Part shown: positions 1-64,000 of the stretch, one piece after another | Position numbering within the stretch: the stretch's first letter is position 1 | How the letters are laid out: each line of letters begins with the position of its first letter | Made by a program: the position numbers and the translations under genes | Sequence record: OP079919.1 | DNA: 64,000 bases | Direction: 5' to 3' (one strand) | The notes under the pieces: generated by a model | Database searches by the model: none | What the model was told of the DNA's origin: nothing | What the model saw: the letters and a program-made list of their open reading frames with translations, nothing else

Positions 1-516
1 GAACGTCGATTTTACGAGCTTGCCGTATTCTGGCGTGGTCGGCGCGGTAACGTCGAGCTTAACCAGTTTAACGTAAACGCCCGGCACTGCGGTACCGCCG
101 GTAACAGGGATCAGCTCACCGTCGTCGTCGAAAAGATAGCTGCCGTCAGTCGCACGCTGATACTGAGGAATAGATGTACCGTTCCCGATAGCGATGGCGT
201 AAGCAACACGAGCTACTACGGTGTTGGCGGAAACACGGCGTACGCCAAAACCACCCTGACCGCCGGAGGTGATCATCGAGATCAGCCGAGATACCGGGGA
301 GTAGTAAGGGGTGTCAACATCCAGGATATCGCCGTAAAGATTGGTAAAGTCACTTGAGTTTATGAAACTCTGTCCGAGTTCACCCTTAGGGGTGACTACG
401 GGAATAACCGGGTAATGACAAGGATACGTAGGCAGAGACGTTACCGGGTTTAAGCGGCCTTTATCGTCCATACCGTTATTGATGACTTGTCCCGGAATGA
501 TTTTTGTAAAGCTCAT
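1..516 (-). CDS. Tail sheath protein, N-terminal part (runs off window start); phiKZ gp29-like
   Basis: Not in the ORF track. Minus-strand ATG at 516 with GAGG SD gives MSFTKIIPGQVINNGMDDKGRLNPVTSLPTYPCHYPVIPVVTPKGELG..., open to position 1. It is divergent from the three virion genes plus terminase, the phiKZ gp29 | gp28-27-26-25 arrangement. Confidence 0.7.
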   Translation of the reverse strand, partial: MSFTKIIPGQVINNGMDDKGRLNPVTSLPTYPCHYPVIPVVTPKGELGQSFINSSDFTNLYGDILDVDTPYYSPVSRLISMITSGGQGGFGVRRVSANTVVARVAYAIAIGNGTSIPQYQRATDGSYLFDDDGELIPVTGGTAVPGVYVKLVKLDVTAPTTPEYGKLVKSTF

Positions 517-527
517 GCTCTAAGCCT

Positions 528-596
528 CATATTCGGAAAACGTTTTATTAAGATATTTTTTTGATCAAAAAAATATAGATGGCCGGCAATCGTATG
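528..596. promoter_or_regulatory. Divergent late-promoter region (TATG on each strand) around a 24-bp palindrome
   Basis: TATG on - at 528-531 (12 nt before the sheath ATG) and on + at 593-596. phiKZ nvRNAP late promoters use TATG, but a 4-mer is weak evidence. Perfect palindrome at 553-576. Confidence 0.35.
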
Positions 597-674
597 TCTA
601 GAGTCACCATAAGTTACTCTCGTTTAATTTAACCGAACCCGGCACATAACATTCAACATAAGGAGCGGGGAGTC

Positions 675-1553
675 ATGCTTCTCAACGCATACGAAACCAC
701 AGTTGGCAAACCCTTTGCGATCATGGATAAAGTCCAGGGCGTCCTAAAATCGTTAGCGACGATGGATGACTTAGACCATTCCAGTAAAGAAGGGGTTTAT
801 TTCATTACCTATGAAAACGGCAGCCAACTTCCTCTTTTTATTTTCCCTTTAAGTTTATTGGATCATCAGCGTCGTAAAATCACTGTTGTTGACAAGCGCC
901 CCTTCTCCAATAAAAAAGACATCATCATTAGCCCTGTGGAATTTATCGGGCAGTTCACCGCGGCGTGCATTCAGCAAGATGTGTTTGAAGGAAACTTAAA
1001 CACCATCAAAAATTCTCGTTATCTGACGACTCGCGGATACGCCAAATCCCTCAGCAATCGCATTGGGCGTCAGAGCGGTTTAGACCCAAGAGAAATGATT
1101 GAGCTCGCCATCATTCTAGGTCACTTCTTTGTATGTCTCACAGAAAAGCAAAACGACGATTACCAGTTCGTTAGCGCCAACGTACTGAAAAATGCGTTGC
1201 AATTAGATCAGAGTATGACTCAGCCTATTATTGAAGAGATGGGGTTCATTTCAACCATCCCTGAGCTGACCAAATATATCGCTGATCGACCGGGCTTTTT
1301 CAAACTGAAGAATTTCACCCAAAAAGATTTTATCGGGTTGGGTAGCAACATCATCTTCAGTAACCTCGGCAAACAGGTTGTCGGCGCAGCACTGGAACAC
1401 CCTCCGTTATTTACCGGATTATGCTTTATGGCGCTGAAGAACAGAATGTACCTTCAGACTGTTTTGGGTCAGCAAATCGATCCTAAGTACAACGAAAGAT
1501 TAACCGATAGTTTTGTTAAAATGATCAACGGGAATTATCCCGTCCAACTTTAA
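675..1553 (+). CDS. Conserved virion structural protein (phiKZ gp28-like by synteny)
   Basis: 292 aa ORF with AGGAG SD, first gene of the operon leading to terminase. Confidence 0.6.
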   Translation: MLLNAYETTVGKPFAIMDKVQGVLKSLATMDDLDHSSKEGVYFITYENGSQLPLFIFPLSLLDHQRRKITVVDKRPFSNKKDIIISPVEFIGQFTAACIQQDVFEGNLNTIKNSRYLTTRGYAKSLSNRIGRQSGLDPREMIELAIILGHFFVCLTEKQNDDYQFVSANVLKNALQLDQSMTQPIIEEMGFISTIPELTKYIADRPGFFKLKNFTQKDFIGLGSNIIFSNLGKQVVGAALEHPPLFTGLCFMALKNRMYLQTVLGQQIDPKYNERLTDSFVKMINGNYPVQL

Positions 1554-1558
1554 AAGGA

Positions 1559-4162
1559 ATGGACATGAGTGTGTCGTTGGTTCAACCAAGAACTGACTTG
1601 ATACGTTACGCCGAGTCCAATATGTGGTCGTCTCCCTATAACGATCAACAATTCAGGCTGGAGCTACAACGTATCAGTCCCCCAGTAGGGTTGGTCAATA
1701 CCTTTACGTATATGGGTAAAGGGAGAGGATTACCCGATTCTACTACCCCTCATCACGTCTATACCCTTAGCGGTACGTCGCTAGGGTACTGGAACTTCAT
1801 CAACAAAAATATAAAAACTAATCCAGTCGATACCTGGGTGAGAGTTGATTGGCTCAGCCATCAGCGTGGGGTTTATATTGAACTTTATCGTCCCGACGGC
1901 AGAATCTATCCAAGAGATTGCGCGTGGATCATGCGGACTTATGACGGGGGACACCTTCTTTGTGTGGAACGTTTAACCAACTACCCGCTGCCATTAAACG
2001 ATAACTTCTATCTACGGTGTTATACCCCTGATTGGGATATTTATCGTGGGGTGGAAGGAACCGACGAAAATAACGGGTTTCAGTATACCAGTTTCGTTGG
2101 TCCAACTCAGGCTAATCTCACGGCGCTCCAAACCCAACTCAATACGTGGAGTGGTTTAGGTGGATTATCGTCCATTTATGTCGATGGAATAAAATGTCCG
2201 TCACTTCCTACAGTGTCGGCTGTTACGTCGAATACCATCGTAGAGATTTTCTACGATCCGACCGTTTATAGAGTCGATAACTACGACTTGAAAACTCTGC
2301 CGGACTTCTATTCTGATTTGGATAGCAAACGCAAATACATCGTTCACCCTCCTAAGGTTGAAGGTGACTGGGCTTTCCGGTACTTCGACGATTGCGACAT
2401 CTACATCACGACCCCAACCGGGAAAGGACTATATTTCAATATCAATAGTCCGGATGCGTTGCGTCAACTCACTCACGCTGACTATAGTGTGAGTACTGAT
2501 TACGTCGCGACCCTTATTGATAGCCTGACGGATCTTAAGAATCGAGATGACCTGAAATTGCAGGTGATTTATCGCAGCACGAACTGGAGTCACAATCTCG
2601 TATGGGAAGCCAATCGAATCAGGTACCTTTACCGTCTTGATGATAATGGAATAATCAACGCAATGACTGCGGTCCACTCCACGCTACCTGAATGGACAGC
2701 CAGTGGTTTGGAAAATTCTTATTCCATGCTGATCAACAGACAGAAATGGGGAGAGCTGACCGATGAGAACATCGTTAAAGCATTGGGGTTCAATGCCCTG
2801 ACTCAAGCTTTAGCATCGTCACCAGTTTCAATGCCCTACGTGGAAGGATACGCCGGTTATGACGTTCCAATTAGTTTCCAAGAAGCTTGCGTGGCTTTTG
2901 AGTACGATGCGGACGGTTTACTCATTAATAACTACCCATTGACTAATGCGCTGAAATATGCTCCAACCAATCCGACCTGTGCTATGGTGGAGTTCATTGC
3001 TGGTAGTCCGGCAATCACCAGACATCAAGTGATTGGGAGCGATCCAGTTACATTATTGAAAAACTGGTCTTATTTGGCTTTGCAATCTGGCCGGTTAGTC
3101 TCTACTGGGGAATCTGACGGGAAATGGGTACCTGCGGTATTGGGTACTGACTATACCGTTACCAATGGTGTTCTTACCTGGATCCACGACTCAACAAACC
3201 GGATAGGTAGAGTTATCTTTAACGATGTTTTCCTTTACAAGGATTTCACGTTATCACATCTTGATAACTCCATTTATTTCGCCATTACCGAAATATGGGA
3301 AGGCGGAGGGATAGCTGCGGATATCGCACCGGCTAACATCTACATTTGGATGAACGGTCATCCTCTCATTCTTAACGTCGATTACGTGATGGATTACCCT
3401 AGGGTATTCATCAACAACAAGATGTATTTGAATGAGAGTGGGGAAAACGATTTTGTCGTGGCTGCGTTCGGGATAAGTACGAGTTTAACTCAGCCGGTAG
3501 AAGAATCTGAATTGGGTTATATCGTCGGCGGAACCATCGGGGTTAACGGCCGTTACAATATCCGAGATGGAAGAGATACGAGGCTTATCGCCGCGGGTCG
3601 TTTATTCCCATCTGATGGCATTGATGATTCAGAGCAACACGCTCCTCAGAACGCCGGTTATTCTCTCAACGGTTACCCGTATCAGGTTAAGCACGTTTAT
3701 CAGACCGTTCAAAAAGCGGTGGATTTTAATAACTATCCTCGGTACGCCGAAGACAGGGATTTGGATAATCGTATCTGTACTTACCTGACGACGTATTGTG
3801 AGAAACCAGGTCCTGTCGTTTGGCCTAACATCTCCGACAAATACAGATTGTTTAGTCCTTTCCTGAATCAGATCGTAAACGCAATATTGCTGAAAATCAT
3901 TACCGTCCCTGCACCAACCACAGGCGGGGTATTCAGCAAACAGGTAATCAATGAGCTAACCAAAGATTATCAATGGTTGCTTGATTACGATCCGGCTTTC
4001 TTGAAATACGACTTGCGGTATTACACAATCAATCCGTTTTCCATGGCGGGTATGCAAACTGTAACAACCGCCCAGTTACTCTTCATCACTCAGGTTAACG
4101 AAATCTATCTCAATAGCGCGTGCGGCATAGAGGGATATTTTGAGGTAAATAATAATGTTTGA
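1559..4162 (+). CDS. Large virion structural protein (phiKZ gp27-like by synteny)
   Basis: 867 aa, beta-rich and aromatic-rich composition; position between sheath and terminase. Confidence 0.6.
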   Translation: MDMSVSLVQPRTDLIRYAESNMWSSPYNDQQFRLELQRISPPVGLVNTFTYMGKGRGLPDSTTPHHVYTLSGTSLGYWNFINKNIKTNPVDTWVRVDWLSHQRGVYIELYRPDGRIYPRDCAWIMRTYDGGHLLCVERLTNYPLPLNDNFYLRCYTPDWDIYRGVEGTDENNGFQYTSFVGPTQANLTALQTQLNTWSGLGGLSSIYVDGIKCPSLPTVSAVTSNTIVEIFYDPTVYRVDNYDLKTLPDFYSDLDSKRKYIVHPPKVEGDWAFRYFDDCDIYITTPTGKGLYFNINSPDALRQLTHADYSVSTDYVATLIDSLTDLKNRDDLKLQVIYRSTNWSHNLVWEANRIRYLYRLDDNGIINAMTAVHSTLPEWTASGLENSYSMLINRQKWGELTDENIVKALGFNALTQALASSPVSMPYVEGYAGYDVPISFQEACVAFEYDADGLLINNYPLTNALKYAPTNPTCAMVEFIAGSPAITRHQVIGSDPVTLLKNWSYLALQSGRLVSTGESDGKWVPAVLGTDYTVTNGVLTWIHDSTNRIGRVIFNDVFLYKDFTLSHLDNSIYFAITEIWEGGGIAADIAPANIYIWMNGHPLILNVDYVMDYPRVFINNKMYLNESGENDFVVAAFGISTSLTQPVEESELGYIVGGTIGVNGRYNIRDGRDTRLIAAGRLFPSDGIDDSEQHAPQNAGYSLNGYPYQVKHVYQTVQKAVDFNNYPRYAEDRDLDNRICTYLTTYCEKPGPVVWPNISDKYRLFSPFLNQIVNAILLKIITVPAPTTGGVFSKQVINELTKDYQWLLDYDPAFLKYDLRYYTINPFSMAGMQTVTTAQLLFITQVNEIYLNSACGIEGYFEVNNNV

Positions 4163-5870
4163 TACCAGCACCACATCGACCACATCAAGTACGAGTGTTG
4201 CGGCGACGGGTCCTCAGTTACCTAACTCGAATGATCTACTCACCCCACTCGATATTTCCAACCTTTACGATCCGGATACGGTAGCTGATTCTGATGCGTC
4301 AAAATACATCGTTGGTCGTGAAGGCCAAACGGTCATAGACGGATTGAACCAACGAGCTTACGTCATTACTCACGTTGGGACTGAAGATGCGAAATACAAA
4401 TCAACGTTAAAACGGATAGGGTTTGTTACGGATAGCGACGACAACTCGAGTGACATCATTGGTTTACCGGGACGCTTTGCCGGCAATGGTGTTTTGGGAA
4501 TCGACTACAGTGTCAGACCTCCTCGGGCTGTCATCGATGGTCGTGTATGGGCTCCTGATGCAGCCTACGGTTTGCTTTATAAAGGCGTGGTTATCGGTGA
4601 TAGCGGTCAGGTCATTTCTGTTCAATACGCAACTAATGGTGATTTGATTTCTAATCAGGTCCCGACTAAATTAGCTGCGGTTAACAACATGACCAACCAC
4701 AGCATCTTCACCACTACTGCATTTTCGGTGACTCAAACGGCTGACGAACTCCCGGACGGAAGTTTGTGTACGCTGGTGTTCTTCGATGCTGCCGGTAACA
4801 TGATTCCTGAACCTTATGAACTTGGCGTGATGCACACTGCGTTGCTGAGAGATCATCAGATCGGGATCAAGTATGTTTCGGCTATTGAACTGGTCTCTCC
4901 TTGGTTCACCGATACGACCGATCCTACTACGCTGAACATTCCTATCAACGTTGCGATGAGTTCGGTTCAATTCTCTGCGCGCATCCATTATAACGATGGG
5001 TCTACCAAAGAGCAATTGATTGACGGGACCAAATGTGCGATCATCGGGCTCAATGAATATAAACCTACTACGGTGGGTCAGCGAGCTTCGATCGTACTTC
5101 GTTATTCGTTCGATGAGGACGAACAGGCTTTAATTGCTACGCCTAATTATCCCGACATGATCACCCAGGCTTATCAGATCGTTTGTACTCAGGTTAACGG
5201 CGCCTACTCTCCAAAACTCTACACTTATCCGGTGTGGAACGGAACAGGGTATTCGCTCAAACATTACCTGTACGATCTTACCCGTGGGTATGCGACTGAC
5301 GTTACTCAGCATGTTACACTCAACGACACGTCGCCAGCCTTCCAGCCGGCTAACTATGGCGTTCAGCAAGACATGGTGTTTAACCTGACGCTGTCAGACG
5401 TATCTTCGACGTTTAAAGCATGGACGCTGGTACAACATACTTCTATTACGTTGTATAAAGCGAATACCGGCACGGGTCGTCGTTGGGCTATTCAGTACTC
5501 TTCTGCGAATAATCCTTACGTCGCTTATAACGTCGGGTATACCGAAGCCAATGGTGTTCAGTCCATTAACCTGGCTGGTTCCATCCTCACGATTTCTGAT
5601 TGGTTGAATCGACTCTACTATCCGGTAGAACCATTGATCGATACCACGAAAGAATCGGCGGCTCTGGTTCCTAACTATATCCGGTTGGTTGACACTAACG
5701 GGGTTACTCACGACCTTGAAATCAACGATTGGAATAAACCTCAAGCTCTCACTTCTCCTGTTGCAAGTGGCCAAACCCTCTTCCTGCAATGGATTCAGAA
5801 ATCAGAGAACGGGGCCGAACTCCAATTGGCGACCACGGGTGTTGTTGTAGACGTCGCTCCGAGCAATTAA
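4155..5870 (+). CDS. Virion structural protein (phiKZ gp26-like by synteny)
   Basis: 571 aa, T/V/N-rich beta protein, overlaps the previous stop, directly upstream of terminase. Confidence 0.6.
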   Translation: MFDTSTTSTTSSTSVAATGPQLPNSNDLLTPLDISNLYDPDTVADSDASKYIVGREGQTVIDGLNQRAYVITHVGTEDAKYKSTLKRIGFVTDSDDNSSDIIGLPGRFAGNGVLGIDYSVRPPRAVIDGRVWAPDAAYGLLYKGVVIGDSGQVISVQYATNGDLISNQVPTKLAAVNNMTNHSIFTTTAFSVTQTADELPDGSLCTLVFFDAAGNMIPEPYELGVMHTALLRDHQIGIKYVSAIELVSPWFTDTTDPTTLNIPINVAMSSVQFSARIHYNDGSTKEQLIDGTKCAIIGLNEYKPTTVGQRASIVLRYSFDEDEQALIATPNYPDMITQAYQIVCTQVNGAYSPKLYTYPVWNGTGYSLKHYLYDLTRGYATDVTQHVTLNDTSPAFQPANYGVQQDMVFNLTLSDVSSTFKAWTLVQHTSITLYKANTGTGRRWAIQYSSANNPYVAYNVGYTEANGVQSINLAGSILTISDWLNRLYYPVEPLIDTTKESAALVPNYIRLVDTNGVTHDLEINDWNKPQALTSPVASGQTLFLQWIQKSENGAELQLATTGVVVDVAPSN

Positions 5871-5883
5871 GATTCGTTATCCT

Positions 5884-5911
5884 AACTACCGGTCTGAAAA
5901 GACCGGTAGTT
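5884..5911 (+). terminator. Hairpin between gp26-like gene and terminase
   Basis: AACTACCGGTC-TGAAAA-GACCGGTAGTT, 11-bp stem followed by T-rich sequence. Confidence 0.6.
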
Positions 5912-5953
5912 ATATTTTATATCGAGACCGAGACAAACCGACAGGATAAAACC

Positions 5954-8900
5954 ATGTTTGCAAGTAAAGACGAATTAGAACTACATCTTGCAAGAGAAAA
6001 ACTTGCTATGATAGGAGCGACAGAAAGTCAGCTCCCCGAATACCTGCTCGATGACGACACAGAAGCGCTTCCCATCAGGACCCCAGAAGAATTGCTTCTA
6101 GCCCATTATCGAGAAGACACATTAAGTGCGATCAAAACGGTCAGGTTCTTAAAGGACTTCGAACGTTATAACGCTAAACCGGATCTGACGACGAAGAACA
6201 TCTCTTTCTTAAAGGTTGCTGAAATCTTTAGACTGATGGGGATAAAGAATTACTATTTCTGCCTCCAGCTCAACAATCCGTTGCTGATAGGGGTAGATCC
6301 TTACGACCCCAACCTGACAGATGAACAAAAATTCATGATCCTCCAGGAGTGCCGTGAAAACTTCTGGTATTTCCTCCGTGAAGTACTTCATCTGAGCGGT
6401 GGTATTCAGTTCCAGGCAAACAGAGCAAACATCTGTTTCTTATGGTGTTATTTGTGCCACGTCAACACCATGCTTATCATTCCCCGCCAATTCGGGAAAA
6501 ATTCTAGATTAGATTCTCTTGTAAAAATACCCAACGGTTGGAAGAAAATGGGGGATATGCGCAAGGGTGACGTAGTATCCACTCCTGATGGTAAAACGGC
6601 TAAAGTTACCGGGGTTTATCCTCAAGGTGTCACTCCTTTATATAAGGTTACTTTTAAAGATGGAAGAGAATCTTACGTCGGGTCTGATCATTATTGGACG
6701 GTATGGGATCCCGGTAAGGGTGATGGCGGGGTCTGGCGAACACTGACCACACTCGAGTGCCAACAACGCATGACCGAGATGAAGAAAGCGCATAACTATC
6801 TTTCTGTTCCTTTGGTTCAGCCTGATAATGATCCAGATAAGAAACTTGCCATTCATCCTTATGTTCTAGGTGTTTTACTAGGTGACGGATGCATCTCTAA
6901 TAAAAGCGTTGTTGTAGCTAAACCAGATAAAGAGATGTTCGATAAGGTTACAGGGCTCATCCCTGAGTCACTAGAAACCTCATGGGTTGATGATAAGAGC
7001 TTTATCATCAGACGTAAGCCGACTAACATAACCCAGAACAATCAACTTAAAGATGATTTAACCAATCTCGATTTATTCGGATTGCGGTCCTGGGAGAAAT
7101 TTGTTCCTACCGATTACTTAAATGGTTCTTATCGCCAGCGTTTAGAGTTGCTACAGGGTTTACTTGATACTGATGGACACGCAGGTACGGGTGGGAACAT
7201 TGAGTATTGCACGACGTCTCCTAAACTCGCTAAAGATTTCGTTTACCTTGCTCGTAGCATCGGGGCAATATGTTCTTGTAAAGAACGCCACACGTATTAC
7301 ACGCATAATGGCGAGAGACGCCAGGGGAGATTATCTTATCGCATTAGTGTTCGACACACACAGCCTTGGGAACTCTTCACGTTAAGTCGTAAACGAGATC
7401 GTTTAGTTGACAAAACACGAGGGTTAAAATTTAACAGCCGTTTAACCATGCGTTCCATTGAGTATGTGGGGGAAGAAGAGACTCAGTGCATTGAAGTGGA
7501 CCATCCTGATCATCTTTACATCATGGATGATTTCGTCGTCACTCACAACACTGTTTCTGCCCAGAGCATTATGTTCTGGCTAACTTACTTAACCGGGAAG
7601 TCTTACGAATCCCACTTAATCACCCTGAAAGACGATAACCGTAGTCAGTTCGTAGAGGCGTTAAAGGGTATCCGTAACAACATCCCGAGTTACTTAACCA
7701 ACGTGGGGTGGCGAGATAAGGATAGCGGTAACTCATTAACCTATAGCGCGTTTGGGGATGATAAGAAAAACATCTTCCGTATTAGTGTACCTCAAATCGG
7801 TAGAGAGGCGGCTCGTAACGTCGGTCGTGGTTTGACTATCAAAACGCGTATGATTGACGAACCGGCATATATCAACTTCATGGAAGAGATACTTAACGGT
7901 GCGGGCCCTAGTACACTAACGGCTCGTGCTAACGCCAGAAGAATAGGTGAACCCTATGGGACGGGATTCATTACCACGCCTGCGAGTAAAACGACGGCAA
8001 GCGGCGAATACATGTACAACATGTTGATGGATGCGACCGAGTGGCGGGAAACGTTCTTCGACAGTTTTAACGAAAGTCATCTCTACCAACGTTTGATTAA
8101 AGCAAGTCCTGTGGAGGGAATCACCAGTCCTACCGTAGGCATGGTTTTCAACTACTTGCAGCTGGGTAGGAATAAAGACTGGGTTAAGAAAACCATAGAC
8201 GAGTTAAAACTCAGTTTAGCCGAAGCGAAGATCGACTTACTGTTAATGTGGGACGACGCCAGTAAAGGTAAACTTTTCGACGACTTAACTCGAGAAGCGT
8301 TAAACGAGGGTAAACGAGGAATACTCTGGAGTCAGGAAGTAGGGAGTACGGGGTTGTTCATCGACTGGTTTATTACGCCAGAAGAACACACCCAAATCAT
8401 TACTGGGAATAGTCAAACCTTTTACGTAGTCGGTTGTGATACTTCCGCTGCGCAAAACCGAGACGCCTGTACTGTCGTGATAAGAGACGTCATGGACGGT
8501 AAAGTGATTGGGGTGGGTCGTTATCCGATAGCCTACTTAATGGACGTGGGCGAGGTACTACAAACGATCCTGTTAGAGATTAAGAACAGCTTACTGATCA
8601 TCGAGCGTAACTTCGCGCATCACATGATCGACCAACTGCTCGTTAGTCTTCCTGCATTAGGCATCGATCCCTTTAAACGTATCTTTAATCAGATCGTACA
8701 GGATCCGGTTAAATACGAAAAAGAAATGATCGAGTTTAAACAACGTAATTTCGCTAACAGAGACAGTCACTTCTATCTGAGATTCAAACATTTGTTTGGG
8801 TTCGTTACCAACGCCAAAACGCGTGACGAAGTATATAGTTTTATCCAAGAAGCGGTAGGGACTACCGGAGATAAAATTTACTATACTAAACTCATCGACG

Positions 8901-9352
8901 AACTGGTCAACCTCAAAGAGAAAGGGGGAAGGATAGACCACGAAGCCAATAAACACGATGACCTGGTTATCGCTTGGTTGTTAGGATTCTGGTTCTTGAA
9001 ACTGGGTAACAATAAAAGCGAATACGGAATTCCTCCAGGTATTAGTTTGAGTAAAATCAGCTTGATGCGTGTTGGGGACGATAAAAATGAGGAAACCAAC
9101 AGTGCGCACAATGAAGCGATGATCGCACTCTATCGTCGTAAAGTTGAAGAGCTGAGTGACAGACTCATTAAAACCACCGACAATACCGTAGCTCAAAGGA
9201 TCGAGTACATGATTGACAAACTCAGCAGCATGATCCCTCAAGATAAGCGTAAGAGTTTGACCATCGATGAAATCGTTAGAAAGGCCAAGGAGGAAAGAAG
9301 TCGTCGAGTATTGGAAGCGCGTAAGTTACGCAGTCGTTACGCGTACATGTAA
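5954..9352 (+). CDS. terL: Terminase large subunit, intein-containing
   Basis: Walker A PRQFGK|T split by an intein, Walker B-like RMIDEPAY, ITTP coupling motif, nuclease motifs VGCDTS and HDDLVIAW. The track start 5789 runs through a terminator, so ATG 5954 (AGGA SD) is preferred. Confidence 0.9.
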   Translation: MFASKDELELHLAREKLAMIGATESQLPEYLLDDDTEALPIRTPEELLLAHYREDTLSAIKTVRFLKDFERYNAKPDLTTKNISFLKVAEIFRLMGIKNYYFCLQLNNPLLIGVDPYDPNLTDEQKFMILQECRENFWYFLREVLHLSGGIQFQANRANICFLWCYLCHVNTMLIIPRQFGKNSRLDSLVKIPNGWKKMGDMRKGDVVSTPDGKTAKVTGVYPQGVTPLYKVTFKDGRESYVGSDHYWTVWDPGKGDGGVWRTLTTLECQQRMTEMKKAHNYLSVPLVQPDNDPDKKLAIHPYVLGVLLGDGCISNKSVVVAKPDKEMFDKVTGLIPESLETSWVDDKSFIIRRKPTNITQNNQLKDDLTNLDLFGLRSWEKFVPTDYLNGSYRQRLELLQGLLDTDGHAGTGGNIEYCTTSPKLAKDFVYLARSIGAICSCKERHTYYTHNGERRQGRLSYRISVRHTQPWELFTLSRKRDRLVDKTRGLKFNSRLTMRSIEYVGEEETQCIEVDHPDHLYIMDDFVVTHNTVSAQSIMFWLTYLTGKSYESHLITLKDDNRSQFVEALKGIRNNIPSYLTNVGWRDKDSGNSLTYSAFGDDKKNIFRISVPQIGREAARNVGRGLTIKTRMIDEPAYINFMEEILNGAGPSTLTARANARRIGEPYGTGFITTPASKTTASGEYMYNMLMDATEWRETFFDSFNESHLYQRLIKASPVEGITSPTVGMVFNYLQLGRNKDWVKKTIDELKLSLAEAKIDLLLMWDDASKGKLFDDLTREALNEGKRGILWSQEVGSTGLFIDWFITPEEHTQIITGNSQTFYVVGCDTSAAQNRDACTVVIRDVMDGKVIGVGRYPIAYLMDVGEVLQTILLEIKNSLLIIERNFAHHMIDQLLVSLPALGIDPFKRIFNQIVQDPVKYEKEMIEFKQRNFANRDSHFYLRFKHLFGFVTNAKTRDEVYSFIQEAVGTTGDKIYYTKLIDELVNLKEKGGRIDHEANKHDDLVIAWLLGFWFLKLGNNKSEYGIPPGISLSKISLMRVGDDKNEETNSAHNEAMIALYRRKVEELSDRLIKTTDNTVAQRIEYMIDKLSSMIPQDKRKSLTIDEIVRKAKEERSRRVLEARKLRSRYAYM
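6500..7549 (+). mobile_element. 350-aa intein with LAGLIDADG homing endonuclease (class 3 signature, Asn1)
   Basis: Begins NSRLDSLVKIPNGW after Walker A Lys and ends VVTHN|T. Block B SDHYW, LAGLIDADG motifs VLGVLLGDG and LLQGLLDTDG, block F TQCIEVD. Confidence 0.92.
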
Positions 9353-9368
9353 ATTTTTATAAGTCTAC

Positions 9369-9382
9369 ATTATCATGGTGTA
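9369..9382 (+). promoter_or_regulatory. Candidate phage early promoter ATTATCATGGTGTA
   Basis: Identical 14-mer at 31742-31755; both intergenic and just upstream of a gene start. Confidence 0.55.
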
Positions 9383-9413
9383 AACCTCAAATAAACTTTT
9401 AGGAGCTAACACC

Positions 9414-9629
9414 ATGAATAAATACAACGTTACTTTTATCCGTCACGACGATACTCTGGTCGCTAACGTTCCTTGTGTCAACGAGGAAAAGGATGTGTTA
9501 CTCGGAGGTGGGTTGGTCGATTCTCGTTTAGGTCATCTCGAAGTCGATATCAAAACGGGAACTCTCGTTCTCAGATCCAATTGCGCCAACGATTCACTCA
9601 CGACGGAATGTCGCCTGCATTACATTTAA
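9414..9629 (+). CDS. Hypothetical protein, 71 aa
   Basis: TTAGGAG SD and promoter-like motif upstream. Confidence 0.6.
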   Translation: MNKYNVTFIRHDDTLVANVPCVNEEKDVLLGGGLVDSRLGHLEVDIKTGTLVLRSNCANDSLTTECRLHYI

Positions 9630-9674
9630 CATTATACCCCTACGGCGATTACGCCGTAGGGGTATAGTTTTTAT

Positions 9675-10280
9675 TTAGTTTTTAATGTAATCCACTAACG
9701 CTTCAAAATCACCGTCGTAGAAATACGGTTTAATTTTGATTAAAGAACAAGCCGCAGACAGAGCATTTTCGTAACGATGAACGAATCGCTCAAAATACTC
9801 TCGGTTGAGAAGACGGGTTTCTTGATCATCTAAAATCGATCTGGATCCCGCTCTTTGTAAAAACGTATCGTGATCGATTTTTACAAAGATAAGTTTATCG
9901 GGGTACATTTGGGTGCTGAATATTTTTAAAGCCTTTACGTTGCGTTCTATAACACTGTAAAGACCTATTCGACCATTACCCTGATAAACCGCAGTAGAAA
10001 TGAAACAGCGATCGGAAATAACCGTCTTACCTTGGTTTAAAGCAGGAACAACAACTTTATCCCCTAACTCTATTCGCTGAGCAATAGCGAGATAAAGTTT
10101 TGCTTCTTCACAAATCCCATTATCGATAATGAGATTACGGATGGTTAACAAAGAGTCTGGAGACTTAGCCGGTTCCTCCACTTGAAGAACGTCGTAATTA
10201 TCGGCCTTCAATCTCTCTGTTAACTGTTTAGTTAAGGTTGACTTGCCCGCCAAGTCCATGCCTTCTAGAACAATGTACAT
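9675..10280 (-). CDS. tmk: Thymidylate kinase
   Basis: N-terminal P-loop YIVLEGMDLAGKST, EEP motif and ISDR motif typical of dTMP kinases; 201 aa. Confidence 0.9.
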   Translation of the reverse strand: MYIVLEGMDLAGKSTLTKQLTERLKADNYDVLQVEEPAKSPDSLLTIRNLIIDNGICEEAKLYLAIAQRIELGDKVVVPALNQGKTVISDRCFISTAVYQGNGRIGLYSVIERNVKALKIFSTQMYPDKLIFVKIDHDTFLQRAGSRSILDDQETRLLNREYFERFVHRYENALSAACSLIKIKPYFYDGDFEALVDYIKN

Positions 10281-10350
10281 AGTGAATTTCTCCTGTAGAT
10301 TTCTATCACTATAACTTATTTATAACCGTTTTATTTTAGGAACCAACATC

Positions 10351-10794
10351 ATGACCGAAGAAGAATTTAACGAGAAAGTAAAGGCTATTGCCGACGAACG
10401 GCAGATACCGGAAGTTTTCGCCGAATACATCGTTATTAGAGAATTTCTTCAATCTGACTCGTCATTCAAAATCGCTGACCATTTAGTCCGCATAGAGGAG
10501 TACGAGTACCGTAATATCAAGATTCCGCCAGAAAGATATGTATTTCGCCCTAGTATTTATGCGGCGGTCTCTGAACCCGCGGCTAACAAAAAAATAATAG
10601 GTTTAAAATTATACATCTTTGATTATTTCCATAATCTCAAACCGGGGTTAGTCTTTGCCTCTAACGAAGAGGAAGCGGTTAAACTTATCAAAGAACGCGG
10701 GGTAACCGGATTGCCAGACAGGTTTTATTCCACGGTTAAAGAAATAGAAATTCCTACTCACTCAACTTACGTTCGTTACGCTACCGGAGAATAA
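10351..10794 (+). CDS. Hypothetical protein
   Basis: 147 aa, TAGGA SD, first of a tightly packed run. Confidence 0.65.
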   Translation: MTEEEFNEKVKAIADERQIPEVFAEYIVIREFLQSDSSFKIADHLVRIEEYEYRNIKIPPERYVFRPSIYAAVSEPAANKKIIGLKLYIFDYFHNLKPGLVFASNEEEAVKLIKERGVTGLPDRFYSTVKEIEIPTHSTYVRYATGE

Positions 10795-10796
10795 AA

Positions 10797-11477
10797 ATGG
10801 AAAAGAAAAAAGAACCATCTTTATCTGAATCAGACTTACCTAAAAATAAGCTAGAAACCCCATTTGATCTTGTCGACAACTATCAAGAAAATAAAAAGGG
10901 GATCGTTGTTATTGTCACGCCCAATGAACAACTCCCTAAAGATGCTCAGGGTCGGACCCCTGACTTACGGTCGGACAGTTCTCCTGCTTTTAGAAGAGAA
11001 GATCTTTTTAAAGCAATGCAAGACGTCGATCTGGAAGAAACATATCCGGGTACTCGTAAAACAAATCCTGAGTTATACCGGTCTTCGCCTTATCCAACTC
11101 CCGAAAACAAGAATATCTTAAACGAAGTAACAGGTGGGATGAAGCGAGGAGAACTGAACTACCTTTCTGCTGAAACTGACCCTGAAAAATCTATCTTCCA
11201 TCCTAAAACTAATAGAGGATCGAGAACGTTATTGCGCGTTACCGATAAATGGTTCTTCTATCGCGTACATCAATTCCACGACGTTCATCACAAACGTCGT
11301 AAAGCGCGTTTCGATAAAATCACCTTCATGTTACTTCGACACAGTTGGGTCGAATACAAAGAATCGCTTCATAAGAAGAAATATCATATCTTCGATAAGA
11401 CCCCTCGGGCCAAGGCTGAACGTTTAGCACTTAAACGTTCCAGAGAAAAGATTAAACCAACTTTGATGATTAGTTGA
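10797..11477 (+). CDS. Hypothetical protein, acidic N-half and basic C-half
   Basis: 226 aa ORF with GGAG SD abutting the previous stop. Confidence 0.6.
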   Translation: MEKKKEPSLSESDLPKNKLETPFDLVDNYQENKKGIVVIVTPNEQLPKDAQGRTPDLRSDSSPAFRREDLFKAMQDVDLEETYPGTRKTNPELYRSSPYPTPENKNILNEVTGGMKRGELNYLSAETDPEKSIFHPKTNRGSRTLLRVTDKWFFYRVHQFHDVHHKRRKARFDKITFMLLRHSWVEYKESLHKKKYHIFDKTPRAKAERLALKRSREKIKPTLMIS

Positions 11478-11785
11478 GGTTAGGCGTGGAGATTCCATTA
11501 GTAAGTTCAGGGGTTGGGATGCACGATAGGTATTACGAGATAATCAGATATGGTTTTAACGAGTGTTTAAACGGATTGGATGACGAAAACAACCAAGCCA
11601 GTTACAAAGATTATCATGGTAATACCTTTACGGCATGTCGGCTAAAACCTAATGATGGGTCTGTTCCTATTTATTCTTTCCGGGTAGGAGAACGAACCCT
11701 ATTAACAGGTGTAACTGATCCAAGAGCGGTGGACTTAACGGAATACCGTAACCTTTTTAGGTTCATTAAAATCAAAGGCTATTAG
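11474..11785 (+). CDS. Hypothetical protein
   Basis: 103 aa, start overlaps the previous stop; exact start uncertain. Confidence 0.5.
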   Translation: MRLGVEIPLVSSGVGMHDRYYEIIRYGFNECLNGLDDENNQASYKDYHGNTFTACRLKPNDGSVPIYSFRVGERTLLTGVTDPRAVDLTEYRNLFRFIKIKGY

Positions 11786-11787
11786 CT

Positions 11788-12219
11788 ATGACTGCAAAAA
11801 CGGTTTATAAGTCGGGTTATCTCCCTATTCAACTCGAAGGTTGTTCTAAAGAACAACTTATCGATATCAACAACCAGCTTTTTAACAGGCTTAAAGAGCT
11901 CCGTAAAAACTACATCCCTGGTGATTACGAAATCACTCTCATCACCGACATTCTGAAAGGCAAAGAACCCAAAAAGAATAGTTTCTTTTACAGTCTGACC
12001 TGCGTCAGGGATAACAGCTTGTTAGACCCCCCCATTTCAGAACTTAAAATCAAATTAAATTCTGTGGCAATTTTCCCTTACTCTTGGGTTATCAGGGGTC
12101 ATAAGGCCAGAAACGATAAAGATCCCGAAATTAAAAGATTGAAGAAACACCTCTTTCGGATTTATAAACACAATCTTCATAAGCGGTCTAAATTCCATAA
12201 ATTAAGGAAAGGTCAATGA
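11788..12219 (+). CDS. Hypothetical basic protein
   Basis: 143 aa, in run with neighbours. Confidence 0.6.
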   Translation: MTAKTVYKSGYLPIQLEGCSKEQLIDINNQLFNRLKELRKNYIPGDYEITLITDILKGKEPKKNSFFYSLTCVRDNSLLDPPISELKIKLNSVAIFPYSWVIRGHKARNDKDPEIKRLKKHLFRIYKHNLHKRSKFHKLRKGQ

Positions 12220-12537
12220 GATCTTTTACACAACCCTTTACGATACATCGATACCCTAGTGTCGATAAGTTCATAAGGGAACCCGGAAACAAATCTCTGC
12301 TGTTATTGAGTTTCTTCAACTTAGAGATCAAAATCAAGAACGCAGAGCTTAGGGGCCGTTAACAATCCATTTCCAGGAGATGTGTTCTTTACTGAGGAAG
12401 TTGGTAACGATAAAATTCTCTTAGTTGTCCGGGTTAACCTCGGTACCGGGGAACGTTACTACCAACTCAATAATCTGGAATGGGTTGTTTGCACTAACTC
12501 TCTCACCGTGAGAGAACTCACTTTACTTTTAGGATAA
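12216..12537 (+). pseudogene. Possible frameshifted small gene
   Basis: ATG 12216 overlaps the previous stop and gives 48 aa ending 12362. A +1 frame is open about 12325-12537 (VNNPFPGDVFFTEEVGNDKILLVVRV...) with no well-placed start. Confidence 0.3.
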
Positions 12538-12542
12538 TCATT

Positions 12543-13049
12543 ATGAACAATATTAAAGTTATCGGTCAAACAGAACAACGCGTCATCGACAAAGCACGCG
12601 CCTACAATAACCTCGTCAATGAAACCGATTTCGGAGACGGTAAAATCAAAACGGTTCACGAAGCTATCGTTCAACGCCTGCTCTGTGAAGCAGAGCAGCT
12701 CGGTTTAGATATCGATCAAGAGCCGTTTGCTTCTCTGGGGAATCGCCAATTCACATTCTACCGCGTCCCGGAAGATGCTCATCTCATTCCATGGCACAAT
12801 CATGTTTTCAACATCTGTCAAGTGGAAGACAAACTTCAGGCACGTGACGCTAAAATCGTCGCGATGACATTGAACGGGTTTGACTACCAGATCGAGGTTG
12901 ATTCGGAACGAGGAACTCGTACCTACTACCTTAACGGTCAACGTATTTGTGATTGCACCGGTACTCCGACGTTGCAAGATTTCAAAGATCTCTTCTCGGA
13001 AGAACGTCGTCGTTATTATCAGCAGTTAGAGAAGGCCCTACAGGGTTAG
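12543..13049 (+). CDS. Hypothetical protein
   Basis: 168 aa, TAGGA SD. Confidence 0.65.
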   Translation: MNNIKVIGQTEQRVIDKARAYNNLVNETDFGDGKIKTVHEAIVQRLLCEAEQLGLDIDQEPFASLGNRQFTFYRVPEDAHLIPWHNHVFNICQVEDKLQARDAKIVAMTLNGFDYQIEVDSERGTRTYYLNGQRICDCTGTPTLQDFKDLFSEERRRYYQQLEKALQG

Positions 13050-13057
13050 GAGCGAAC

Positions 13058-13549
13058 ATGGATAAGAAAGGCCAAGGTTCTCTTTACGGCAAAATTATTT
13101 GTACCGGTTTCAATATCGATAAAACTACAGAAGAAGGGTTTGATCTCCTCAGTCTCGTATGGGGAAGAACACCCGGTGAACTTTCGAACTCTGAAATACC
13201 TGGGGTGTATTTAGAGCCATTCTCGCTCAAAGTAGAGAGAGTGGAGCTGAAGATGGCCGAAGAAATATTCGGTGCCGGATGTACGGTAAACTATTCGGGT
13301 ATAGCGGAAGATCACAAAAGCCACGTTTATCATGTCCGAGCGGAGACCTATGGAAGGGGACACTGTCACTTCGGATTAATTTATAATCACGAAACTGAGA
13401 AACTCCATTTCATTGAACGCGGTGATATTGACATCAAAGAAAGTGAGGGGCTTCAACACGCAACTATTGAAAAACTCATACTTTCTTACGACGTGGTAAA
13501 ATTCGAAGGTAGTCCGCAAGAATATATCGAGTTTATGAAAACTCGTTAA
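13058..13549 (+). CDS. Hypothetical protein
   Basis: In-frame ATG 13058 with TTAGGAG SD preferred over track start 12953. Confidence 0.65.
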   Translation: MDKKGQGSLYGKIICTGFNIDKTTEEGFDLLSLVWGRTPGELSNSEIPGVYLEPFSLKVERVELKMAEEIFGAGCTVNYSGIAEDHKSHVYHVRAETYGRGHCHFGLIYNHETEKLHFIERGDIDIKESEGLQHATIEKLILSYDVVKFEGSPQEYIEFMKTR

Positions 13550-13556
13550 AACCAAC

Positions 13557-13591
13557 TATACTCTCCTCCCCTTATCGGGGAGGAGAGTATA
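13557..13591. terminator. Bidirectional terminator between convergent genes
   Basis: 15-bp perfect stem TATACTCTCCTCCCC / GGGGAGGAGAGTATA, T-run downstream. Confidence 0.8.
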
Positions 13592-13606
13592 ACTTATTTT
13601 TTTTTC

Positions 13607-15097
13607 TTACTTGTACGCGTCTTTAGTCAGCGTTCGTAAAACGATATACAACATCAGACTCGTTCTTAATGAACTTACTGTAATTCGGGTTTTTATCCCC
13701 GTCAGTTGTCTGACAATGTCATCGCCTTCATCTCGCATCTTAAAGACACTTTGGTTTTGGCTACGGCTACTGAGATACGCACCCCGCATTCGACGTAAGA
13801 CTTCTCTCAGGTCGTTAGCCCGAATACCGTTTTCCGTTAAGTATTCGAACAGGTGGGTAGTAACTTCATCGACGAACTCTTTGTATTTAGTTCCCTTTGG
13901 CGAGTTATACTGATCGGGGAATACCCGGATAATTCGCTCCAGTTTATCCCTGGGAGAGTTGTCAATGGCTTCCGCAGCGTAACCTACCAGCTCGTCCTTG
14001 TAAAATCCAGCAGAAGAACTGAGGACATTTTGGATGTAGTTTTTATACTGAGTTACGTTCTTCGTCACCTCTCGTACGCTTACTCCGTCTTCCAGCGTGA
14101 CCATCCCACCGTCCAATCTGACGATATTGGTTTTCGATTTCACTTCATGGAAAACTTTGTTAATGTCGTTGATCACGCCTCTGAGTCGATCCTGGATATC
14201 ACCGACCATGTAAATGATTTTCTTGTCATCATCCATGGTGGTAAACGTTTTATAATGGATCCCCGTTTTGGGATCTAAAATAAACTCAGCCCTGGCTCGG
14301 ATTAACGCCATCCAACTACCGTAACGTTTGATGTCATAACGCATGCTTAAACGGTTATAAGTTTCCATAGCGATCTCTTTCTTCGCCAGGTATTTATAAT
14401 CGTTCGCCATAATACTCGTCAAACATTTGTAATGGTACATCGCTAAGATGTTAACCATCGCATTGTGTTTAACGCGGTCATGGAGATCGCTATGAAACGT
14501 CCGGTACAGCAGGTAAACGATGCTTAGGTTGAACACGTCACCGGTGACTTTCCAGGTCGCATTGATCAGTTTACAGGCGTGGAGGTTTTCTCGTAACTCT
14601 TCTTCGTCGACATCGAAGATTTCAGCGAACCAGCGGTTTCTGTCTTCTGATGTGAAAACGATTCGGTGGATACCTAAATAGGGATTACCAAAGAATTCCA
14701 CGTACTGTTCGTTCTTGGTGGTAAACCCAATGACGTACCGGGTCAGTCTATCGGCCCAACGGTTATCGATTTCTAAATCGTGTCCGAATGCGTTAAACAC
14801 ACCGAGTATCGCGTGATCGGTATTGAAATTGTAATTGGGTAGCAGAGCTTCAAAACCAGATATCCCAAATGTTTTTTGAAGGAGTTTCTCGATTCCCTTG
14901 TCGGGGGTAATCTCCTCGAACATTTTGACTTCGGGTTCGGTGTCGTACATCCCGTCTTCGACCAACATCGGATCTCCGCTTAAAATCCCGCTGGGATCAA
15001 ATACCGGTAATCCAGAAAGCTTATCGAACCATTGACGGTCGTCATTCTGAAAATAACTTTCAGAACCGTTGAGACGATCTGCGTATTGATTAAACAT
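13607..15097 (-). CDS. Conserved Chimalliviridae-type protein, probably virion-associated
   Basis: 496 aa with AGGAG SD; position matches the conserved block between terminase and phuZ; function not identifiable from motifs. Confidence 0.55.
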   Translation of the reverse strand: MFNQYADRLNGSESYFQNDDRQWFDKLSGLPVFDPSGILSGDPMLVEDGMYDTEPEVKMFEEITPDKGIEKLLQKTFGISGFEALLPNYNFNTDHAILGVFNAFGHDLEIDNRWADRLTRYVIGFTTKNEQYVEFFGNPYLGIHRIVFTSEDRNRWFAEIFDVDEEELRENLHACKLINATWKVTGDVFNLSIVYLLYRTFHSDLHDRVKHNAMVNILAMYHYKCLTSIMANDYKYLAKKEIAMETYNRLSMRYDIKRYGSWMALIRARAEFILDPKTGIHYKTFTTMDDDKKIIYMVGDIQDRLRGVINDINKVFHEVKSKTNIVRLDGGMVTLEDGVSVREVTKNVTQYKNYIQNVLSSSAGFYKDELVGYAAEAIDNSPRDKLERIIRVFPDQYNSPKGTKYKEFVDEVTTHLFEYLTENGIRANDLREVLRRMRGAYLSSRSQNQSVFKMRDEGDDIVRQLTGIKTRITVSSLRTSLMLYIVLRTLTKDAYK

Positions 15098-15105
15098 ATC
15101 GTCTC

Positions 15106-15951
15106 CTAGATCCGACTTGGGACAGCGTTTCTGATGGCGTTGTATCTCCGATCCGGGTCAGAATACGTCATGAGTTTTATCCAGCGAGTTTTAAACAATT
15201 CCTCGTACTGGTTAAGACTATCACGGTACTCACTGATATCGTCACGGATAATATCAACCTGGACCCCAGAGCGGGCTACTCCTTCGTCGACTTTGTACCG
15301 AACTGTTTTCCAGATGTAGTTCTTGGTCATCAGGATAACTAAGTCGCCAAATACGTCGTAGGCTCTCGGATGTATCGTAGATAACCCATCGTCATAACTC
15401 AGGATAAGTTTACCTGTCAGGGAGAATACCCCACTCGGCGCGCCATGGATCACAAACGAGTTATTCCCGACGAGAGTTATATTCGTGAACGTCTGGGGGA
15501 TTTCTCGGTTGGGTAACATCCCGTTGATCATGGAGTTCAATGCATCGTTGACAGTACCTACCCCGCATGAGTCAGCATTGCCAAGTACGCTCATGATTCC
15601 ACTGGAGGAATTCATCGCCCCCTGGTAAACTTCCACAACCGAAATAATTTTCCGACCGCCCGTCAAGAAATCAGGGACGTTAACCAGCTGCATCCCTTGG
15701 CCGAGATGTTCAATCCGAGATCCGGTTAAATCAATCAGCTCTGTCACCCCACCCTGGACGTTGCACCGGGGTAGGATGATCGCATGTATAATTTTTTCTC
15801 GAATGCCTTGCTGAACGGTGGTCTGCGCGTACTGGTTATACCAGTTCCCGGTCAGATTCCCGTTAGGGTTCGAGAACGCAAGCTCCAACAGGTACTCGGG
15901 GATATCACTCCCGTTGAGAACTTTGTTGATCGCGTAGTCCACGCAGTTCAT
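15106..15951 (-). CDS. Conserved Chimalliviridae-type protein, probably virion-associated
   Basis: In-frame ATG 15951 (MNCVDYAINKVL) with GGGAG SD; co-oriented with 13607-15097. Confidence 0.55.
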   Translation of the reverse strand: MNCVDYAINKVLNGSDIPEYLLELAFSNPNGNLTGNWYNQYAQTTVQQGIREKIIHAIILPRCNVQGGVTELIDLTGSRIEHLGQGMQLVNVPDFLTGGRKIISVVEVYQGAMNSSSGIMSVLGNADSCGVGTVNDALNSMINGMLPNREIPQTFTNITLVGNNSFVIHGAPSGVFSLTGKLILSYDDGLSTIHPRAYDVFGDLVILMTKNYIWKTVRYKVDEGVARSGVQVDIIRDDISEYRDSLNQYEELFKTRWIKLMTYSDPDRRYNAIRNAVPSRI

Positions 15952-15991
15952 AATCAACTCCCACACTGAGTTTCGGGACTGGAGAAATTTC

Positions 15992-16987
15992 CGTCTCGAT
16001 AAAAATTCAACTGAGAATTTTTACTCTGGGGTTTTCGGCGGTTATAATATTTCACTGCGGGAATTTAAAAACTCAACGGGTTTACGATCCCGTATGTTTT
16101 TGAGTTTTATTTCCCGTATAAAATACTCCGTGCCGTAAGACAACACCCCACAGAAAAAACCTCGCCTTCGGAAAAATTCCTCGAAGGCGAGTTGCCATGA
16201 TCTCACTCGAGCAAGAATCAATCCGACATACAATCCCAAACGGTCCGAAATTTTTTCTTCGGAATTTTGGTCATTGGTAAATTTTTACATACAAATCTAT
16301 TTTATATTTGTATTTTTCGCGTGCGCGGATATTCCAAATTTTCAAAGATAATCTAAAACCGATTCCAATTCTGGGTTTTTATTTTTCTGTGTTTTGATTT
16401 TCCAAATCCAATTTTCAAAAATCTAAATCTAAAAAATCTAAAAAATTTAATACTCAAAAATCAATTTTTCCTAGGGGTCCTTATTACGCGTGCGTACGCC
16501 CGCACGCGTATAAAAAACAAATATAATACTACGTATTATATTTTCCTTTGGTTTTATATTTTTAATTTATTAAAAATATATTAATATAAATTATTATATT
16601 TTTTATTAGTTTGTTTTTATAAAAAATATATAAATATATATTTATATATATTTATATTCATTAGGCGCGCGCCAGCGTGCGTGTGTGTACGTGCGCGCAC
16701 GCGTAATAGAGAAGGGATGATAAAAATACAGGATTTAATCTGAGAAATTATCCAGAAAAAATCACACAGAGTAAAAAAATATTAACCGGAACGATTTTGA
16801 GAAGATTTAATACCCAACCTAGGAATTCGTATCAGTCGGATGAAAAAGGGTTTTAGAAATCGATACAGGAAGTTTTAGAGGGTATTCCGATCGAGTTCTC
16901 AGGAAAGAATTATTCAGATTAAAATATTTTAATCAGGGTAATTAATTTTTACAGTGAATTAAATTTATCGAGACGAGAAGATTTAAT
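15992..16987. other. Candidate replication origin or cis-acting DNA element
   Basis: About 1 kb non-coding, at a strand switch. Near-pure A/T core at about 16510-16663, 13-bp IR (16482-16494 / 16696-16708), 12-bp outer IR (15992-16003 / 16964-16975), 13-bp direct repeat, several palindromes. Confidence 0.5.
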
Positions 16988-17109
16988 CGCAAAGTAATAT
17001 CTTACGGAGAGTATAATCTTCTGAACAGGACCGAGATCTCGAATAGCCAGATGGAAATTATCCATCCGTTCGAAAGTTAACCTGAAATATCCCTAAGAGG
17101 CCAAATCCT

Positions 17110-17844
17110 ATGCAACCAGCTAACCCATGGAAAAACAACAAACACGTTAAATCACAAGATAACACCACCGCAGACCGGTACGAATCTCTTCTGCGTGAAT
17201 TACCTGATGCGCTCAATGCGACTCCCAGAGACCCAGGTTACTTGATCGCTACCAAAAAGATTTTATTAGTACTGGAAATTCTCGAAGGAACTCGATTGTC
17301 AGTTCGTGACGTGATGGAAAACGAGAACCTGATTCGTAAAGTTCACGAGTTACTGGTGGAGTTGGGTTGGAAGCAAGCGATTAGCCGAGGGACTCAGGTT
17401 TTTGTTACTCACCAGGATTTAATTAAACCGGGTGTTTACCGATTGATTGATCTCGATGAAACCGCGATGGGTTACACCAAAGAGATCATGGATCATATTT
17501 TATTAGACCGTCGGTTCAGTGTTCGGGTGGACGGTAACGATATCCGGATTCTTCCTGGAGACCGTAGTGCGAGTAATCCGTTTAGTCTGCTGTCTGCTAA
17601 CGTAGTAAGTAGCTGGCGTAAGGCGATACGGGAATACGATAAAACTGTTACCAGTAATCTTATTGGACATCTGACGGTTATCGGCGAAGATACGATGAGT
17701 TGCCCGCTCGATTTAAAACTCATCTTCGCCCTGCTGGATTACCTCGGCTGGCCGGAAATGTATTTAACCGGCGAACAGATCTTATTGAGTAACCCCATGG
17801 GTGATTATCAAACCCTCGAGGTGAATTTTATCGATCCTGAGTAA
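17110..17844 (+). CDS. Hypothetical protein
   Basis: 244 aa, GAGG SD; lies between the origin-like element and the structured-RNA region. Confidence 0.65.
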   Translation: MQPANPWKNNKHVKSQDNTTADRYESLLRELPDALNATPRDPGYLIATKKILLVLEILEGTRLSVRDVMENENLIRKVHELLVELGWKQAISRGTQVFVTHQDLIKPGVYRLIDLDETAMGYTKEIMDHILLDRRFSVRVDGNDIRILPGDRSASNPFSLLSANVVSSWRKAIREYDKTVTSNLIGHLTVIGEDTMSCPLDLKLIFALLDYLGWPEMYLTGEQILLSNPMGDYQTLEVNFIDPE

Positions 17845-18096
17845 TTCTCAACTACAGTCCGATGTTATTAGTAAAGATCTTTGGACTCCCTGTTGATTAA
17901 CTAGCGACCCAACCTCATCTCTTTGAACCTCCTTACCACGAGCGAGATAACCAAAGTAGCTAGGGATTTTCAGGGGGTTCAATCCCCATTTTCGTTAATC
18001 TTATTAGACCCACTGTCCTAAGCCCATGAAGCCTTGAAATCTCTCCTGTAGCAGACAAAGTTTTCGTTCGGTGGGATAGATTAACGTTTTTATTCA

Positions 18097-18169
18097 CGTC
18101 GTATTATCTGATGAGTCTTCGACGCTAAACAAGACGAAACCTAATGAATCTATTTTATTAGGTCATAAT
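18097..18169 (+). ncRNA. Type I hammerhead ribozyme
   Basis: Stem I ATTAT 18103-07 / ATAAT 18165-69; core CUGAUGA 18108-14; stem II GTCTT 18115-19 / AAGAC 18131-35; GAAA 18136-39; stem III ACCTAAT 18139-45 / ATTAGGT 18157-63; cleavage triplet GUC ending 18164; loop II CGACG 18120-24 complementary to upstream CGTCG 18097-18101. Confidence 0.9.
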
Positions 18170-18800
18170 TCAACCTAAGCGTTGAACGGGCAGTTAGGGG
18201 CAATGGTCCCCGAGGTCTTCAGCTTCTTCGCCTGCCCGCACTAAAAAGTTCTTTCATGATTAGGCGTGCCGCGCTCTACGAGCGGACAACAAGCAACCGA
18301 AAGTGGGAGAGAAAGAAGCGTGTCCGGTCGCTTGCCGGAAAGTTGGTTCAGGCGGGTTTCTTCCCAACCCAAACGACGCTGCCCAAGATAGGGCTGCAAG
18401 TCGTATTAGCGTATTATACCGGTATGCGGGGTTTCTGCGATAAACCGGGTTAGCTACGGGTAAGAAACCGGCCGGAGTAATCAGCCTTTCGTATTCGGGT
18501 AACGTGAGTTATCGTAGAGATATCTCTGAGGGTTAGGCCAACCCCCGACGTTCTTCGAGTACGAAGGGAAGCTTGCTCAGCTTCGTAGAAACTCCAAAAT
18601 CTCAGACGGTCACACCTCGCAATCTTACGGCAGTATGATTGCCTATTCGTCCTTTGTCGCTCACCAAGGGGCGAGTAGGAAACCTCTGCCACGGCGTTTC
18701 GATTGTTTGCCTTTGCCATAACCCTCCTGTATAGGTTGAGTGTTAACTTCCCCAAGAGTATAACCTGTTATCTCTCTCTTCGTGAGGAGTCGGAGATAAT
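18165..18800 (+). ncRNA. Putative large structured ncRNA downstream of the hammerhead cut
   Basis: No credible ORF, GC-richer than flanks, continuous nested helices and GNRA-capped hairpins (see findings). Confidence 0.6.
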
Positions 18801-18824
18801 GGGATAAATTCTTAGGAGTTCGTT

Positions 18825-19013
18825 ATGTACACATACCAGTATACCGTGCGATACCGAATACCTAATTCTGTGTTTACGACTTACAGCGGAGAAATTACTT
18901 CTGACTGTTTGCTCAATAACGCTAATCGCATTTTTGATGTCTTGCGTACTGAAGTTCTTAAAGCTGTTAACGTTAACTCGTTTAGCATTACGAACTTTAA
19001 GCTGAAAGAATAA
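18825..19013 (+). CDS. Small hypothetical protein, 62 aa
   Basis: TTAGGAG SD 6 nt before ATG; sits between two structured non-coding blocks. Confidence 0.6.
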   Translation: MYTYQYTVRYRIPNSVFTTYSGEITSDCLLNNANRIFDVLRTEVLKAVNVNSFSITNFKLKE

Positions 19014-19183
19014 GTCGAGCTACGCGCTCAACCTACCTTAGGGCCGGAAGTAGTTACGACTTAGGGGGAAAGAAGAGTCGTGCCTTTGAGTACCCCAACC
19101 CCATTCGTGTGGTGATCTTCCACATCATCCCATGGATAATGCTGCATCATCATCATTAAAGTTCTACCATGAATTTTATTCCT

Positions 19184-19215
19184 TCCAGTAGGGTTCGTCC
19201 CTACTGGACTTTTTT
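19184..19215 (+). terminator. Rho-independent terminator upstream of phuZ
   Basis: TCCAGTAGGG-TTCGT-CCCTACTGGA followed by CTTTTTT. Confidence 0.8.
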
Positions 19216-19274
19216 CGCGTTTTATTTATCGGCACATATAAGGTTATAGAGGAACTAGATTTTTTGAGTTCTAA

Positions 19275-19288
19275 ATTATGGTAATGTA
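19275..19288 (+). promoter_or_regulatory. Candidate early promoter for phuZ (ATTAT-GGTAA-TGTA)
   Basis: Same ATTAT-N5-TGTA spacing as 9369 and 31742. Confidence 0.5.
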
Positions 19289-19346
19289 AAGCAAAAGATA
19301 ATGCTTTCCATTCCAACTATCATAATTTCTTTTAGGAGTTTCATCT

Positions 19347-20309
19347 ATGAGCACATTACGTGTTTACGCGTGCGGCGGTACCGGTATTAATATTGCGTCT
19401 AAATGGATTGCCACCGGTGCGAATACGCTTATTCGTAAAGCCCAGTTCATTGGACTGGATAGCAGTGAAAACAACAAACCGTATAACGACGCCTTTAAGG
19501 TCGAACGTCCTGAAGGAACTCGTGGCGGTGGCAAAGAACGTAAGCTGATCGGTAAAATCGCTGCTGGGTTTATTGACAGTATTTTGACCAAACATAAACC
19601 GGGCGATTTCAACCTGATCATCATGAACGCGGCTGGCGCTACCGGGAGTACGTTCGGCCCGACTCTGATCAACCGTCTCCTCACCCAGGGCGTTCCGGTC
19701 ATTGCGTTGGTCGTAGGTGACCTGACTTCTGAACTGGAAAACTACAACACGGTTAAAACGTTTGAAAGCCTGGACAACCAGCGCATCAATCTGAACGTGC
19801 CGGTTATCATCGACTACGTGGACAACGCCAAATATCCCAGCCGTGGATTGGCCGACAAATATGCCATCGGCCGTCTTGATATCCTGAGCCTGTTCTTAAC
19901 CGACGAACACGAAGAAAGCGATTTCCAAGACATCCGGAACCTGTTCTATTACAACCAGGTTACCAAGGCGGCGCCTACTCTTGCTCGTATCGACTTCTTG
20001 ACCGATACTCAGTTAGACAACGTTACTCCGGGGCTGGTTGCTGAATTTGGTTTGTATCGTAAAGCGGACGATATCGGTAGCCATATTAAAAATCTGGCAT
20101 ACCGTTCGACCGGCGTTATTCAGGAAGGTAGCACTAACTTCCCGGCTGGAATAGAACATCTCCACATGGTCTTTGACCACGATGCGACGATTAAAGATAT
20201 CTTGGTTCTGGTCCAGGATCTTAAAGATATTGAGATCCAAAATAACGAACGTTTTAAATCCGCTCAGCAGGTTGGAAACGGCGGCGATGATTCTGGAATG
20301 TCCTACTAA
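19347..20309 (+). CDS. phuZ: Phage tubulin PhuZ
   Basis: N-terminal VYACGGTGINI nucleotide-binding loop, AAGATGS tubulin signature, 320 aa, short acidic C-tail. Confidence 0.92.
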   Translation: MSTLRVYACGGTGINIASKWIATGANTLIRKAQFIGLDSSENNKPYNDAFKVERPEGTRGGGKERKLIGKIAAGFIDSILTKHKPGDFNLIIMNAAGATGSTFGPTLINRLLTQGVPVIALVVGDLTSELENYNTVKTFESLDNQRINLNVPVIIDYVDNAKYPSRGLADKYAIGRLDILSLFLTDEHEESDFQDIRNLFYYNQVTKAAPTLARIDFLTDTQLDNVTPGLVAEFGLYRKADDIGSHIKNLAYRSTGVIQEGSTNFPAGIEHLHMVFDHDATIKDILVLVQDLKDIEIQNNERFKSAQQVGNGGDDSGMSY

Positions 20310-20318
20310 GTAAAACAA

Positions 20319-20353
20319 TACTGCTACAGCCCTTCTATGGGGCTGTAGCAGTA
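20319..20353 (+). terminator. phuZ terminator
   Basis: 14-bp stem TACTGCTACAGCCC / GGGCTGTAGCAGTA plus T-rich tail. Confidence 0.8.
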
Positions 20354-20423
20354 GTTCTTTATTTTTTGCATCTATCTATAGGTCTAACTAAAAAACCGCC
20401 TATAAACCTTTACAGGAAGCTTT

Positions 20424-20729
20424 ATGATAAAAACAACCAGAGTGGTTAAAACGTTGAGTTTTCGCGAATATCATTCTGTGATACTTAATGTCGATAGTAA
20501 CGTTGCTACAGCAGAAAGGTTGCTCCTCAAGGAGGCTTTAATCGAACACGGTTATCAGATCGACGACGGTTTACCTGAGAGCTATCCTCTTTATCCAGAA
20601 TCACTAAGGGAATTCAGAGATATGTTGAAGGCCAGTATCGAACACATAACTTTGGGGATTCCCACAAACGCCAAGGTCGAATATATCAGTCCTACTCTTG
20701 GACTCTTCAATATCATTTTTACTTACTAA
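20424..20729 (+). CDS. Hypothetical protein
   Basis: 101 aa, AGGA SD, first of the operon between phuZ and the polymerase. Confidence 0.6.
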   Translation: MIKTTRVVKTLSFREYHSVILNVDSNVATAERLLLKEALIEHGYQIDDGLPESYPLYPESLREFRDMLKASIEHITLGIPTNAKVEYISPTLGLFNIIFTY

Positions 20730-20745
20730 CAGCAGGTGAGCTAAT

Positions 20746-21315
20746 ATGTACTCAGTGGGATCAGAATGGCTTAAGGACCAAATTTTAACATTTGGTTATT
20801 CGGTAGGAGAAACGTCTGATGGAGATCCTAAGCAGTTAACAAGTTTTATCCGACCTATTGTGGATGGTGTGGTCGAGGCATTGAATGCTGACGACCCTGA
20901 CGACATCTGGGATATCATCAGACGTTTTGAGCGGGCAATGTCAGGCAATTATGCTGTCGAGTCTATCTTCGACTTTCTTACCACCAATGTAAGAAAATTG
21001 GCTAAGCGATCTGGTTACGACCCCAGGGTGAAGTTTAGAGTCAGAGAAGTCAGAGTCGGGCACCGGATAAATTTTGTTTTTGAAATGGACCTCGACGCAA
21101 CAATAGCCGCGGTTAATTCCCTCAATCAAGAAATGCTGGAAGAAGATCTCGATGAAATTGTTTCCGATCACCCAGGAGTTGACGTACTTCAAAAACTTGA
21201 AAACGTTAGGAAAAGGGAACTACAAGAAAAACTTAATTCCTTTACACGAAATGTACTCGGAGTTCGTGTCGTACCAGCGGGAGCTAGCAGACGTTACCTT
21301 AATAAAGGAGTCTGA
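20746..21315 (+). CDS. Hypothetical protein
   Basis: 189 aa ORF in the operon. Confidence 0.6.
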   Translation: MYSVGSEWLKDQILTFGYSVGETSDGDPKQLTSFIRPIVDGVVEALNADDPDDIWDIIRRFERAMSGNYAVESIFDFLTTNVRKLAKRSGYDPRVKFRVREVRVGHRINFVFEMDLDATIAAVNSLNQEMLEEDLDEIVSDHPGVDVLQKLENVRKRELQEKLNSFTRNVLGVRVVPAGASRRYLNKGV

Positions 21316-21688
21316 TCTAGAAATCGTTTTTGGCGGATTGATACAGTACGTTATGGATGAGTTCCCCTTATCTGTTCGGTGTATAACTTTTGATCAAACT
21401 TCTTTCGATAAAAGGATAGCGAGAAAACATTATTCCTCGGAAGTACTTGAGGAAATATTGGATGCAATGAAATGTGTAATAGCTAAACATATTTATGCGC
21501 TCACTCCTAACACTTTGATTAGAAAGCCCGTGTTTTATCATCTGATTAATACTCGCGTATTGGTGATCCATATAAGTGATTACGATCTAAGAGAGCCTGA
21601 CAATGCATCGTATCCTCGTTCCAGTAAAACCCATCGCGGACGCAATGACGACCTTCCAACTCCCCGAGATTGGCGCGATGACACATAA
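21251..21688 (+). CDS. Hypothetical protein
   Basis: Track ORF 21152-21688; later in-frame ATG chosen to reduce overlap; start uncertain. Confidence 0.5.
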   Translation: MYSEFVSYQRELADVTLIKESDLEIVFGGLIQYVMDEFPLSVRCITFDQTSFDKRIARKHYSSEVLEEILDAMKCVIAKHIYALTPNTLIRKPVFYHLINTRVLVIHISDYDLREPDNASYPRSSKTHRGRNDDLPTPRDWRDDT

Positions 21689-21971
21689 CCAGTTATTAGA
21701 AATGATTGTGAAATTGAGCTTAGAAGCTCGTTTTAAATCTTACGGGCTTTCTGGTGCGATTGATATCATCAAGGATTTAATCTACGCGTTTAAACCGAAG
21801 GATTCAGTCCCAGACATTCTATTGGGTTTTTATCTCCTCCCGGGAATGGTCGCATTAACGGAAGAAATGACTGCGATTGAGAAAGCCAGGGATGTTTTCG
21901 GATGGGACCTTTATTGCCCTAACATGAAGTCACAACATATCGTCGTCTATGCGGGAGAACCACGTGCCTAA
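21603..21971 (+). CDS. Hypothetical protein
   Basis: 122 aa, overlapping-gene run. Confidence 0.55.
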   Translation: MHRILVPVKPIADAMTTFQLPEIGAMTHNQLLEMIVKLSLEARFKSYGLSGAIDIIKDLIYAFKPKDSVPDILLGFYLLPGMVALTEEMTAIEKARDVFGWDLYCPNMKSQHIVVYAGEPRA

Positions 21972-22296
21972 GATAACTATTCAACTTGCAATACCGCCGG
22001 GAACCGATGTGGAAGGATTTGTTTCTGCATATGGCAGTCTCTTAAGAGCACATCGGATTAAATGTAACATCCCTAGTCAGGATGTTCAGCTTAACCATCC
22101 GTTGGAAGAAGCCCGGGAACAAATTCTGGGAGACTTCCAACGTACCAACTCCCAGCTTCAGTCGATCAGCGCTAAATACGCAGACGTCTCTGTGTCCAAT
22201 GTTCTTTCAGACGGGCGCAAGATGACTATCATTTTAGCGTGCGACAGACCCAATAGTGAGTTCATCAATGCGGATTTCTCACACCAGTCTCAATGA
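21949..22296 (+). CDS. Hypothetical protein
   Basis: 115 aa, overlapping-gene run. Confidence 0.5.
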   Translation: MRENHVPKITIQLAIPPGTDVEGFVSAYGSLLRAHRIKCNIPSQDVQLNHPLEEAREQILGDFQRTNSQLQSISAKYADVSVSNVLSDGRKMTIILACDRPNSEFINADFSHQSQ

Positions 22297-22585
22297 AGAA
22301 GCTTTCCTGGAGGCCATCAAACAAATTTATTTGAGAGATGACCCCCTTCCTTCTGATCAGACAATTTACGAAGTCGTTTCCGAATGGGTTGATGATCTCT
22401 TTCAAAATGGTCATGTGGAAGAAGATGTCATTGATCTTTTTCTGGACGGACTCCCACCTACAGAGCTTTTGAAATCTGTAACGGTGCATCCTCTTTTTAG
22501 GAAGCGGGTGGTTTATTCCGTTAATCCTTTAAATGGTATGACTGAAACTGTGGGCTTCCCCTTAATCATTCTGGAGTACGTATGA
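22256..22585 (+). CDS. Hypothetical acidic protein
   Basis: 109 aa; stop overlaps the next ATG. Confidence 0.55.
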   Translation: MSSSMRISHTSLNEEAFLEAIKQIYLRDDPLPSDQTIYEVVSEWVDDLFQNGHVEEDVIDLFLDGLPPTELLKSVTVHPLFRKRVVYSVNPLNGMTETVGFPLIILEYV

Positions 22586-22995
22586 CCATTAGTGTGAAGA
22601 ACGGGGATATTGTTAGTTTTTCCCTGGTACAAGCAAACATCATCAACAACGATTACACCAACGTAACTGTGTTAGGTCACGTAATGTTCGATGTTGCTCG
22701 AGGGCACGATCCTGAGCTCCGCAATAAACATTACAATCTTTATCCGTACTTCAAGGATAAAGTTAATAATGTGGACGATCCCAATTACGCTGACGGTTAT
22801 TTGGTCTTAAAGTTAGCCAATGGCGCACTCAGTCCCATTGGGATCCCTTGGATCAACGAAGATACCTTTGAGGTCATCAGCGGAGAAACCCGTGTTTACA
22901 CATTCCCTACCTGGAAAAGTAAATATGAGTCAAGTCTGCATGAGCTCTTGGCTAACCTCGGCGCCGAATATTCTTATACCAGTACTAAAAAATAA
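22582..22995 (+). CDS. Conserved protein preceding DNA polymerase (phiKZ gp49-like by synteny)
   Basis: 137 aa, GGAG SD, SH3-like N-terminus (VKNGDIVSF). Confidence 0.55.
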   Translation: MTISVKNGDIVSFSLVQANIINNDYTNVTVLGHVMFDVARGHDPELRNKHYNLYPYFKDKVNNVDDPNYADGYLVLKLANGALSPIGIPWINEDTFEVISGETRVYTFPTWKSKYESSLHELLANLGAEYSYTSTKK

Positions 22996-22998
22996 ACC

Positions 22999-23030
22999 GT
23001 TACTCTCATCCCTAATGGGATGAGAGTAAC
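22999..23030 (+). terminator. Terminator hairpin
   Basis: 14-bp perfect stem GTTACTCTCATCCC / GGGATGAGAGTAAC, T-rich tail. Confidence 0.8.
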
Positions 23031-23114
23031 CTCTTTTATTATTATTTTTTTATTGCCGTTCCTTTTTATTAGACGAAAACAATTTTAAATTTTAAAGTGA
23101 AACGGAGCTTAAAG

Positions 23115-25199
23115 ATGACTGAGACTTTTTTAAGTCCGTTTGTTGATGACGATTACAGTGCCGATAGGAATATCGTTAAACACTATCATGAACAAATGGC
23201 TTTGTATCTTGGTAAAAAGCGCAATGAAGATCCTAAAGCTATTTACGAAGTACTTTCTAAACACATCCAGCCCAATCAAAACGGCTATAAAGATCGTCGT
23301 ATGCAGGTTTTAGTAAAAAACAAGTACGGCGATAGAGAAGTTAAAGTCATGACGGCATCTAATTTCTTTAATGAAGTTAGACGTCAGAACTGTCATCTCA
23401 GTCCCAGTATGGTTGCTTACAAGAACACTGAAGAAGAGCAATCCGTTAATGCAATCGGGACAGAAAAATTTCTTAGCCTTCGGTCCCACTATAAAGGGTT
23501 AAAACAAAAGGCCAGTGACGAAGGTGATGAATGGGGTAAGAAGGCTTTCCACGAAATTCAAAACGCCTTGAAAATATTCAACAACGCCCAATCAGGCGCA
23601 ATGTCATCCCGTGGGACTCCTCTTGTTAATAAGTCAGGTCATACTGCTCTGACTAGTGCTTGCCGTGCTTTGACCAGTACCGCTAACATGTGTAATGAAA
23701 AGTTATTGGTCGGTAACCGATTCTTTAACTCGTACGAGCGAACGATGGAGAACTTACTGTCGTTGCTCTCAGTTACTGACATTAAGCGAATGGACGAAGT
23801 CATCAAGAAACTGAAGATGAACTACGCGACCATAGACCAGGTTATGGAAATGGTCAAACGTTGTTCTCGTCGGTATTGGAGAGACGTTAAACAACTCGGC
23901 TACATTAAAGAGTTTTTGGAGCAACTTCGTCCGGTTGAATTAACGGCTTTGCTTTGCAATATGGATATCGAGGGATTGAGGGTTACGAATAAAGAAATCC
24001 TTTATAAATTCTTTGATGACTTCTCTCATATACCGGAAGTTCCAGAAGGCGCTAAGGCTGAAGATTATACTCCGCCTGATAACGGAGACCGATACACGCT
24101 TTGTGTGTCTAAACTCTTAGCGAAACCAAGCAAAGTTCAGTTAAACTTTTTAAACCAGTATCATCTGGAAATGGAACATAAGTGGAAAGACTTTATTGAA
24201 GTCTTCTTTAAATGCTCCATTCCTCCATCGGGCATTTATGAAATCAGGGATATGATCCGAGAGGTAGTTCAAACCTCAGATACCGATTCCTCGATTTACA
24301 CCGTAGATAAAGTCGTAGAGGATTACACCGACGAAAAAGGACAATCGTTGAGATTGAATGGGGTTCTTACTTACTTCATTCGAATGATAGCGGTTCATCA
24401 GCACGCTCAGTTAAGTGAAAACATGAACGTTGCTAAACGCTACCGTAATCGTCTGACGATGAAGAACGAGTACTTGTTTGGAGGATATGTTACAACATTA
24501 ATGTCAAAACACTATTTTGCCACACAGCTGATGGTAGAAGGGGTATTGAATAAAAATGTTGAAATGGAAATTAAGGGTGTTCACTTAAGGAGTTCTAAAG
24601 TAGCTCATGAGATAAAGGATTTTGCACACAAACTCATGAGGGAGATATTGGATTGTATCTATGACAAACGTCAGATGGATGCAGCCGATATTCTCTTTAG
24701 AGCAGCAGAGTTAGAAAGGGCCATCATTAAGGATATCAACGAAGGCCAATGGGGTTGGCTAACACGCAACACGATAAAGAGTGACGACGTGTACACATTG
24801 CCGGATCAATCAGTGTATCAATACCACTTACTCTGGGAGGAAGTGTTCTCCCCTAAATACGGACACGCTCCACCACCACCCTATTCTGCTATGAAAGTTA
24901 ACCTTGATTTAGGTAATAAAGGTAAGGTCGAAGAGTTTTGTAAGAATCTGGAAGATAGAGAACTTGCAAATCGTTTATTAGATTTCTTCGTTAAGAAAGA
25001 GAAAAAAGAAATCAGTACGTTCTTTGTTCCTGCTGACGTATTACCAAGATTAGGCAAGTTACCCGATGAAGTTATTAAAGCCGCGGATATCCGACAGATC
25101 ATTAAACAGAACTTAAAATCCGTTTATGCTGTGTTGGAAGCCTGTGGGCTGTATATTGTTAACGATAAAATAACGCGTTTAATTAGTGACGAACACTAA
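23115..25199 (+). CDS. Family B DNA polymerase, polymerase-domain subunit (phiKZ gp50-like)
   Basis: Motif B QNALKIFNNAQSG, motif C SDTDS, KNEY, KHY and KGV motifs; GGAG SD before ATG 23115. Confidence 0.85.
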   Translation: MTETFLSPFVDDDYSADRNIVKHYHEQMALYLGKKRNEDPKAIYEVLSKHIQPNQNGYKDRRMQVLVKNKYGDREVKVMTASNFFNEVRRQNCHLSPSMVAYKNTEEEQSVNAIGTEKFLSLRSHYKGLKQKASDEGDEWGKKAFHEIQNALKIFNNAQSGAMSSRGTPLVNKSGHTALTSACRALTSTANMCNEKLLVGNRFFNSYERTMENLLSLLSVTDIKRMDEVIKKLKMNYATIDQVMEMVKRCSRRYWRDVKQLGYIKEFLEQLRPVELTALLCNMDIEGLRVTNKEILYKFFDDFSHIPEVPEGAKAEDYTPPDNGDRYTLCVSKLLAKPSKVQLNFLNQYHLEMEHKWKDFIEVFFKCSIPPSGIYEIRDMIREVVQTSDTDSSIYTVDKVVEDYTDEKGQSLRLNGVLTYFIRMIAVHQHAQLSENMNVAKRYRNRLTMKNEYLFGGYVTTLMSKHYFATQLMVEGVLNKNVEMEIKGVHLRSSKVAHEIKDFAHKLMREILDCIYDKRQMDAADILFRAAELERAIIKDINEGQWGWLTRNTIKSDDVYTLPDQSVYQYHLLWEEVFSPKYGHAPPPPYSAMKVNLDLGNKGKVEEFCKNLEDRELANRLLDFFVKKEKKEISTFFVPADVLPRLGKLPDEVIKAADIRQIIKQNLKSVYAVLEACGLYIVNDKITRLISDEH

Positions 25200-25205
25200 G
25201 CAGTA

Positions 25206-25239
25206 AATACTTTCGCTCCTTTACGGGAGCGAGAGTATT
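25206..25239. terminator. Bidirectional terminator
   Basis: AATACTTTCGCTCC / GGAGCGAGAGTATT between convergent genes. Confidence 0.75.
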
Positions 25240-25244
25240 AGCGG

Positions 25245-26357
25245 TTACCGAGATAATTTATTTTGTTTTAACATGGCGGTGACTTGTTCTAAGTATTGTA
25301 CTTGTAACGGCCCCGGAATGAAATGTTTAATCATCCCTTTAATATCTTGCTTGGACCAAACATCGATATGACCATTCACCGTCCCCATTGCGTTGAAGCT
25401 TTTATTATTGAGTGCCAAACTAAGCGTCAATAACTTCATTATTGGGAATTGCCAAATGGCGTTTGTTTGACTATATCGATTGTATCTCTTCGCATCTACA
25501 ATGAGAGGGTTGACATCCATCGTCATAAAGTCGCCTATTCTCTGTATGACGTGTTCAGGAGAATAGCTCGGTGTTAGCGTTAAAGTCTCGACCAAGAAGG
25601 TTAAGAATCCTTTGAGTAGTTCACCCACTGGATTGATATTGAACTCCCCCTTGACTACCGTTAATTGGTCGTCGATGTTCTCACCGTTAACTACGACGTT
25701 ATAGAGCGAATTGAATACACTCAATTGATGCTGCAAACACCTTGCGTTGATTAGAGGAGTGCCGGCTAAATAACGATGAGGATCTAATCCAGTTTCTGAT
25801 CCTTCAGCTAACCGTTCGTTAAGGTAACGCCAATACCCTATACCCAAAGCCGTGATATCCACCCCTATTACTGCAAACCCGCCATAATTCATCGGATCGT
25901 TTTTGAGAGAAGTGGTATTAGTGTAACGGATGTCCGTCTCGGTGCTAATCAGCGGGATGATGCTGCAAATGTCTCTTTCGTCTAAATCGAAATAATCATC
26001 GAGATTATCTTTAGCCGGATAAGAGACCAACATTTCAGTCAACCCATTCGCGTACATCACGTTTTGTTTTACGACACCTTTATTGTATATAGACGTGATT
26101 CCGATAGTCGACGCCCAACTATCTACTTGCATCTCGATCATTGCTTTAAGGTAGGTGGGATCCCATTCAGGTTGAATGTTCATTAATGAAAGTAACTGAA
26201 CCAAAGGATGTTGGTTCTGTAAAACGTAGGTGGTATTGTCGTTCCGTGCGATCCACTGATTACGATTAAAATCCAAGATACGTATTACATTACTGAGCCT
26301 ACCATATTTATAGACGGCAGGACGATGATCGGTTGTTATTAATTTTAAAGGTTTCAT
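25245..26357 (-). CDS. Conserved protein (phiKZ gp52-like by synteny)
   Basis: 370 aa, AGGA SD, antisense gene between polymerase and chimallin; TATG upstream at 26393-96. Confidence 0.55.
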   Translation of the reverse strand: MKPLKLITTDHRPAVYKYGRLSNVIRILDFNRNQWIARNDNTTYVLQNQHPLVQLLSLMNIQPEWDPTYLKAMIEMQVDSWASTIGITSIYNKGVVKQNVMYANGLTEMLVSYPAKDNLDDYFDLDERDICSIIPLISTETDIRYTNTTSLKNDPMNYGGFAVIGVDITALGIGYWRYLNERLAEGSETGLDPHRYLAGTPLINARCLQHQLSVFNSLYNVVVNGENIDDQLTVVKGEFNINPVGELLKGFLTFLVETLTLTPSYSPEHVIQRIGDFMTMDVNPLIVDAKRYNRYSQTNAIWQFPIMKLLTLSLALNNKSFNAMGTVNGHIDVWSKQDIKGMIKHFIPGPLQVQYLEQVTAMLKQNKLSR

Positions 26358-26615
26358 TGTAGTCCTGTTAGTAACTCAGTATTATGTTATTACATATATC
26401 TATTATATGTAAACAAACACACCTCTCCGAAAGGAGGGGAGACCAATGCCGCGGAGTAAAAATCCGTTAAGCATAAAATCGATCAGTTTTTACCACCCCT
26501 AAATAATTTCAGACCGATATTATTTAGGTAGATAAACAACACAAATGTTTATCTGTTTTGATCAAACTAAATAACATCCCCTTTATAAAAAGCTAATAGC
26601 TATTAGGAGTTAAGA

Positions 26616-28628
26616 ATGTCCGACAATCAAAATGGCAACAACTGGGAACAAACCGTCCTGAACACCGCTGCTGGTAAAGGAGAGCCGATCGTCTCTGCTT
26701 CTGCCGAGAATTTCGGTTCTCAGCTGCTCGGTCTGCTCGGCCAGGCTTCTCTTCTGGGTTCTTCCAAGAACGTGCCGGAAGTAGAAGAAACCGCGGCTCT
26801 GATCAAGAAACGCGTAACCGATCTGAAAAACGGTACGCCGGGCGAAACCCAGAAGAAGATCCTGCCGGAAGTGAACATCATCACCAAACCGATCATCTCT
26901 GCACTGCCGGGCATCGTCCTCTCCCTGCACATGAACAACAACCCTGCGGTATACGTCATGCCGGTGCTGTTCTCTAACCGTCATCTGACCAATACCCTGG
27001 AAGAGATCCAGATCGACAACGGCGTTAACCAACAGCGCAAAATGTCCATGCCGTTTACCCCGGATTCCTACGCTCGTGCTGATCTGTTCGAACAGATCAA
27101 AATGCACTACAAAGCGATGCTCCAGGATAAAGGTGTGAGCGAATGCGTGATCATCAACGTGATGGTTATCGACCTGGAACAGATCGTTGGTGACGATGTC
27201 CTGAATCAGGGCAAATCGCCGCTGCTGCGTGATGAAATCATGCGTAGCTGGGAACAGGGTCTGATGGTACAGATCGCGAAAATCGCAGCCAACCAGCCGA
27301 AAGCTTCTCTGCCTTCTCCGTTCTCTGCGACCGGTGGCAAAGCCTATGGTCAGCACGGTAATGCGATTGCTCGCGTTGAACCGATCCGCGGTCAGTATGT
27401 TAACGAAGGTCTGCTGTCTCCGGCGAACCTGACCATCCGCATGCAAACTGCTAACCACAACGGTTATCAGGGTAATGCTGAGCAGTCCCGCGAAATCGTC
27501 AACACCTACGCGACCGTTAGCCTGATGGGTTCTCCGATCCAACAGTTCAACCCGCAGCTGACCGGTAACATTCCGCAGCCGTACCTGCAGACCCCTAACG
27601 GTCGTCCTCAGGGCTACACCCCGCTGCAGCCGGTGGTTATTATGAACCACGCTAAAGCTGGCGAAGTGCTGGGCGATGCGACTGGCCTGTCGACCTACTT
27701 CATGGGTCTGTTCTCTCTGATGGCGACCAACAGCAACTACCTGTTTGCTGAAGCTCTGCGTTCTAAGAACGTAGGTTCTCGTGGCTCCCTGACTGATATG
27801 GAACACCGCATCCGTCAGATGGAAAATGGATTACCTCCGCGCACTAAGGGTACTGAGATGACCGACGCTAAACTGTCGGATATCGATTTCACCACTAACT
27901 GGATTCGCGCCAATATTGGACCTAAAGCAGTCTTTGCTGCTGACCTGATCCAGTTCGGCCCGGATGCGGCGATCTCCAACTTCCTGTTCAACCTCACCTC
28001 CGGTGCGAAAGACTACAGCAAATGCGTGAAAACCGTTATTGCTATCGTCGATTCCATCTCCGGTGATGCGAAAGCCATGTCTGCGGTTATCGCAGAAAAC
28101 CAGGCCAACAACAATGGTAACGGCGGATGGATTCCAGGTAAACCGGTACTGCACGTTTCTAACGCGCTGATCCCGGTCGGTACTGCTGTACTGGATAACA
28201 AACGCATTGCGCTCGGCGAAGTGGACGAGATGTTCCTGTCCAAGCACTACAAAGATCAGATCACCCCGATGAACCAGTACCTGGAAAACATGTACGGGTC
28301 TAACCCGAACGTGCCGGAAAAACTGCGTCGCTATAACCTGCTCATCCAGCTGTCCACCATCTTCTCTGAAGGTGTAAACCTGTTCGGCTTCGCTCGTCGT
28401 TGCTACTGGGATCCGCTGTTCATGGATGCGTTCACTAAAGCGATGAACACCATCGGTTCTCTGCAGGTTACTGGCTCTATGGGTCAGTTCGCTGCTAACG
28501 TTCAAGTCTTCGCTCCTGGCCAGCAGTATATCTCTCAGGCAACTGCTGGTAACTCCGGTGGCGTCGTTCTGGGTAACGGTATGATGCTGGGTGCAGGTGG
28601 CGGTCTGGTGTTTGGCCCGTCCTACTAA
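26616..28628 (+). CDS. chmA: Chimallin, major phage nuclear shell protein
   Basis: 670 aa, strong highly-expressed codon bias, own terminator, directly upstream of the nvRNAP beta' gene as in phiKZ gp54-gp55; flexible G-rich C-tail. Confidence 0.85.
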   Translation: MSDNQNGNNWEQTVLNTAAGKGEPIVSASAENFGSQLLGLLGQASLLGSSKNVPEVEETAALIKKRVTDLKNGTPGETQKKILPEVNIITKPIISALPGIVLSLHMNNNPAVYVMPVLFSNRHLTNTLEEIQIDNGVNQQRKMSMPFTPDSYARADLFEQIKMHYKAMLQDKGVSECVIINVMVIDLEQIVGDDVLNQGKSPLLRDEIMRSWEQGLMVQIAKIAANQPKASLPSPFSATGGKAYGQHGNAIARVEPIRGQYVNEGLLSPANLTIRMQTANHNGYQGNAEQSREIVNTYATVSLMGSPIQQFNPQLTGNIPQPYLQTPNGRPQGYTPLQPVVIMNHAKAGEVLGDATGLSTYFMGLFSLMATNSNYLFAEALRSKNVGSRGSLTDMEHRIRQMENGLPPRTKGTEMTDAKLSDIDFTTNWIRANIGPKAVFAADLIQFGPDAAISNFLFNLTSGAKDYSKCVKTVIAIVDSISGDAKAMSAVIAENQANNNGNGGWIPGKPVLHVSNALIPVGTAVLDNKRIALGEVDEMFLSKHYKDQITPMNQYLENMYGSNPNVPEKLRRYNLLIQLSTIFSEGVNLFGFARRCYWDPLFMDAFTKAMNTIGSLQVTGSMGQFAANVQVFAPGQQYISQATAGNSGGVVLGNGMMLGAGGGLVFGPSY

Positions 28629-28652
28629 GAGTTCGGCTGTAAGCTCACTAAA

Positions 28653-28682
28653 GGAGGAGGCGGAAGCCTCCTCCCTTTTTTA
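28653..28682 (+). terminator. chmA terminator
   Basis: GGAGGAGGC-GGAA-GCCTCCTCC followed by CTTTTTTT. Confidence 0.85.
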
Positions 28683-28714
28683 TGCATTTCATTTTTTGAG
28701 TGAACGGAGACGTT

Positions 28715-30319
28715 ATGGATCAGTACGGTGATCGTATTATTGATGCATTAACAGCGCCTGAATTTTCATCATTGCAACCAGAGGCTCAGTTTAAAACTTA
28801 TGCCGAACAATACGGTGGTGACCTTTCTGACGACAAACGTTTTTATGAACCCCTTTATCCCGACTTCACTGACTATAACCGTTTGCATGATACTGCTAAG
28901 GTCGATCCGGTTTACCTGAACGATTTCGATTTTTGTTTGGAAGAAGACCGAGAACGAATCGCATCTTTGATTCGTATGGACTTCAACACCGACACATTCG
29001 AAACCGTCGCGAGATGTAGTTGTGGGCATTTGAAGGGCAACTATTTATTGGGTCAGAAAAGATCATGTCCCATCTGTCAATCCCTTGTAGAGAAAGTCGT
29101 AGAGACTTCCTTAGATACTAAGGTATGGGTCAGGGTTCCAGAAGGTGTAGTTGGATTTATCAGCCCGGCTTATTACAAAACCTTCTTATCGAAGATCGCG
29201 ACCAATTCTCCAAAGATTGAGATCGTGACTTGGCTCATCGATCCGTCTTATCGTCGGGGAAGCCGAGCTCAGCATACTGAGTCCGGTCGTCGGATGTTGG
29301 CTGAACTCGATAAACTCGGAATAGTGCCCGGGCTTAACAGCTTTATATTGAACGCGGACAGATTCATGGAACACTTCCTTGTTGGTGAAGGAAGAGGTGC
29401 CGTGAGCATGAAGCCGGCTGATGGTAAAAAGCATTTGGATAAGTATTACGAATATCGTCATCTTATCTTCCCGCGCTATTTGTCCGTACCCAATAAACTC
29501 GCCACCATCATCGAGCAAGATGGTAAAGATAAGTACGTTTCTTCAACCCAATTGAAAACCTCGGCAATCTACCAATCTATTGCGGATACGAGGGATTCTA
29601 CTGAGTTTTATAAATGTACGATTAAGGACCTTAAAGAGAACGCTGATATCGTCGGGAAGGCAATAGTTCGATTAGGTAAGCAGAACTCTGATAACTATAA
29701 GAGTCAGCTGTTTGCTAAATCGAGCCTGATACGTAAACACGTAATCGCGGGATCGTTATCTTTATCAGGTCGTGGTGTTATCACGTCAACTACCGGATTG
29801 CATGACGCCGGTGTTGCTAAGATACCTTGGATCATGGCAGTGGCTATGCTGAAGAAACACATCCTGGGATATCTTTACCGTTTAGGGTACAGTCCCCTGA
29901 AAGCTGAAAGTGTAATCAGTACAGCAGCGCACCAAGTCGTCCCGGTTATCGATCAATTCTTTACCAAGCACGAAAAGCAAAAAGACATTGTCTGCATTTT
30001 AGGAAGAAACCCATCAATTCAGTACCTGTCAGCAAAAGCCTTCTTTATGTCGATCAACCGAGATTTAGAAGACGAGTCGATAAACTTACCGATACTCTCG
30101 GTTAAAACCTTTAATGCTGACTTCGATGGCGATACGATGTATTGCTACGTCCTCAGCGATTTGAAAGGCAAAGCCAAAGCGTATGGGTCGTTCGGTCATC
30201 AGTCCATGCTCGATGAAAACGAACCATTTACAATAAGTCGATTTGCTGATCAAACTTCAACGAATTTGATGAACCTCAACAACATGATGAGAGGAACACC
30301 AATCAATGAATGCGGCTGA
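28715..30319 (+). CDS. Non-virion RNA polymerase beta' subunit, N-terminal/catalytic part (phiKZ gp55-like)
   Basis: Zn-binding CSCG...CPIC, GRNP and catalytic NADFDGD motifs in one uninterrupted ORF. Confidence 0.92.
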   Translation: MDQYGDRIIDALTAPEFSSLQPEAQFKTYAEQYGGDLSDDKRFYEPLYPDFTDYNRLHDTAKVDPVYLNDFDFCLEEDRERIASLIRMDFNTDTFETVARCSCGHLKGNYLLGQKRSCPICQSLVEKVVETSLDTKVWVRVPEGVVGFISPAYYKTFLSKIATNSPKIEIVTWLIDPSYRRGSRAQHTESGRRMLAELDKLGIVPGLNSFILNADRFMEHFLVGEGRGAVSMKPADGKKHLDKYYEYRHLIFPRYLSVPNKLATIIEQDGKDKYVSSTQLKTSAIYQSIADTRDSTEFYKCTIKDLKENADIVGKAIVRLGKQNSDNYKSQLFAKSSLIRKHVIAGSLSLSGRGVITSTTGLHDAGVAKIPWIMAVAMLKKHILGYLYRLGYSPLKAESVISTAAHQVVPVIDQFFTKHEKQKDIVCILGRNPSIQYLSAKAFFMSINRDLEDESINLPILSVKTFNADFDGDTMYCYVLSDLKGKAKAYGSFGHQSMLDENEPFTISRFADQTSTNLMNLNNMMRGTPINECG

Positions 30320-30941
30320 CGCGTTTAGCTTTAGTTGTGCCGGCGCTATTGACGAAGGTCGAATGCGTCAGTATGCCGGCTACGTTCAAATGAATTTTGA
30401 TAACGTGAAAGGTATGGGAGGTTGGCTGGCGAAAGAAGCAGAAAAAACGTTAGACCGATTTTCTAACTTCATGAATTCCAGGGCGTGGGAGTTATCCAAA
30501 ATCCTAACGGGGAATGGCGATGGTGAATACGTAGGACGATTTGACATCGGTTATTTAGGTTCCCTCAACGCTCAACAACAAGCTCAGGGATTCATGCGGG
30601 ACTACATCATGGCTAACCCATTGGTTATGCAGATGTATCTTGATGGAGGATTGGAAGGCTACGGTGGTGAGTTCTCCCCGTTCTGTAATGCCGTTGGTAA
30701 GAACAACGTTTTCTATCGTAACGCCACCCATGGTATAGTACAAACTGAAACTAAAGACGATGTTCAGAAAACCTGGTTCAGTCACTTTGGTGATGTGCCG
30801 GGTACAGGAATGTCCTTTAGGGAACAAGCGGACATCATGAGAACTTGGAAAGCGACCAATCACCTGATAGGTTCTCAACTCTTTGATATGACCTCACCAT
30901 CGAATAAAAAGATGAATGAGGATAACGAAGAGGAAACATAA
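30306..30941 (+). CDS. Conserved protein (phiKZ gp59-like by synteny)
   Basis: 211 aa directly after the nvRNAP beta' N gene. Confidence 0.5.
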   Translation: MNAADAFSFSCAGAIDEGRMRQYAGYVQMNFDNVKGMGGWLAKEAEKTLDRFSNFMNSRAWELSKILTGNGDGEYVGRFDIGYLGSLNAQQQAQGFMRDYIMANPLVMQMYLDGGLEGYGGEFSPFCNAVGKNNVFYRNATHGIVQTETKDDVQKTWFSHFGDVPGTGMSFREQADIMRTWKATNHLIGSQLFDMTSPSNKKMNEDNEEET

Positions 30942-30989
30942 ACATTTTTGGGGGGGGGAACTCCCCCATTTAACATCGAGAGTAAACTT

Positions 30990-31352
30990 ATGAATAGCGA
31001 ACAAACCAAACCCATGCATAGTGTTTTTATGCAAATCATCAGTTCCGAAGAAATCGGTAATTTGAAGAATGCCGTTCGGAATACCGAATTCCTTTTAGCC
31101 GAATTAGGCGAATCGGAAGACGGCAAACCACTGGATCCATCCCATCTGATCTTTATTGTAACCGACATGTCTTTTGACGAACACGGAAACTTGATGGGAA
31201 GAGTAACTCCCACCGGCCCATACAAGGACAAGGGACGGGAATGGATTTCGACTAAAAAATATAAAACACCTATTTTTAAGTTTATTCCGAGAGTGGCCAC
31301 GAATAACCGCAATTGGACCTTCATCAATAAACTCGACGTGGTGGTCAAATAA
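30990..31352 (+). CDS. Hypothetical protein
   Basis: In-frame ATG 30990 after a G9/C5 hairpin. Confidence 0.55.
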   Translation: MNSEQTKPMHSVFMQIISSEEIGNLKNAVRNTEFLLAELGESEDGKPLDPSHLIFIVTDMSFDEHGNLMGRVTPTGPYKDKGREWISTKKYKTPIFKFIPRVATNNRNWTFINKLDVVVK

Positions 31353-31714
31353 TGGAAACCACCCGGGATTATACAGCGAAGATCAAATGGCCTTTTGTTG
31401 TTGTGTTTAATCTCAAAGATGGTCCGGAGGAAACTTCCTCCGTGATCATTAAAACCAGGATCCCTTCTGGCGGATATAAGGAATTCCACATCTACTTAAA
31501 AGATTTAATCGACCGTGCTCGTTTAAACGTTCGAGGGTCAATCTCGGATAAAGATTTCTTAACCGATATCAGCGAGTATTTTATTTCGTCTGTTGCTTCT
31601 AAATCAGCGGATAAGAAAACCTTGGCTGAGGCCTGTCGGTCGGTTTTAGAAGGAAACGTGTTTAATCGTAAGATATTCGTTCCCTTTTACGGACTCAGGC
31701 CGAGAGAAGAATAA
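31352..31714 (+). CDS. Hypothetical protein
   Basis: 120 aa, TAATG overlap with the previous gene. Confidence 0.55.
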   Translation: METTRDYTAKIKWPFVVVFNLKDGPEETSSVIIKTRIPSGGYKEFHIYLKDLIDRARLNVRGSISDKDFLTDISEYFISSVASKSADKKTLAEACRSVLEGNVFNRKIFVPFYGLRPREE

Positions 31715-31741
31715 TTGACATGCAGATAATTATACATCGAT

Positions 31742-31755
31742 ATTATCATGGTGTA
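31742..31755 (+). promoter_or_regulatory. Candidate early promoter ATTATCATGGTGTA
   Basis: Exact copy of 9369-9382. Confidence 0.55.
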
Positions 31756-31791
31756 TAAACAAATGAATATTTTATTTATAAGGAATCTATT

Positions 31792-31917
31792 ATGTCGATC
31801 ATCGCCTCTATCGCTATCGTTGTTATTATTACCGCAGTAGTTTACACTCTCACCAAAGATGCCGTGGAAGAAATCTTCCCGGCTCGTAAAGAAATGGCTG
31901 TTCGTAACAAACGTTAA
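31792..31917 (+). CDS. 41-aa single-pass membrane peptide (not in ORF track)
   Basis: TAAGGA SD; MSIIASIAIVVIITAVVYTLTKDAVEEIFPARKEMAVRNKR; preferred codons; own promoter motif and terminator. Confidence 0.75.
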   Translation: MSIIASIAIVVIITAVVYTLTKDAVEEIFPARKEMAVRNKR

Positions 31918-31927
31918 TTTATTGTTA

Positions 31928-31949
31928 CTCCCCTCCTTTCGGAGGGGAG
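31928..31949 (+). terminator. Terminator hairpin
   Basis: CTCCCCTCC-TTTC-GGAGGGGAG. Confidence 0.65.
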
Positions 31950-31972
31950 CCTAACCATGATTATTTTTTTTC

Positions 31973-32380
31973 ATGAGGTTCATGATGACCGGATTTTGCG
32001 TAGCAACAATGTCGACGTTGGGCTTTATTGCCGATGACGTTAAGCTCGCCATGGACAGGCATCTCACTTATTGGTTTGCGTCCAGACGCGATCAAAATAA
32101 GTTAATAGGTGAAGTTGATTCCTTTGAATACCTTTTGATGACCTATCAAGGTAATCGGAGCGCTTTGGTCAGTAATGTTGAAAGCGCGCTCAGGACTTAC
32201 TTCCAGCAGATTTTCAGTACTGTAGAAGTTCAAGTAACTGATACTGATATGCCGGGCGAAACGGAAAACTTTACACTGGTCATGGCGCTTAGAGTCACCC
32301 ATGAAGGTGTTGCTTATGATCTCCAAAACGCCGTTATCGTATCTGGCGCTTCTTATACTCTTCTTCCGAGAGGTAATTAA
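31973..32380 (+). CDS. Conserved protein, possibly a small virion/baseplate component
   Basis: 135 aa (start may be 31982 or 31985); alternating beta-strand C-terminus; assignment inferred only. Confidence 0.45.
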   Translation: MRFMMTGFCVATMSTLGFIADDVKLAMDRHLTYWFASRRDQNKLIGEVDSFEYLLMTYQGNRSALVSNVESALRTYFQQIFSTVEVQVTDTDMPGETENFTLVMALRVTHEGVAYDLQNAVIVSGASYTLLPRGN

Positions 32381-32382
32381 TA

Positions 32383-33144
32383 ATGTCTGATAAAATGCCA
32401 TCCGAACACTACGCGCTTAAATTCTTAGAGGGCGGTACCCCTAAGGTTATCAATGGTAAGCGCTACCTGGAAATGAACGGCGAATTGGTGAACGTCGCCA
32501 CTTCTATTTCAGAGGCGACCTTCGTCAGAGACTGGCTTCTGGGGTTCTCTTTGGGTTACGTTGGAGAGAAGTCTTATTTTGATTTCGCGCGGTGGATGGA
32601 AATCAGTAACGAAGGTCGTTCAGCGGTTATCGTCCATGACAATGAAGACGAAAATAAACCCGTCTTCGTCGTCCCTCCTCTGACCGATACGAAAATGACA
32701 GCTCAGGAAATGGAAGTTCTTCAAGTAGCCGCTGGCGTGATGAGCAATGCTTATGGTGCACAATTCGGCGGATCGACCAGTAGAAGTACCGAGATACTCC
32801 TACAGGGCCTGTCCATTATTCAAAAAGGTCTGCAGTCTGGCGAATACACCATAACTGATCTCGTCCCATCCTTCATCTATGAAAAATACTCGATCAATCC
32901 TCGTGTATTTAAAAAGATGATGCACTGCAAAAATACCTTTGGATTGGACACCAATGATGAAAGCTGGAAAGTATTAGAAGCTTGCTTCAGGGTCATCGAC
33001 GAAGGTAAAGTGTTAAAACAACAACAGTACGACTTCTTAATGGCGATCACGCAAAATACAGCAATCGTCCCTGATCAATGTAAACCTGACAGTAAAAATA
33101 AACAGGAAGATCAATTTACAGAGATCAACCCATTTGAGTGTTAA
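32383..33144 (+). CDS. Conserved hypothetical protein
   Basis: 253 aa, GAGG SD, upstream of the SbcD-like gene. Confidence 0.55.
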   Translation: MSDKMPSEHYALKFLEGGTPKVINGKRYLEMNGELVNVATSISEATFVRDWLLGFSLGYVGEKSYFDFARWMEISNEGRSAVIVHDNEDENKPVFVVPPLTDTKMTAQEMEVLQVAAGVMSNAYGAQFGGSTSRSTEILLQGLSIIQKGLQSGEYTITDLVPSFIYEKYSINPRVFKKMMHCKNTFGLDTNDESWKVLEACFRVIDEGKVLKQQQYDFLMAITQNTAIVPDQCKPDSKNKQEDQFTEINPFEC

Positions 33145-34277
33145 GCATGATTAATTCCCCCAAGAAAATTAGGATGTTGTGGTCAAGTGATCATCACACA
33201 CTTCATGAAGGTACCCCCACAGTTCACATCTTAAGTAACCTGGGGGAATTCTTTTATAAGTACAATTCCCTGGCAGAAACTGACATCGTTGTTTTTGGCG
33301 GTGATTTTTTTCATAAGCTAGTCGATGCTTCTAACAGCTCGATGCGTTTATGTGAATATTGGATTAACAAATTTTTAATTCGGTGTGCTGAAAATAACGT
33401 TGTGGTGAGAGTACTGGAAGGGACGAGTTCTCACGACTGGGAACAACCGGAAATATTCCAAATATTGAGCCCGGATAACCTTGATTTAAAATGGGTTAAA
33501 GAGCTGAGTATTGAACGCATTGAAAAACTGGATATGACCGTGCTTTACGTTCCGGATAACATGGGGGGTAAGAAGCCCGAGGTTATTTGGGATGAGGTCA
33601 TCGATCTTCTAACTAAACATAACCTGGAGAAAGTAGATTTTATCTTTTTCCACGGATCGTTTAAATACCAGTTAGACGAACGTTTCAGTAAACACAGTCA
33701 CGATGAAAAATTGTGGTCAACCATTGTTAACTATTATATCTTTGCCGGGCACATCCACAAACCTTCAGAATGTGGGCCGATTAGATGTTCGGGATCCTTC
33801 GATAGAACGGGTCATTCAGAGGAACATCCTAAGGGCGGATATATCGTTGATTACTTCCCAGACGATAAGAAGTGTACCGCCACCTTTTATGAGAATAAAA
33901 AGGCGCTGCCTTATATCACCCTGAGAATTACACCGGAAACAACAACAGAAGAACTAAATGATAAGCTTGGGTTCCTAATGGATAAGCGATACCCCAAAGC
34001 CAGTCATTTTTGGATTAGAGGAGGGAATCCTCTCGTCGTTAATCCGATCATTCAGTTCTTCAAACAACAGTATCCTCAGTATGACTTTAAGAAAGAAAAC
34101 GTCGTTACTCACGAAGCAGTAATTGACGATGAACTTTATACTGAAGATCTTTATTCTGGTATAACGTTAACGAAAGATAACATCATCCCTTCTCTAATGG
34201 GCTATTTGAATAAGAAGATTTTGTTAGTGGATGAAGAGTTAGATTCCCTAACAAAAACAATGGAGGAGTTTATCTAA
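33138..34277 (+). CDS. sbcD: SbcD/Mre11-like metallophosphoesterase nuclease
   Basis: Calcineurin-like motifs SDHH, GGDFFH, EGTSSHD, FHG, AGHIH, and SGS. Confidence 0.85.
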   Translation: MLSMINSPKKIRMLWSSDHHTLHEGTPTVHILSNLGEFFYKYNSLAETDIVVFGGDFFHKLVDASNSSMRLCEYWINKFLIRCAENNVVVRVLEGTSSHDWEQPEIFQILSPDNLDLKWVKELSIERIEKLDMTVLYVPDNMGGKKPEVIWDEVIDLLTKHNLEKVDFIFFHGSFKYQLDERFSKHSHDEKLWSTIVNYYIFAGHIHKPSECGPIRCSGSFDRTGHSEEHPKGGYIVDYFPDDKKCTATFYENKKALPYITLRITPETTTEELNDKLGFLMDKRYPKASHFWIRGGNPLVVNPIIQFFKQQYPQYDFKKENVVTHEAVIDDELYTEDLYSGITLTKDNIIPSLMGYLNKKILLVDEELDSLTKTMEEFI

Positions 34278-35077
34278 TGAGGGCGTTAGGGGCGTTAAAT
34301 ATCTCGGTAGGGACGTCTTTAGCATTCGAAGGGGCGGCTAAAATACAGTTGCTCCAATCGGACTCCTTACTTATCAATCTACGGACGATAGCACGTAATG
34401 CCAGGGAGGCTTACGATAAAGATGATTCCGACGGAAAGGATGTTGATCTTCTTACAGCAGCGGCAAGCGATGATTTGATAGGTCTTATTAAAACCGTTCA
34501 GGGATGGATGGGACAAAAAACGATCAATCTTATCGTTTATCTTCCTTCTTACAGATCGCTCCCTAAGATTTTTAAAAGGGCGAATCTCTGGGAACCGACA
34601 ACGGATATCCAGAAAGAAAAAGATAGACTTGATACCGCCGTACTGAATAATTTAAAAAAACGGTTCGGGGCTAATATTAAGGAAACGGACGTCAACCTTC
34701 CTGAATTTATAGGGAATGGTTTGATTTTAACGCATCACCCCATTGATCTTGTAATGACAGGAAGTGGAACAAGGTTGCGTTTAATCGAATCCTATACTGG
34801 GACTTTGAAAGGACATTCTCAGTGGTACACAAAATTTTCCGGTGGGGAAAAACTGTTTAACATTCCCCTAAACAAATTAACCATTCAGATATTCGGGGAT
34901 GGACCGGTTAATTTTAAATCGGAAAAAAGTCATAAACTTAAAGACCTAATAAAAGATATCGCTATTAAAGGTAAATGGACCTCGGTAACGACTCTGGACG
35001 CAGTGAGATCTAGTATCAATGTTCACGCTAAAGGATTTGACCGAGATGGGTTATTAATACTTTTAAACGGCGGGTAG
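34277..35077 (+). CDS. Conserved protein (phiKZ gp66-like by synteny)
   Basis: 266 aa, TAATG overlap with the SbcD-like gene. Confidence 0.5.
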   Translation: MRALGALNISVGTSLAFEGAAKIQLLQSDSLLINLRTIARNAREAYDKDDSDGKDVDLLTAAASDDLIGLIKTVQGWMGQKTINLIVYLPSYRSLPKIFKRANLWEPTTDIQKEKDRLDTAVLNNLKKRFGANIKETDVNLPEFIGNGLILTHHPIDLVMTGSGTRLRLIESYTGTLKGHSQWYTKFSGGEKLFNIPLNKLTIQIFGDGPVNFKSEKSHKLKDLIKDIAIKGKWTSVTTLDAVRSSINVHAKGFDRDGLLILLNGG

Positions 35078-35117
35078 CTTTATATTAGCACAAACCCAAT
35101 TTCAAAGGATTTACGTC

Positions 35118-35861
35118 ATGAGTGATTTCAACAACGGTAACAATGGTAACTCCCGTCCCAAAACTCCACTGAACGATTATCGTTACCCGCACCCTAAAAC
35201 CAAAGAACCTCTTCCGGGCGGCAAATACCCTGCGCAAGCGTACTGGGAACTGACCGCCGCTGGTAAGGTCGTTTTCAAAGTACAAGACGGTGTGTTCGGC
35301 GGCGGCGATAACGCGTACAAGAAAAAAGAAATTGAAATGATCGCGTTCGAGCGCAATGCCATCTTCCAGCTTCTGAGAGAAGCAGCGACCGATCCCAATT
35401 TCACCAAATCCCAATACACTGTTCGTGATCGCCAATTCATTCGTGAAGGTGGTCAGGCTAAGATGTCCGACAACCCGATGACCATCGGTGTGTTTACCGT
35501 CATCCGCGATTCGAACGGTGTTGTTCAGCTCGGATTCAGCAAGTCTGATTTCAAAGCTCTGTTCGTTTTCGACAATGCCCGCGAATCCACTCTGGTCGAT
35601 TTTGTCGACGGCGAATTCAAACCAGCTCACGCTCGCATGAGTCGTCTGTATGTCCTCGGTTATCTTTCGGCCGTGGAAGGCTGGCTGAACGCTGCTGAGT
35701 TCTCTCGCTACCAACCGCCTAAACCGAAAAATGGTGGTAACGGTGGCGGCGGTGGCTGGAACAACAATAACGGTGGCAACCGCGGTAATGGCGGCGGTAA
35801 CAGCTGGGGCGGTGGTGGCAACGCACCGGCCGATGACTTCGCGGAAGACATTCCGTTCTAA
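35118..35861 (+). CDS. chmC: Nucleic-acid-binding protein with G/N-rich acidic tail; ChmC (phiKZ gp67) positional homolog
   Basis: SSB-like tail ...GGNGGGGGWNNNNGGNRGNGGG...DDFAEDIPF; two genes before the PicA-like gene; highly-expressed codon bias. Confidence 0.65.
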   Translation: MSDFNNGNNGNSRPKTPLNDYRYPHPKTKEPLPGGKYPAQAYWELTAAGKVVFKVQDGVFGGGDNAYKKKEIEMIAFERNAIFQLLREAATDPNFTKSQYTVRDRQFIREGGQAKMSDNPMTIGVFTVIRDSNGVVQLGFSKSDFKALFVFDNARESTLVDFVDGEFKPAHARMSRLYVLGYLSAVEGWLNAAEFSRYQPPKPKNGGNGGGGGWNNNNGGNRGNGGGNSWGGGGNAPADDFAEDIPF

Positions 35862-35876
35862 ACACAAAGATACTCT

Positions 35877-35900
35877 CTCCTACTCTCTAGGGAGTAGGAG
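35877..35900 (+). terminator. Terminator hairpin
   Basis: CTCCTACTC-TCTAGG-GAGTAGGAG. Confidence 0.65.
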
Positions 35901-35931
35901 ATTACTTTTCGTTATAATTTTTTAGCACTAT

Positions 35932-35945
35932 ATTATTTACTGGTA
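35932..35945 (+). promoter_or_regulatory. Candidate early promoter (ATTAT-TTACT-GGTA)
   Basis: One mismatch to ATTAT-N5-TGTA, followed by AAC as at 9383. Confidence 0.4.
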
Positions 35946-35979
35946 AACCCCGGCTATAAAAATTATTGGGAGTAATAAC

Positions 35980-37566
35980 GTGGAATTTAAACTCAGTTTA
36001 AAACAGAGTGGGAAAAGTCCATTTGCTGGAGTTATTGCGCAATATGGCGAAAGCATTATCGAGTTCAAAGGCAGTGGCAGATTAAATTGTGGTACGATTT
36101 ACGATGATCTTTTCTTTTCTTTTAACGAATACGTCGGGCATTTAGAAGAAAAGAATAAGGCCCGTTTATGGGAACTAATGGTTGCGGGTAAGACCATTTT
36201 GGACCCTTCTTATTTCGACATTGATAACGTCGACGAAGAACTGATGTTGAACAACCGGGATTATAATTTCCTCGTTAAGAAACTCAAACCCATCGTCGCT
36301 GAAATCTTCGATGTGTTGAAAATGAAGAACTATGAGTACTTCATGGAACAGTCCGGGTATATCGATCCACCTAAAGATCTTACCTCGATGTCTGGTCTTG
36401 GGGAGTATCCCGCTGAGACAACTATCACCGCCGAAGATTATCGTAATCTGGCAGCGTTGGTTTTAGGTTTACGCGGCCCACTGCCCATCATCACCGAGAT
36501 GATTTATAAAGTCGAGAGCATCGCCGGTAAAGCATATAAGGAAGTCGTAGCTGGGGATCTGATAAATGATATCGAGTGGGTCAAGCAACACGTCGGCTGG
36601 AATCGTTTAAACGAGTATATTTCTTTTACTTATAGCGCGAAGGGAAGGGGGCCTAATGGACTGAGAATCGATATTGTCAGTGACGATCGATTCACTACTC
36701 ATGTCGTCTATAAGGCGTTGTTCGGGCGTTTATGTTTAAGTCACGTGCCCAGCAAAGATCCACGAAAGAATTTGGTTAAATCGCTTTATTCCATCGTCAA
36801 CCAATCCGACAAAGTTCCTAGTAGTGTAAGGGAAAAGAAAGGAGGGGGTAAAGACGAGAGTAACGATAGAAGGAGTTCTTACGAGATCTATCAGTTACGA
36901 GAAGAAGTGAACGCAACCGATGAAGCGGCTGTGGCCGAGTTCTTTACGTTCGGTATGTTTGATGAAGATGACAATCCGATTTATAAAGATCGATTCGTAC
37001 ATCAGTGTAACGGTTTGAACATAGCTGATCCTAACAAAGCAGAAATTCTACATGATCTTCTGCCGGATAACTGGGATTATGAACCGAGACAGCATATCGT
37101 TAAATTGTGTCAGATGGCTTTCTCTGACGACATTCCTTTTAACATTTATTATGCACTGGATTATCATCAATTGATGTCGGCCATTGTGTTGGCTCAGTTA
37201 AAGCTACATCAAATGGGATATCCTCACCTCGCGGTATTGTTAACGTCAGTTGAGGATCCTGAAGGTGAGCGGATCAACGCAGACGTAATCTTCTCTTTAA
37301 ACCAAACAGAACGTCAACGTATCGAATCGTTATGTGATGTAGTTAAAGGAGACGGGGCCACATCAACTAATAACGAAGCAGTATCAGCGGCACTTGAGTT
37401 CTTTAAGGAACTCGGCAACAGTGCATGGCAGTCAACCATAGAGCTTGGTCTTATCGATGACGATAAAGCTTTAGAAAGTGCACCACGCGGTTTTTTATAC
37501 GAAGTCAATTTGGATATTCAGATTAAAGAAGAGTTCATTCGTCTTTATGAAGAAATCAACAGTTAA
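35980..37566 (+). CDS. nvRNAP promoter-specificity subunit (phiKZ gp68-like)
   Basis: 528 aa, size and position between the ChmC-like and PicA-like genes match gp68; GTG start with GGAG SD. Confidence 0.65.
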   Translation: MEFKLSLKQSGKSPFAGVIAQYGESIIEFKGSGRLNCGTIYDDLFFSFNEYVGHLEEKNKARLWELMVAGKTILDPSYFDIDNVDEELMLNNRDYNFLVKKLKPIVAEIFDVLKMKNYEYFMEQSGYIDPPKDLTSMSGLGEYPAETTITAEDYRNLAALVLGLRGPLPIITEMIYKVESIAGKAYKEVVAGDLINDIEWVKQHVGWNRLNEYISFTYSAKGRGPNGLRIDIVSDDRFTTHVVYKALFGRLCLSHVPSKDPRKNLVKSLYSIVNQSDKVPSSVREKKGGGKDESNDRRSSYEIYQLREEVNATDEAAVAEFFTFGMFDEDDNPIYKDRFVHQCNGLNIADPNKAEILHDLLPDNWDYEPRQHIVKLCQMAFSDDIPFNIYYALDYHQLMSAIVLAQLKLHQMGYPHLAVLLTSVEDPEGERINADVIFSLNQTERQRIESLCDVVKGDGATSTNNEAVSAALEFFKELGNSAWQSTIELGLIDDDKALESAPRGFLYEVNLDIQIKEEFIRLYEEINS

Positions 37567-37599
37567 CATCCCCCATTAATCTTTTTAGGAATAATCATC

Positions 37600-39072
37600 A
37601 TGTCTACTGAAGGCAAAATCTATCTGGTCCGTGCGCGTTTTGGTTTGGCAAACATCTATCAAAATCAGGTAAACAGAACACAGAGCATGAGCATCAACTC
37701 CCAAGATGTCGATCTGCTCAACGTTTCAAAAATTAATGGTCGGGTCAGTCAGAACACATTGCACGAAATCGGCGTGCGGACAGGTGGAGTGTCCACTCAA
37801 GCCGACGGTTACGCGTTTATCGAAGATGGCTGGGACGCACCCCGTCGTGGGCTGGCGATGCTTGAATTCGAAATTGAATCAGCAATGAACGTCGAAGAAA
37901 AACTTCATATCCTCGGTTATCTGGCCGGCGGCAGTCCGTCTATTGATGAAGGCATTCCAGAAGACGTTATGTTTGTGCCGGTGCGTAATTGGGTGGTTAA
38001 CAAAACCATGCAAATGATGCATACCGGTCTGATGAAGTCCACAAGTAATTTGACAAGTGCGTCTCAGGTCCTTTTAAACAACCCGATGGCTTCAGGTGGC
38101 TCGTTCGCTATTCGTCCTCTGGATATTGTTGACGGTGCCTCAGGTATGGTTGCTGATGACGTCCAGGACCAATCGATGAATGGCGGGATGGAATCCCAGT
38201 ATGTCGGAACCAGTAACTCCATCCTTCAGCATACTGGCGCTGCTTACTCTAAAGCCAAAAACCAATCTCCGGGGGAATATGCGAAACAATTGCTCAAGTC
38301 GAGTTTACGAGCCGGGTCCTCTATGGAGACTTCTCGTGATCCGTATGGATCCATGGGTGATGCGTGCATGGACCCTGGTCTGAGCGAGACGGCCCTGCAT
38401 CGAGACCCGTTCTTTAAAACCATGCGTCATGCGTTAGGTATGGGTCAGATGCAAGGATTCCAAGGTTTCTCCGTGGGTCAGATTGCATACGTCTTTGAGA
38501 ATCTTCCTGACGTTATGGATATCAATGCGTGTGACGGAGATCGTTTCCAGATAGAAGATCATCGCTTGACGACGAATGAGTTGGGTTCGTCTAACTATAA
38601 CGAAATCATCGGTAATGAGTTGAGTAGCCTGGCGCAGTACATTCTCGTTGAATCAGAGTTGGGTTACCTGGACATCGCGGCAACTAACAATGTCCAGAAT
38701 TCCGTCGATAACGTCAATGGAATGCCGGTAGGTTTCGTTGTAGGCGAATGTGGTCTGCTGGTTGACGGACTGGAAGGTTCTTTGGAGGAACGTGTCGAGA
38801 AAGCAAAAGAGCTCTTCTTGAGCCATTTCTTCTTGAAGTACGCTACTCCGTATCTGCACGACCGTACTTTGATCAGCTTCCGTATGACGATGCGTCTCTT
38901 CGGCGAAACCGTTATCGAGATCTTCACCAATGGCGATGAAAGCAACAAACGCCGTATCGCTTTCCCGACCTTCTCGACTAACCGGACCGATCTGACTCTG
39001 GCGTCTATGGAATCTGCGGTTAATACCGGCACGACTTTCTTCCGTAACCTGAAAGACTATTTTAACTTTTAA
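37600..39072 (+). CDS. picA: Nuclear import factor PicA/Imp1 positional homolog (phiKZ gp69-like)
   Basis: 490 aa, immediately after the gp68-like gene in the conserved gp67-gp75 block. Confidence 0.6.
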   Translation: MSTEGKIYLVRARFGLANIYQNQVNRTQSMSINSQDVDLLNVSKINGRVSQNTLHEIGVRTGGVSTQADGYAFIEDGWDAPRRGLAMLEFEIESAMNVEEKLHILGYLAGGSPSIDEGIPEDVMFVPVRNWVVNKTMQMMHTGLMKSTSNLTSASQVLLNNPMASGGSFAIRPLDIVDGASGMVADDVQDQSMNGGMESQYVGTSNSILQHTGAAYSKAKNQSPGEYAKQLLKSSLRAGSSMETSRDPYGSMGDACMDPGLSETALHRDPFFKTMRHALGMGQMQGFQGFSVGQIAYVFENLPDVMDINACDGDRFQIEDHRLTTNELGSSNYNEIIGNELSSLAQYILVESELGYLDIAATNNVQNSVDNVNGMPVGFVVGECGLLVDGLEGSLEERVEKAKELFLSHFFLKYATPYLHDRTLISFRMTMRLFGETVIEIFTNGDESNKRRIAFPTFSTNRTDLTLASMESAVNTGTTFFRNLKDYFNF

Positions 39073-39087
39073 TAGGAACGTTTAATA

Positions 39088-40479
39088 ATGAATAACCTGA
39101 ACAAACTTTATCTGTCCATGCTGGAAGCTTGGGGTGCTAAAATGGAACCCGATCATAGTCTGGTTATGGTTCTGGATGGAGAGAAGTACCCTATTAAGGT
39201 TGATGGAATGAATGTCTATCTCCCGGTAGACACTGTTCTGGATGGTAACACCATGGATAAAGTTTTCTTCCATCCGGCCTGCGAAAGCATTATCAGCCGC
39301 GAAACAGAGATCTTTAAAGTCATTCGTAAACTGACCGGCATGAAGCTTCTGGATACCTTTAAAAAGCTCCCCCTGGTTCTGTTCAATATCGCGTCAAAAC
39401 GTTCCAACAAAAATCTGCGCAGTGATCTGGTTGATATCATCGATCCGTTACGCGACGTCAAAGAAGCAACGCGTAAAGAAGTAATGAATCTGTTTGAACA
39501 AATGCGTGTCGATCTCGAAGAGAACGCAACTGTCGACAATCGTTTCATCCACTTCCAAACAACACGCGGCGGCCGTAGCAAAGTAGGCGGGGAAAAGATC
39601 TGTTATAAAGCTAAACCTATTTTCCCGTTCTATTCGGAAATGGCGAAAAAGCTGAATCGCAGTGAAGGTCTTCCGGATAACCAATCTGTTGATGTTAACG
39701 GATGTCAGATTAGTGTGGGCGGGCTCCGAATCGCAGTGGGTATCTTTAAAGCGGTGTTCCCGGAAATCGATACGCCGGACTTCTACGAGTTCGAATATCA
39801 TCATCCGGACGCCGCTCGACTCTGCGCGTTCTCTGGGGCGTATGTCAACGTGGCTGAATCCATCAACTCTCTGCAGAACTCGTTCCGTACTGAGTTCGAT
39901 AAGGTTGGAGTGTATGGGTTGGAAGTGGGCTTCTTTGAGAAGATGGATAATATCTCCGAATTCTACAAACAAGTTCCTGCCATGAACTATAACTCCCAGA
40001 ATACAGTGGCGGATAGTTCATCAGGTAAATCACATTTGATCGACCAGGTGATCAACACTCAGTCAGTGATTAACCAGAATCAGCCGCAGCAGAACCCCCA
40101 ACAACATATCGGTGGTGACAGCAACAACGGTTTCCGTTCCGTTGTAGAAGCCAGCATGCAGCCTGGTGAAGTTTATCAGGGTTGGTATTACGACCAGAAC
40201 ACGTCGTTCTATATCCACACAACGATGTCTACTGCCGGTCAGGTAAGCTATCGGATAACTCGCGCCGGTAACTTACTCAGCCGAGAATATAACGGGGTAC
40301 CTCAGCAGCAAGGGATGTATCAGGGCTATGGTCAGTATTATCAACAGCAGTACATGCAACCTATCGCTTACGCTAACGTGGGCGCGCCTCAGCAGCAGCA
40401 GTATGTGATGGCGACTCCTCAGATGCAGCAGTCTGTTGTTAACACTGGTTATCAACAGCCGTCCATTCTGACTTTCTAA
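39088..40479 (+). CDS. Conserved nucleus-associated protein (phiKZ gp70-like) with Q/Y/G-rich C-terminus
   Basis: 463 aa, synteny; low-complexity tail visible in the sequence. Confidence 0.55.
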   Translation: MNNLNKLYLSMLEAWGAKMEPDHSLVMVLDGEKYPIKVDGMNVYLPVDTVLDGNTMDKVFFHPACESIISRETEIFKVIRKLTGMKLLDTFKKLPLVLFNIASKRSNKNLRSDLVDIIDPLRDVKEATRKEVMNLFEQMRVDLEENATVDNRFIHFQTTRGGRSKVGGEKICYKAKPIFPFYSEMAKKLNRSEGLPDNQSVDVNGCQISVGGLRIAVGIFKAVFPEIDTPDFYEFEYHHPDAARLCAFSGAYVNVAESINSLQNSFRTEFDKVGVYGLEVGFFEKMDNISEFYKQVPAMNYNSQNTVADSSSGKSHLIDQVINTQSVINQNQPQQNPQQHIGGDSNNGFRSVVEASMQPGEVYQGWYYDQNTSFYIHTTMSTAGQVSYRITRAGNLLSREYNGVPQQQGMYQGYGQYYQQQYMQPIAYANVGAPQQQQYVMATPQMQQSVVNTGYQQPSILTF

Positions 40480-40490
40480 CTTAACCTGTG

Positions 40491-40525
40491 TAGTGAATGG
40501 GGAAATCCCCATTCACTATTTTTTT
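40491..40525 (+). terminator. Rho-independent terminator
   Basis: 12-bp stem TAGTGAATGGGG / CCCCATTCACTA plus T7. Confidence 0.85.
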
Positions 40526-40535
40526 GGGATAAAAT

Positions 40536-40886
40536 ATGCGAGCCGTCGTTTTAACTAAAGATTATTTGCTTTACTGGGAAAAACAAAACCGCATTACGGT
40601 CAGAAATATTGTAAATCTCCTCAACGTTAAACCAGTTTACGGGGAACTTTTATCTGATCTTCATGCCAGAGTGGATTCAGAAAGACTCACCGTTGAATTT
40701 CGTAACGTCGTGGCGAAGTTTGAAAGATTTAAACTAACCCCCCAATTGAATATTGAAGCGGACGTTTCTTTCATGGGAAGCTTAAAAGAAAACACGCCTC
40801 CCTCCTCCGACGTGGTTTACCACGCCAGAGGATTTTTAATGGGAGACCGTTTAAATGTTGTTGCTATTGACGTTTCGTTGAAATAA
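40536..40886 (+). CDS. Hypothetical protein
   Basis: 116 aa ORF. Confidence 0.55.
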   Translation: MRAVVLTKDYLLYWEKQNRITVRNIVNLLNVKPVYGELLSDLHARVDSERLTVEFRNVVAKFERFKLTPQLNIEADVSFMGSLKENTPPSSDVVYHARGFLMGDRLNVVAIDVSLK

Positions 40887-40920
40887 ATTAAAACTGCGCA
40901 TTGTATCTTAAGCGACTATG

Positions 40921-41244
40921 CTAACTTAACCTCTGAGTATTTGCTTTAGAGATCAAGTTATCGACGATCTGCTGGTCGACATAAAGAAACGTGGTCATTC
41001 CACTAACATCTTGACTTGGATCCGTGATTTTATTTAAAAAACAAGTTATCCATCTCATTTCAATGGGTATATTGTGTGCTCTCAAAACACGACTAAAATC
41101 GTACTTGTGTGCATTAAGAAAACTTCTATCGGAGATAACCTGGGTCTTAGCCATGGAAGTTAAATAATCAATGTTGCTGCGTAATAAGACCTTGGTATCC
41201 TCGGAGAAGTAAACGTCATCAACGGTGACAAAATTACTGAACAT
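40921..41244 (-). CDS. Hypothetical protein
   Basis: 107 aa, AAGGAG SD, fills the gap on the minus strand. Confidence 0.55.
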   Translation of the reverse strand: MFSNFVTVDDVYFSEDTKVLLRSNIDYLTSMAKTQVISDRSFLNAHKYDFSRVLRAHNIPIEMRWITCFLNKITDPSQDVSGMTTFLYVDQQIVDNLISKANTQRLS

Positions 41245-41319
41245 AAGCTAACTCCTTTAAGACCTATATCATCGCGATGTACCACAACTTTAGGAATAAC
41301 AACGATAGAGGCACATTTC

Positions 41320-43431
41320 ATGGCAGAAAAATTTGTCTATAAGAAACCCATAAACCAGCTTAAACCAGAGTTGATGTCTATCAATATTAACTTGAACTCA
41401 TTTCCCTGGTCGGTTTCATCGTCACGTCAATATATGTTGGGTGGTAACGTAGCTAAAGCAGTTTCCATACAAGGGGCGTCGACAAGACGCAACCCTACCG
41501 GCTTCGAACCAGAATATGCTAAGTATGCTCGTAAAGTCGTAGCGCCGTCAAACATGACTGTAGAGAGAACATTTTATCAGCGATCTCTTCAACCCGGTAG
41601 CAATCTTGCAGATGATTGGGCGGAGATCCACGTTATCTTCTTTAATGAAGAACACCAGCTTTATGATCTCTTGACTATTCCACGATTTAATACGCAGAAT
41701 ACTTACGTTGGGTTTGAGTACAAACTTAACAAGGATAACCTTCGTAAACTCAGTACAGAATCACCGACCTTTAAGAAAGGCGATGTGTTTGCGTATTCTC
41801 CAAATATCAGCGATACTGGAGAGTGGATGTTTGGTACTGAGGCGATGGTTTGTGGGATGACCGCACCTTATACCGAAGAAGACGGCATTGCGATCACTGA
41901 GAGCTTTGCTCGTAAGCTGACCAGCATCTTCCAGCATTCTCGTAAGTTCTCCTGGAACGAAGCAGAGTACGTACCGCTGAATCTTTATGGAACATTAGAT
42001 TCTCCACGGCCTTTCCCTGAGAACGGAGAAAGTGTTCGTAGCGACGGCATCGTCATGGGTTTCCGTAGACGTGACACTTCGAGCGCTCTGGTGGGGTTAA
42101 CCAAAAAAGCACTCATGCGTCCTGATCAAACTTATGATATTCTTTTCTACGCACCTAAAGATTGCGTTGTTAAAAATATCTCGGTCAAGTCAGATCGCTA
42201 TAAGAACGTTTCCAATAACAAACGTCAGGAGAAGATTACTCAGCCCCACACTCAGTTGCTGGAACGTTATGAACAGCGCTCTAACCAAATGGCGTTTGAG
42301 GTCCAGGAGTGGTATTACCGGATGGATGCGAAGTTTAAAGATTCCGATCTTCCTTTCACCCATGCGCTCCAAGAGTTCATCTCTAAACAGTTAGGCGACG
42401 TCACTAAAAACTTCGCTACCGGCAAGTATAACCAGGTCAAGCGAACCCACCGCAATAAGGCGCTTTTGGATTGGAACGTCGAGATTACTTTAAAGGAAAG
42501 AGTCACTGCGCGTAAACGTTTTAAAATTACCGACACTCAAGGTGCAAAAGGCGTAATCGTTCACATTATACCCGATGCTAACGCACCTCGATATGCCGAT
42601 GGACGTCGATCAGAAGTCATTATTAACAATACTCCTGCTTTTAGACGCCAGATCTTTTCGGCGTTAATAGAAGCTGGGGTTAACTTAATAGGTCTGGAGA
42701 TCGAAAACAGGATCAGGGTTCTCGTTGCTCAAAATGGAGGGTATAAGAAAGCTTATCAGGAGCTCATTAAGTTTTATCGTTCTACCGCTCCGGAGTTCGC
42801 TGATATCGTTGATGCCGCTCTCCCCACGGAAGAAGAACAATTCGATCACGTTGACTTTGTGTTGAGTGATAAGATCTGCGTTCAACGTCGAAGCGACGCC
42901 CAGCTGTATGGCGCCGATATTCTGAGATTGATGCGCGAGACCTATCCGGATATCAGACCTCAAAAGGCAATTTACATTAACGAGCTCGGTCAGGAAATCA
43001 CCACCATGTTCCCTGTCAGTATCAGCAGCATGTATTACATCCTGCTTGATAAGTTCGGTAACGATATGAGTTGTCAGTCATTCCCTAAACGTAACGTGTA
43101 CGGCCTGCCGTCTAAGTTGAACCATGGCGATCGTTATAGGGATTGGCACCGTGCTCAACCAGGCCGTAATATGGGCGAGGCAGAATCACGTCAGAAGAAT
43201 ACTCAGATGGGGGGAGAAGAAGTTGTAAGGCAGTTAGCTGCAGCTAACTCCCCTTACGTTTGTATCATGATGACGAAGCGTATTATTCGGGCTAATAACC
43301 CGTTTCGAATTAAAACCATTATTAAACCTGAAGAGTATGCGATGAGCCGATCTTTGGGAATGACGATGAATTTACTTAACGACGCGGGTTATACTTTACG
43401 TAAGGAAAAAGACAGTGATCTTACTTCGTGA
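41320..43431 (+). CDS. Non-virion RNA polymerase beta subunit, C-terminal part (phiKZ gp71-73-like)
   Basis: RQYMLGGN, EEDGI, KITDTQGAKGV (GxKG motif) and GEAE motifs; uninterrupted ORF. Confidence 0.9.
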   Translation: MAEKFVYKKPINQLKPELMSININLNSFPWSVSSSRQYMLGGNVAKAVSIQGASTRRNPTGFEPEYAKYARKVVAPSNMTVERTFYQRSLQPGSNLADDWAEIHVIFFNEEHQLYDLLTIPRFNTQNTYVGFEYKLNKDNLRKLSTESPTFKKGDVFAYSPNISDTGEWMFGTEAMVCGMTAPYTEEDGIAITESFARKLTSIFQHSRKFSWNEAEYVPLNLYGTLDSPRPFPENGESVRSDGIVMGFRRRDTSSALVGLTKKALMRPDQTYDILFYAPKDCVVKNISVKSDRYKNVSNNKRQEKITQPHTQLLERYEQRSNQMAFEVQEWYYRMDAKFKDSDLPFTHALQEFISKQLGDVTKNFATGKYNQVKRTHRNKALLDWNVEITLKERVTARKRFKITDTQGAKGVIVHIIPDANAPRYADGRRSEVIINNTPAFRRQIFSALIEAGVNLIGLEIENRIRVLVAQNGGYKKAYQELIKFYRSTAPEFADIVDAALPTEEEQFDHVDFVLSDKICVQRRSDAQLYGADILRLMRETYPDIRPQKAIYINELGQEITTMFPVSISSMYYILLDKFGNDMSCQSFPKRNVYGLPSKLNHGDRYRDWHRAQPGRNMGEAESRQKNTQMGGEEVVRQLAAANSPYVCIMMTKRIIRANNPFRIKTIIKPEEYAMSRSLGMTMNLLNDAGYTLRKEKDSDLTS

Positions 43432-45394
43432 TTATGCGAATCTGACCGAACGAGAGCTCCTGACCAAATGGTGGAAGAATCGTGTTAAAGTTGTGGTTAA
43501 GGATGACCACGGTGAAACACTAGAAACCGATTCTTACGTGTTGATGGTGAATTGGTACGGATTATCGATTCACCGAGCCTATAACAAAATCCCTTATTCC
43601 ATACAAGAGATATTCCAAGCCAAAGTTTGGAATGATAAAACAATACAGCGGCCCATTAACTGGTTCCTCCAAAATCAGTTGATGCCGTTAATTGACGATC
43701 CGGTTGAAACTGATCGGATCAAGCAAATGATCTACGAGTGGCAGATCAAACTTAATAACTTCCTGCATTTCTTTGGACAGGGTGCTGAGATATCGGCATT
43801 GGGGTACGATATACTCGACGTCATGGACCATCCTTCGATGAAGAGTATCAAGGAGCGGATCCATTCTCTCGAAATAACCATCGATGAAGGGGAGGCGGAA
43901 TTTAAATCGCTTATCCTTGAGCATGAAGATTTCGATAGCAACACCTTTGCTTTACTCGCTAGGACCGGATCGGTTTCGGTCAATCAGGGCTTCCAAACCG
44001 TTATTATCAGGGGATCGGTATTTGACCTAAACAACCAGATACTCCCCAATCCTGTAGAAGCATCATTTGCAGATGGTTTGGTTAATTTGGCAGATGCTTT
44101 GGGTGAGAGTAAAGCGGCGGGCAAGAGTCTCATCAGTAACGGCCGCGCATTGGAAGATTCAGAGTGGTTCCATAGGAAATTGCATATTGTGACTTCCGTG
44201 GTGACAGATCTGCATCATCAGACTGATTGCGGGACAACCTTCACAGTACCGATTAAAATTCTTTCCAGGGATATGCTTTCTGCTATGAAGGGCAAGTATA
44301 TCGTGGAAGAAGGTAAGTTGGTGTTATTAACCGATCAAACCATTAAACGTTACCATAAGGGCGACGTTATTAATATGAGGTCGGTTAAAGGCTGTCTTAC
44401 CCATAAGCCTGGTGAACCTTGTGGGGTGTGTTACGGTAAGATGAAGGCGTCGATACCGTATAACGTCATCATGATGAAATCTGCGAATCCTGGGATGTAT
44501 TCCGCCACGGCAATTGCAGAACGTATTGGTCAGGCTCTTCTTTCGACCAAACACTTCATGAGACACACTCAAACTATTCCGTTCTTTGTTAAGCCAACAG
44601 ATGCGGATGTGATCTCCTCTGATACGAATTACATTTTCTTGAATAAAGAAATGTGTCGTAAAGGAACTAAGGTCATATTGGATGGGTTGATCGGAAGCGA
44701 GCTTTCTGACTTCCGAAATCTGGAATCTCTGGATGAGATCAATTTCGATCAATTGCGGACATTCCCTTCTGTTGCGTTTGAATATGAAACGGAAGACCCG
44801 ATGACCGAAGGTATTGCGATCACACAACGTAATATCACCACGTCCGTATCCTCTCGTAGTGCAAGGATGTCAAGAGAGTTTATCGAGTACGCCATCGTTA
44901 AAGGTTGGGAGAAAGATAAAAAGTTGATTACGGTCGATCTGTCTGATTATCGTAGTGAGGATCCGTTGTTCTTCCTTCCTTACGTGCATGAGGACCTGGA
45001 TCAGTATCGCCGTCAAATCGAAGGATTCGTCTCTTTCTCCAACCGTAACAACGCTTGGAAGCAAAGGGAGATAACTCCTGAGATCTTCGGGGAAGTATTA
45101 GGGGAAATGTGGAGCTTGGTAAACCGTAAGTTTGCTGGGATCAACATTATTCACTCCGAGATTATCCTCTACTCCCTGTTAACCAGGGATCCGTTTAACG
45201 GATTGTATAGGATACCGAGAGGCGACGAGCCCCAGTATTTCTCCGCTTTCACGCATTGCATTAACAATCGAGGAATAGGGACCCTGGCGATTTACCAGAA
45301 GCAAAATCAGATACTCGAATCCCCTGAGACGTATGATATTAAAGAACGTCAAGGAGGCGCCTTTGAGTGTTATCTGGCTCCAGCCGTCCTATAG
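43415..45394 (+). CDS. Non-virion RNA polymerase beta' subunit, C-terminal part (phiKZ gp74-like)
   Basis: TDCGT, Zn cluster C..CGVCYG, trigger-loop-like QALLSTKH. Confidence 0.88.
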   Translation: MILLRDYANLTERELLTKWWKNRVKVVVKDDHGETLETDSYVLMVNWYGLSIHRAYNKIPYSIQEIFQAKVWNDKTIQRPINWFLQNQLMPLIDDPVETDRIKQMIYEWQIKLNNFLHFFGQGAEISALGYDILDVMDHPSMKSIKERIHSLEITIDEGEAEFKSLILEHEDFDSNTFALLARTGSVSVNQGFQTVIIRGSVFDLNNQILPNPVEASFADGLVNLADALGESKAAGKSLISNGRALEDSEWFHRKLHIVTSVVTDLHHQTDCGTTFTVPIKILSRDMLSAMKGKYIVEEGKLVLLTDQTIKRYHKGDVINMRSVKGCLTHKPGEPCGVCYGKMKASIPYNVIMMKSANPGMYSATAIAERIGQALLSTKHFMRHTQTIPFFVKPTDADVISSDTNYIFLNKEMCRKGTKVILDGLIGSELSDFRNLESLDEINFDQLRTFPSVAFEYETEDPMTEGIAITQRNITTSVSSRSARMSREFIEYAIVKGWEKDKKLITVDLSDYRSEDPLFFLPYVHEDLDQYRRQIEGFVSFSNRNNAWKQREITPEIFGEVLGEMWSLVNRKFAGINIIHSEIILYSLLTRDPFNGLYRIPRGDEPQYFSAFTHCINNRGIGTLAIYQKQNQILESPETYDIKERQGGAFECYLAPAVL

Positions 45395-45410
45395 ACAATA
45401 GGAGTTAACC

Positions 45411-46961
45411 GTGCGTAAGACGGTGGTCATTAACAAAGCGCACAATTACCTCAGAATAACGGATTATTCTGAGGAGTTTGTGAACAGAGTGATAATGCCG
45501 TTCTGTCGACGGTATCTTTATAAGTACAAAAAAGAACCTATCCCCGGGACGCGCAAAAGTAGAACAGTCGTGGATAAATGTTTTGCCCGCATGAATAATG
45601 ACAAAACGGAATTCCGTATATCGGCGGGTCTTCTAAAAGAATTCCTGAGTTTTATGGAATATTGCGGGTACGCTCCTAACAGGGTGGAAATCCGGGAGGT
45701 TCCTGAAATTGTTCCGGCGAGGATACATTTCGAATGGAATAAAGGATGGGGTGGGTATAAACCAGGGAGTGAGCAAGAACAGAAGGAATGGTGCGATTAC
45801 CAGATTGCTGACGGACCCATAAAAGTCAACAACGCCGGAACAGGTGTGGGTAAGAGCTTTTGTGCGACCAAGCTCATGGTCGACATGGGGGTTCGTGGAC
45901 TGATAACAGCGTTGCCTCGTTATATACCGATATGGTCCAAATGCTTGTTTCAATATTTGAAACTCTCGGTTGAAGACGTGGTCTATGTTGAATCTGGTGG
46001 GCTTGAGGAGTTAGCCGAAAACATTCAGAAGGGAATCATTAATCCCAAAATTATCATTCTCCCGTTAACCAGGATTGACTCGCACTATAAACGGATGAGG
46101 GAAGATGATACCGTTCCTGACTTAGATGAACTCTACGCTAAGATGGGAATCGGGCTGAGGATCATGGATGAAGGGCATGAATCTGTTTATCAGGTTTACA
46201 TGTCCATGCTTTACGGTAATTTCTCCAAGACCCTGGCGTTGTCAGCAACCCTGAAAGCCGATGATGCTTTACAGAACCGTATCTATTCGTACATCTATCC
46301 TCAAAGCATCCGCTTGAAGGACGGGGAATCGAAGAAATACATCGATGTTTATGCTTACCATCACTGGATTGACATTAGGAAGTTCAGGATTAACCCCAGA
46401 GGATTTGGGGGGTATAACCACGTGAAGTTCGAACAAGGGATTATGAAGTCCCCTTACCTGCTCGGTAGGTATTACGAACTCTGTAAACAGGCGTTTGAAG
46501 AGTTTTATGTCAAAGACTTGTTACCCGAGCAAAAAGCCCTCTGGTTCTTTGCGACGGTAGAAATGTGTGTCAACATGTTGGAGTTCTTTAAAAGGGACTA
46601 CCCGGAAATGGATTTCGGGAAATACACCAACGAGGAATCGTCTAAGGCAGATACCAAGGATAATTACCTCAAGCACCAAGTCTTGATTACCACTCCTCAG
46701 AGTTGCAGCACCGGTAAAGATATTGAGAAACTCTACGTTGCGTTTAGTCCCTATGCGGTTTCTTCTAAACAGCGTAACGCTCAGTCATTAGGGCGTTTAA
46801 GGGAAATAACGAAATGGTGGCCCGATCTTTCTCCTAAGTACGTTTACTTCGTTTGTCAGAACGTAGACAAGCAAGTTGACTACCATCGCAAGCGAATGGA
46901 GGAGTTCGCCAACAAAGCGAAGAGTATCACCAATATCAATAGCGGGCATTCCATTCCTTAG
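45411..46961 (+). CDS. Superfamily 2 DExH helicase (phiKZ gp75-like)
   Basis: Motif I TGVGKS, motif II DEGH, motif III SAT, motif VI QSLGRLR. Confidence 0.9.
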   Translation: MRKTVVINKAHNYLRITDYSEEFVNRVIMPFCRRYLYKYKKEPIPGTRKSRTVVDKCFARMNNDKTEFRISAGLLKEFLSFMEYCGYAPNRVEIREVPEIVPARIHFEWNKGWGGYKPGSEQEQKEWCDYQIADGPIKVNNAGTGVGKSFCATKLMVDMGVRGLITALPRYIPIWSKCLFQYLKLSVEDVVYVESGGLEELAENIQKGIINPKIIILPLTRIDSHYKRMREDDTVPDLDELYAKMGIGLRIMDEGHESVYQVYMSMLYGNFSKTLALSATLKADDALQNRIYSYIYPQSIRLKDGESKKYIDVYAYHHWIDIRKFRINPRGFGGYNHVKFEQGIMKSPYLLGRYYELCKQAFEEFYVKDLLPEQKALWFFATVEMCVNMLEFFKRDYPEMDFGKYTNEESSKADTKDNYLKHQVLITTPQSCSTGKDIEKLYVAFSPYAVSSKQRNAQSLGRLREITKWWPDLSPKYVYFVCQNVDKQVDYHRKRMEEFANKAKSITNINSGHSIP

Positions 46962-46993
46962 AATTTTTCAGTACTAAATTATGACTAGGTCAA

Positions 46994-47015
46994 GAGCTGA
47001 GGGTTTCCTCAGCTC
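46994..47015 (+). terminator. Hairpin after the helicase (terminator or 5' leader hairpin)
   Basis: GAGCTGAGG-GTTT-CCTCAGCTC; no clear U-tract; promoter-like motif just upstream. Confidence 0.45.
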
Positions 47016-47053
47016 CCACCTATTATGCGTTTACAAATTTAGGAGGAACGACT

Positions 47054-47503
47054 ATGCGTTCCGTCATGATCATAAGAGCCGGAAAGGAGATCGAACCCTT
47101 TGCATTGGAAGCCTTGATCGCGGGCATTTTGGACTACACGGCGCATCAGAAACTTGAAGATGCGTATGAGATCATGGACTCTTTACTGTCGAACATTGTC
47201 ACGGATAGTTTGGACGAACTTAATGACAAAATGCTCGAACCCACCACTCGACCTCTTTCCATATACGAGAAGGAAAAATATCAGCATTATTTGAACGAAA
47301 AGAAGAACGAACGTTATATTCGTTTCTTCCAATTACGTCAGCGTACTCTGAGCGCTTTCTCGACGTTTCTTGAAAACTTTAACGACCCCATCCTATCTAT
47401 GTCTAAAGGTAATAATCTTTTACCCAAGTTGGAAGCCGAACGAAATAATATTTTGTTCGTCTCATTAGAGCAGAAGAAGAATGGAACCAAAACAAAACAA
47501 TAG
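47054..47503 (+). CDS. Hypothetical protein
   Basis: 149 aa, AGGAGG SD. Confidence 0.65.
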   Translation: MRSVMIIRAGKEIEPFALEALIAGILDYTAHQKLEDAYEIMDSLLSNIVTDSLDELNDKMLEPTTRPLSIYEKEKYQHYLNEKKNERYIRFFQLRQRTLSAFSTFLENFNDPILSMSKGNNLLPKLEAERNNILFVSLEQKKNGTKTKQ

Positions 47504-47879
47504 CCTGATTTCGGTATTGCGATCTCGCTCCAATTATTCTGAGGAAGGAGGCTTGGTAGCTGGAGAATATCTGGCGGATTATTTTGAAAACGCCATTATT
47601 CAAGAGCATATGGATTTGGGTTATTTAAGAAACATGTGTTATGAACAGGCGTTAATGGGCAACAGGTCATTAACAAAACCGGGCTGGATGCATCCAGCCC
47701 TCTCTTACGACGCAAGTGACGTCTGTGACGATTTATTTACAGAAGCGATGGAAATACTCGCTGAAGTTAATAATGACGTCACAGAGGCTCTGAATTGCAT
47801 TAATTCCATTTCCTTTAAACGTACTTCCCGGCTCCTCTTTAGTACCGGAAGTGTAATTATGATAAAAACCCAATGGTAA
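47481..47879 (+). CDS. Hypothetical acidic protein
   Basis: 132 aa, overlapping run. Confidence 0.6.
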   Translation: MEPKQNNSLISVLRSRSNYSEEGGLVAGEYLADYFENAIIQEHMDLGYLRNMCYEQALMGNRSLTKPGWMHPALSYDASDVCDDLFTEAMEILAEVNNDVTEALNCINSISFKRTSRLLFSTGSVIMIKTQW

Positions 47880-48244
47880 ACAGAATAAGAAGTTTGGTTA
47901 GGGTCAGTGTCCCAGCAGACATCCCCTGGGCTTCTGATTCGAGGTTGTACCACGCCAGCGCACTTTTCTTTGAACGCTGGATTTACTATGGTGATTTCTC
48001 TCCTGAAGCTTACGACGAACTCTTTATCGATGTCGAATCTTTATTTGAGAAACCACCGAAATTAGATGTCAATGAGATGTTTGATGAATGTTTACTCTTA
48101 GTGGAAAACATTCGTAATGACGAACTTAACAGTGAAGTGAAACATCTTATTGAGAGCAGTCGTTTTAAGGTATCGGTTGAGGGCACGAAGCTCATCAATT
48201 GGGATCATCAACGCTTTTTAATCTTAGTGGAAACTTTAACATGA
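47873..48244 (+). CDS. Hypothetical acidic protein
   Basis: 123 aa, overlapping run. Confidence 0.6.
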   Translation: MVNRIRSLVRVSVPADIPWASDSRLYHASALFFERWIYYGDFSPEAYDELFIDVESLFEKPPKLDVNEMFDECLLLVENIRNDELNSEVKHLIESSRFKVSVEGTKLINWDHQRFLILVETLT

Positions 48245-48690
48245 GTAGAAAATCTATTGTACTGCGTCTTCCGGCTTCAACTGTTGCCGACCTCAAGGAA
48301 TTCGACGAAGAAGCGCAACTGCTTCTCCTTACTACCGGCCTGACTCTGGCCAAACGACCTGCTCAGGAGCTCGTTAAAGAAGACGAGGATACCGACCCTC
48401 GCTCCATCATTTCCAAAGAGGTCGATGATATCCTCGAAACCATCGACGACAATTACGACGATGACGATTCTGACGGCGATGATGAATCGGCAGAAGCCCG
48501 TAAGGATGAACAACGTACGGTGATTCATCAGCAAATGGCTGACTTCATCGAAGAGTTTGTTGGGTTGCTGACCGACCCTCAAAGTGAAAACTGCGGCGTA
48601 TTGGCGGCCATCGCGCTGGAAGAACTCGACACACCTATCAGCTGGGCTGCTGATGACAAAACTGGCCTGACCACGATTGTATACGGCTGA
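48241..48690 (+). CDS. Highly acidic hypothetical protein
   Basis: ATGA overlap at 48241; D/E-rich tract DDNYDDDDSDGDDES. Confidence 0.65.
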   Translation: MSRKSIVLRLPASTVADLKEFDEEAQLLLLTTGLTLAKRPAQELVKEDEDTDPRSIISKEVDDILETIDDNYDDDDSDGDDESAEARKDEQRTVIHQQMADFIEEFVGLLTDPQSENCGVLAAIALEELDTPISWAADDKTGLTTIVYG

Positions 48691-48693
48691 CAG

Positions 48694-48726
48694 TAATCCT
48701 CCTACCCCAATGGGGTAGGAGGATTA
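48694..48726. terminator. Bidirectional terminator
   Basis: TAATCCTCCTACCCC / GGGGTAGGAGGATTA between convergent genes. Confidence 0.8.
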
Positions 48727-48745
48727 GCTTATTTATTTTTTTTTT

Positions 48746-50038
48746 CTAGAAAAGTGAATCGTAAAGATTGAGTACCGTTGTTTCTACTTTAGAAACGTGG
48801 GCGTTTTTCATCTTAGTTAACATAAACCGGGTTGGGATGTTAACAACTTCACTACTTAAACGGCTGGCTGATTTACCCAAAGAAACCCCGCAACAAACCT
48901 TGCAGTGGTTATCTTCTTTTGTCTGACAGAGATAAGGAACGCGCATCTTAACCGTACTACCTATCATTTCGGTCTCATTCCCCTCCAGAACGGTCGGTTT
49001 ACCATTCTTAAGGTAATATCCCCCCTTCCAGTTCTTGAGGCTGTAAGGGTCGATATAGACGTCCTCTGTATAGGTTGTTCCGCAATCGTCTTCAGCTACA
49101 ACGATTCGTGAGGTTAACCGCATCAGTTCTTTAACCCCTGCGCCACCTTCACCCGTTGCCTTACCACGGTCATAGGACGCGGAAACTGCGGTATTGATGT
49201 AGTGGGTAATTTGGTCGTAATTCCAAATCTCATTAAGGGGTTGTTTTATCAGAATAAACTCACCCGTGTTAAAGTCCCTTTCCAGACCAAAGACCAGGAA
49301 CATTTTCTTACGGGCGTTATCGATAAATTTCTTATCGATGAAGAAGTCAGAAGAAGCGCCGTTCAATTGCTCTTCCATGTCGAGGTCTACGATCTGTTTG
49401 ATGATGTTCGCTGCGACAATGGGGTCGTTTAACTCATGGGCGTGTTCTTTAAACAATCTCTCTCTTAGTGCAATGACCGCTTTACTTACGGTAACCGCCT
49501 GAATACTCCCGGCTTTAGTAAAGATATCATTTAAGCCCATCAGATAGTTGGCTTGTTTAGTAAGCTTAAGACACTCGGTCACGCTTGCTTTACCGGCCGG
49601 TATCTCTTCACCCGGCTGAGGGTCATCTACCATTAATTCGGCGATGACGTCTTCCACTAATCTACCGGTTATGAGTTTATTGTGATACGGAGTCCGGTTT
49701 TGGAATACTTCCCAGAAAAGACATCTGTTAAGCAATAAGATCCCCATCGTTGTGGTGACGCTCCCCTCAATACTCGGGTGCCATTTATTGTCTATCACCA
49801 ACTTCTCGTGTTTGTAGAATAGCGGGTAAGCGAGATCCCCTTCTATTTCTATCGTGTCCCCGTCATCGTTATAACACCAAAATCCGTTAGGGCTGCGATG
49901 AAGGAACCAGGGGGTTTTACCTAACAGAGTCTCGTTCTTTGCATTATCAGTAAGAACAGAAAAGGTACTCAGTATCCAGAGTTTCTTTTGATACATACGT
50001 CTCTCAAAACACTGGAAGAGGTAATCGATCTTATTCAT
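48746..50038 (-). CDS. Virion RNA polymerase beta' subunit fragment (phiKZ gp80-like)
   Basis: Bridge-helix-like ATGEGG...RLTSRIVVAEDDCGT and Zn cluster CQTK...CKVCCG. Confidence 0.85.
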   Translation of the reverse strand: MNKIDYLFQCFERRMYQKKLWILSTFSVLTDNAKNETLLGKTPWFLHRSPNGFWCYNDDGDTIEIEGDLAYPLFYKHEKLVIDNKWHPSIEGSVTTTMGILLLNRCLFWEVFQNRTPYHNKLITGRLVEDVIAELMVDDPQPGEEIPAGKASVTECLKLTKQANYLMGLNDIFTKAGSIQAVTVSKAVIALRERLFKEHAHELNDPIVAANIIKQIVDLDMEEQLNGASSDFFIDKKFIDNARKKMFLVFGLERDFNTGEFILIKQPLNEIWNYDQITHYINTAVSASYDRGKATGEGGAGVKELMRLTSRIVVAEDDCGTTYTEDVYIDPYSLKNWKGGYYLKNGKPTVLEGNETEMIGSTVKMRVPYLCQTKEDNHCKVCCGVSLGKSASRLSSEVVNIPTRFMLTKMKNAHVSKVETTVLNLYDSLF

Positions 50039-50915
50039 TGGTTAACCCCAGCTTTTTCACTAATCCGTCAGCGTAGTACAGACTTTCCACATCAGAGAAA
50101 TCTTCTCCTAAGCGAGCAGAGAGTTTATCGAGGAAACTCTCATTGGTAATCCCGCTGCACAGCATCAAACAAATGATTTCTTTAATGTATTTTTTAGGTT
50201 CAGTCTCTTTCATCTCGTTGAGTCGATCAAGATAGTACTTGTAAATAACCAACCACCCGATACCTAATTTGCCCGCGCTAACAACGTGTTCCCACGCCAA
50301 CGTTCCGCGTAAGAATTCTTTATTGCCCCTGACTCGGTCGCTGACGTATTGAGGGACTTCAACGTCAGCATCAGGGTTAATCAACGACGTCCTTAAAACC
50401 TCTAACAGATGTTCAGAGACGTCAGAGATAATCATTTCGTACAGGCTGGTGTCTTCCAGATCAAGGAGCTTTTCGATCACCGCTATAAAACGATCTTTTG
50501 TTTCTAAGTCGGTCGCTTCCAAAATAACACTCAGGGACAGAAGGTCCTCGTAACCATCAAGAATATAGGCGACGTCGATGATATTAGTAAGCAAGGGAAG
50601 ATGATCTATGGTGATCTGATCTTTATCAATCTCAACGCCAAGTTCTGTGATGATTTGAATACTATTAGCGATGAGGATATCCCTTATAGCGTTAGTCTGT
50701 TCAATGACCGTCATCCCTTCATCAATGAGTATTTCCAGGATTTGACTTTGTACGGTTGTTTCTTCCTGACTAATCGCAATTAAATTATACGCTTTATCGA
50801 ATGTATTGAAATTAAATTCGGTAATAGATTTAGCAAAGGCCAACCAGGTTTCTCCTAACTCAGATGTCAGGATACTGGCTTCAGTGAGGTCTATTGCTCG
50901 TTTTTCAAAAATCAT
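50031..50915 (-). CDS. Conserved acidic protein, probably virion (phiKZ gp79-like by synteny)
   Basis: 294 aa, overlaps the start of the vRNAP gene. Confidence 0.55.
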   Translation of the reverse strand: MIFEKRAIDLTEASILTSELGETWLAFAKSITEFNFNTFDKAYNLIAISQEETTVQSQILEILIDEGMTVIEQTNAIRDILIANSIQIITELGVEIDKDQITIDHLPLLTNIIDVAYILDGYEDLLSLSVILEATDLETKDRFIAVIEKLLDLEDTSLYEMIISDVSEHLLEVLRTSLINPDADVEVPQYVSDRVRGNKEFLRGTLAWEHVVSAGKLGIGWLVIYKYYLDRLNEMKETEPKKYIKEIICLMLCSGITNESFLDKLSARLGEDFSDVESLYYADGLVKKLGLTNE

Positions 50916-50958
50916 GGTTTAACCCCTGCTAAAGGTCGTGGGTAATAGGAGACATAAA

Positions 50959-51666
50959 ATGCGTAGTAGCCAGCAGAAAGCCAAGGCTAGTCACAAGAAA
51001 GCGATCAAAAATACTCACCGCAAGAAAAACTGCAGCGGAAAGAAGATCGTTTTAACTAAGAAACAGAAAGAAAGAAAAATGATTGAAACGGTCACTGCTA
51101 TGGCGAAAGCCGGGGATGTCTCCAGTGTTCAATTACTGGCTGCTGCCAGCGCCAAAGCTAAGGGTGTTAAATCGGGAGAGCTTAAGACCAAGCAGCTTAT
51201 CGAGCTGGTAGATGAAAATATTCAACAGCTCATTATCTCTCACGCTCTTGTGGAAGGCATTGCCGAATGTTTAGATGAAGGGCTTATCGAAGATCCTGAT
51301 AATTCCATCTCTGATAAAGTCAAGGAATGCGACGAATTGACTGTACGTTGGATGGAAGACGCTAACGCCGTTATTGCGCTCAGCCACACCGAACTCATTC
51401 CGGAAGATTACGTCGATATGGCCATTAGTTTTATGGCCAGCACTATCGGTATCATGTCCGATAGCTACCCTCGACTCATCGAATTAACCGAAGATATGAA
51501 ATCAGTCATTAATAAGAAAATGGCTGAGATCATCGATGCGGTGAAAGCTGACTATCCGGAAGCTACTGAATTCGAACAGGTCTCCAAAATTCACCAGAAA
51601 CGGATGATGAAAATCATGCCGCTTTACGGGACCCCAGCGCCTGTAGAAGAAACTGAAACCGTTTAA
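50959..51666 (+). CDS. Hypothetical protein with basic N-terminal tail and acidic body
   Basis: AGGAG SD before ATG 50959; first ~40 aa K/R-rich. Confidence 0.6.
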   Translation: MRSSQQKAKASHKKAIKNTHRKKNCSGKKIVLTKKQKERKMIETVTAMAKAGDVSSVQLLAAASAKAKGVKSGELKTKQLIELVDENIQQLIISHALVEGIAECLDEGLIEDPDNSISDKVKECDELTVRWMEDANAVIALSHTELIPEDYVDMAISFMASTIGIMSDSYPRLIELTEDMKSVINKKMAEIIDAVKADYPEATEFEQVSKIHQKRMMKIMPLYGTPAPVEETETV

Positions 51667-51683
51667 TCATAGGACCGATATTT

Positions 51684-53300
51684 ATGTCTGAAGAAAACAA
51701 CATTCCGGCCCAAGGGACGGCGCACGACAAGAACAACCACACGATGAGTCAGTTCCAGGAACCCAAAGATCTCAAGTTGGGGGTGTTCGATCCAAAAGAA
51801 GATAATAATTTCATTAAGATCTTCTTAGGTGTTGACTCAGAAGAGTACAAGAAACTCTCTGGGCTTATCTCAAGGTGGTTGGAGTACAACTTTACCCTTA
51901 ACGAGCCCAACGCCAAACCGGCCCAGATTAACGCGGTTAAAGACAAATACTTCGGGTATCTCAAAGAACAGTACCCGAACAAAACAGAAGAAGAGGTTAA
52001 CGAGCTGGCTCAGTCATACTACAGCTTCGCAACCAACTTCACTGAAAATCTGTACCGCCGGAACGAAACCGTTAATGGGGCGAAAACGACTAACGTCTCT
52101 TTAAAAGCCCAGGGTATCGTCGAGGGAGACATCGTTGGCCGCGCACCAGGGTTGGGTAAAAAGCTCCCTATGCGCGATATGATGCGCCGCCATTTCCGTC
52201 GCACCACTAACGAAGCGGAAAACTTCGACGTTCTCCTGCGTAACTCATTTATTCAGTTACGTATTTCCCGCCCAACCATTCTGGAACTGGGGCGTCTGCT
52301 GGAAGACATTCAGCTCGAAGTGAAAAACTACGTTCGTCAGGTTAATGGTAACTCATTAACTCTCGCTCGTACTTCTATCGCTCGGGTTATTTGGAAATTC
52401 GTTTCTGATCGCATCGTATCCTGCTCCGTCAAAGATACCGACGATTATTACGATCTCGCTAACAACATCCTTTGGAGTGACTTTGGTGCGCTTTGCATCT
52501 CGTTACTTTCCGCATCGTCGTCCAAGGGTGTGAATTTTCAACTCGAGTGTCTTGCGAACAACTGCGACTGGGAAGAGTATCAGGTTATTGATCCTTCTCT
52601 CTTGCTTCGTCCTATTCCTGAGAATCTTTCAGAAGAGCAGTCTATCGCTCTGGGTAATATCGTTAACGGGGTTCAGCGTTATTCCCGTGAAGAGATTACT
52701 AAGCTTCAGAATAAGACCAAGTACGATTTCGATACCAAATTGATGTTCGACGAAGGCCGGCAGTATTTTGAAATCGCTCCTCCTACGCTGTCCGTTGCGT
52801 TTGAAACCTTCGACATGTTCGTCGATAAAGTCATCCCTTCGATTCAGCAATTGCGCGCTAACACCATCAACGATCAGGAGTATGCCGTTGCTCTGGCTAA
52901 CCTCATCCAGAGTATCGCCGGTAGCGAATACGCCCATTGGGTCAAATCCTACGTGATTAACCCGGAGAGCGGCACAGACGGCGCGCCTACTAAGTATGAT
53001 CGTTTAGGTGAAGGTGGGTCTCGTGAGTTTAATGAAGGTCTCTTTGATATCCTCGATAGCGATGTTGAACTTTCCCAAGAACTCATCAAAAAGATCAACC
53101 GTATCGGTCCATCGATGACACTCACCATCATCGGGGTGCCGAACTATCATTGCCCTCGTTGCGCAAAATCAAGTTCTGAAAGCGGTATCACTTATAAAGG
53201 CATCACCCCTATCGATCCGCTTATGGCTTTTTTTACCCTAACCCAGTTGATGTTTATGGATCGGGTGGTGAATCTAAGCGGTCTCGACGCAACCCCTTAG
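51684..53300 (+). CDS. Conserved protein with two Cys pairs (CLANNC, CPRC), possible Zn site
   Basis: 538 aa, AGGA SD; architecture reminiscent of baseplate-hub assembly proteins (inference). Confidence 0.5.
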   Translation: MSEENNIPAQGTAHDKNNHTMSQFQEPKDLKLGVFDPKEDNNFIKIFLGVDSEEYKKLSGLISRWLEYNFTLNEPNAKPAQINAVKDKYFGYLKEQYPNKTEEEVNELAQSYYSFATNFTENLYRRNETVNGAKTTNVSLKAQGIVEGDIVGRAPGLGKKLPMRDMMRRHFRRTTNEAENFDVLLRNSFIQLRISRPTILELGRLLEDIQLEVKNYVRQVNGNSLTLARTSIARVIWKFVSDRIVSCSVKDTDDYYDLANNILWSDFGALCISLLSASSSKGVNFQLECLANNCDWEEYQVIDPSLLLRPIPENLSEEQSIALGNIVNGVQRYSREEITKLQNKTKYDFDTKLMFDEGRQYFEIAPPTLSVAFETFDMFVDKVIPSIQQLRANTINDQEYAVALANLIQSIAGSEYAHWVKSYVINPESGTDGAPTKYDRLGEGGSREFNEGLFDILDSDVELSQELIKKINRIGPSMTLTIIGVPNYHCPRCAKSSSESGITYKGITPIDPLMAFFTLTQLMFMDRVVNLSGLDATP

Positions 53301-53347
53301 AGCTAACTACCTTTACTAACTCGCCTGATTATCTGCAGGCGAGTAAA

Positions 53348-53737
53348 ATGTTCTTAGGGAAGTCCATTAAAACGATCACCCGCACAGAACTCAACGTCAT
53401 CGATAGCAAATTAAATCGTATCGGCATGGGGTATGTGGGGCTGAGTAAAATGACTCCCTTCGATCCTATCAGTTGGGTAGAGGAAGAGCATGAGTATACT
53501 CACCCGTTCAGTCTTCAACGTCGCTTTTACGACTACGGTTATTTCCGCCTAAAAGAAATCTTTACGTTAAACGAATACTTAAACATGGAAGCTTACCTTT
53601 TGGATAAGGCGATGAAGTACATTCGTTTAGGGGCCGATTCCAGATTAAAAGATGAAATCAGGCTCAATAAAGATAAAGCTGAGCCGGAAGCCAGTGAGGT
53701 CGAAAAAGTCATGAAAAACCTATTAGGTAAAGGATAG
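53348..53737 (+). CDS. Conserved hypothetical protein
   Basis: 129 aa following the 538-aa gene. Confidence 0.6.
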   Translation: MFLGKSIKTITRTELNVIDSKLNRIGMGYVGLSKMTPFDPISWVEEEHEYTHPFSLQRRFYDYGYFRLKEIFTLNEYLNMEAYLLDKAMKYIRLGADSRLKDEIRLNKDKAEPEASEVEKVMKNLLGKG

Positions 53738-53742
53738 CGATT

Positions 53743-54324
53743 ATGTCTTATTCCAAACCTTCAAGTACTTCTATCACGCCAACCAATAAGGTGATTGAAG
53801 AAACCGAAGAAGCCGTTCAGCAACAAATCACCTTAGAAAAAGAAAATGTTCCTACCGTCGTCCTTGCCAGTGAGATGGTGGGTTCTAAAAGTAACGCAGT
53901 GACTGACGTTTTCGTAGAGGCCCTGACACGCTATAAAAACGTATTAGCCGGTAACCTTGTTCTTAACAAATCCCAGCTCAAAGAAGAGCAGGCTGCGTTT
54001 ATGAACACAGTGAGTAACACGATGAATCTTGAGTTTAAAGATTACGTGTTAACCACCGATGCGTTGGTTCTTTTAATGCGTGATAACAAAGAAGCCTTCA
54101 ACGAAAAGCGTCTGTACGAACTGTTTTATTATGTTCAAGCCGACTACTCTAAGAAGGCAGCTGAACGTTACATGCGTTACATGTCGGCTTTGTATACCCT
54201 GTCCCAAAACCTTCGTAACCGTTCTCGAATCGGTAAGATGGTGGACATTGTCAGTCTTTCCTCTGGCTATACAACTAAAGCCGCTACGAATATCCAGAAT
54301 TACTTCAACCGTAATTACGGTTAA
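53743..54324 (+). CDS. Hypothetical protein
   Basis: 193 aa, AAGGA SD. Confidence 0.65.
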   Translation: MSYSKPSSTSITPTNKVIEETEEAVQQQITLEKENVPTVVLASEMVGSKSNAVTDVFVEALTRYKNVLAGNLVLNKSQLKEEQAAFMNTVSNTMNLEFKDYVLTTDALVLLMRDNKEAFNEKRLYELFYYVQADYSKKAAERYMRYMSALYTLSQNLRNRSRIGKMVDIVSLSSGYTTKAATNIQNYFNRNYG

Positions 54325-54333
54325 TACTACTCC

Positions 54334-54367
54334 TACTACTCCTACCGCCAAGGCGGTAGGAGTAGTA
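54334..54367. terminator. Bidirectional terminator
   Basis: 16-bp stem TACTACTCCTACCGCC / GGCGGTAGGAGTAGTA, preceded by a tandem copy of TACTACTCC. Confidence 0.8.
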
Positions 54368-54368
54368 T

Positions 54369-56090
54369 TTATGCTACGAGTTTATTGTAAACTTTTTCGA
54401 TCTCAGTAATGGTCGGGAATCTATGAAGTGTGGTGCAGAGACTCAACGCATTTGCTTTAGGGCTGCTGGCGTAGTTGACTCCGACTTCCCTGAATTGGAA
54501 TCGGTTCAACCCTTCAATTTTACACGCTTCCATACGTGTTGTTTTATTTGATACGTTCAGCGCCACTGTCGCCGTAGGATAAGCACCAGTAACGTCGATA
54601 TCATCGGTCAAACCACGACCACGACTTCTGATACCCGGCATGCCGATAAAGAGCGCTTTACCCATGTCCTCGTTCTTTTCAGTCTCCAACAACGCAATCC
54701 AATCTTTAAGATCTGGTTTAAGATCATCAAGTTCATCTTTGCTTGTCGTTCCGCGAGTACCCCAAACGTAACCGTTATCTTTAGCAACAAAAGACAGTTC
54801 ATCGGAAATACATTTCGGCTGACTAGGGTAGTTAAAGAATTCAGACGATTTCAAAAGCATAGGTAACGAGAGACTTAAGTCGTCCGTCTTTTCGTTAAGT
54901 TCTTCTATCGTGATGTTATCTTTGATGTTGTATATGCAATATTCGAAGATATGATTCTTTTGCATATAACGGTGCCAGTCGGGAGAACCTGCTGGTAAGT
55001 GACTACCCGATTCGGTATAGAGTTTACCTTCTATCCCATTATCTTGAGCGGTGAATTCCAATCCATAAGAATCCTTCTTACCCTGAGGAGCACGTTTAAT
55101 CGCATAGAAGGATGCCGCATCCAACCATTGCCATGACGACATAGCTTGAACGGTAGGGAAACTTTCTTGCCACTCCAGAGGTTGTTTATCACCGTTCTCC
55201 TTGACCTTATGGGTTCTTCCTTTATTGAACCAATAATTTTGGAATTCCTCAGGAACATTCGGGTCGCTATAAACCGCAGCCGGATCAATGTTGTAAGCGA
55301 GTAACGCTTCCTCGTTCTTCTCCATATCGAACTTGGCGTTCCAAGACGCTATCCAATCCGGATGCCAATCGTGCCAACGTGCGACGTTACTTTCCACTAC
55401 TTGAGCTTGGTTGTCGAAGAGCTCCCAAATCACAGTCGCGTTACGTCGTTTTAAAACATCTCCTAATAATCGCTCAGCTTCAGATTCTAAAGTCTCGATA
55501 ATCTTCTTATCCGACATTCCATTAAAAATCCAACGAACTGCTGAGAAGTAAATCTTTTCTTTAAACGTGGTCGACGCCATAATGATAGAGTCATCATTAT
55601 TGTTGATCATGTTTGTTTCTACGTCATATGCCGCCGTAGTGTAAGATTCAGTTTCTTGGTATTTCGCCTGTGTTCTAAAATAGTAGTTCTTTATGAGTAC
55701 CGGAGTGGTTTGCTCACAACCGTAGACATATGGAGAGTTCTTCATAGTCAGCAGGTCGGCTTTTTTATCAGGCACGCCATAGAGGATTCGGCTGATATTC
55801 ATCGCCATACGAGCACGCGTGCTTTTATAACTATCGCATAATCGTTTGTCGATGTAGTCTTTCTTATCTTTAAACTTACGGAATTTTTCTTTCGTAATAT
55901 AAAAATCGACAACGAGATCAGGAATACCTATCAGCGAATCAGATCGAGATCCGTCTTCATGGACATTGGTTATTTTAACCAGGTTATAGTCTTTTAATTT
56001 GTCGTACCGCGATGTGCTGTAAGCAACTTTTTTACATACTTTTCCAATGATAGGAGAGTCATTTTTTTCTCCTGATCCTAGTGTAATCAT
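54369..56090 (-). CDS. Family B DNA polymerase, 3'-5' exonuclease/motif-A subunit (phiKZ gp82-like)
   Basis: ExoI YDVET, ExoII WNAKFD, ExoIII YNIKD, Pol motif A DIDVTGAYP; complements 23115-25199. Confidence 0.85.
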   Translation of the reverse strand: MITLGSGEKNDSPIIGKVCKKVAYSTSRYDKLKDYNLVKITNVHEDGSRSDSLIGIPDLVVDFYITKEKFRKFKDKKDYIDKRLCDSYKSTRARMAMNISRILYGVPDKKADLLTMKNSPYVYGCEQTTPVLIKNYYFRTQAKYQETESYTTAAYDVETNMINNNDDSIIMASTTFKEKIYFSAVRWIFNGMSDKKIIETLESEAERLLGDVLKRRNATVIWELFDNQAQVVESNVARWHDWHPDWIASWNAKFDMEKNEEALLAYNIDPAAVYSDPNVPEEFQNYWFNKGRTHKVKENGDKQPLEWQESFPTVQAMSSWQWLDAASFYAIKRAPQGKKDSYGLEFTAQDNGIEGKLYTESGSHLPAGSPDWHRYMQKNHIFEYCIYNIKDNITIEELNEKTDDLSLSLPMLLKSSEFFNYPSQPKCISDELSFVAKDNGYVWGTRGTTSKDELDDLKPDLKDWIALLETEKNEDMGKALFIGMPGIRSRGRGLTDDIDVTGAYPTATVALNVSNKTTRMEACKIEGLNRFQFREVGVNYASSPKANALSLCTTLHRFPTITEIEKVYNKLVA

Positions 56091-56168
56091 GGGCTCACCA
56101 CATTTTATGAATGTTGAAGTTCTCTAAACAATTACGCTTATAGTTATTTTTAACAGAGGCCTTATTAA

Positions 56169-57494
56169 ATGATTGACGTCAGTTTTCTCCGTCCTGCTAA
56201 GGTGGGTGGGATGGAGTTTATGGATTTCCAATACACCAATTTCTTCGACGAACTCAGCAGGGCCTTTGATGACGTAATTGTCGAGGGTGAATTAAAGGAA
56301 ATTCCTGATGAGGTTCTTGGGCTTGTGCGCAAGTATACCGGATTTAGCAATATCGAAATTAATTTGGTAGAGGTGGGCAATCTTGCTATTGAAGCCGGGT
56401 ATTTAAATCCCAATAATGTGTTCAATATTGAGAATATTGAAAAATATCTTCCTCGGTCTGAGTCTACTTTGTACCGTTGGTTCACCGGAAATAAACAAAC
56501 GTTCTTTAAAGGTACAATAGATTATCAAACGGGATCCGTTGGCGGTGCTTACGCCGAACTACCCTTCCGCCTATTTGTTAATTCCCGCCTTAATACGTTT
56601 TTATCCAAATCGTTCCTGGACAAGTACAAGGCTAGTCAAGGTCAGGCGTTAGCCGCTGCATTTATTCATGAGTTGGGCCACGCATTTGGCGCGATCATGA
56701 TGATCCATCAATCCGTTTACGATGCCATCACCGTAAGAACAGCGGTTGATTTCTTTACTCGAGCTAAAACGCCTAAAGATCGCGTTACCGTAATAAAGGA
56801 CGGTTACCGGTTACTCGACCCAGATGCTAAATCCGATCAGAAAATCGAAAGCGAAATCGCGAACGCCGAAGACGGTAATGAATTCGTTATTTTTCTGTCC
56901 AAGATAGCCTCGCAACGTAACCTCAAACGCAGTTTAAGCTTGGGCGTCACTAAGATGAACTCTGAGGTTGTTGCGGACGCTTATTCGGTCAGAATGGGGT
57001 GCGGACGATCTCTTGCCGTGGCAATAGGGTCAATAACTAAGAACAGTCATTTAGGTCAGCTAGTACTTACTTTGCTGTTGTCCCTCATGACTGCGTTTTA
57101 CAGCGCTTCTCTTTCTCTTACCGTCGGCGGTATCATGGGCGTCGGCGCCCTAGTAGTCTTCTCCTTGCTTTTTTACATGGGTAACAATACGCCGGATGTC
57201 TATAATTCAGAACACCGTAGAATGACCGACATTCTTACTCAGATGATCGGCAAGCTGAAAGATAATAAATTTATTTCAGCTCAAGATAAACAAAAGTACT
57301 TGGGTCAGATTATCGAAACTCAGAAACTCATTGATGAGAACAAACCCTTCATTGAGGGTTCCGTTTTCCAATCGATGTGGATGTGGTTAAAGAGCGGATC
57401 CGATGCTAAGTTAACCAATATCGAACATTATACTTCGCTTATTGCTAACAGCAAAACGAATGTATTGTCAGAACAATTTAATTCCCTTTCCTAG
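56169..57494 (+). CDS. Putative head/ejection protein with HExxH motif and hydrophobic segments (phiKZ gp84-like by synteny)
   Basis: 441 aa; HELGH at 56667-81, EVVAD at 56964-78, two hydrophobic helices near the C-terminus. Confidence 0.55.
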   Translation: MIDVSFLRPAKVGGMEFMDFQYTNFFDELSRAFDDVIVEGELKEIPDEVLGLVRKYTGFSNIEINLVEVGNLAIEAGYLNPNNVFNIENIEKYLPRSESTLYRWFTGNKQTFFKGTIDYQTGSVGGAYAELPFRLFVNSRLNTFLSKSFLDKYKASQGQALAAAFIHELGHAFGAIMMIHQSVYDAITVRTAVDFFTRAKTPKDRVTVIKDGYRLLDPDAKSDQKIESEIANAEDGNEFVIFLSKIASQRNLKRSLSLGVTKMNSEVVADAYSVRMGCGRSLAVAIGSITKNSHLGQLVLTLLLSLMTAFYSASLSLTVGGIMGVGALVVFSLLFYMGNNTPDVYNSEHRRMTDILTQMIGKLKDNKFISAQDKQKYLGQIIETQKLIDENKPFIEGSVFQSMWMWLKSGSDAKLTNIEHYTSLIANSKTNVLSEQFNSLS

Positions 57495-57503
57495 AGGTAT
57501 GAC

Positions 57504-57902
57504 ATGTCACATTTAGCCCACACCATCACCCTGAAGAGCAAACTCTTAGAGTTGGGGGTTACTGACCCTGCGGATCAAAAACGTATTGTTGAGAACGCTT
57601 ATGTTCGTGCGCTGGTAAAATACCTGTTTACCTACAAATATGTTTTCTCCGGATACACCGAAGAAGTCGAATCCAATATTTACCGCCGTCTGGCCAAGTG
57701 GAATGAGATCTCGCCTATTAACGGCCCTTTCATTGTCGAGAAACTCAAAGCGATCGTTCGCAATCTGAAAAACGAAGCGCTGGCTGGCGGTCAGTTCACC
57801 CCAATTAAAAACGCGAACGAAACTTTCGATGAACTGAGTTCGGAAGAGTTTATCAAATTGATGGACTGGTTGTTCGGAGAGATGGTGACCGGTAATGACT
57901 GA
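57504..57902 (+). CDS. Small virion protein (phiKZ gp85-like by synteny)
   Basis: 132 aa, GAGG SD. Confidence 0.55.
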   Translation: MSHLAHTITLKSKLLELGVTDPADQKRIVENAYVRALVKYLFTYKYVFSGYTEEVESNIYRRLAKWNEISPINGPFIVEKLKAIVRNLKNEALAGGQFTPIKNANETFDELSSEEFIKLMDWLFGEMVTGND

Positions 57903-59400
57903 TAAAAAAGATCCTGTTGTTACCACCTATCCTTTAATTGGAGAAGGTGGTAAAGTGGTCCCGGGAGACCAAGAAGAACAATTGATCGATCTCGACGCCG
58001 CCTACAAGAAGACAGGTGAAACGAAAACCAATGAGCTTGTAGAAGGCCTGGAGCGTTACATCAACCAAAAAATTCTCGGTAAACGGGAAATGGAATTAGC
58101 TGGAGTTAAAGGAGGGGAGAATTTTGATCCCCTCCCATCCAGACGTAATGCCGTGTTGGGAGGAGAATCTTTCCTCACCGCTGTAAAAGACGGTTTTTTG
58201 AAGATCATTGATTTCATTATCAAGTTTATCAAAGGCGCAGTTAACTGGGTTATCGAACGCATTAAAGTCTTACTGGGCTTTAGTAAGACAAAGGCCGAGA
58301 TTAAAGCCTGCGAAGACGCCAGATCTGATATGGAGAAAGAGGTCAAATCCACCCTGTCTGGATTCGGAATCAACCCTTCTTTCTACAGCCTGGATCAGCT
58401 GGTTGAATCCGCGCCTCGTGGTATCGATCGGGTCGAAATGATTAAATACCTTTCAGCCAAATCTAAAAACGAAACCGAGATGGCGAAAGCACTCACTGGT
58501 GTTATTCCTGACCTGACAACACTGACCCGTAAGTTAAGAGATTCTTCCGATAGCTTGACTAAACGGTACAAGCGATTCAAAGTTGTTCTGGAAGACACCC
58601 GTAAGAAATTGGCCGCTAATAGAGTTGGAGATGCTGACGCTTACGAGCTGTCTAAAGCCATCAAAGACGTTATGGTCATTTCCGAAGACTATGGAGATGT
58701 GGTCGCTTCTTTGTCTGCGGTTGTATCTAAACTGTATGGGGTTAATCTCGATGACTCTAAAATCCTTAAAGAGGGATTTGGTGTTCTACGAGAAAATATC
58801 GCCCGAAATCGTGCGGTTGCAACCAGTAAGCTCAATCCGGAAAAACTGACCGGTCTTTACGCTGAAATCGGAACGTTAAATAACCGGATTATTTCTGAAT
58901 CGGGTAATACGTTCGATTTATCTCACGTCGACACTAAAGTTCTAAAAGAAGTGGTCTCTTTGGATGACGCCAATTTCATCAATAATTTATCTGATGTGGT
59001 CGGTAATCGTCAACTCATTGCAGACTATCAGGCTATGGCTGTTTCCGTCAGGGACTTTACTGCGATTCTGGAATCGTCTTCTGCTATTTGCGCTGACATC
59101 TCCCGTGAAATTGCCAACTTCACTAAGTGGAAAAATAACGTGGATATGTACCTAGCGGTAGCGGTCACAGAAGATCTTAAACTGATCGCTTCTACACTGA
59201 TCGCTTCTGCGGGAGCCGGGGAATATGATCTCGACAAGTTAGGTAAGAGCAAACCTGTTGTTCTACCTGAACCTGGCCTGGTCAAGAAGACCGGTTTGAT
59301 CACCCAGGAAATTCTCGACGCCGATCTCCATGGTGTTACTACCGCTGTTAACAATTTTGCGAAAACTGCGGGACTCAACGTGAGGGTTAAACCACGATGA
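57895..59400 (+). CDS. Helical internal head protein (phiKZ gp86-like by synteny)
   Basis: 501 aa; acidic N-terminal propeptide ending near GGES/GGEN followed by FLKIIDFIIKFIK amphipathic helix, typical of phiKZ-type processed head proteins. Confidence 0.55.
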   Translation: MTDKKDPVVTTYPLIGEGGKVVPGDQEEQLIDLDAAYKKTGETKTNELVEGLERYINQKILGKREMELAGVKGGENFDPLPSRRNAVLGGESFLTAVKDGFLKIIDFIIKFIKGAVNWVIERIKVLLGFSKTKAEIKACEDARSDMEKEVKSTLSGFGINPSFYSLDQLVESAPRGIDRVEMIKYLSAKSKNETEMAKALTGVIPDLTTLTRKLRDSSDSLTKRYKRFKVVLEDTRKKLAANRVGDADAYELSKAIKDVMVISEDYGDVVASLSAVVSKLYGVNLDDSKILKEGFGVLRENIARNRAVATSKLNPEKLTGLYAEIGTLNNRIISESGNTFDLSHVDTKVLKEVVSLDDANFINNLSDVVGNRQLIADYQAMAVSVRDFTAILESSSAICADISREIANFTKWKNNVDMYLAVAVTEDLKLIASTLIASAGAGEYDLDKLGKSKPVVLPEPGLVKKTGLITQEILDADLHGVTTAVNNFAKTAGLNVRVKPR

Positions 59401-60077
59401 ACGAAACCCTAGAAAAATTGCTGAGTAACGCGCTGACCCATGACAGCGATTGGGAAGCTGACGCTCAACAATTTAAAGAAGGTATAAAGGAGATTCATCA
59501 GCTCCTGGAACGTCGACTGGATGCCAAGCTTCTGATGGAAGCTCTCGCTTTCTTCGATGCGTGTGAAGAAACGATTATCGACGTAAGAGCCAGGATGGTA
59601 ACAGGTCCTTCTAAAGTCAATAACGATCTTTTCTATAATTTCTGTAAATTTAAATACACGCAGAAAATTATGGGGATCTCAGTATTGGCGGACGGCGTTT
59701 TAGTCGCTAAGGATTTCGATACCGCTATTGGTGCGATGGTTGATGATTTGTTTAAATCGCTTAATCAATCCACTGATAACGATCGTTTCCATAAAGCGAT
59801 TTGTCTTCGTCGTGATGTGAAACGACTTAAGATTGCACTGGAAGATCCGTATACGTTTAATCTCGGTGTGGATTGGACAGCCATTGAACCAAAAGAAGAT
59901 TACATTGAAGACTCGACAGATCTTGACTTCCTGAAAGAATCGAGGGAACGTCTTGCCGTCAATGAAACATCTTACGAGTTCTGGGCGATCGAAAATCGTA
60001 TCCGTCAAATCACGTCGGAGAATTACATTCGTCGTTCGTTCTTAGAACGTCTTGGTCTTTACTACAAAAAAGATTAA
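59397..60077 (+). CDS. Hypothetical protein
   Basis: 226 aa, ATGA overlap. Confidence 0.6.
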   Translation: MNETLEKLLSNALTHDSDWEADAQQFKEGIKEIHQLLERRLDAKLLMEALAFFDACEETIIDVRARMVTGPSKVNNDLFYNFCKFKYTQKIMGISVLADGVLVAKDFDTAIGAMVDDLFKSLNQSTDNDRFHKAICLRRDVKRLKIALEDPYTFNLGVDWTAIEPKEDYIEDSTDLDFLKESRERLAVNETSYEFWAIENRIRQITSENYIRRSFLERLGLYYKKD

Positions 60078-60083
60078 TGTTAA

Positions 60084-60114
60084 ATACTCCTCCTACCCTA
60101 GGGTAGGAGGAGTA
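60084..60114. terminator. Bidirectional terminator
   Basis: 14-bp stem ATACTCCTCCTACC / GGTAGGAGGAGTAT. Confidence 0.8.
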
Positions 60115-60118
60115 TAGT

Positions 60119-63034
60119 TTAGGATTTATGCAATTTAAAGTTTAAAGTAATATCTTCAGCAATTGTCAACAACGTGTTATTGTTGTTGTTCAACACTTTA
60201 CGAATACTGAACCCAGTTGTAGCATCTTTGTTACTAATGACATCAATGCTGGTAGAACCCGCAAACGATTCCAGTTTTATATCAACCACATCGTCACCAG
60301 AAATATCTTTAAGTGCGGAGATAAGACTGGAGTTAGAAATGGTTGAGTTGGCCAGCATGTTGTTGATAGTCTCAGGATATGTGTTAGCGAGACTGGTCTG
60401 CAACGCATCCGACTCATACCCATTTTTGGTTAAGTAAACCGTAATGGAGAAACTGAGATCGCTCCTAATCGTCGTTTCGATATCAGCGTTGATGATGACA
60501 TCGATATTCCCGATCTTAGCTTTAGGAAGAAACTTAACTTTGGTTTCGTCCAGGCTTCGATTGTTAATCGCTGTCATATCTTGCTTGATATTATCAGTCA
60601 GATAGGTTTTGGTCGACTCATCGAAATCTTTATCGTACGTATCGGTCGTGAAGAAGTAAGAGCCATCAAACCCTAAGAAGTCGAAGCTGTACTGCAGCTT
60701 CCTAGGTTCAACTTCCACGTTGTTACCGTCGGCGTCTTTAACAAAATCGCCGATGAGATATTTGTACGTCGGATTGCCCTGAGCGTCCAGAATAGGGTCA
60801 CCTTTCTTATGCAAGAAGATCGGAAGACCATCATTGCCTAAAACCAGTTTCCCTTCGGCATCACGCTGAGGATAATCTTTATCATAAGTATCCGGAACGT
60901 TATAAGTGTACTTCTGATAACGTGCGTCGCCAGTGATCGGTCGGATACGAGTGTACATGTAATCGAGGCTCTGCCCCAGAGTAATGTTCCACTGCGTTTC
61001 GATAATCGCTTGCATATCAGCAGAGAAAAGACTAGAGGCGATTTTGTTGTCGCTATCTGATCTGTTCGTTGCATCATCAGTAGTTTTTAACAGAAGGAAA
61101 CTGAATGCGTTAGTCAGACTACTTGGGATATTATTTGCGTCCGCGTCGTACTGAGTCAGGTTGTTAAGATAAAGCAAATCGTTGTTATCGATGTCAAAGT
61201 TGCTCGATAACACAAACTGCCAAATCCTTTCACCGGAACTGTTGACCCCTACCAATTCACCCTTAACAGATGCGAGCGCTGCTGCGTTAGCTGGGGTGAA
61301 ACAGAGTTGTGCTCCGACCTCACTATCCTCCAAAGCCTTGTACTCTTTACCAGACTTACAAACAAGAGTAAAGACGTAGCCCGTTTTCGTTACGGAGACG
61401 TTAATACTTGATACACCGAGCTCTATCCCCAGGTTGGTGTTCTCGTATAAGAATCTCTGGTAGTTACCGGTAGGAGAATCCATCCGGTACATTCTTAACG
61501 ACGCTTGATTGTCGGTAAGATCCATGACGTAATGGAACGGAGTGTAAACCAACGCATTCCCATTGACGTAGTTGGAAATAGCCTCAAACCCGGAATTCTG
61601 GATAGCGGTTAATTCCGTTAAGGGAACTATCCTGGTCGTCGTTTTCGAAATATCGAATACCGTCCTGCTCGGTATAGTGATCCGTTCGCCATTGTCAAAC
61701 ACCATTCCTGTCGCTACCAAATCTTCGGCACTTTGCAGAATCGATCCGATGTAGGTGTTCATGCTAGAAACCATCCCGTCTTTATTAGACTGAGCAGGAA
61801 GATCTCTGGATGCCTTGTACAAGCGATTGGTGATGTAATCAATGGAAAGTACTTCGTCGTAACCACGGTCTTCAATATTGTAAGAATATTGATTAGGGGT
61901 AATCGGTAAACTATCTCGGCGATTACCGTAGATGGCCGCCCGACGAACACTTTCAAAACTACGAGGATTCGCCCCACCCGTTACAGCGTTCACGGTAATC
62001 CAGGCTTGGTTATTCGCTTCCAACAACGGCGAGGAGTATACGCCCAATTGGTTGTTGTCGTAATTATAGTCGAGATATTCCGGTGTGTGATCTGCAACAC
62101 TGATCGTTTTAAGATCCTGTTCGTAATAACCGACCGTCGTATAAACGTACAACGCGATCTTACCTACGCCCAACCCGCTCGTTATATACGCAACCGGAAC
62201 TTCATAGGTAAACGAACCGTTATCATTATCCAGGGAGATAACCAAAGTCGGCACAGTCGTATCGAAGTTGGCTTTGTTGTAGCTAATAGCCATCTCGGCA
62301 GTGCTGCCGTCTGAATAAGTGATAAAGGCACGGATGGCGTAAAGATAGTTACTGAAATAAAAGGTGTCTTTAGCCAAGCCGGAGGCTGCCGTTGTCGCGA
62401 TATTGAACTTAGGTGTGTTGTTCAATTGACGAACAGGAACGAGGATGCGGAGGAACTTAACGTTGCTGATAACAACGTAGTCGGTATCCAGTACGTTCTC
62501 TGAAATTGGATTGAGCGGATTGTTGACAGTTGAATCATAAACAACGCTATGGCCGCCATGTTCCATTAAACGAATTTCGAAACCGTTTTCAATACTGAAG
62601 TAAGTGGAGTTAACCAGAATTCGAGTATCTTTAGGAACCAGCAGTTTCCGATATTTGTTTACTACCGCGCCGTCTTCTTCCTGGTATTCGACAGCCAGAC
62701 GTTTTATCTCACTCACCGGAATAAGATAAGCCATCGTTGTACTGCTAGGGACCCCGAGCAAACCGTACCATTCTTCATCAGATAGGTTACGGCTGAGATC
62801 AGACATGTTCCTCGCCTGGTTTTTATACATCTGAGCAGCTGCGTCACTATGACGACTCAGCAAAGTATATGCCTCGCCCACGATCATATCCATAGCTGTG
62901 ATAAATGGATGCGTGGGGCTGTTAAAGGCGATGTTTTTACCTGACCATGCTTCTTCGATCATGGAGAGTACATTAGGAATAACTCGAGTGGGGTTATTCG
63001 ATATTTTTTCTAAGTCGGAGTAGGAATAACTCAT
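60119..63034 (-). CDS. Large virion protein, probably baseplate (phiKZ gp87-like by synteny)
   Basis: 971 aa, beta-rich; VTGGANPRSF..RR segment reminiscent of baseplate wedge proteins. Confidence 0.55.
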   Translation of the reverse strand: MSYSYSDLEKISNNPTRVIPNVLSMIEEAWSGKNIAFNSPTHPFITAMDMIVGEAYTLLSRHSDAAAQMYKNQARNMSDLSRNLSDEEWYGLLGVPSSTTMAYLIPVSEIKRLAVEYQEEDGAVVNKYRKLLVPKDTRILVNSTYFSIENGFEIRLMEHGGHSVVYDSTVNNPLNPISENVLDTDYVVISNVKFLRILVPVRQLNNTPKFNIATTAASGLAKDTFYFSNYLYAIRAFITYSDGSTAEMAISYNKANFDTTVPTLVISLDNDNGSFTYEVPVAYITSGLGVGKIALYVYTTVGYYEQDLKTISVADHTPEYLDYNYDNNQLGVYSSPLLEANNQAWITVNAVTGGANPRSFESVRRAAIYGNRRDSLPITPNQYSYNIEDRGYDEVLSIDYITNRLYKASRDLPAQSNKDGMVSSMNTYIGSILQSAEDLVATGMVFDNGERITIPSRTVFDISKTTTRIVPLTELTAIQNSGFEAISNYVNGNALVYTPFHYVMDLTDNQASLRMYRMDSPTGNYQRFLYENTNLGIELGVSSINVSVTKTGYVFTLVCKSGKEYKALEDSEVGAQLCFTPANAAALASVKGELVGVNSSGERIWQFVLSSNFDIDNNDLLYLNNLTQYDADANNIPSSLTNAFSFLLLKTTDDATNRSDSDNKIASSLFSADMQAIIETQWNITLGQSLDYMYTRIRPITGDARYQKYTYNVPDTYDKDYPQRDAEGKLVLGNDGLPIFLHKKGDPILDAQGNPTYKYLIGDFVKDADGNNVEVEPRKLQYSFDFLGFDGSYFFTTDTYDKDFDESTKTYLTDNIKQDMTAINNRSLDETKVKFLPKAKIGNIDVIINADIETTIRSDLSFSITVYLTKNGYESDALQTSLANTYPETINNMLANSTISNSSLISALKDISGDDVVDIKLESFAGSTSIDVISNKDATTGFSIRKVLNNNNNTLLTIAEDITLNFKLHKS

Positions 63035-64000
63035 TTAGCAGTCCACCATTCTAATTCCATGGTACTTAAGTTTATCCAAGGATAAACGTTGTATTGTTTT
63101 TCTAAGAATTCACTAGGTTGTATTTGACGATAGTAAGAGGAACGCTGGTCATCACCCATGTTCGGATTAAAGAATACGGTAGCACCATTAAATCCGTCAA
63201 CGACCTCAAATGTATCGAACCTCGCCCCAACACTACTGAACTGAATTGTCAGTTCATCTTGTCCTTGACCGCGTCTGACAGTACTCTCGTTATCAATCGC
63301 TGACATAGCACCCATGGGGTAAGTCACGGGGATGGATTGAACTGTCATGTACATGCTTTCTATATTTCGTAAGTTTTTGTTCATAATGAAATGATAGATG
63401 CGACAGTCGAAATCCCAGTAGTTACCGGCCAGCGCCTCAAGAGAAGGCTCCATCTCATTATCACCTAATCTCACTTCGGGAATATAGCTTTCCCAAGTTT
63501 GGAAGATATAGGGAATAATACCTGGTTTTGGATTATAGAACGTCGTATTGATCGTCAGTGGTCCGTTCTCATCCAAAATGCCAACGGGAGCCTGATGGAC
63601 CTCGTTACGAATTCCTGGATTGCTTTTCCTGACTTCTAAATCTAAATCAGGGAACCCGTTACTGGCTTTACATAAGTTAGTTAGCGGCGCAATCCAGGCT
63701 AATTTATTGTCGAGATCCGGATGCGGATAAAGGTTAGCTGAGCGATAATCCAATAACCCCCTGACATAAGCAGGAAGGCTATCAGTTTGTGCTTTATAGA
63801 AAGGGGCGAATCGAGGAGATTTTACAACGTTATCGTCTTCGAGATTTAAAACAGGGCGGGTGACGAAAAATAATCCTATGACGTTGTCTGCAATAGGCGT
63901 CATCTGTACGCCTGGTCCCAGAATACGGATTCCCTTTAAAGTATTTGCGAGGGGTGATGTATAGGAGGAACCTCCATTTGCTGTAAACACATCATCAAAG
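63031..64000 (-). CDS. Virion protein (phiKZ gp88-like by synteny), 5' end outside window
   Basis: Frame stays open upstream of the track GTG at 63990 (..FDDVFTAN..); stop overlaps the next ATG. Confidence 0.55.
   Translation of the reverse strand, partial: FDDVFTANGGSSYTSPLANTLKGIRILGPGVQMTPIADNVIGLFFVTRPVLNLEDDNVVKSPRFAPFYKAQTDSLPAYVRGLLDYRSANLYPHPDLDNKLAWIAPLTNLCKASNGFPDLDLEVRKSNPGIRNEVHQAPVGILDENGPLTINTTFYNPKPGIIPYIFQTWESYIPEVRLGDNEMEPSLEALAGNYWDFDCRIYHFIMNKNLRNIESMYMTVQSIPVTYPMGAMSAIDNESTVRRGQGQDELTIQFSSVGARFDTFEVVDGFNGATVFFNPNMGDDQRSSYYRQIQPSEFLEKQYNVYPWINLSTMELEWWTAK

Follow-up and report, generated by a model that had tools for sequence, protein, structure and literature searches.

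Which function could account for about 150 base pairs of nearly pure A/T DNA, framed by GC-rich inverted repeats, in the genome of a jumbo phage? An earlier, sequence-only reading of this locus had proposed a replication origin or, alternatively, a site for genome anchoring or packaging. One part of this proposal held. We establish that this cis-acting DNA element is present once and is maintained by selection, and its layout resembles that of an origin: it combines the stability minimum of the genome with inverted boxes, slow evolution, an architecture that is kept across lineages, and a syntenic minimum in phage EL. As to the other part, an origin could not be told apart from its alternatives. 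The element is the best candidate so far for the start of replication in a phage group without a mapped origin. A literature search found no published origin for phiKZ-like nucleus-forming phages, and one paper reports that Ori-Finder performs with low reliability on giant phages.

Genomic context

The genome of Klebsiella phage KPN8 (OP079919.1) is 256,576 bp long, and the window analyzed here is its final 64,000 bases; window positions are record positions minus 192,576. KPN8 groups with phage Miami (genus Miamivirus), Raoultella phage VB_ZK_P1, BUCTxx100, YC1, and phiKp_32, and identity in this region amounts to 89-93%. The phage had been taken for a phiKZ-like one from its sequence, and rightly so: KPN8 is a nucleus-forming jumbo phage that encodes chimallin, PhuZ, and multisubunit RNA polymerases. 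The genes for DNA polymerase, PhuZ, and chimallin are found 3-10 kb to the right of the element (Table 1). The switch from minus- to plus-strand genes that had been noted at this position is real, but its minus side is merely local, since it consists of a three-gene island (KPN8_247-249) in a genome that is almost wholly plus-strand.

Between the DUF7484 gene and KPN8_252 lies a non-coding control region (15967-17109) that, according to an ORF mask, is the largest non-ORF segment of the genome. In relatives, three annotated mini-ORFs inside it (KPN8_249, _250, and _251) are interrupted by stops or shifted out of frame, and we therefore regard the region as truly non-coding. Rfam covariance models gave nothing credible in 15900-19400, with just two sub-threshold matches and none in the element core.

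Table 1. Window coordinates of the A/T-rich element, its parts, and the neighboring genes of phage KPN8
Feature	Position	Strand	Description
Terminase large subunit	5789-9352	+	
DUF7484	15106-15966	-	homologue of phiKZ gp42
Upstream GC box	16315-16327		CGCGTGCGCGG; third GC island, ~155 nt left of left block
A/T-rich repeat zone	16328-16481		154 nt; A-tracts; repeat families D7, D13, D14, D16
Left GC block	16478-16517		palindrome of two inward-facing half-sites; holds left arm (16482-16494) and hairpin
Half-site L-outer	16478-16494		TCCTTATTACGCGTGCG, read inward
Half-site L-inner	~16501-16517	other strand	TTTTTTATACGCGTGCG, read inward
A/T core	16510-16663		154 nt; putative unwinding element; genome-wide minimum of GC content and duplex stability
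Small palindrome	16519-16543		11-bp stem, 3-nt loop, divergent TATAATAC motifs
Imperfect long palindrome in core	16571-16654		36-nt arms, 86% complementary; inverted repeat I1
Right GC block	16655-16716		inverted half-site pair; holds GGCGCGCGCC (16664-16673) and right arm (16696-16708)
Half-site R-inner	16655-16671		TTCATTAGGCGCGCG, read inward
Half-site R-outer	16696-16716	other strand	TTCTCTATTACGCGTGCG, read inward
Conserved right flank / KPN8_252 leader	16709-17109	+	~400 nt; mean pairwise identity 92.3%
KPN8_252	17110-17844	+	genus-specific, without known family
PhuZ tubulin	19347-20309	+	
DNA polymerase	23097-25199	+	
Chimallin	26616-28628	+	nuclear shell protein
RNA polymerase beta-like subunit	28700-30319	+	

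Anatomy of the element

The near-pure A/T core is located where the sequence-only reading had placed it. Its GC content is 6.7% over 150 bp, as compared to 23% for the next-lowest window of this length in the genome, and falls to 2% over the best 100 bp, as compared to 19% for the next-lowest in all 256,576 bp. Calculated with nearest-neighbor parameters, the stability of the core is 7.2-7.3 SD below the genome mean, while the next site outside the locus reaches 4.1-4.2 SD. Exceptionally unstable DNA of the unwinding type, as expected of an origin, is thus present in the form of the genome-wide stability minimum. Both palindromes that had been described within the core were also recovered. The ATATAATAC/GTATTATAT palindrome at 16521-16541 has a predicted folding energy of -5.8 kcal/mol (z = -7.4) over its 11-bp stem, and the perfect 24-bp palindrome at 16626-16649 turned out to sit inside the long imperfect one. 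The loop of the small palindrome reads TAC in KPN8 alone and GTA in four relatives, which shows that it has been inverted.

The GC-rich 13-bp inverted repeat at the borders of the core is present as described: TATTACGCGTGCG (16482-16494) returns as its exact reverse complement at 16696-16708. This repeat is by itself not significant, because chance alone should produce about one perfect inverted 13-mer per genome (about 0.2 per 64-kb window) when the spacing of the arms is allowed to range over 40-260 nt. Its weight rests on position and conservation. The left arm forms the hairpin that had been assigned to it, with 10-bp stems (16485-16494 and 16501-16510) and a single-stranded DNA fold of -12.7 kcal/mol (z = -4.4); folding of the right GC block is no better than that of shuffled sequence. 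The half-sites listed in Table 1 follow the consensus TTC-(0-2 nt)-ATTA-(0-2 nt)-CGCG(T/C)G, and in both GC blocks they form inward-pointing pairs. The motif CGCACGCGT occurs twice in the genome, both times at the element. A pattern for a half-site pair followed by an A/T run had a single match in the window, while 100 shuffled versions gave none.

The right GC block also contains a 31-nt tract of alternating purines and pyrimidines (16675-16705, 68% GC), which is the longest such run in the genome. Indels in this TG/CG tract among relatives are all even-length, as expected of dinucleotide slippage. To the left of the element, the A/T-rich repeat zone holds two copies of AATTTTCAAA(G/A)AT (16337 and 16410), a series of AAATCTAAA repeats (16417-16442), and TTTAATAC at 16446. 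To the right, the conserved flank carries three copies of (A/G)GATTTAAT (16732, 16804, and 16980). A direct repeat, TTTAATACYCAA...CCTAGG, occurs on either side of the element (16445 and 16805).

Conservation within Miamivirus and in metagenomic lineages

Comparison of five Miamivirus genomes gave mean pairwise identities of 97.9% for the A/T core and 97.1% for the left GC block. The corresponding values are 88% for the whole KPN8_252 gene and 76-89% for third codon positions of the flanking genes. The element evolves 5-10 times more slowly than third codon positions and is under purifying selection.

More distant relatives were reached by way of homologues of the neighboring DUF7484 protein, which led to metagenomic contigs from three lineages. 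In these, the neighbor protein is 80% (L024), 66% (L019, L020, and L021), or 63% (L022 and L023) identical to that of KPN8. Contigs L019 and L022 span the element and reproduce its order of GC block, A/T core of about 100 nt (4% and 13% GC, respectively), and GC block. All four half-sites are kept in position and inward orientation in KPN8, L019, and L022. Inverted boxes on both sides of an unwinding element, as expected of an origin, are therefore present in three lineages, where they represent candidate binding sites. The left GC block is the best-conserved block across lineages, and its hairpin potential is kept in three of them (z = -4.4, -2.2, and -2.0). The core has kept its composition across these distances and not its sequence; an equivalent of the small palindrome, ATACTACGTAGTAT, occurs in L022/L023. 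The alternating purine/pyrimidine tract of L019 is 47 nt long. AATTTTC-type repeats are found in L022/L023 and in L019 too, and at the equivalent place upstream, L019, L022/L023, and L024 each have a GC-rich island, the sequence of which differs from one to the next.

The reverse complement of the right end of the KPN8 element is identical to the left end of the L022 element over 21 nt. The outer arms of L022, however, lack complementarity, and we therefore rejected long-range pairing of the outer arms, with the 13-bp repeat as a stem, as the conserved feature. Since the boxes are kept where the arms no longer pair, selection appears to act on the box sequence and not on arm pairing, which points to recognition by a protein.

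Presence of the same architecture near phuZ in related phages had been suggested as a check. The architecture is kept in Miamivirus and in lineages with 63-66% neighbor identity, but its exact form is absent from phiKZ and other genera: we did not find it at the syntenic site of L026 and L027 (neighbor identity <=56%), RisingSun, Sureiya, or phiKZ. If the element is an origin, this type of origin is consequently not family-wide. A pattern scan of JGI metagenomes returned one further Miamivirus contig (L030, 252,837 bp) and one chance match. Protein and DNA-pattern scans of IMG/VR and a scan of 185,579 GTDB species genomes gave no match to the element.

These observations bear on the notion that the locus is non-functional or selfish DNA, for example the decayed remnant of a miniature inverted-repeat element or a sink for AT mutations, that has been kept by chance. 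Inverted terminal repeats around an AT-rich body would fit such a history, and so would the chance frequency of 13-mer repeats. However, the element is present in a single copy with motifs unique to the locus, and its flanking bases form no direct repeat that would indicate target-site duplication. It occupies the same locus in lineages that are about 35% apart in protein, and it changes far more slowly than third codon positions. It is missing from IMG/VR and GTDB, and its only true match in JGI is another Miamivirus contig. We disfavor this explanation and consider it highly improbable.

The half-sites of the distant lineages also invite comparison with targets of palindrome-processing enzymes, by which we mean telomere-resolution-like, Holliday-junction- or cruciform-resolving, or site-specific recombination systems. 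The CATTATACGCG(CG) half-site of L019 and L022 shares 11-13 identical nt with the half-site of the telRL/telO target of phage N15, and KPN8 differs by one indel. Both GC blocks are palindromic, with a stable hairpin on the left in all lineages, and the inverted 3-nt loop of KPN8 could be read as the footprint of hairpin-mediated template switching or inversion. On the other hand, the match was spotted post hoc among many known motifs, the 150-bp A/T core is left unaccounted for, and the genome map closes into a circle, unlike that of phages with hairpin telomeres. A tblastn search of the KPN8 genome with the N15 protelomerase (TelN) detected no protelomerase (best E = 1.8). A telomere-resolution site was rejected for want of this enzyme, even though the motif resemblance itself was confirmed, and we judge palindrome processing in general to be very unlikely as the function of the element.

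The equivalent interval in other genera

We also assembled the whole genomes of two phages from other genera, Pseudomonas phage EL and Vibrio phage phiKT1028. In EL (211,215 bp, 49.3% GC), the lowest-GC windows of 60, 100, 150, and 300 bp all fall at 17,339-17,347, inside a 650-nt gap between the gp42 homologue (ORF014) and ORF015/PhuZ (ORF016). This minimum has 10% GC over 60 bp, deviates in stability by 5.4 SD, and is flanked on both sides by GC-rich palindromes, and the surrounding gene order matches that of KPN8. In phiKT1028 (238,838 bp), the 150- and 300-bp GC minima (194,565-194,850) occupy the same interval, just upstream of phuZ; they are weaker than in EL, as they lie just marginally below other regions of that genome. 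The sole intergenic iteron cluster of phiKT1028, four copies of GTCAAGTT at 194,530-194,583, is found in this interval as well. By a rough estimate, the stretch between gp42 homologue and PhuZ makes up about 3-4% of the non-coding DNA of each genome, which puts the probability of a chance coincidence at roughly 3-4% per genome; the coincidences in EL and phiKT1028 are thus unlikely to be due to chance.

Genome handling and assembly breaks

The element might serve another cis function in genome handling. It could be a pac site, a site by which the genome is tethered or oriented inside the capsid or the phage nucleus, or a centromere-like site that works with PhuZ. Its single-copy, conserved nature and its protein-site-like architecture agree with such roles. 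On the left, the terminase large subunit gene is 7-10 kb away; on the right, phuZ is at a distance of 2.6 kb, and in the Vibrio relative an iteron array directly precedes phuZ. For a pac site, however, adjacency to the terminase would be expected, and the distance of 7-10 kb with about 12 genes in between does not provide it. A centromere-like role is opposed by the view that PhuZ acts on the nuclear shell and on capsids and not on DNA, and no TubR-like gene was detected beside phuZ.

Sequence records of the element bear on the idea of a fixed genome end. The phiKp_32 record lacks the core: it ends after the first 15 nt of the core, and it begins with 72 nt of Illumina adapter that lead directly into the right block. 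The adapter is joined exactly at the junction of core and right block (window 16664), and a preferred physical end could yield such a junction. Contigs L020, L023, and L024 end in the element or at its edge, but the breakpoints differ from record to record. We therefore rejected the contig breaks as physical DNA ends; their variation fits low-complexity or AT dropout better than a defined cut. As a practical matter, short-read assemblies tend to break at the element, where several metagenomic contigs stop. Fixed-end packaging is also opposed by the Miami contig, which was closed by PCR across its ends (PMC7844079), and by a report that related giant phages have no defined termini (PMC12390700). 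Together, these two reports point to headful packaging without a fixed end. With this evidence on both sides, we consider a genome-handling site unlikely.

Transcriptional control

A divergent intergenic region must hold at least two promoters, and the locus could thus be a transcriptional control hub. Divergent phage promoters would drive a leftward operon (gp42 homologue and virion genes) and a rightward one (from KPN8_252 toward the genes for PhuZ, DNA polymerase, and chimallin). In this model, the A/T core would melt readily or activate from upstream, while operators, insulators, or terminators would be found in the GC palindromes. Early promoters of jumbo phages are AT-rich motifs of about 10 nt (PMC7598289), which counts in favor of this model. 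Four of the five non-coding TATAATAC-type motifs of the genome are in the locus, and the small palindrome accounts for two of these, which face in opposite directions. In L019, the flank repeat TTATATAACC is seen again some 25 nt ahead of one gene start after another, and terminator-like hairpins are found at 16076-16263 of KPN8.

Several findings speak against this model as a sufficient explanation. Other divergent gene pairs in KPN8 are separated by gaps of just tens of bases, which shows that promoters do not need 1.1 kb, and no other promoter region comes near the composition of the core. Sigma-70-like sites are not above expectation (7 versus 5.2 in shuffled sequence). Searches for a promoter consensus by exact k-mers, by non-coding enrichment, and by EM motif search returned only ribosome-binding and T-rich terminator motifs together with a weak candidate, TCTATATTAC, and this best genome-wide candidate is absent from the element. 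Motifs of the TATAATAC and TTTAATAC types flank and enter the core, and no promoter consensus was derived by which they could be scored. Promoters also leave the four conserved inward-facing half-sites unexplained. We regard a hub for transcription as an improbable function. It would not exclude an origin, since an origin primed by transcription would carry promoters too.

The element as a candidate replication origin

Among the functions considered, we rank a replication-initiation region first, because an unwinding element between inward-facing boxes lies in a divergent gap near replication genes, with promoter-like AT motifs nearby. From the anatomy of the element, its uniqueness, the selection on it, and the conservation of half-sites and AT minimum, we infer what follows about replication. 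It is quite possible, if short of probable, that in the Miamivirus lineage the element is a replication origin or an unwinding element with inverted protein-binding sites.

In the arrangement that we envisage, a DNA-unwinding element of about 150 bp would be held between two GC-rich palindromic sites, each of them an inverted pair of TTC-ATTA-(TA)CGCG boxes. Negative supercoiling, or transcription from flanking phage promoters, would open the A/T core as the weakest duplex in the genome. The GC blocks would confine the bubble to a defined size and may offer symmetric putative binding sites to a phage protein; alternatively, they could act as structural switches (cruciform or Z-DNA) that stabilize the open state. 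Helicase and polymerase would then load in both directions. The A/T-rich repeat zone on the left and the upstream GC box may contribute auxiliary binding or bending sequences.

Cumulative GC/AT skew had been suggested as a check on this interpretation and proved uninformative. The skew tracks the coding strand only. When every candidate origin was evaluated in a regression that allowed for gene direction, no position reached significance. The AT skew of third positions gave a marginal signal that switches near 78 kb and 206 kb, and its sign is ambiguous. No initiator candidate emerged from the analysis of the adjoining gene. Its product, KPN8_252, has no Pfam, PHROG, or PDB match; we set it aside as initiator in view of its lack of a family match, the absence of a counterpart in L019, and an AlphaFold model with a pLDDT of 41. 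The gene is not conserved together with the element.

A wider proposal, which we advance tentatively and hold to be rather doubtful, is that the interval between gp42 homologue and PhuZ is the conserved replication-control region of a large branch of nucleus-forming phages, with at least Miamivirus, Elvirus, and Tidunavirus among them. In Miamivirus, this region would take the form of a supercoil-sensing origin, in which a bubble of about 150 bp is bounded by two palindromic GC blocks (Z-DNA- or cruciform-capable and telomere-resolution-like) that are read by a phage protein.

If the element does prove to be an origin, it would be the first one defined for chimalliviruses. It would represent a variant of a known design and would make the initiation of replication inside the phage nucleus directly testable. 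A defined start site would also provide a handle for finding the initiator protein, and, these phages being of therapeutic relevance, it could aid in constructing replicons or in engineering their genomes.

Comparison with known systems

The resemblance to telRL (telO) of N15/phiKO2 comprises the palindromic CATTATACGCG(CG) half-site, of which 11-13 nt are identical in L019 and L022, and an alternating CG center. In KPN8, by contrast, two palindromes are parted by a 150-bp A/T core, and the genome is circularly permuted and not hairpin-ended. The tubC site of TubZRC systems is similar in that non-coding repeats precede a tubulin-family gene; phiKT1028 has four to five GTCAAGTT iterons just upstream of phuZ. 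The KPN8 element differs from tubC, since a gene and a distance of 2.6 kb separate it from phuZ, inverted repeats take the place of a tandem iteron array, and no TubR-like protein was detected.

Origins of the T4 and T7 type consist of a phage promoter and a downstream unwinding element, and they are primed by way of an R-loop. KPN8 may be comparable to T4 oriF/oriG and to the T7 primary origin in that it has its own RNA polymerases and an A/T-rich unwinding region next to promoter-like AT motifs. As recombination genes are present, an origin would be needed only for the initial rounds of DNA synthesis. The GC-palindrome clamps of KPN8 have no counterpart in the origins of T4 and T7, and in KPN8, in turn, no promoter could be confidently assigned.

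Herpes simplex virus (HSV) oriS/oriL, archaeal oriC, and the SV40 core origin are all built in this way, with inverted initiator sites around an AT-rich center and divergent genes on either side. From the HSV and archaeal examples, the KPN8 element is set apart by the absence of sequence similarity and of a UL9 or Orc1/Cdc6 homologue, by a core of about 150 bp as compared to 18-50 bp, and by flanks that are each a palindromic half-site pair rich in alternating purines and pyrimidines. HSV oriL is hard to clone or assemble, as is the KPN8 element. By analogy, what KPN8 appears to share with HSV oriS/oriL and with archaeal oriC (inverted ORB) is the plan itself: an AT-rich center between inverted, GC-containing boxes that are capable of forming hairpins, with divergent genes on either side and replication genes near.

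The A/T Core in Related Records

The GenBank record of phage phiKp_32 (LC768500.1), deposited as a "complete genome", begins with 72 nt of Illumina adapter (L006:1-72) and is missing about 150 nt from the A/T core of the candidate origin (L006:1-72 and L007:2985-3001). The linearization point of this record is an assembly gap within the A/T-core element. Inside this core, the small palindrome has a 3-nt loop (window 16530-16532) that reads TAC in KPN8 versus GTA in the four relatives. The loop is thus inverted while the arms on both sides are perfect, and this inversion reads as a footprint of hairpin-mediated template switching. The core is also crossed by one of three small annotated ORFs (KPN8_249, _250, and _251, see table), all of which are probably annotation artefacts.

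In Vibrio phage phiKT1028 the non-coding DNA immediately upstream of phuZ carries an array of GTCAAGTT direct repeats, the sole intergenic iteron cluster of that genome. In Pseudomonas phage EL the gap that corresponds by synteny to the KPN8 element (L031:17009-17658) contains the genome-wide GC minimum, and the GC-rich palindromes TATAAGCCCCGGAGGGGCTTATA and CCGGCATTCCCGAACAGGGAAGCCGG lie on either side of this minimum.

Coordinates of features in KPN8 and phiKT1028
Feature	Position	Remark
KPN8_249	window 16042-16239	small ORF; disrupted in close relatives by frameshift or stop
KPN8_250	window 16617-16769	small ORF; disrupted in close relatives by frameshift or stop
KPN8_251	window 16949-17065	small ORF; disrupted in close relatives by frameshift or stop
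Large non-coding stretch, KPN8_252-phuZ interval	window 17845-18449	96.5% identity among relatives
Large non-coding stretch, KPN8_252-phuZ interval	window 18756-19346	94.8% identity among relatives
Stem-conserved hairpins (examples)	window 13557-13600, 22999-23050, 48694-48745, 60084-60110	
(C)TATATTAC copies	KPN8 record 80506, 114578, 136965, 142964	outside the window
GTCAAGTT array, phiKT1028	L014:4650-4740 (OP123707.1 194,530-194,583)	minus strand

Neighboring Genes and Non-Coding DNA

Among relatives, both large non-coding stretches in the KPN8_252-phuZ interval are better conserved than third codon positions, and the ORFs that overlap them are odd and rich in arginine. These stretches are possible unannotated RNAs or regulatory DNA. 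A match to the type III hammerhead at window 18093-18145 fell far under threshold (24 bits versus 48.5).

KPN8_236 (window 5789-9352), annotated as hypothetical, matches PHROG phrog_2 (E = 1e-42) and is the terminase large subunit; its counterparts in relatives are annotated as ATP-dependent DNA helicase. Since about 600 profile positions are stretched across about 1,020 residues, the match suggests a large insertion within the terminase, possibly an intein. The homologue on a metagenomic contig (L019) shows a weak LAGLIDADG match. KPN8_238 (window 9675-10280) carries a thymidine kinase annotation, yet it matches the thymidylate kinase family (phrog_761) best, and so do the syntenic genes in relatives.

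Across the KPN8 genome, four of five copies of the motif (C)TATATTAC lie in non-coding DNA upstream of genes, and we consider this sequence a candidate early-promoter motif. At more than 20 gene junctions genome-wide there is a hairpin whose stem sequence is conserved (ACTCCTAC...GTAGGAGT), with TTATTTTTT after it. Such hairpins resemble intrinsic terminators that are conserved in sequence and probably bidirectional.
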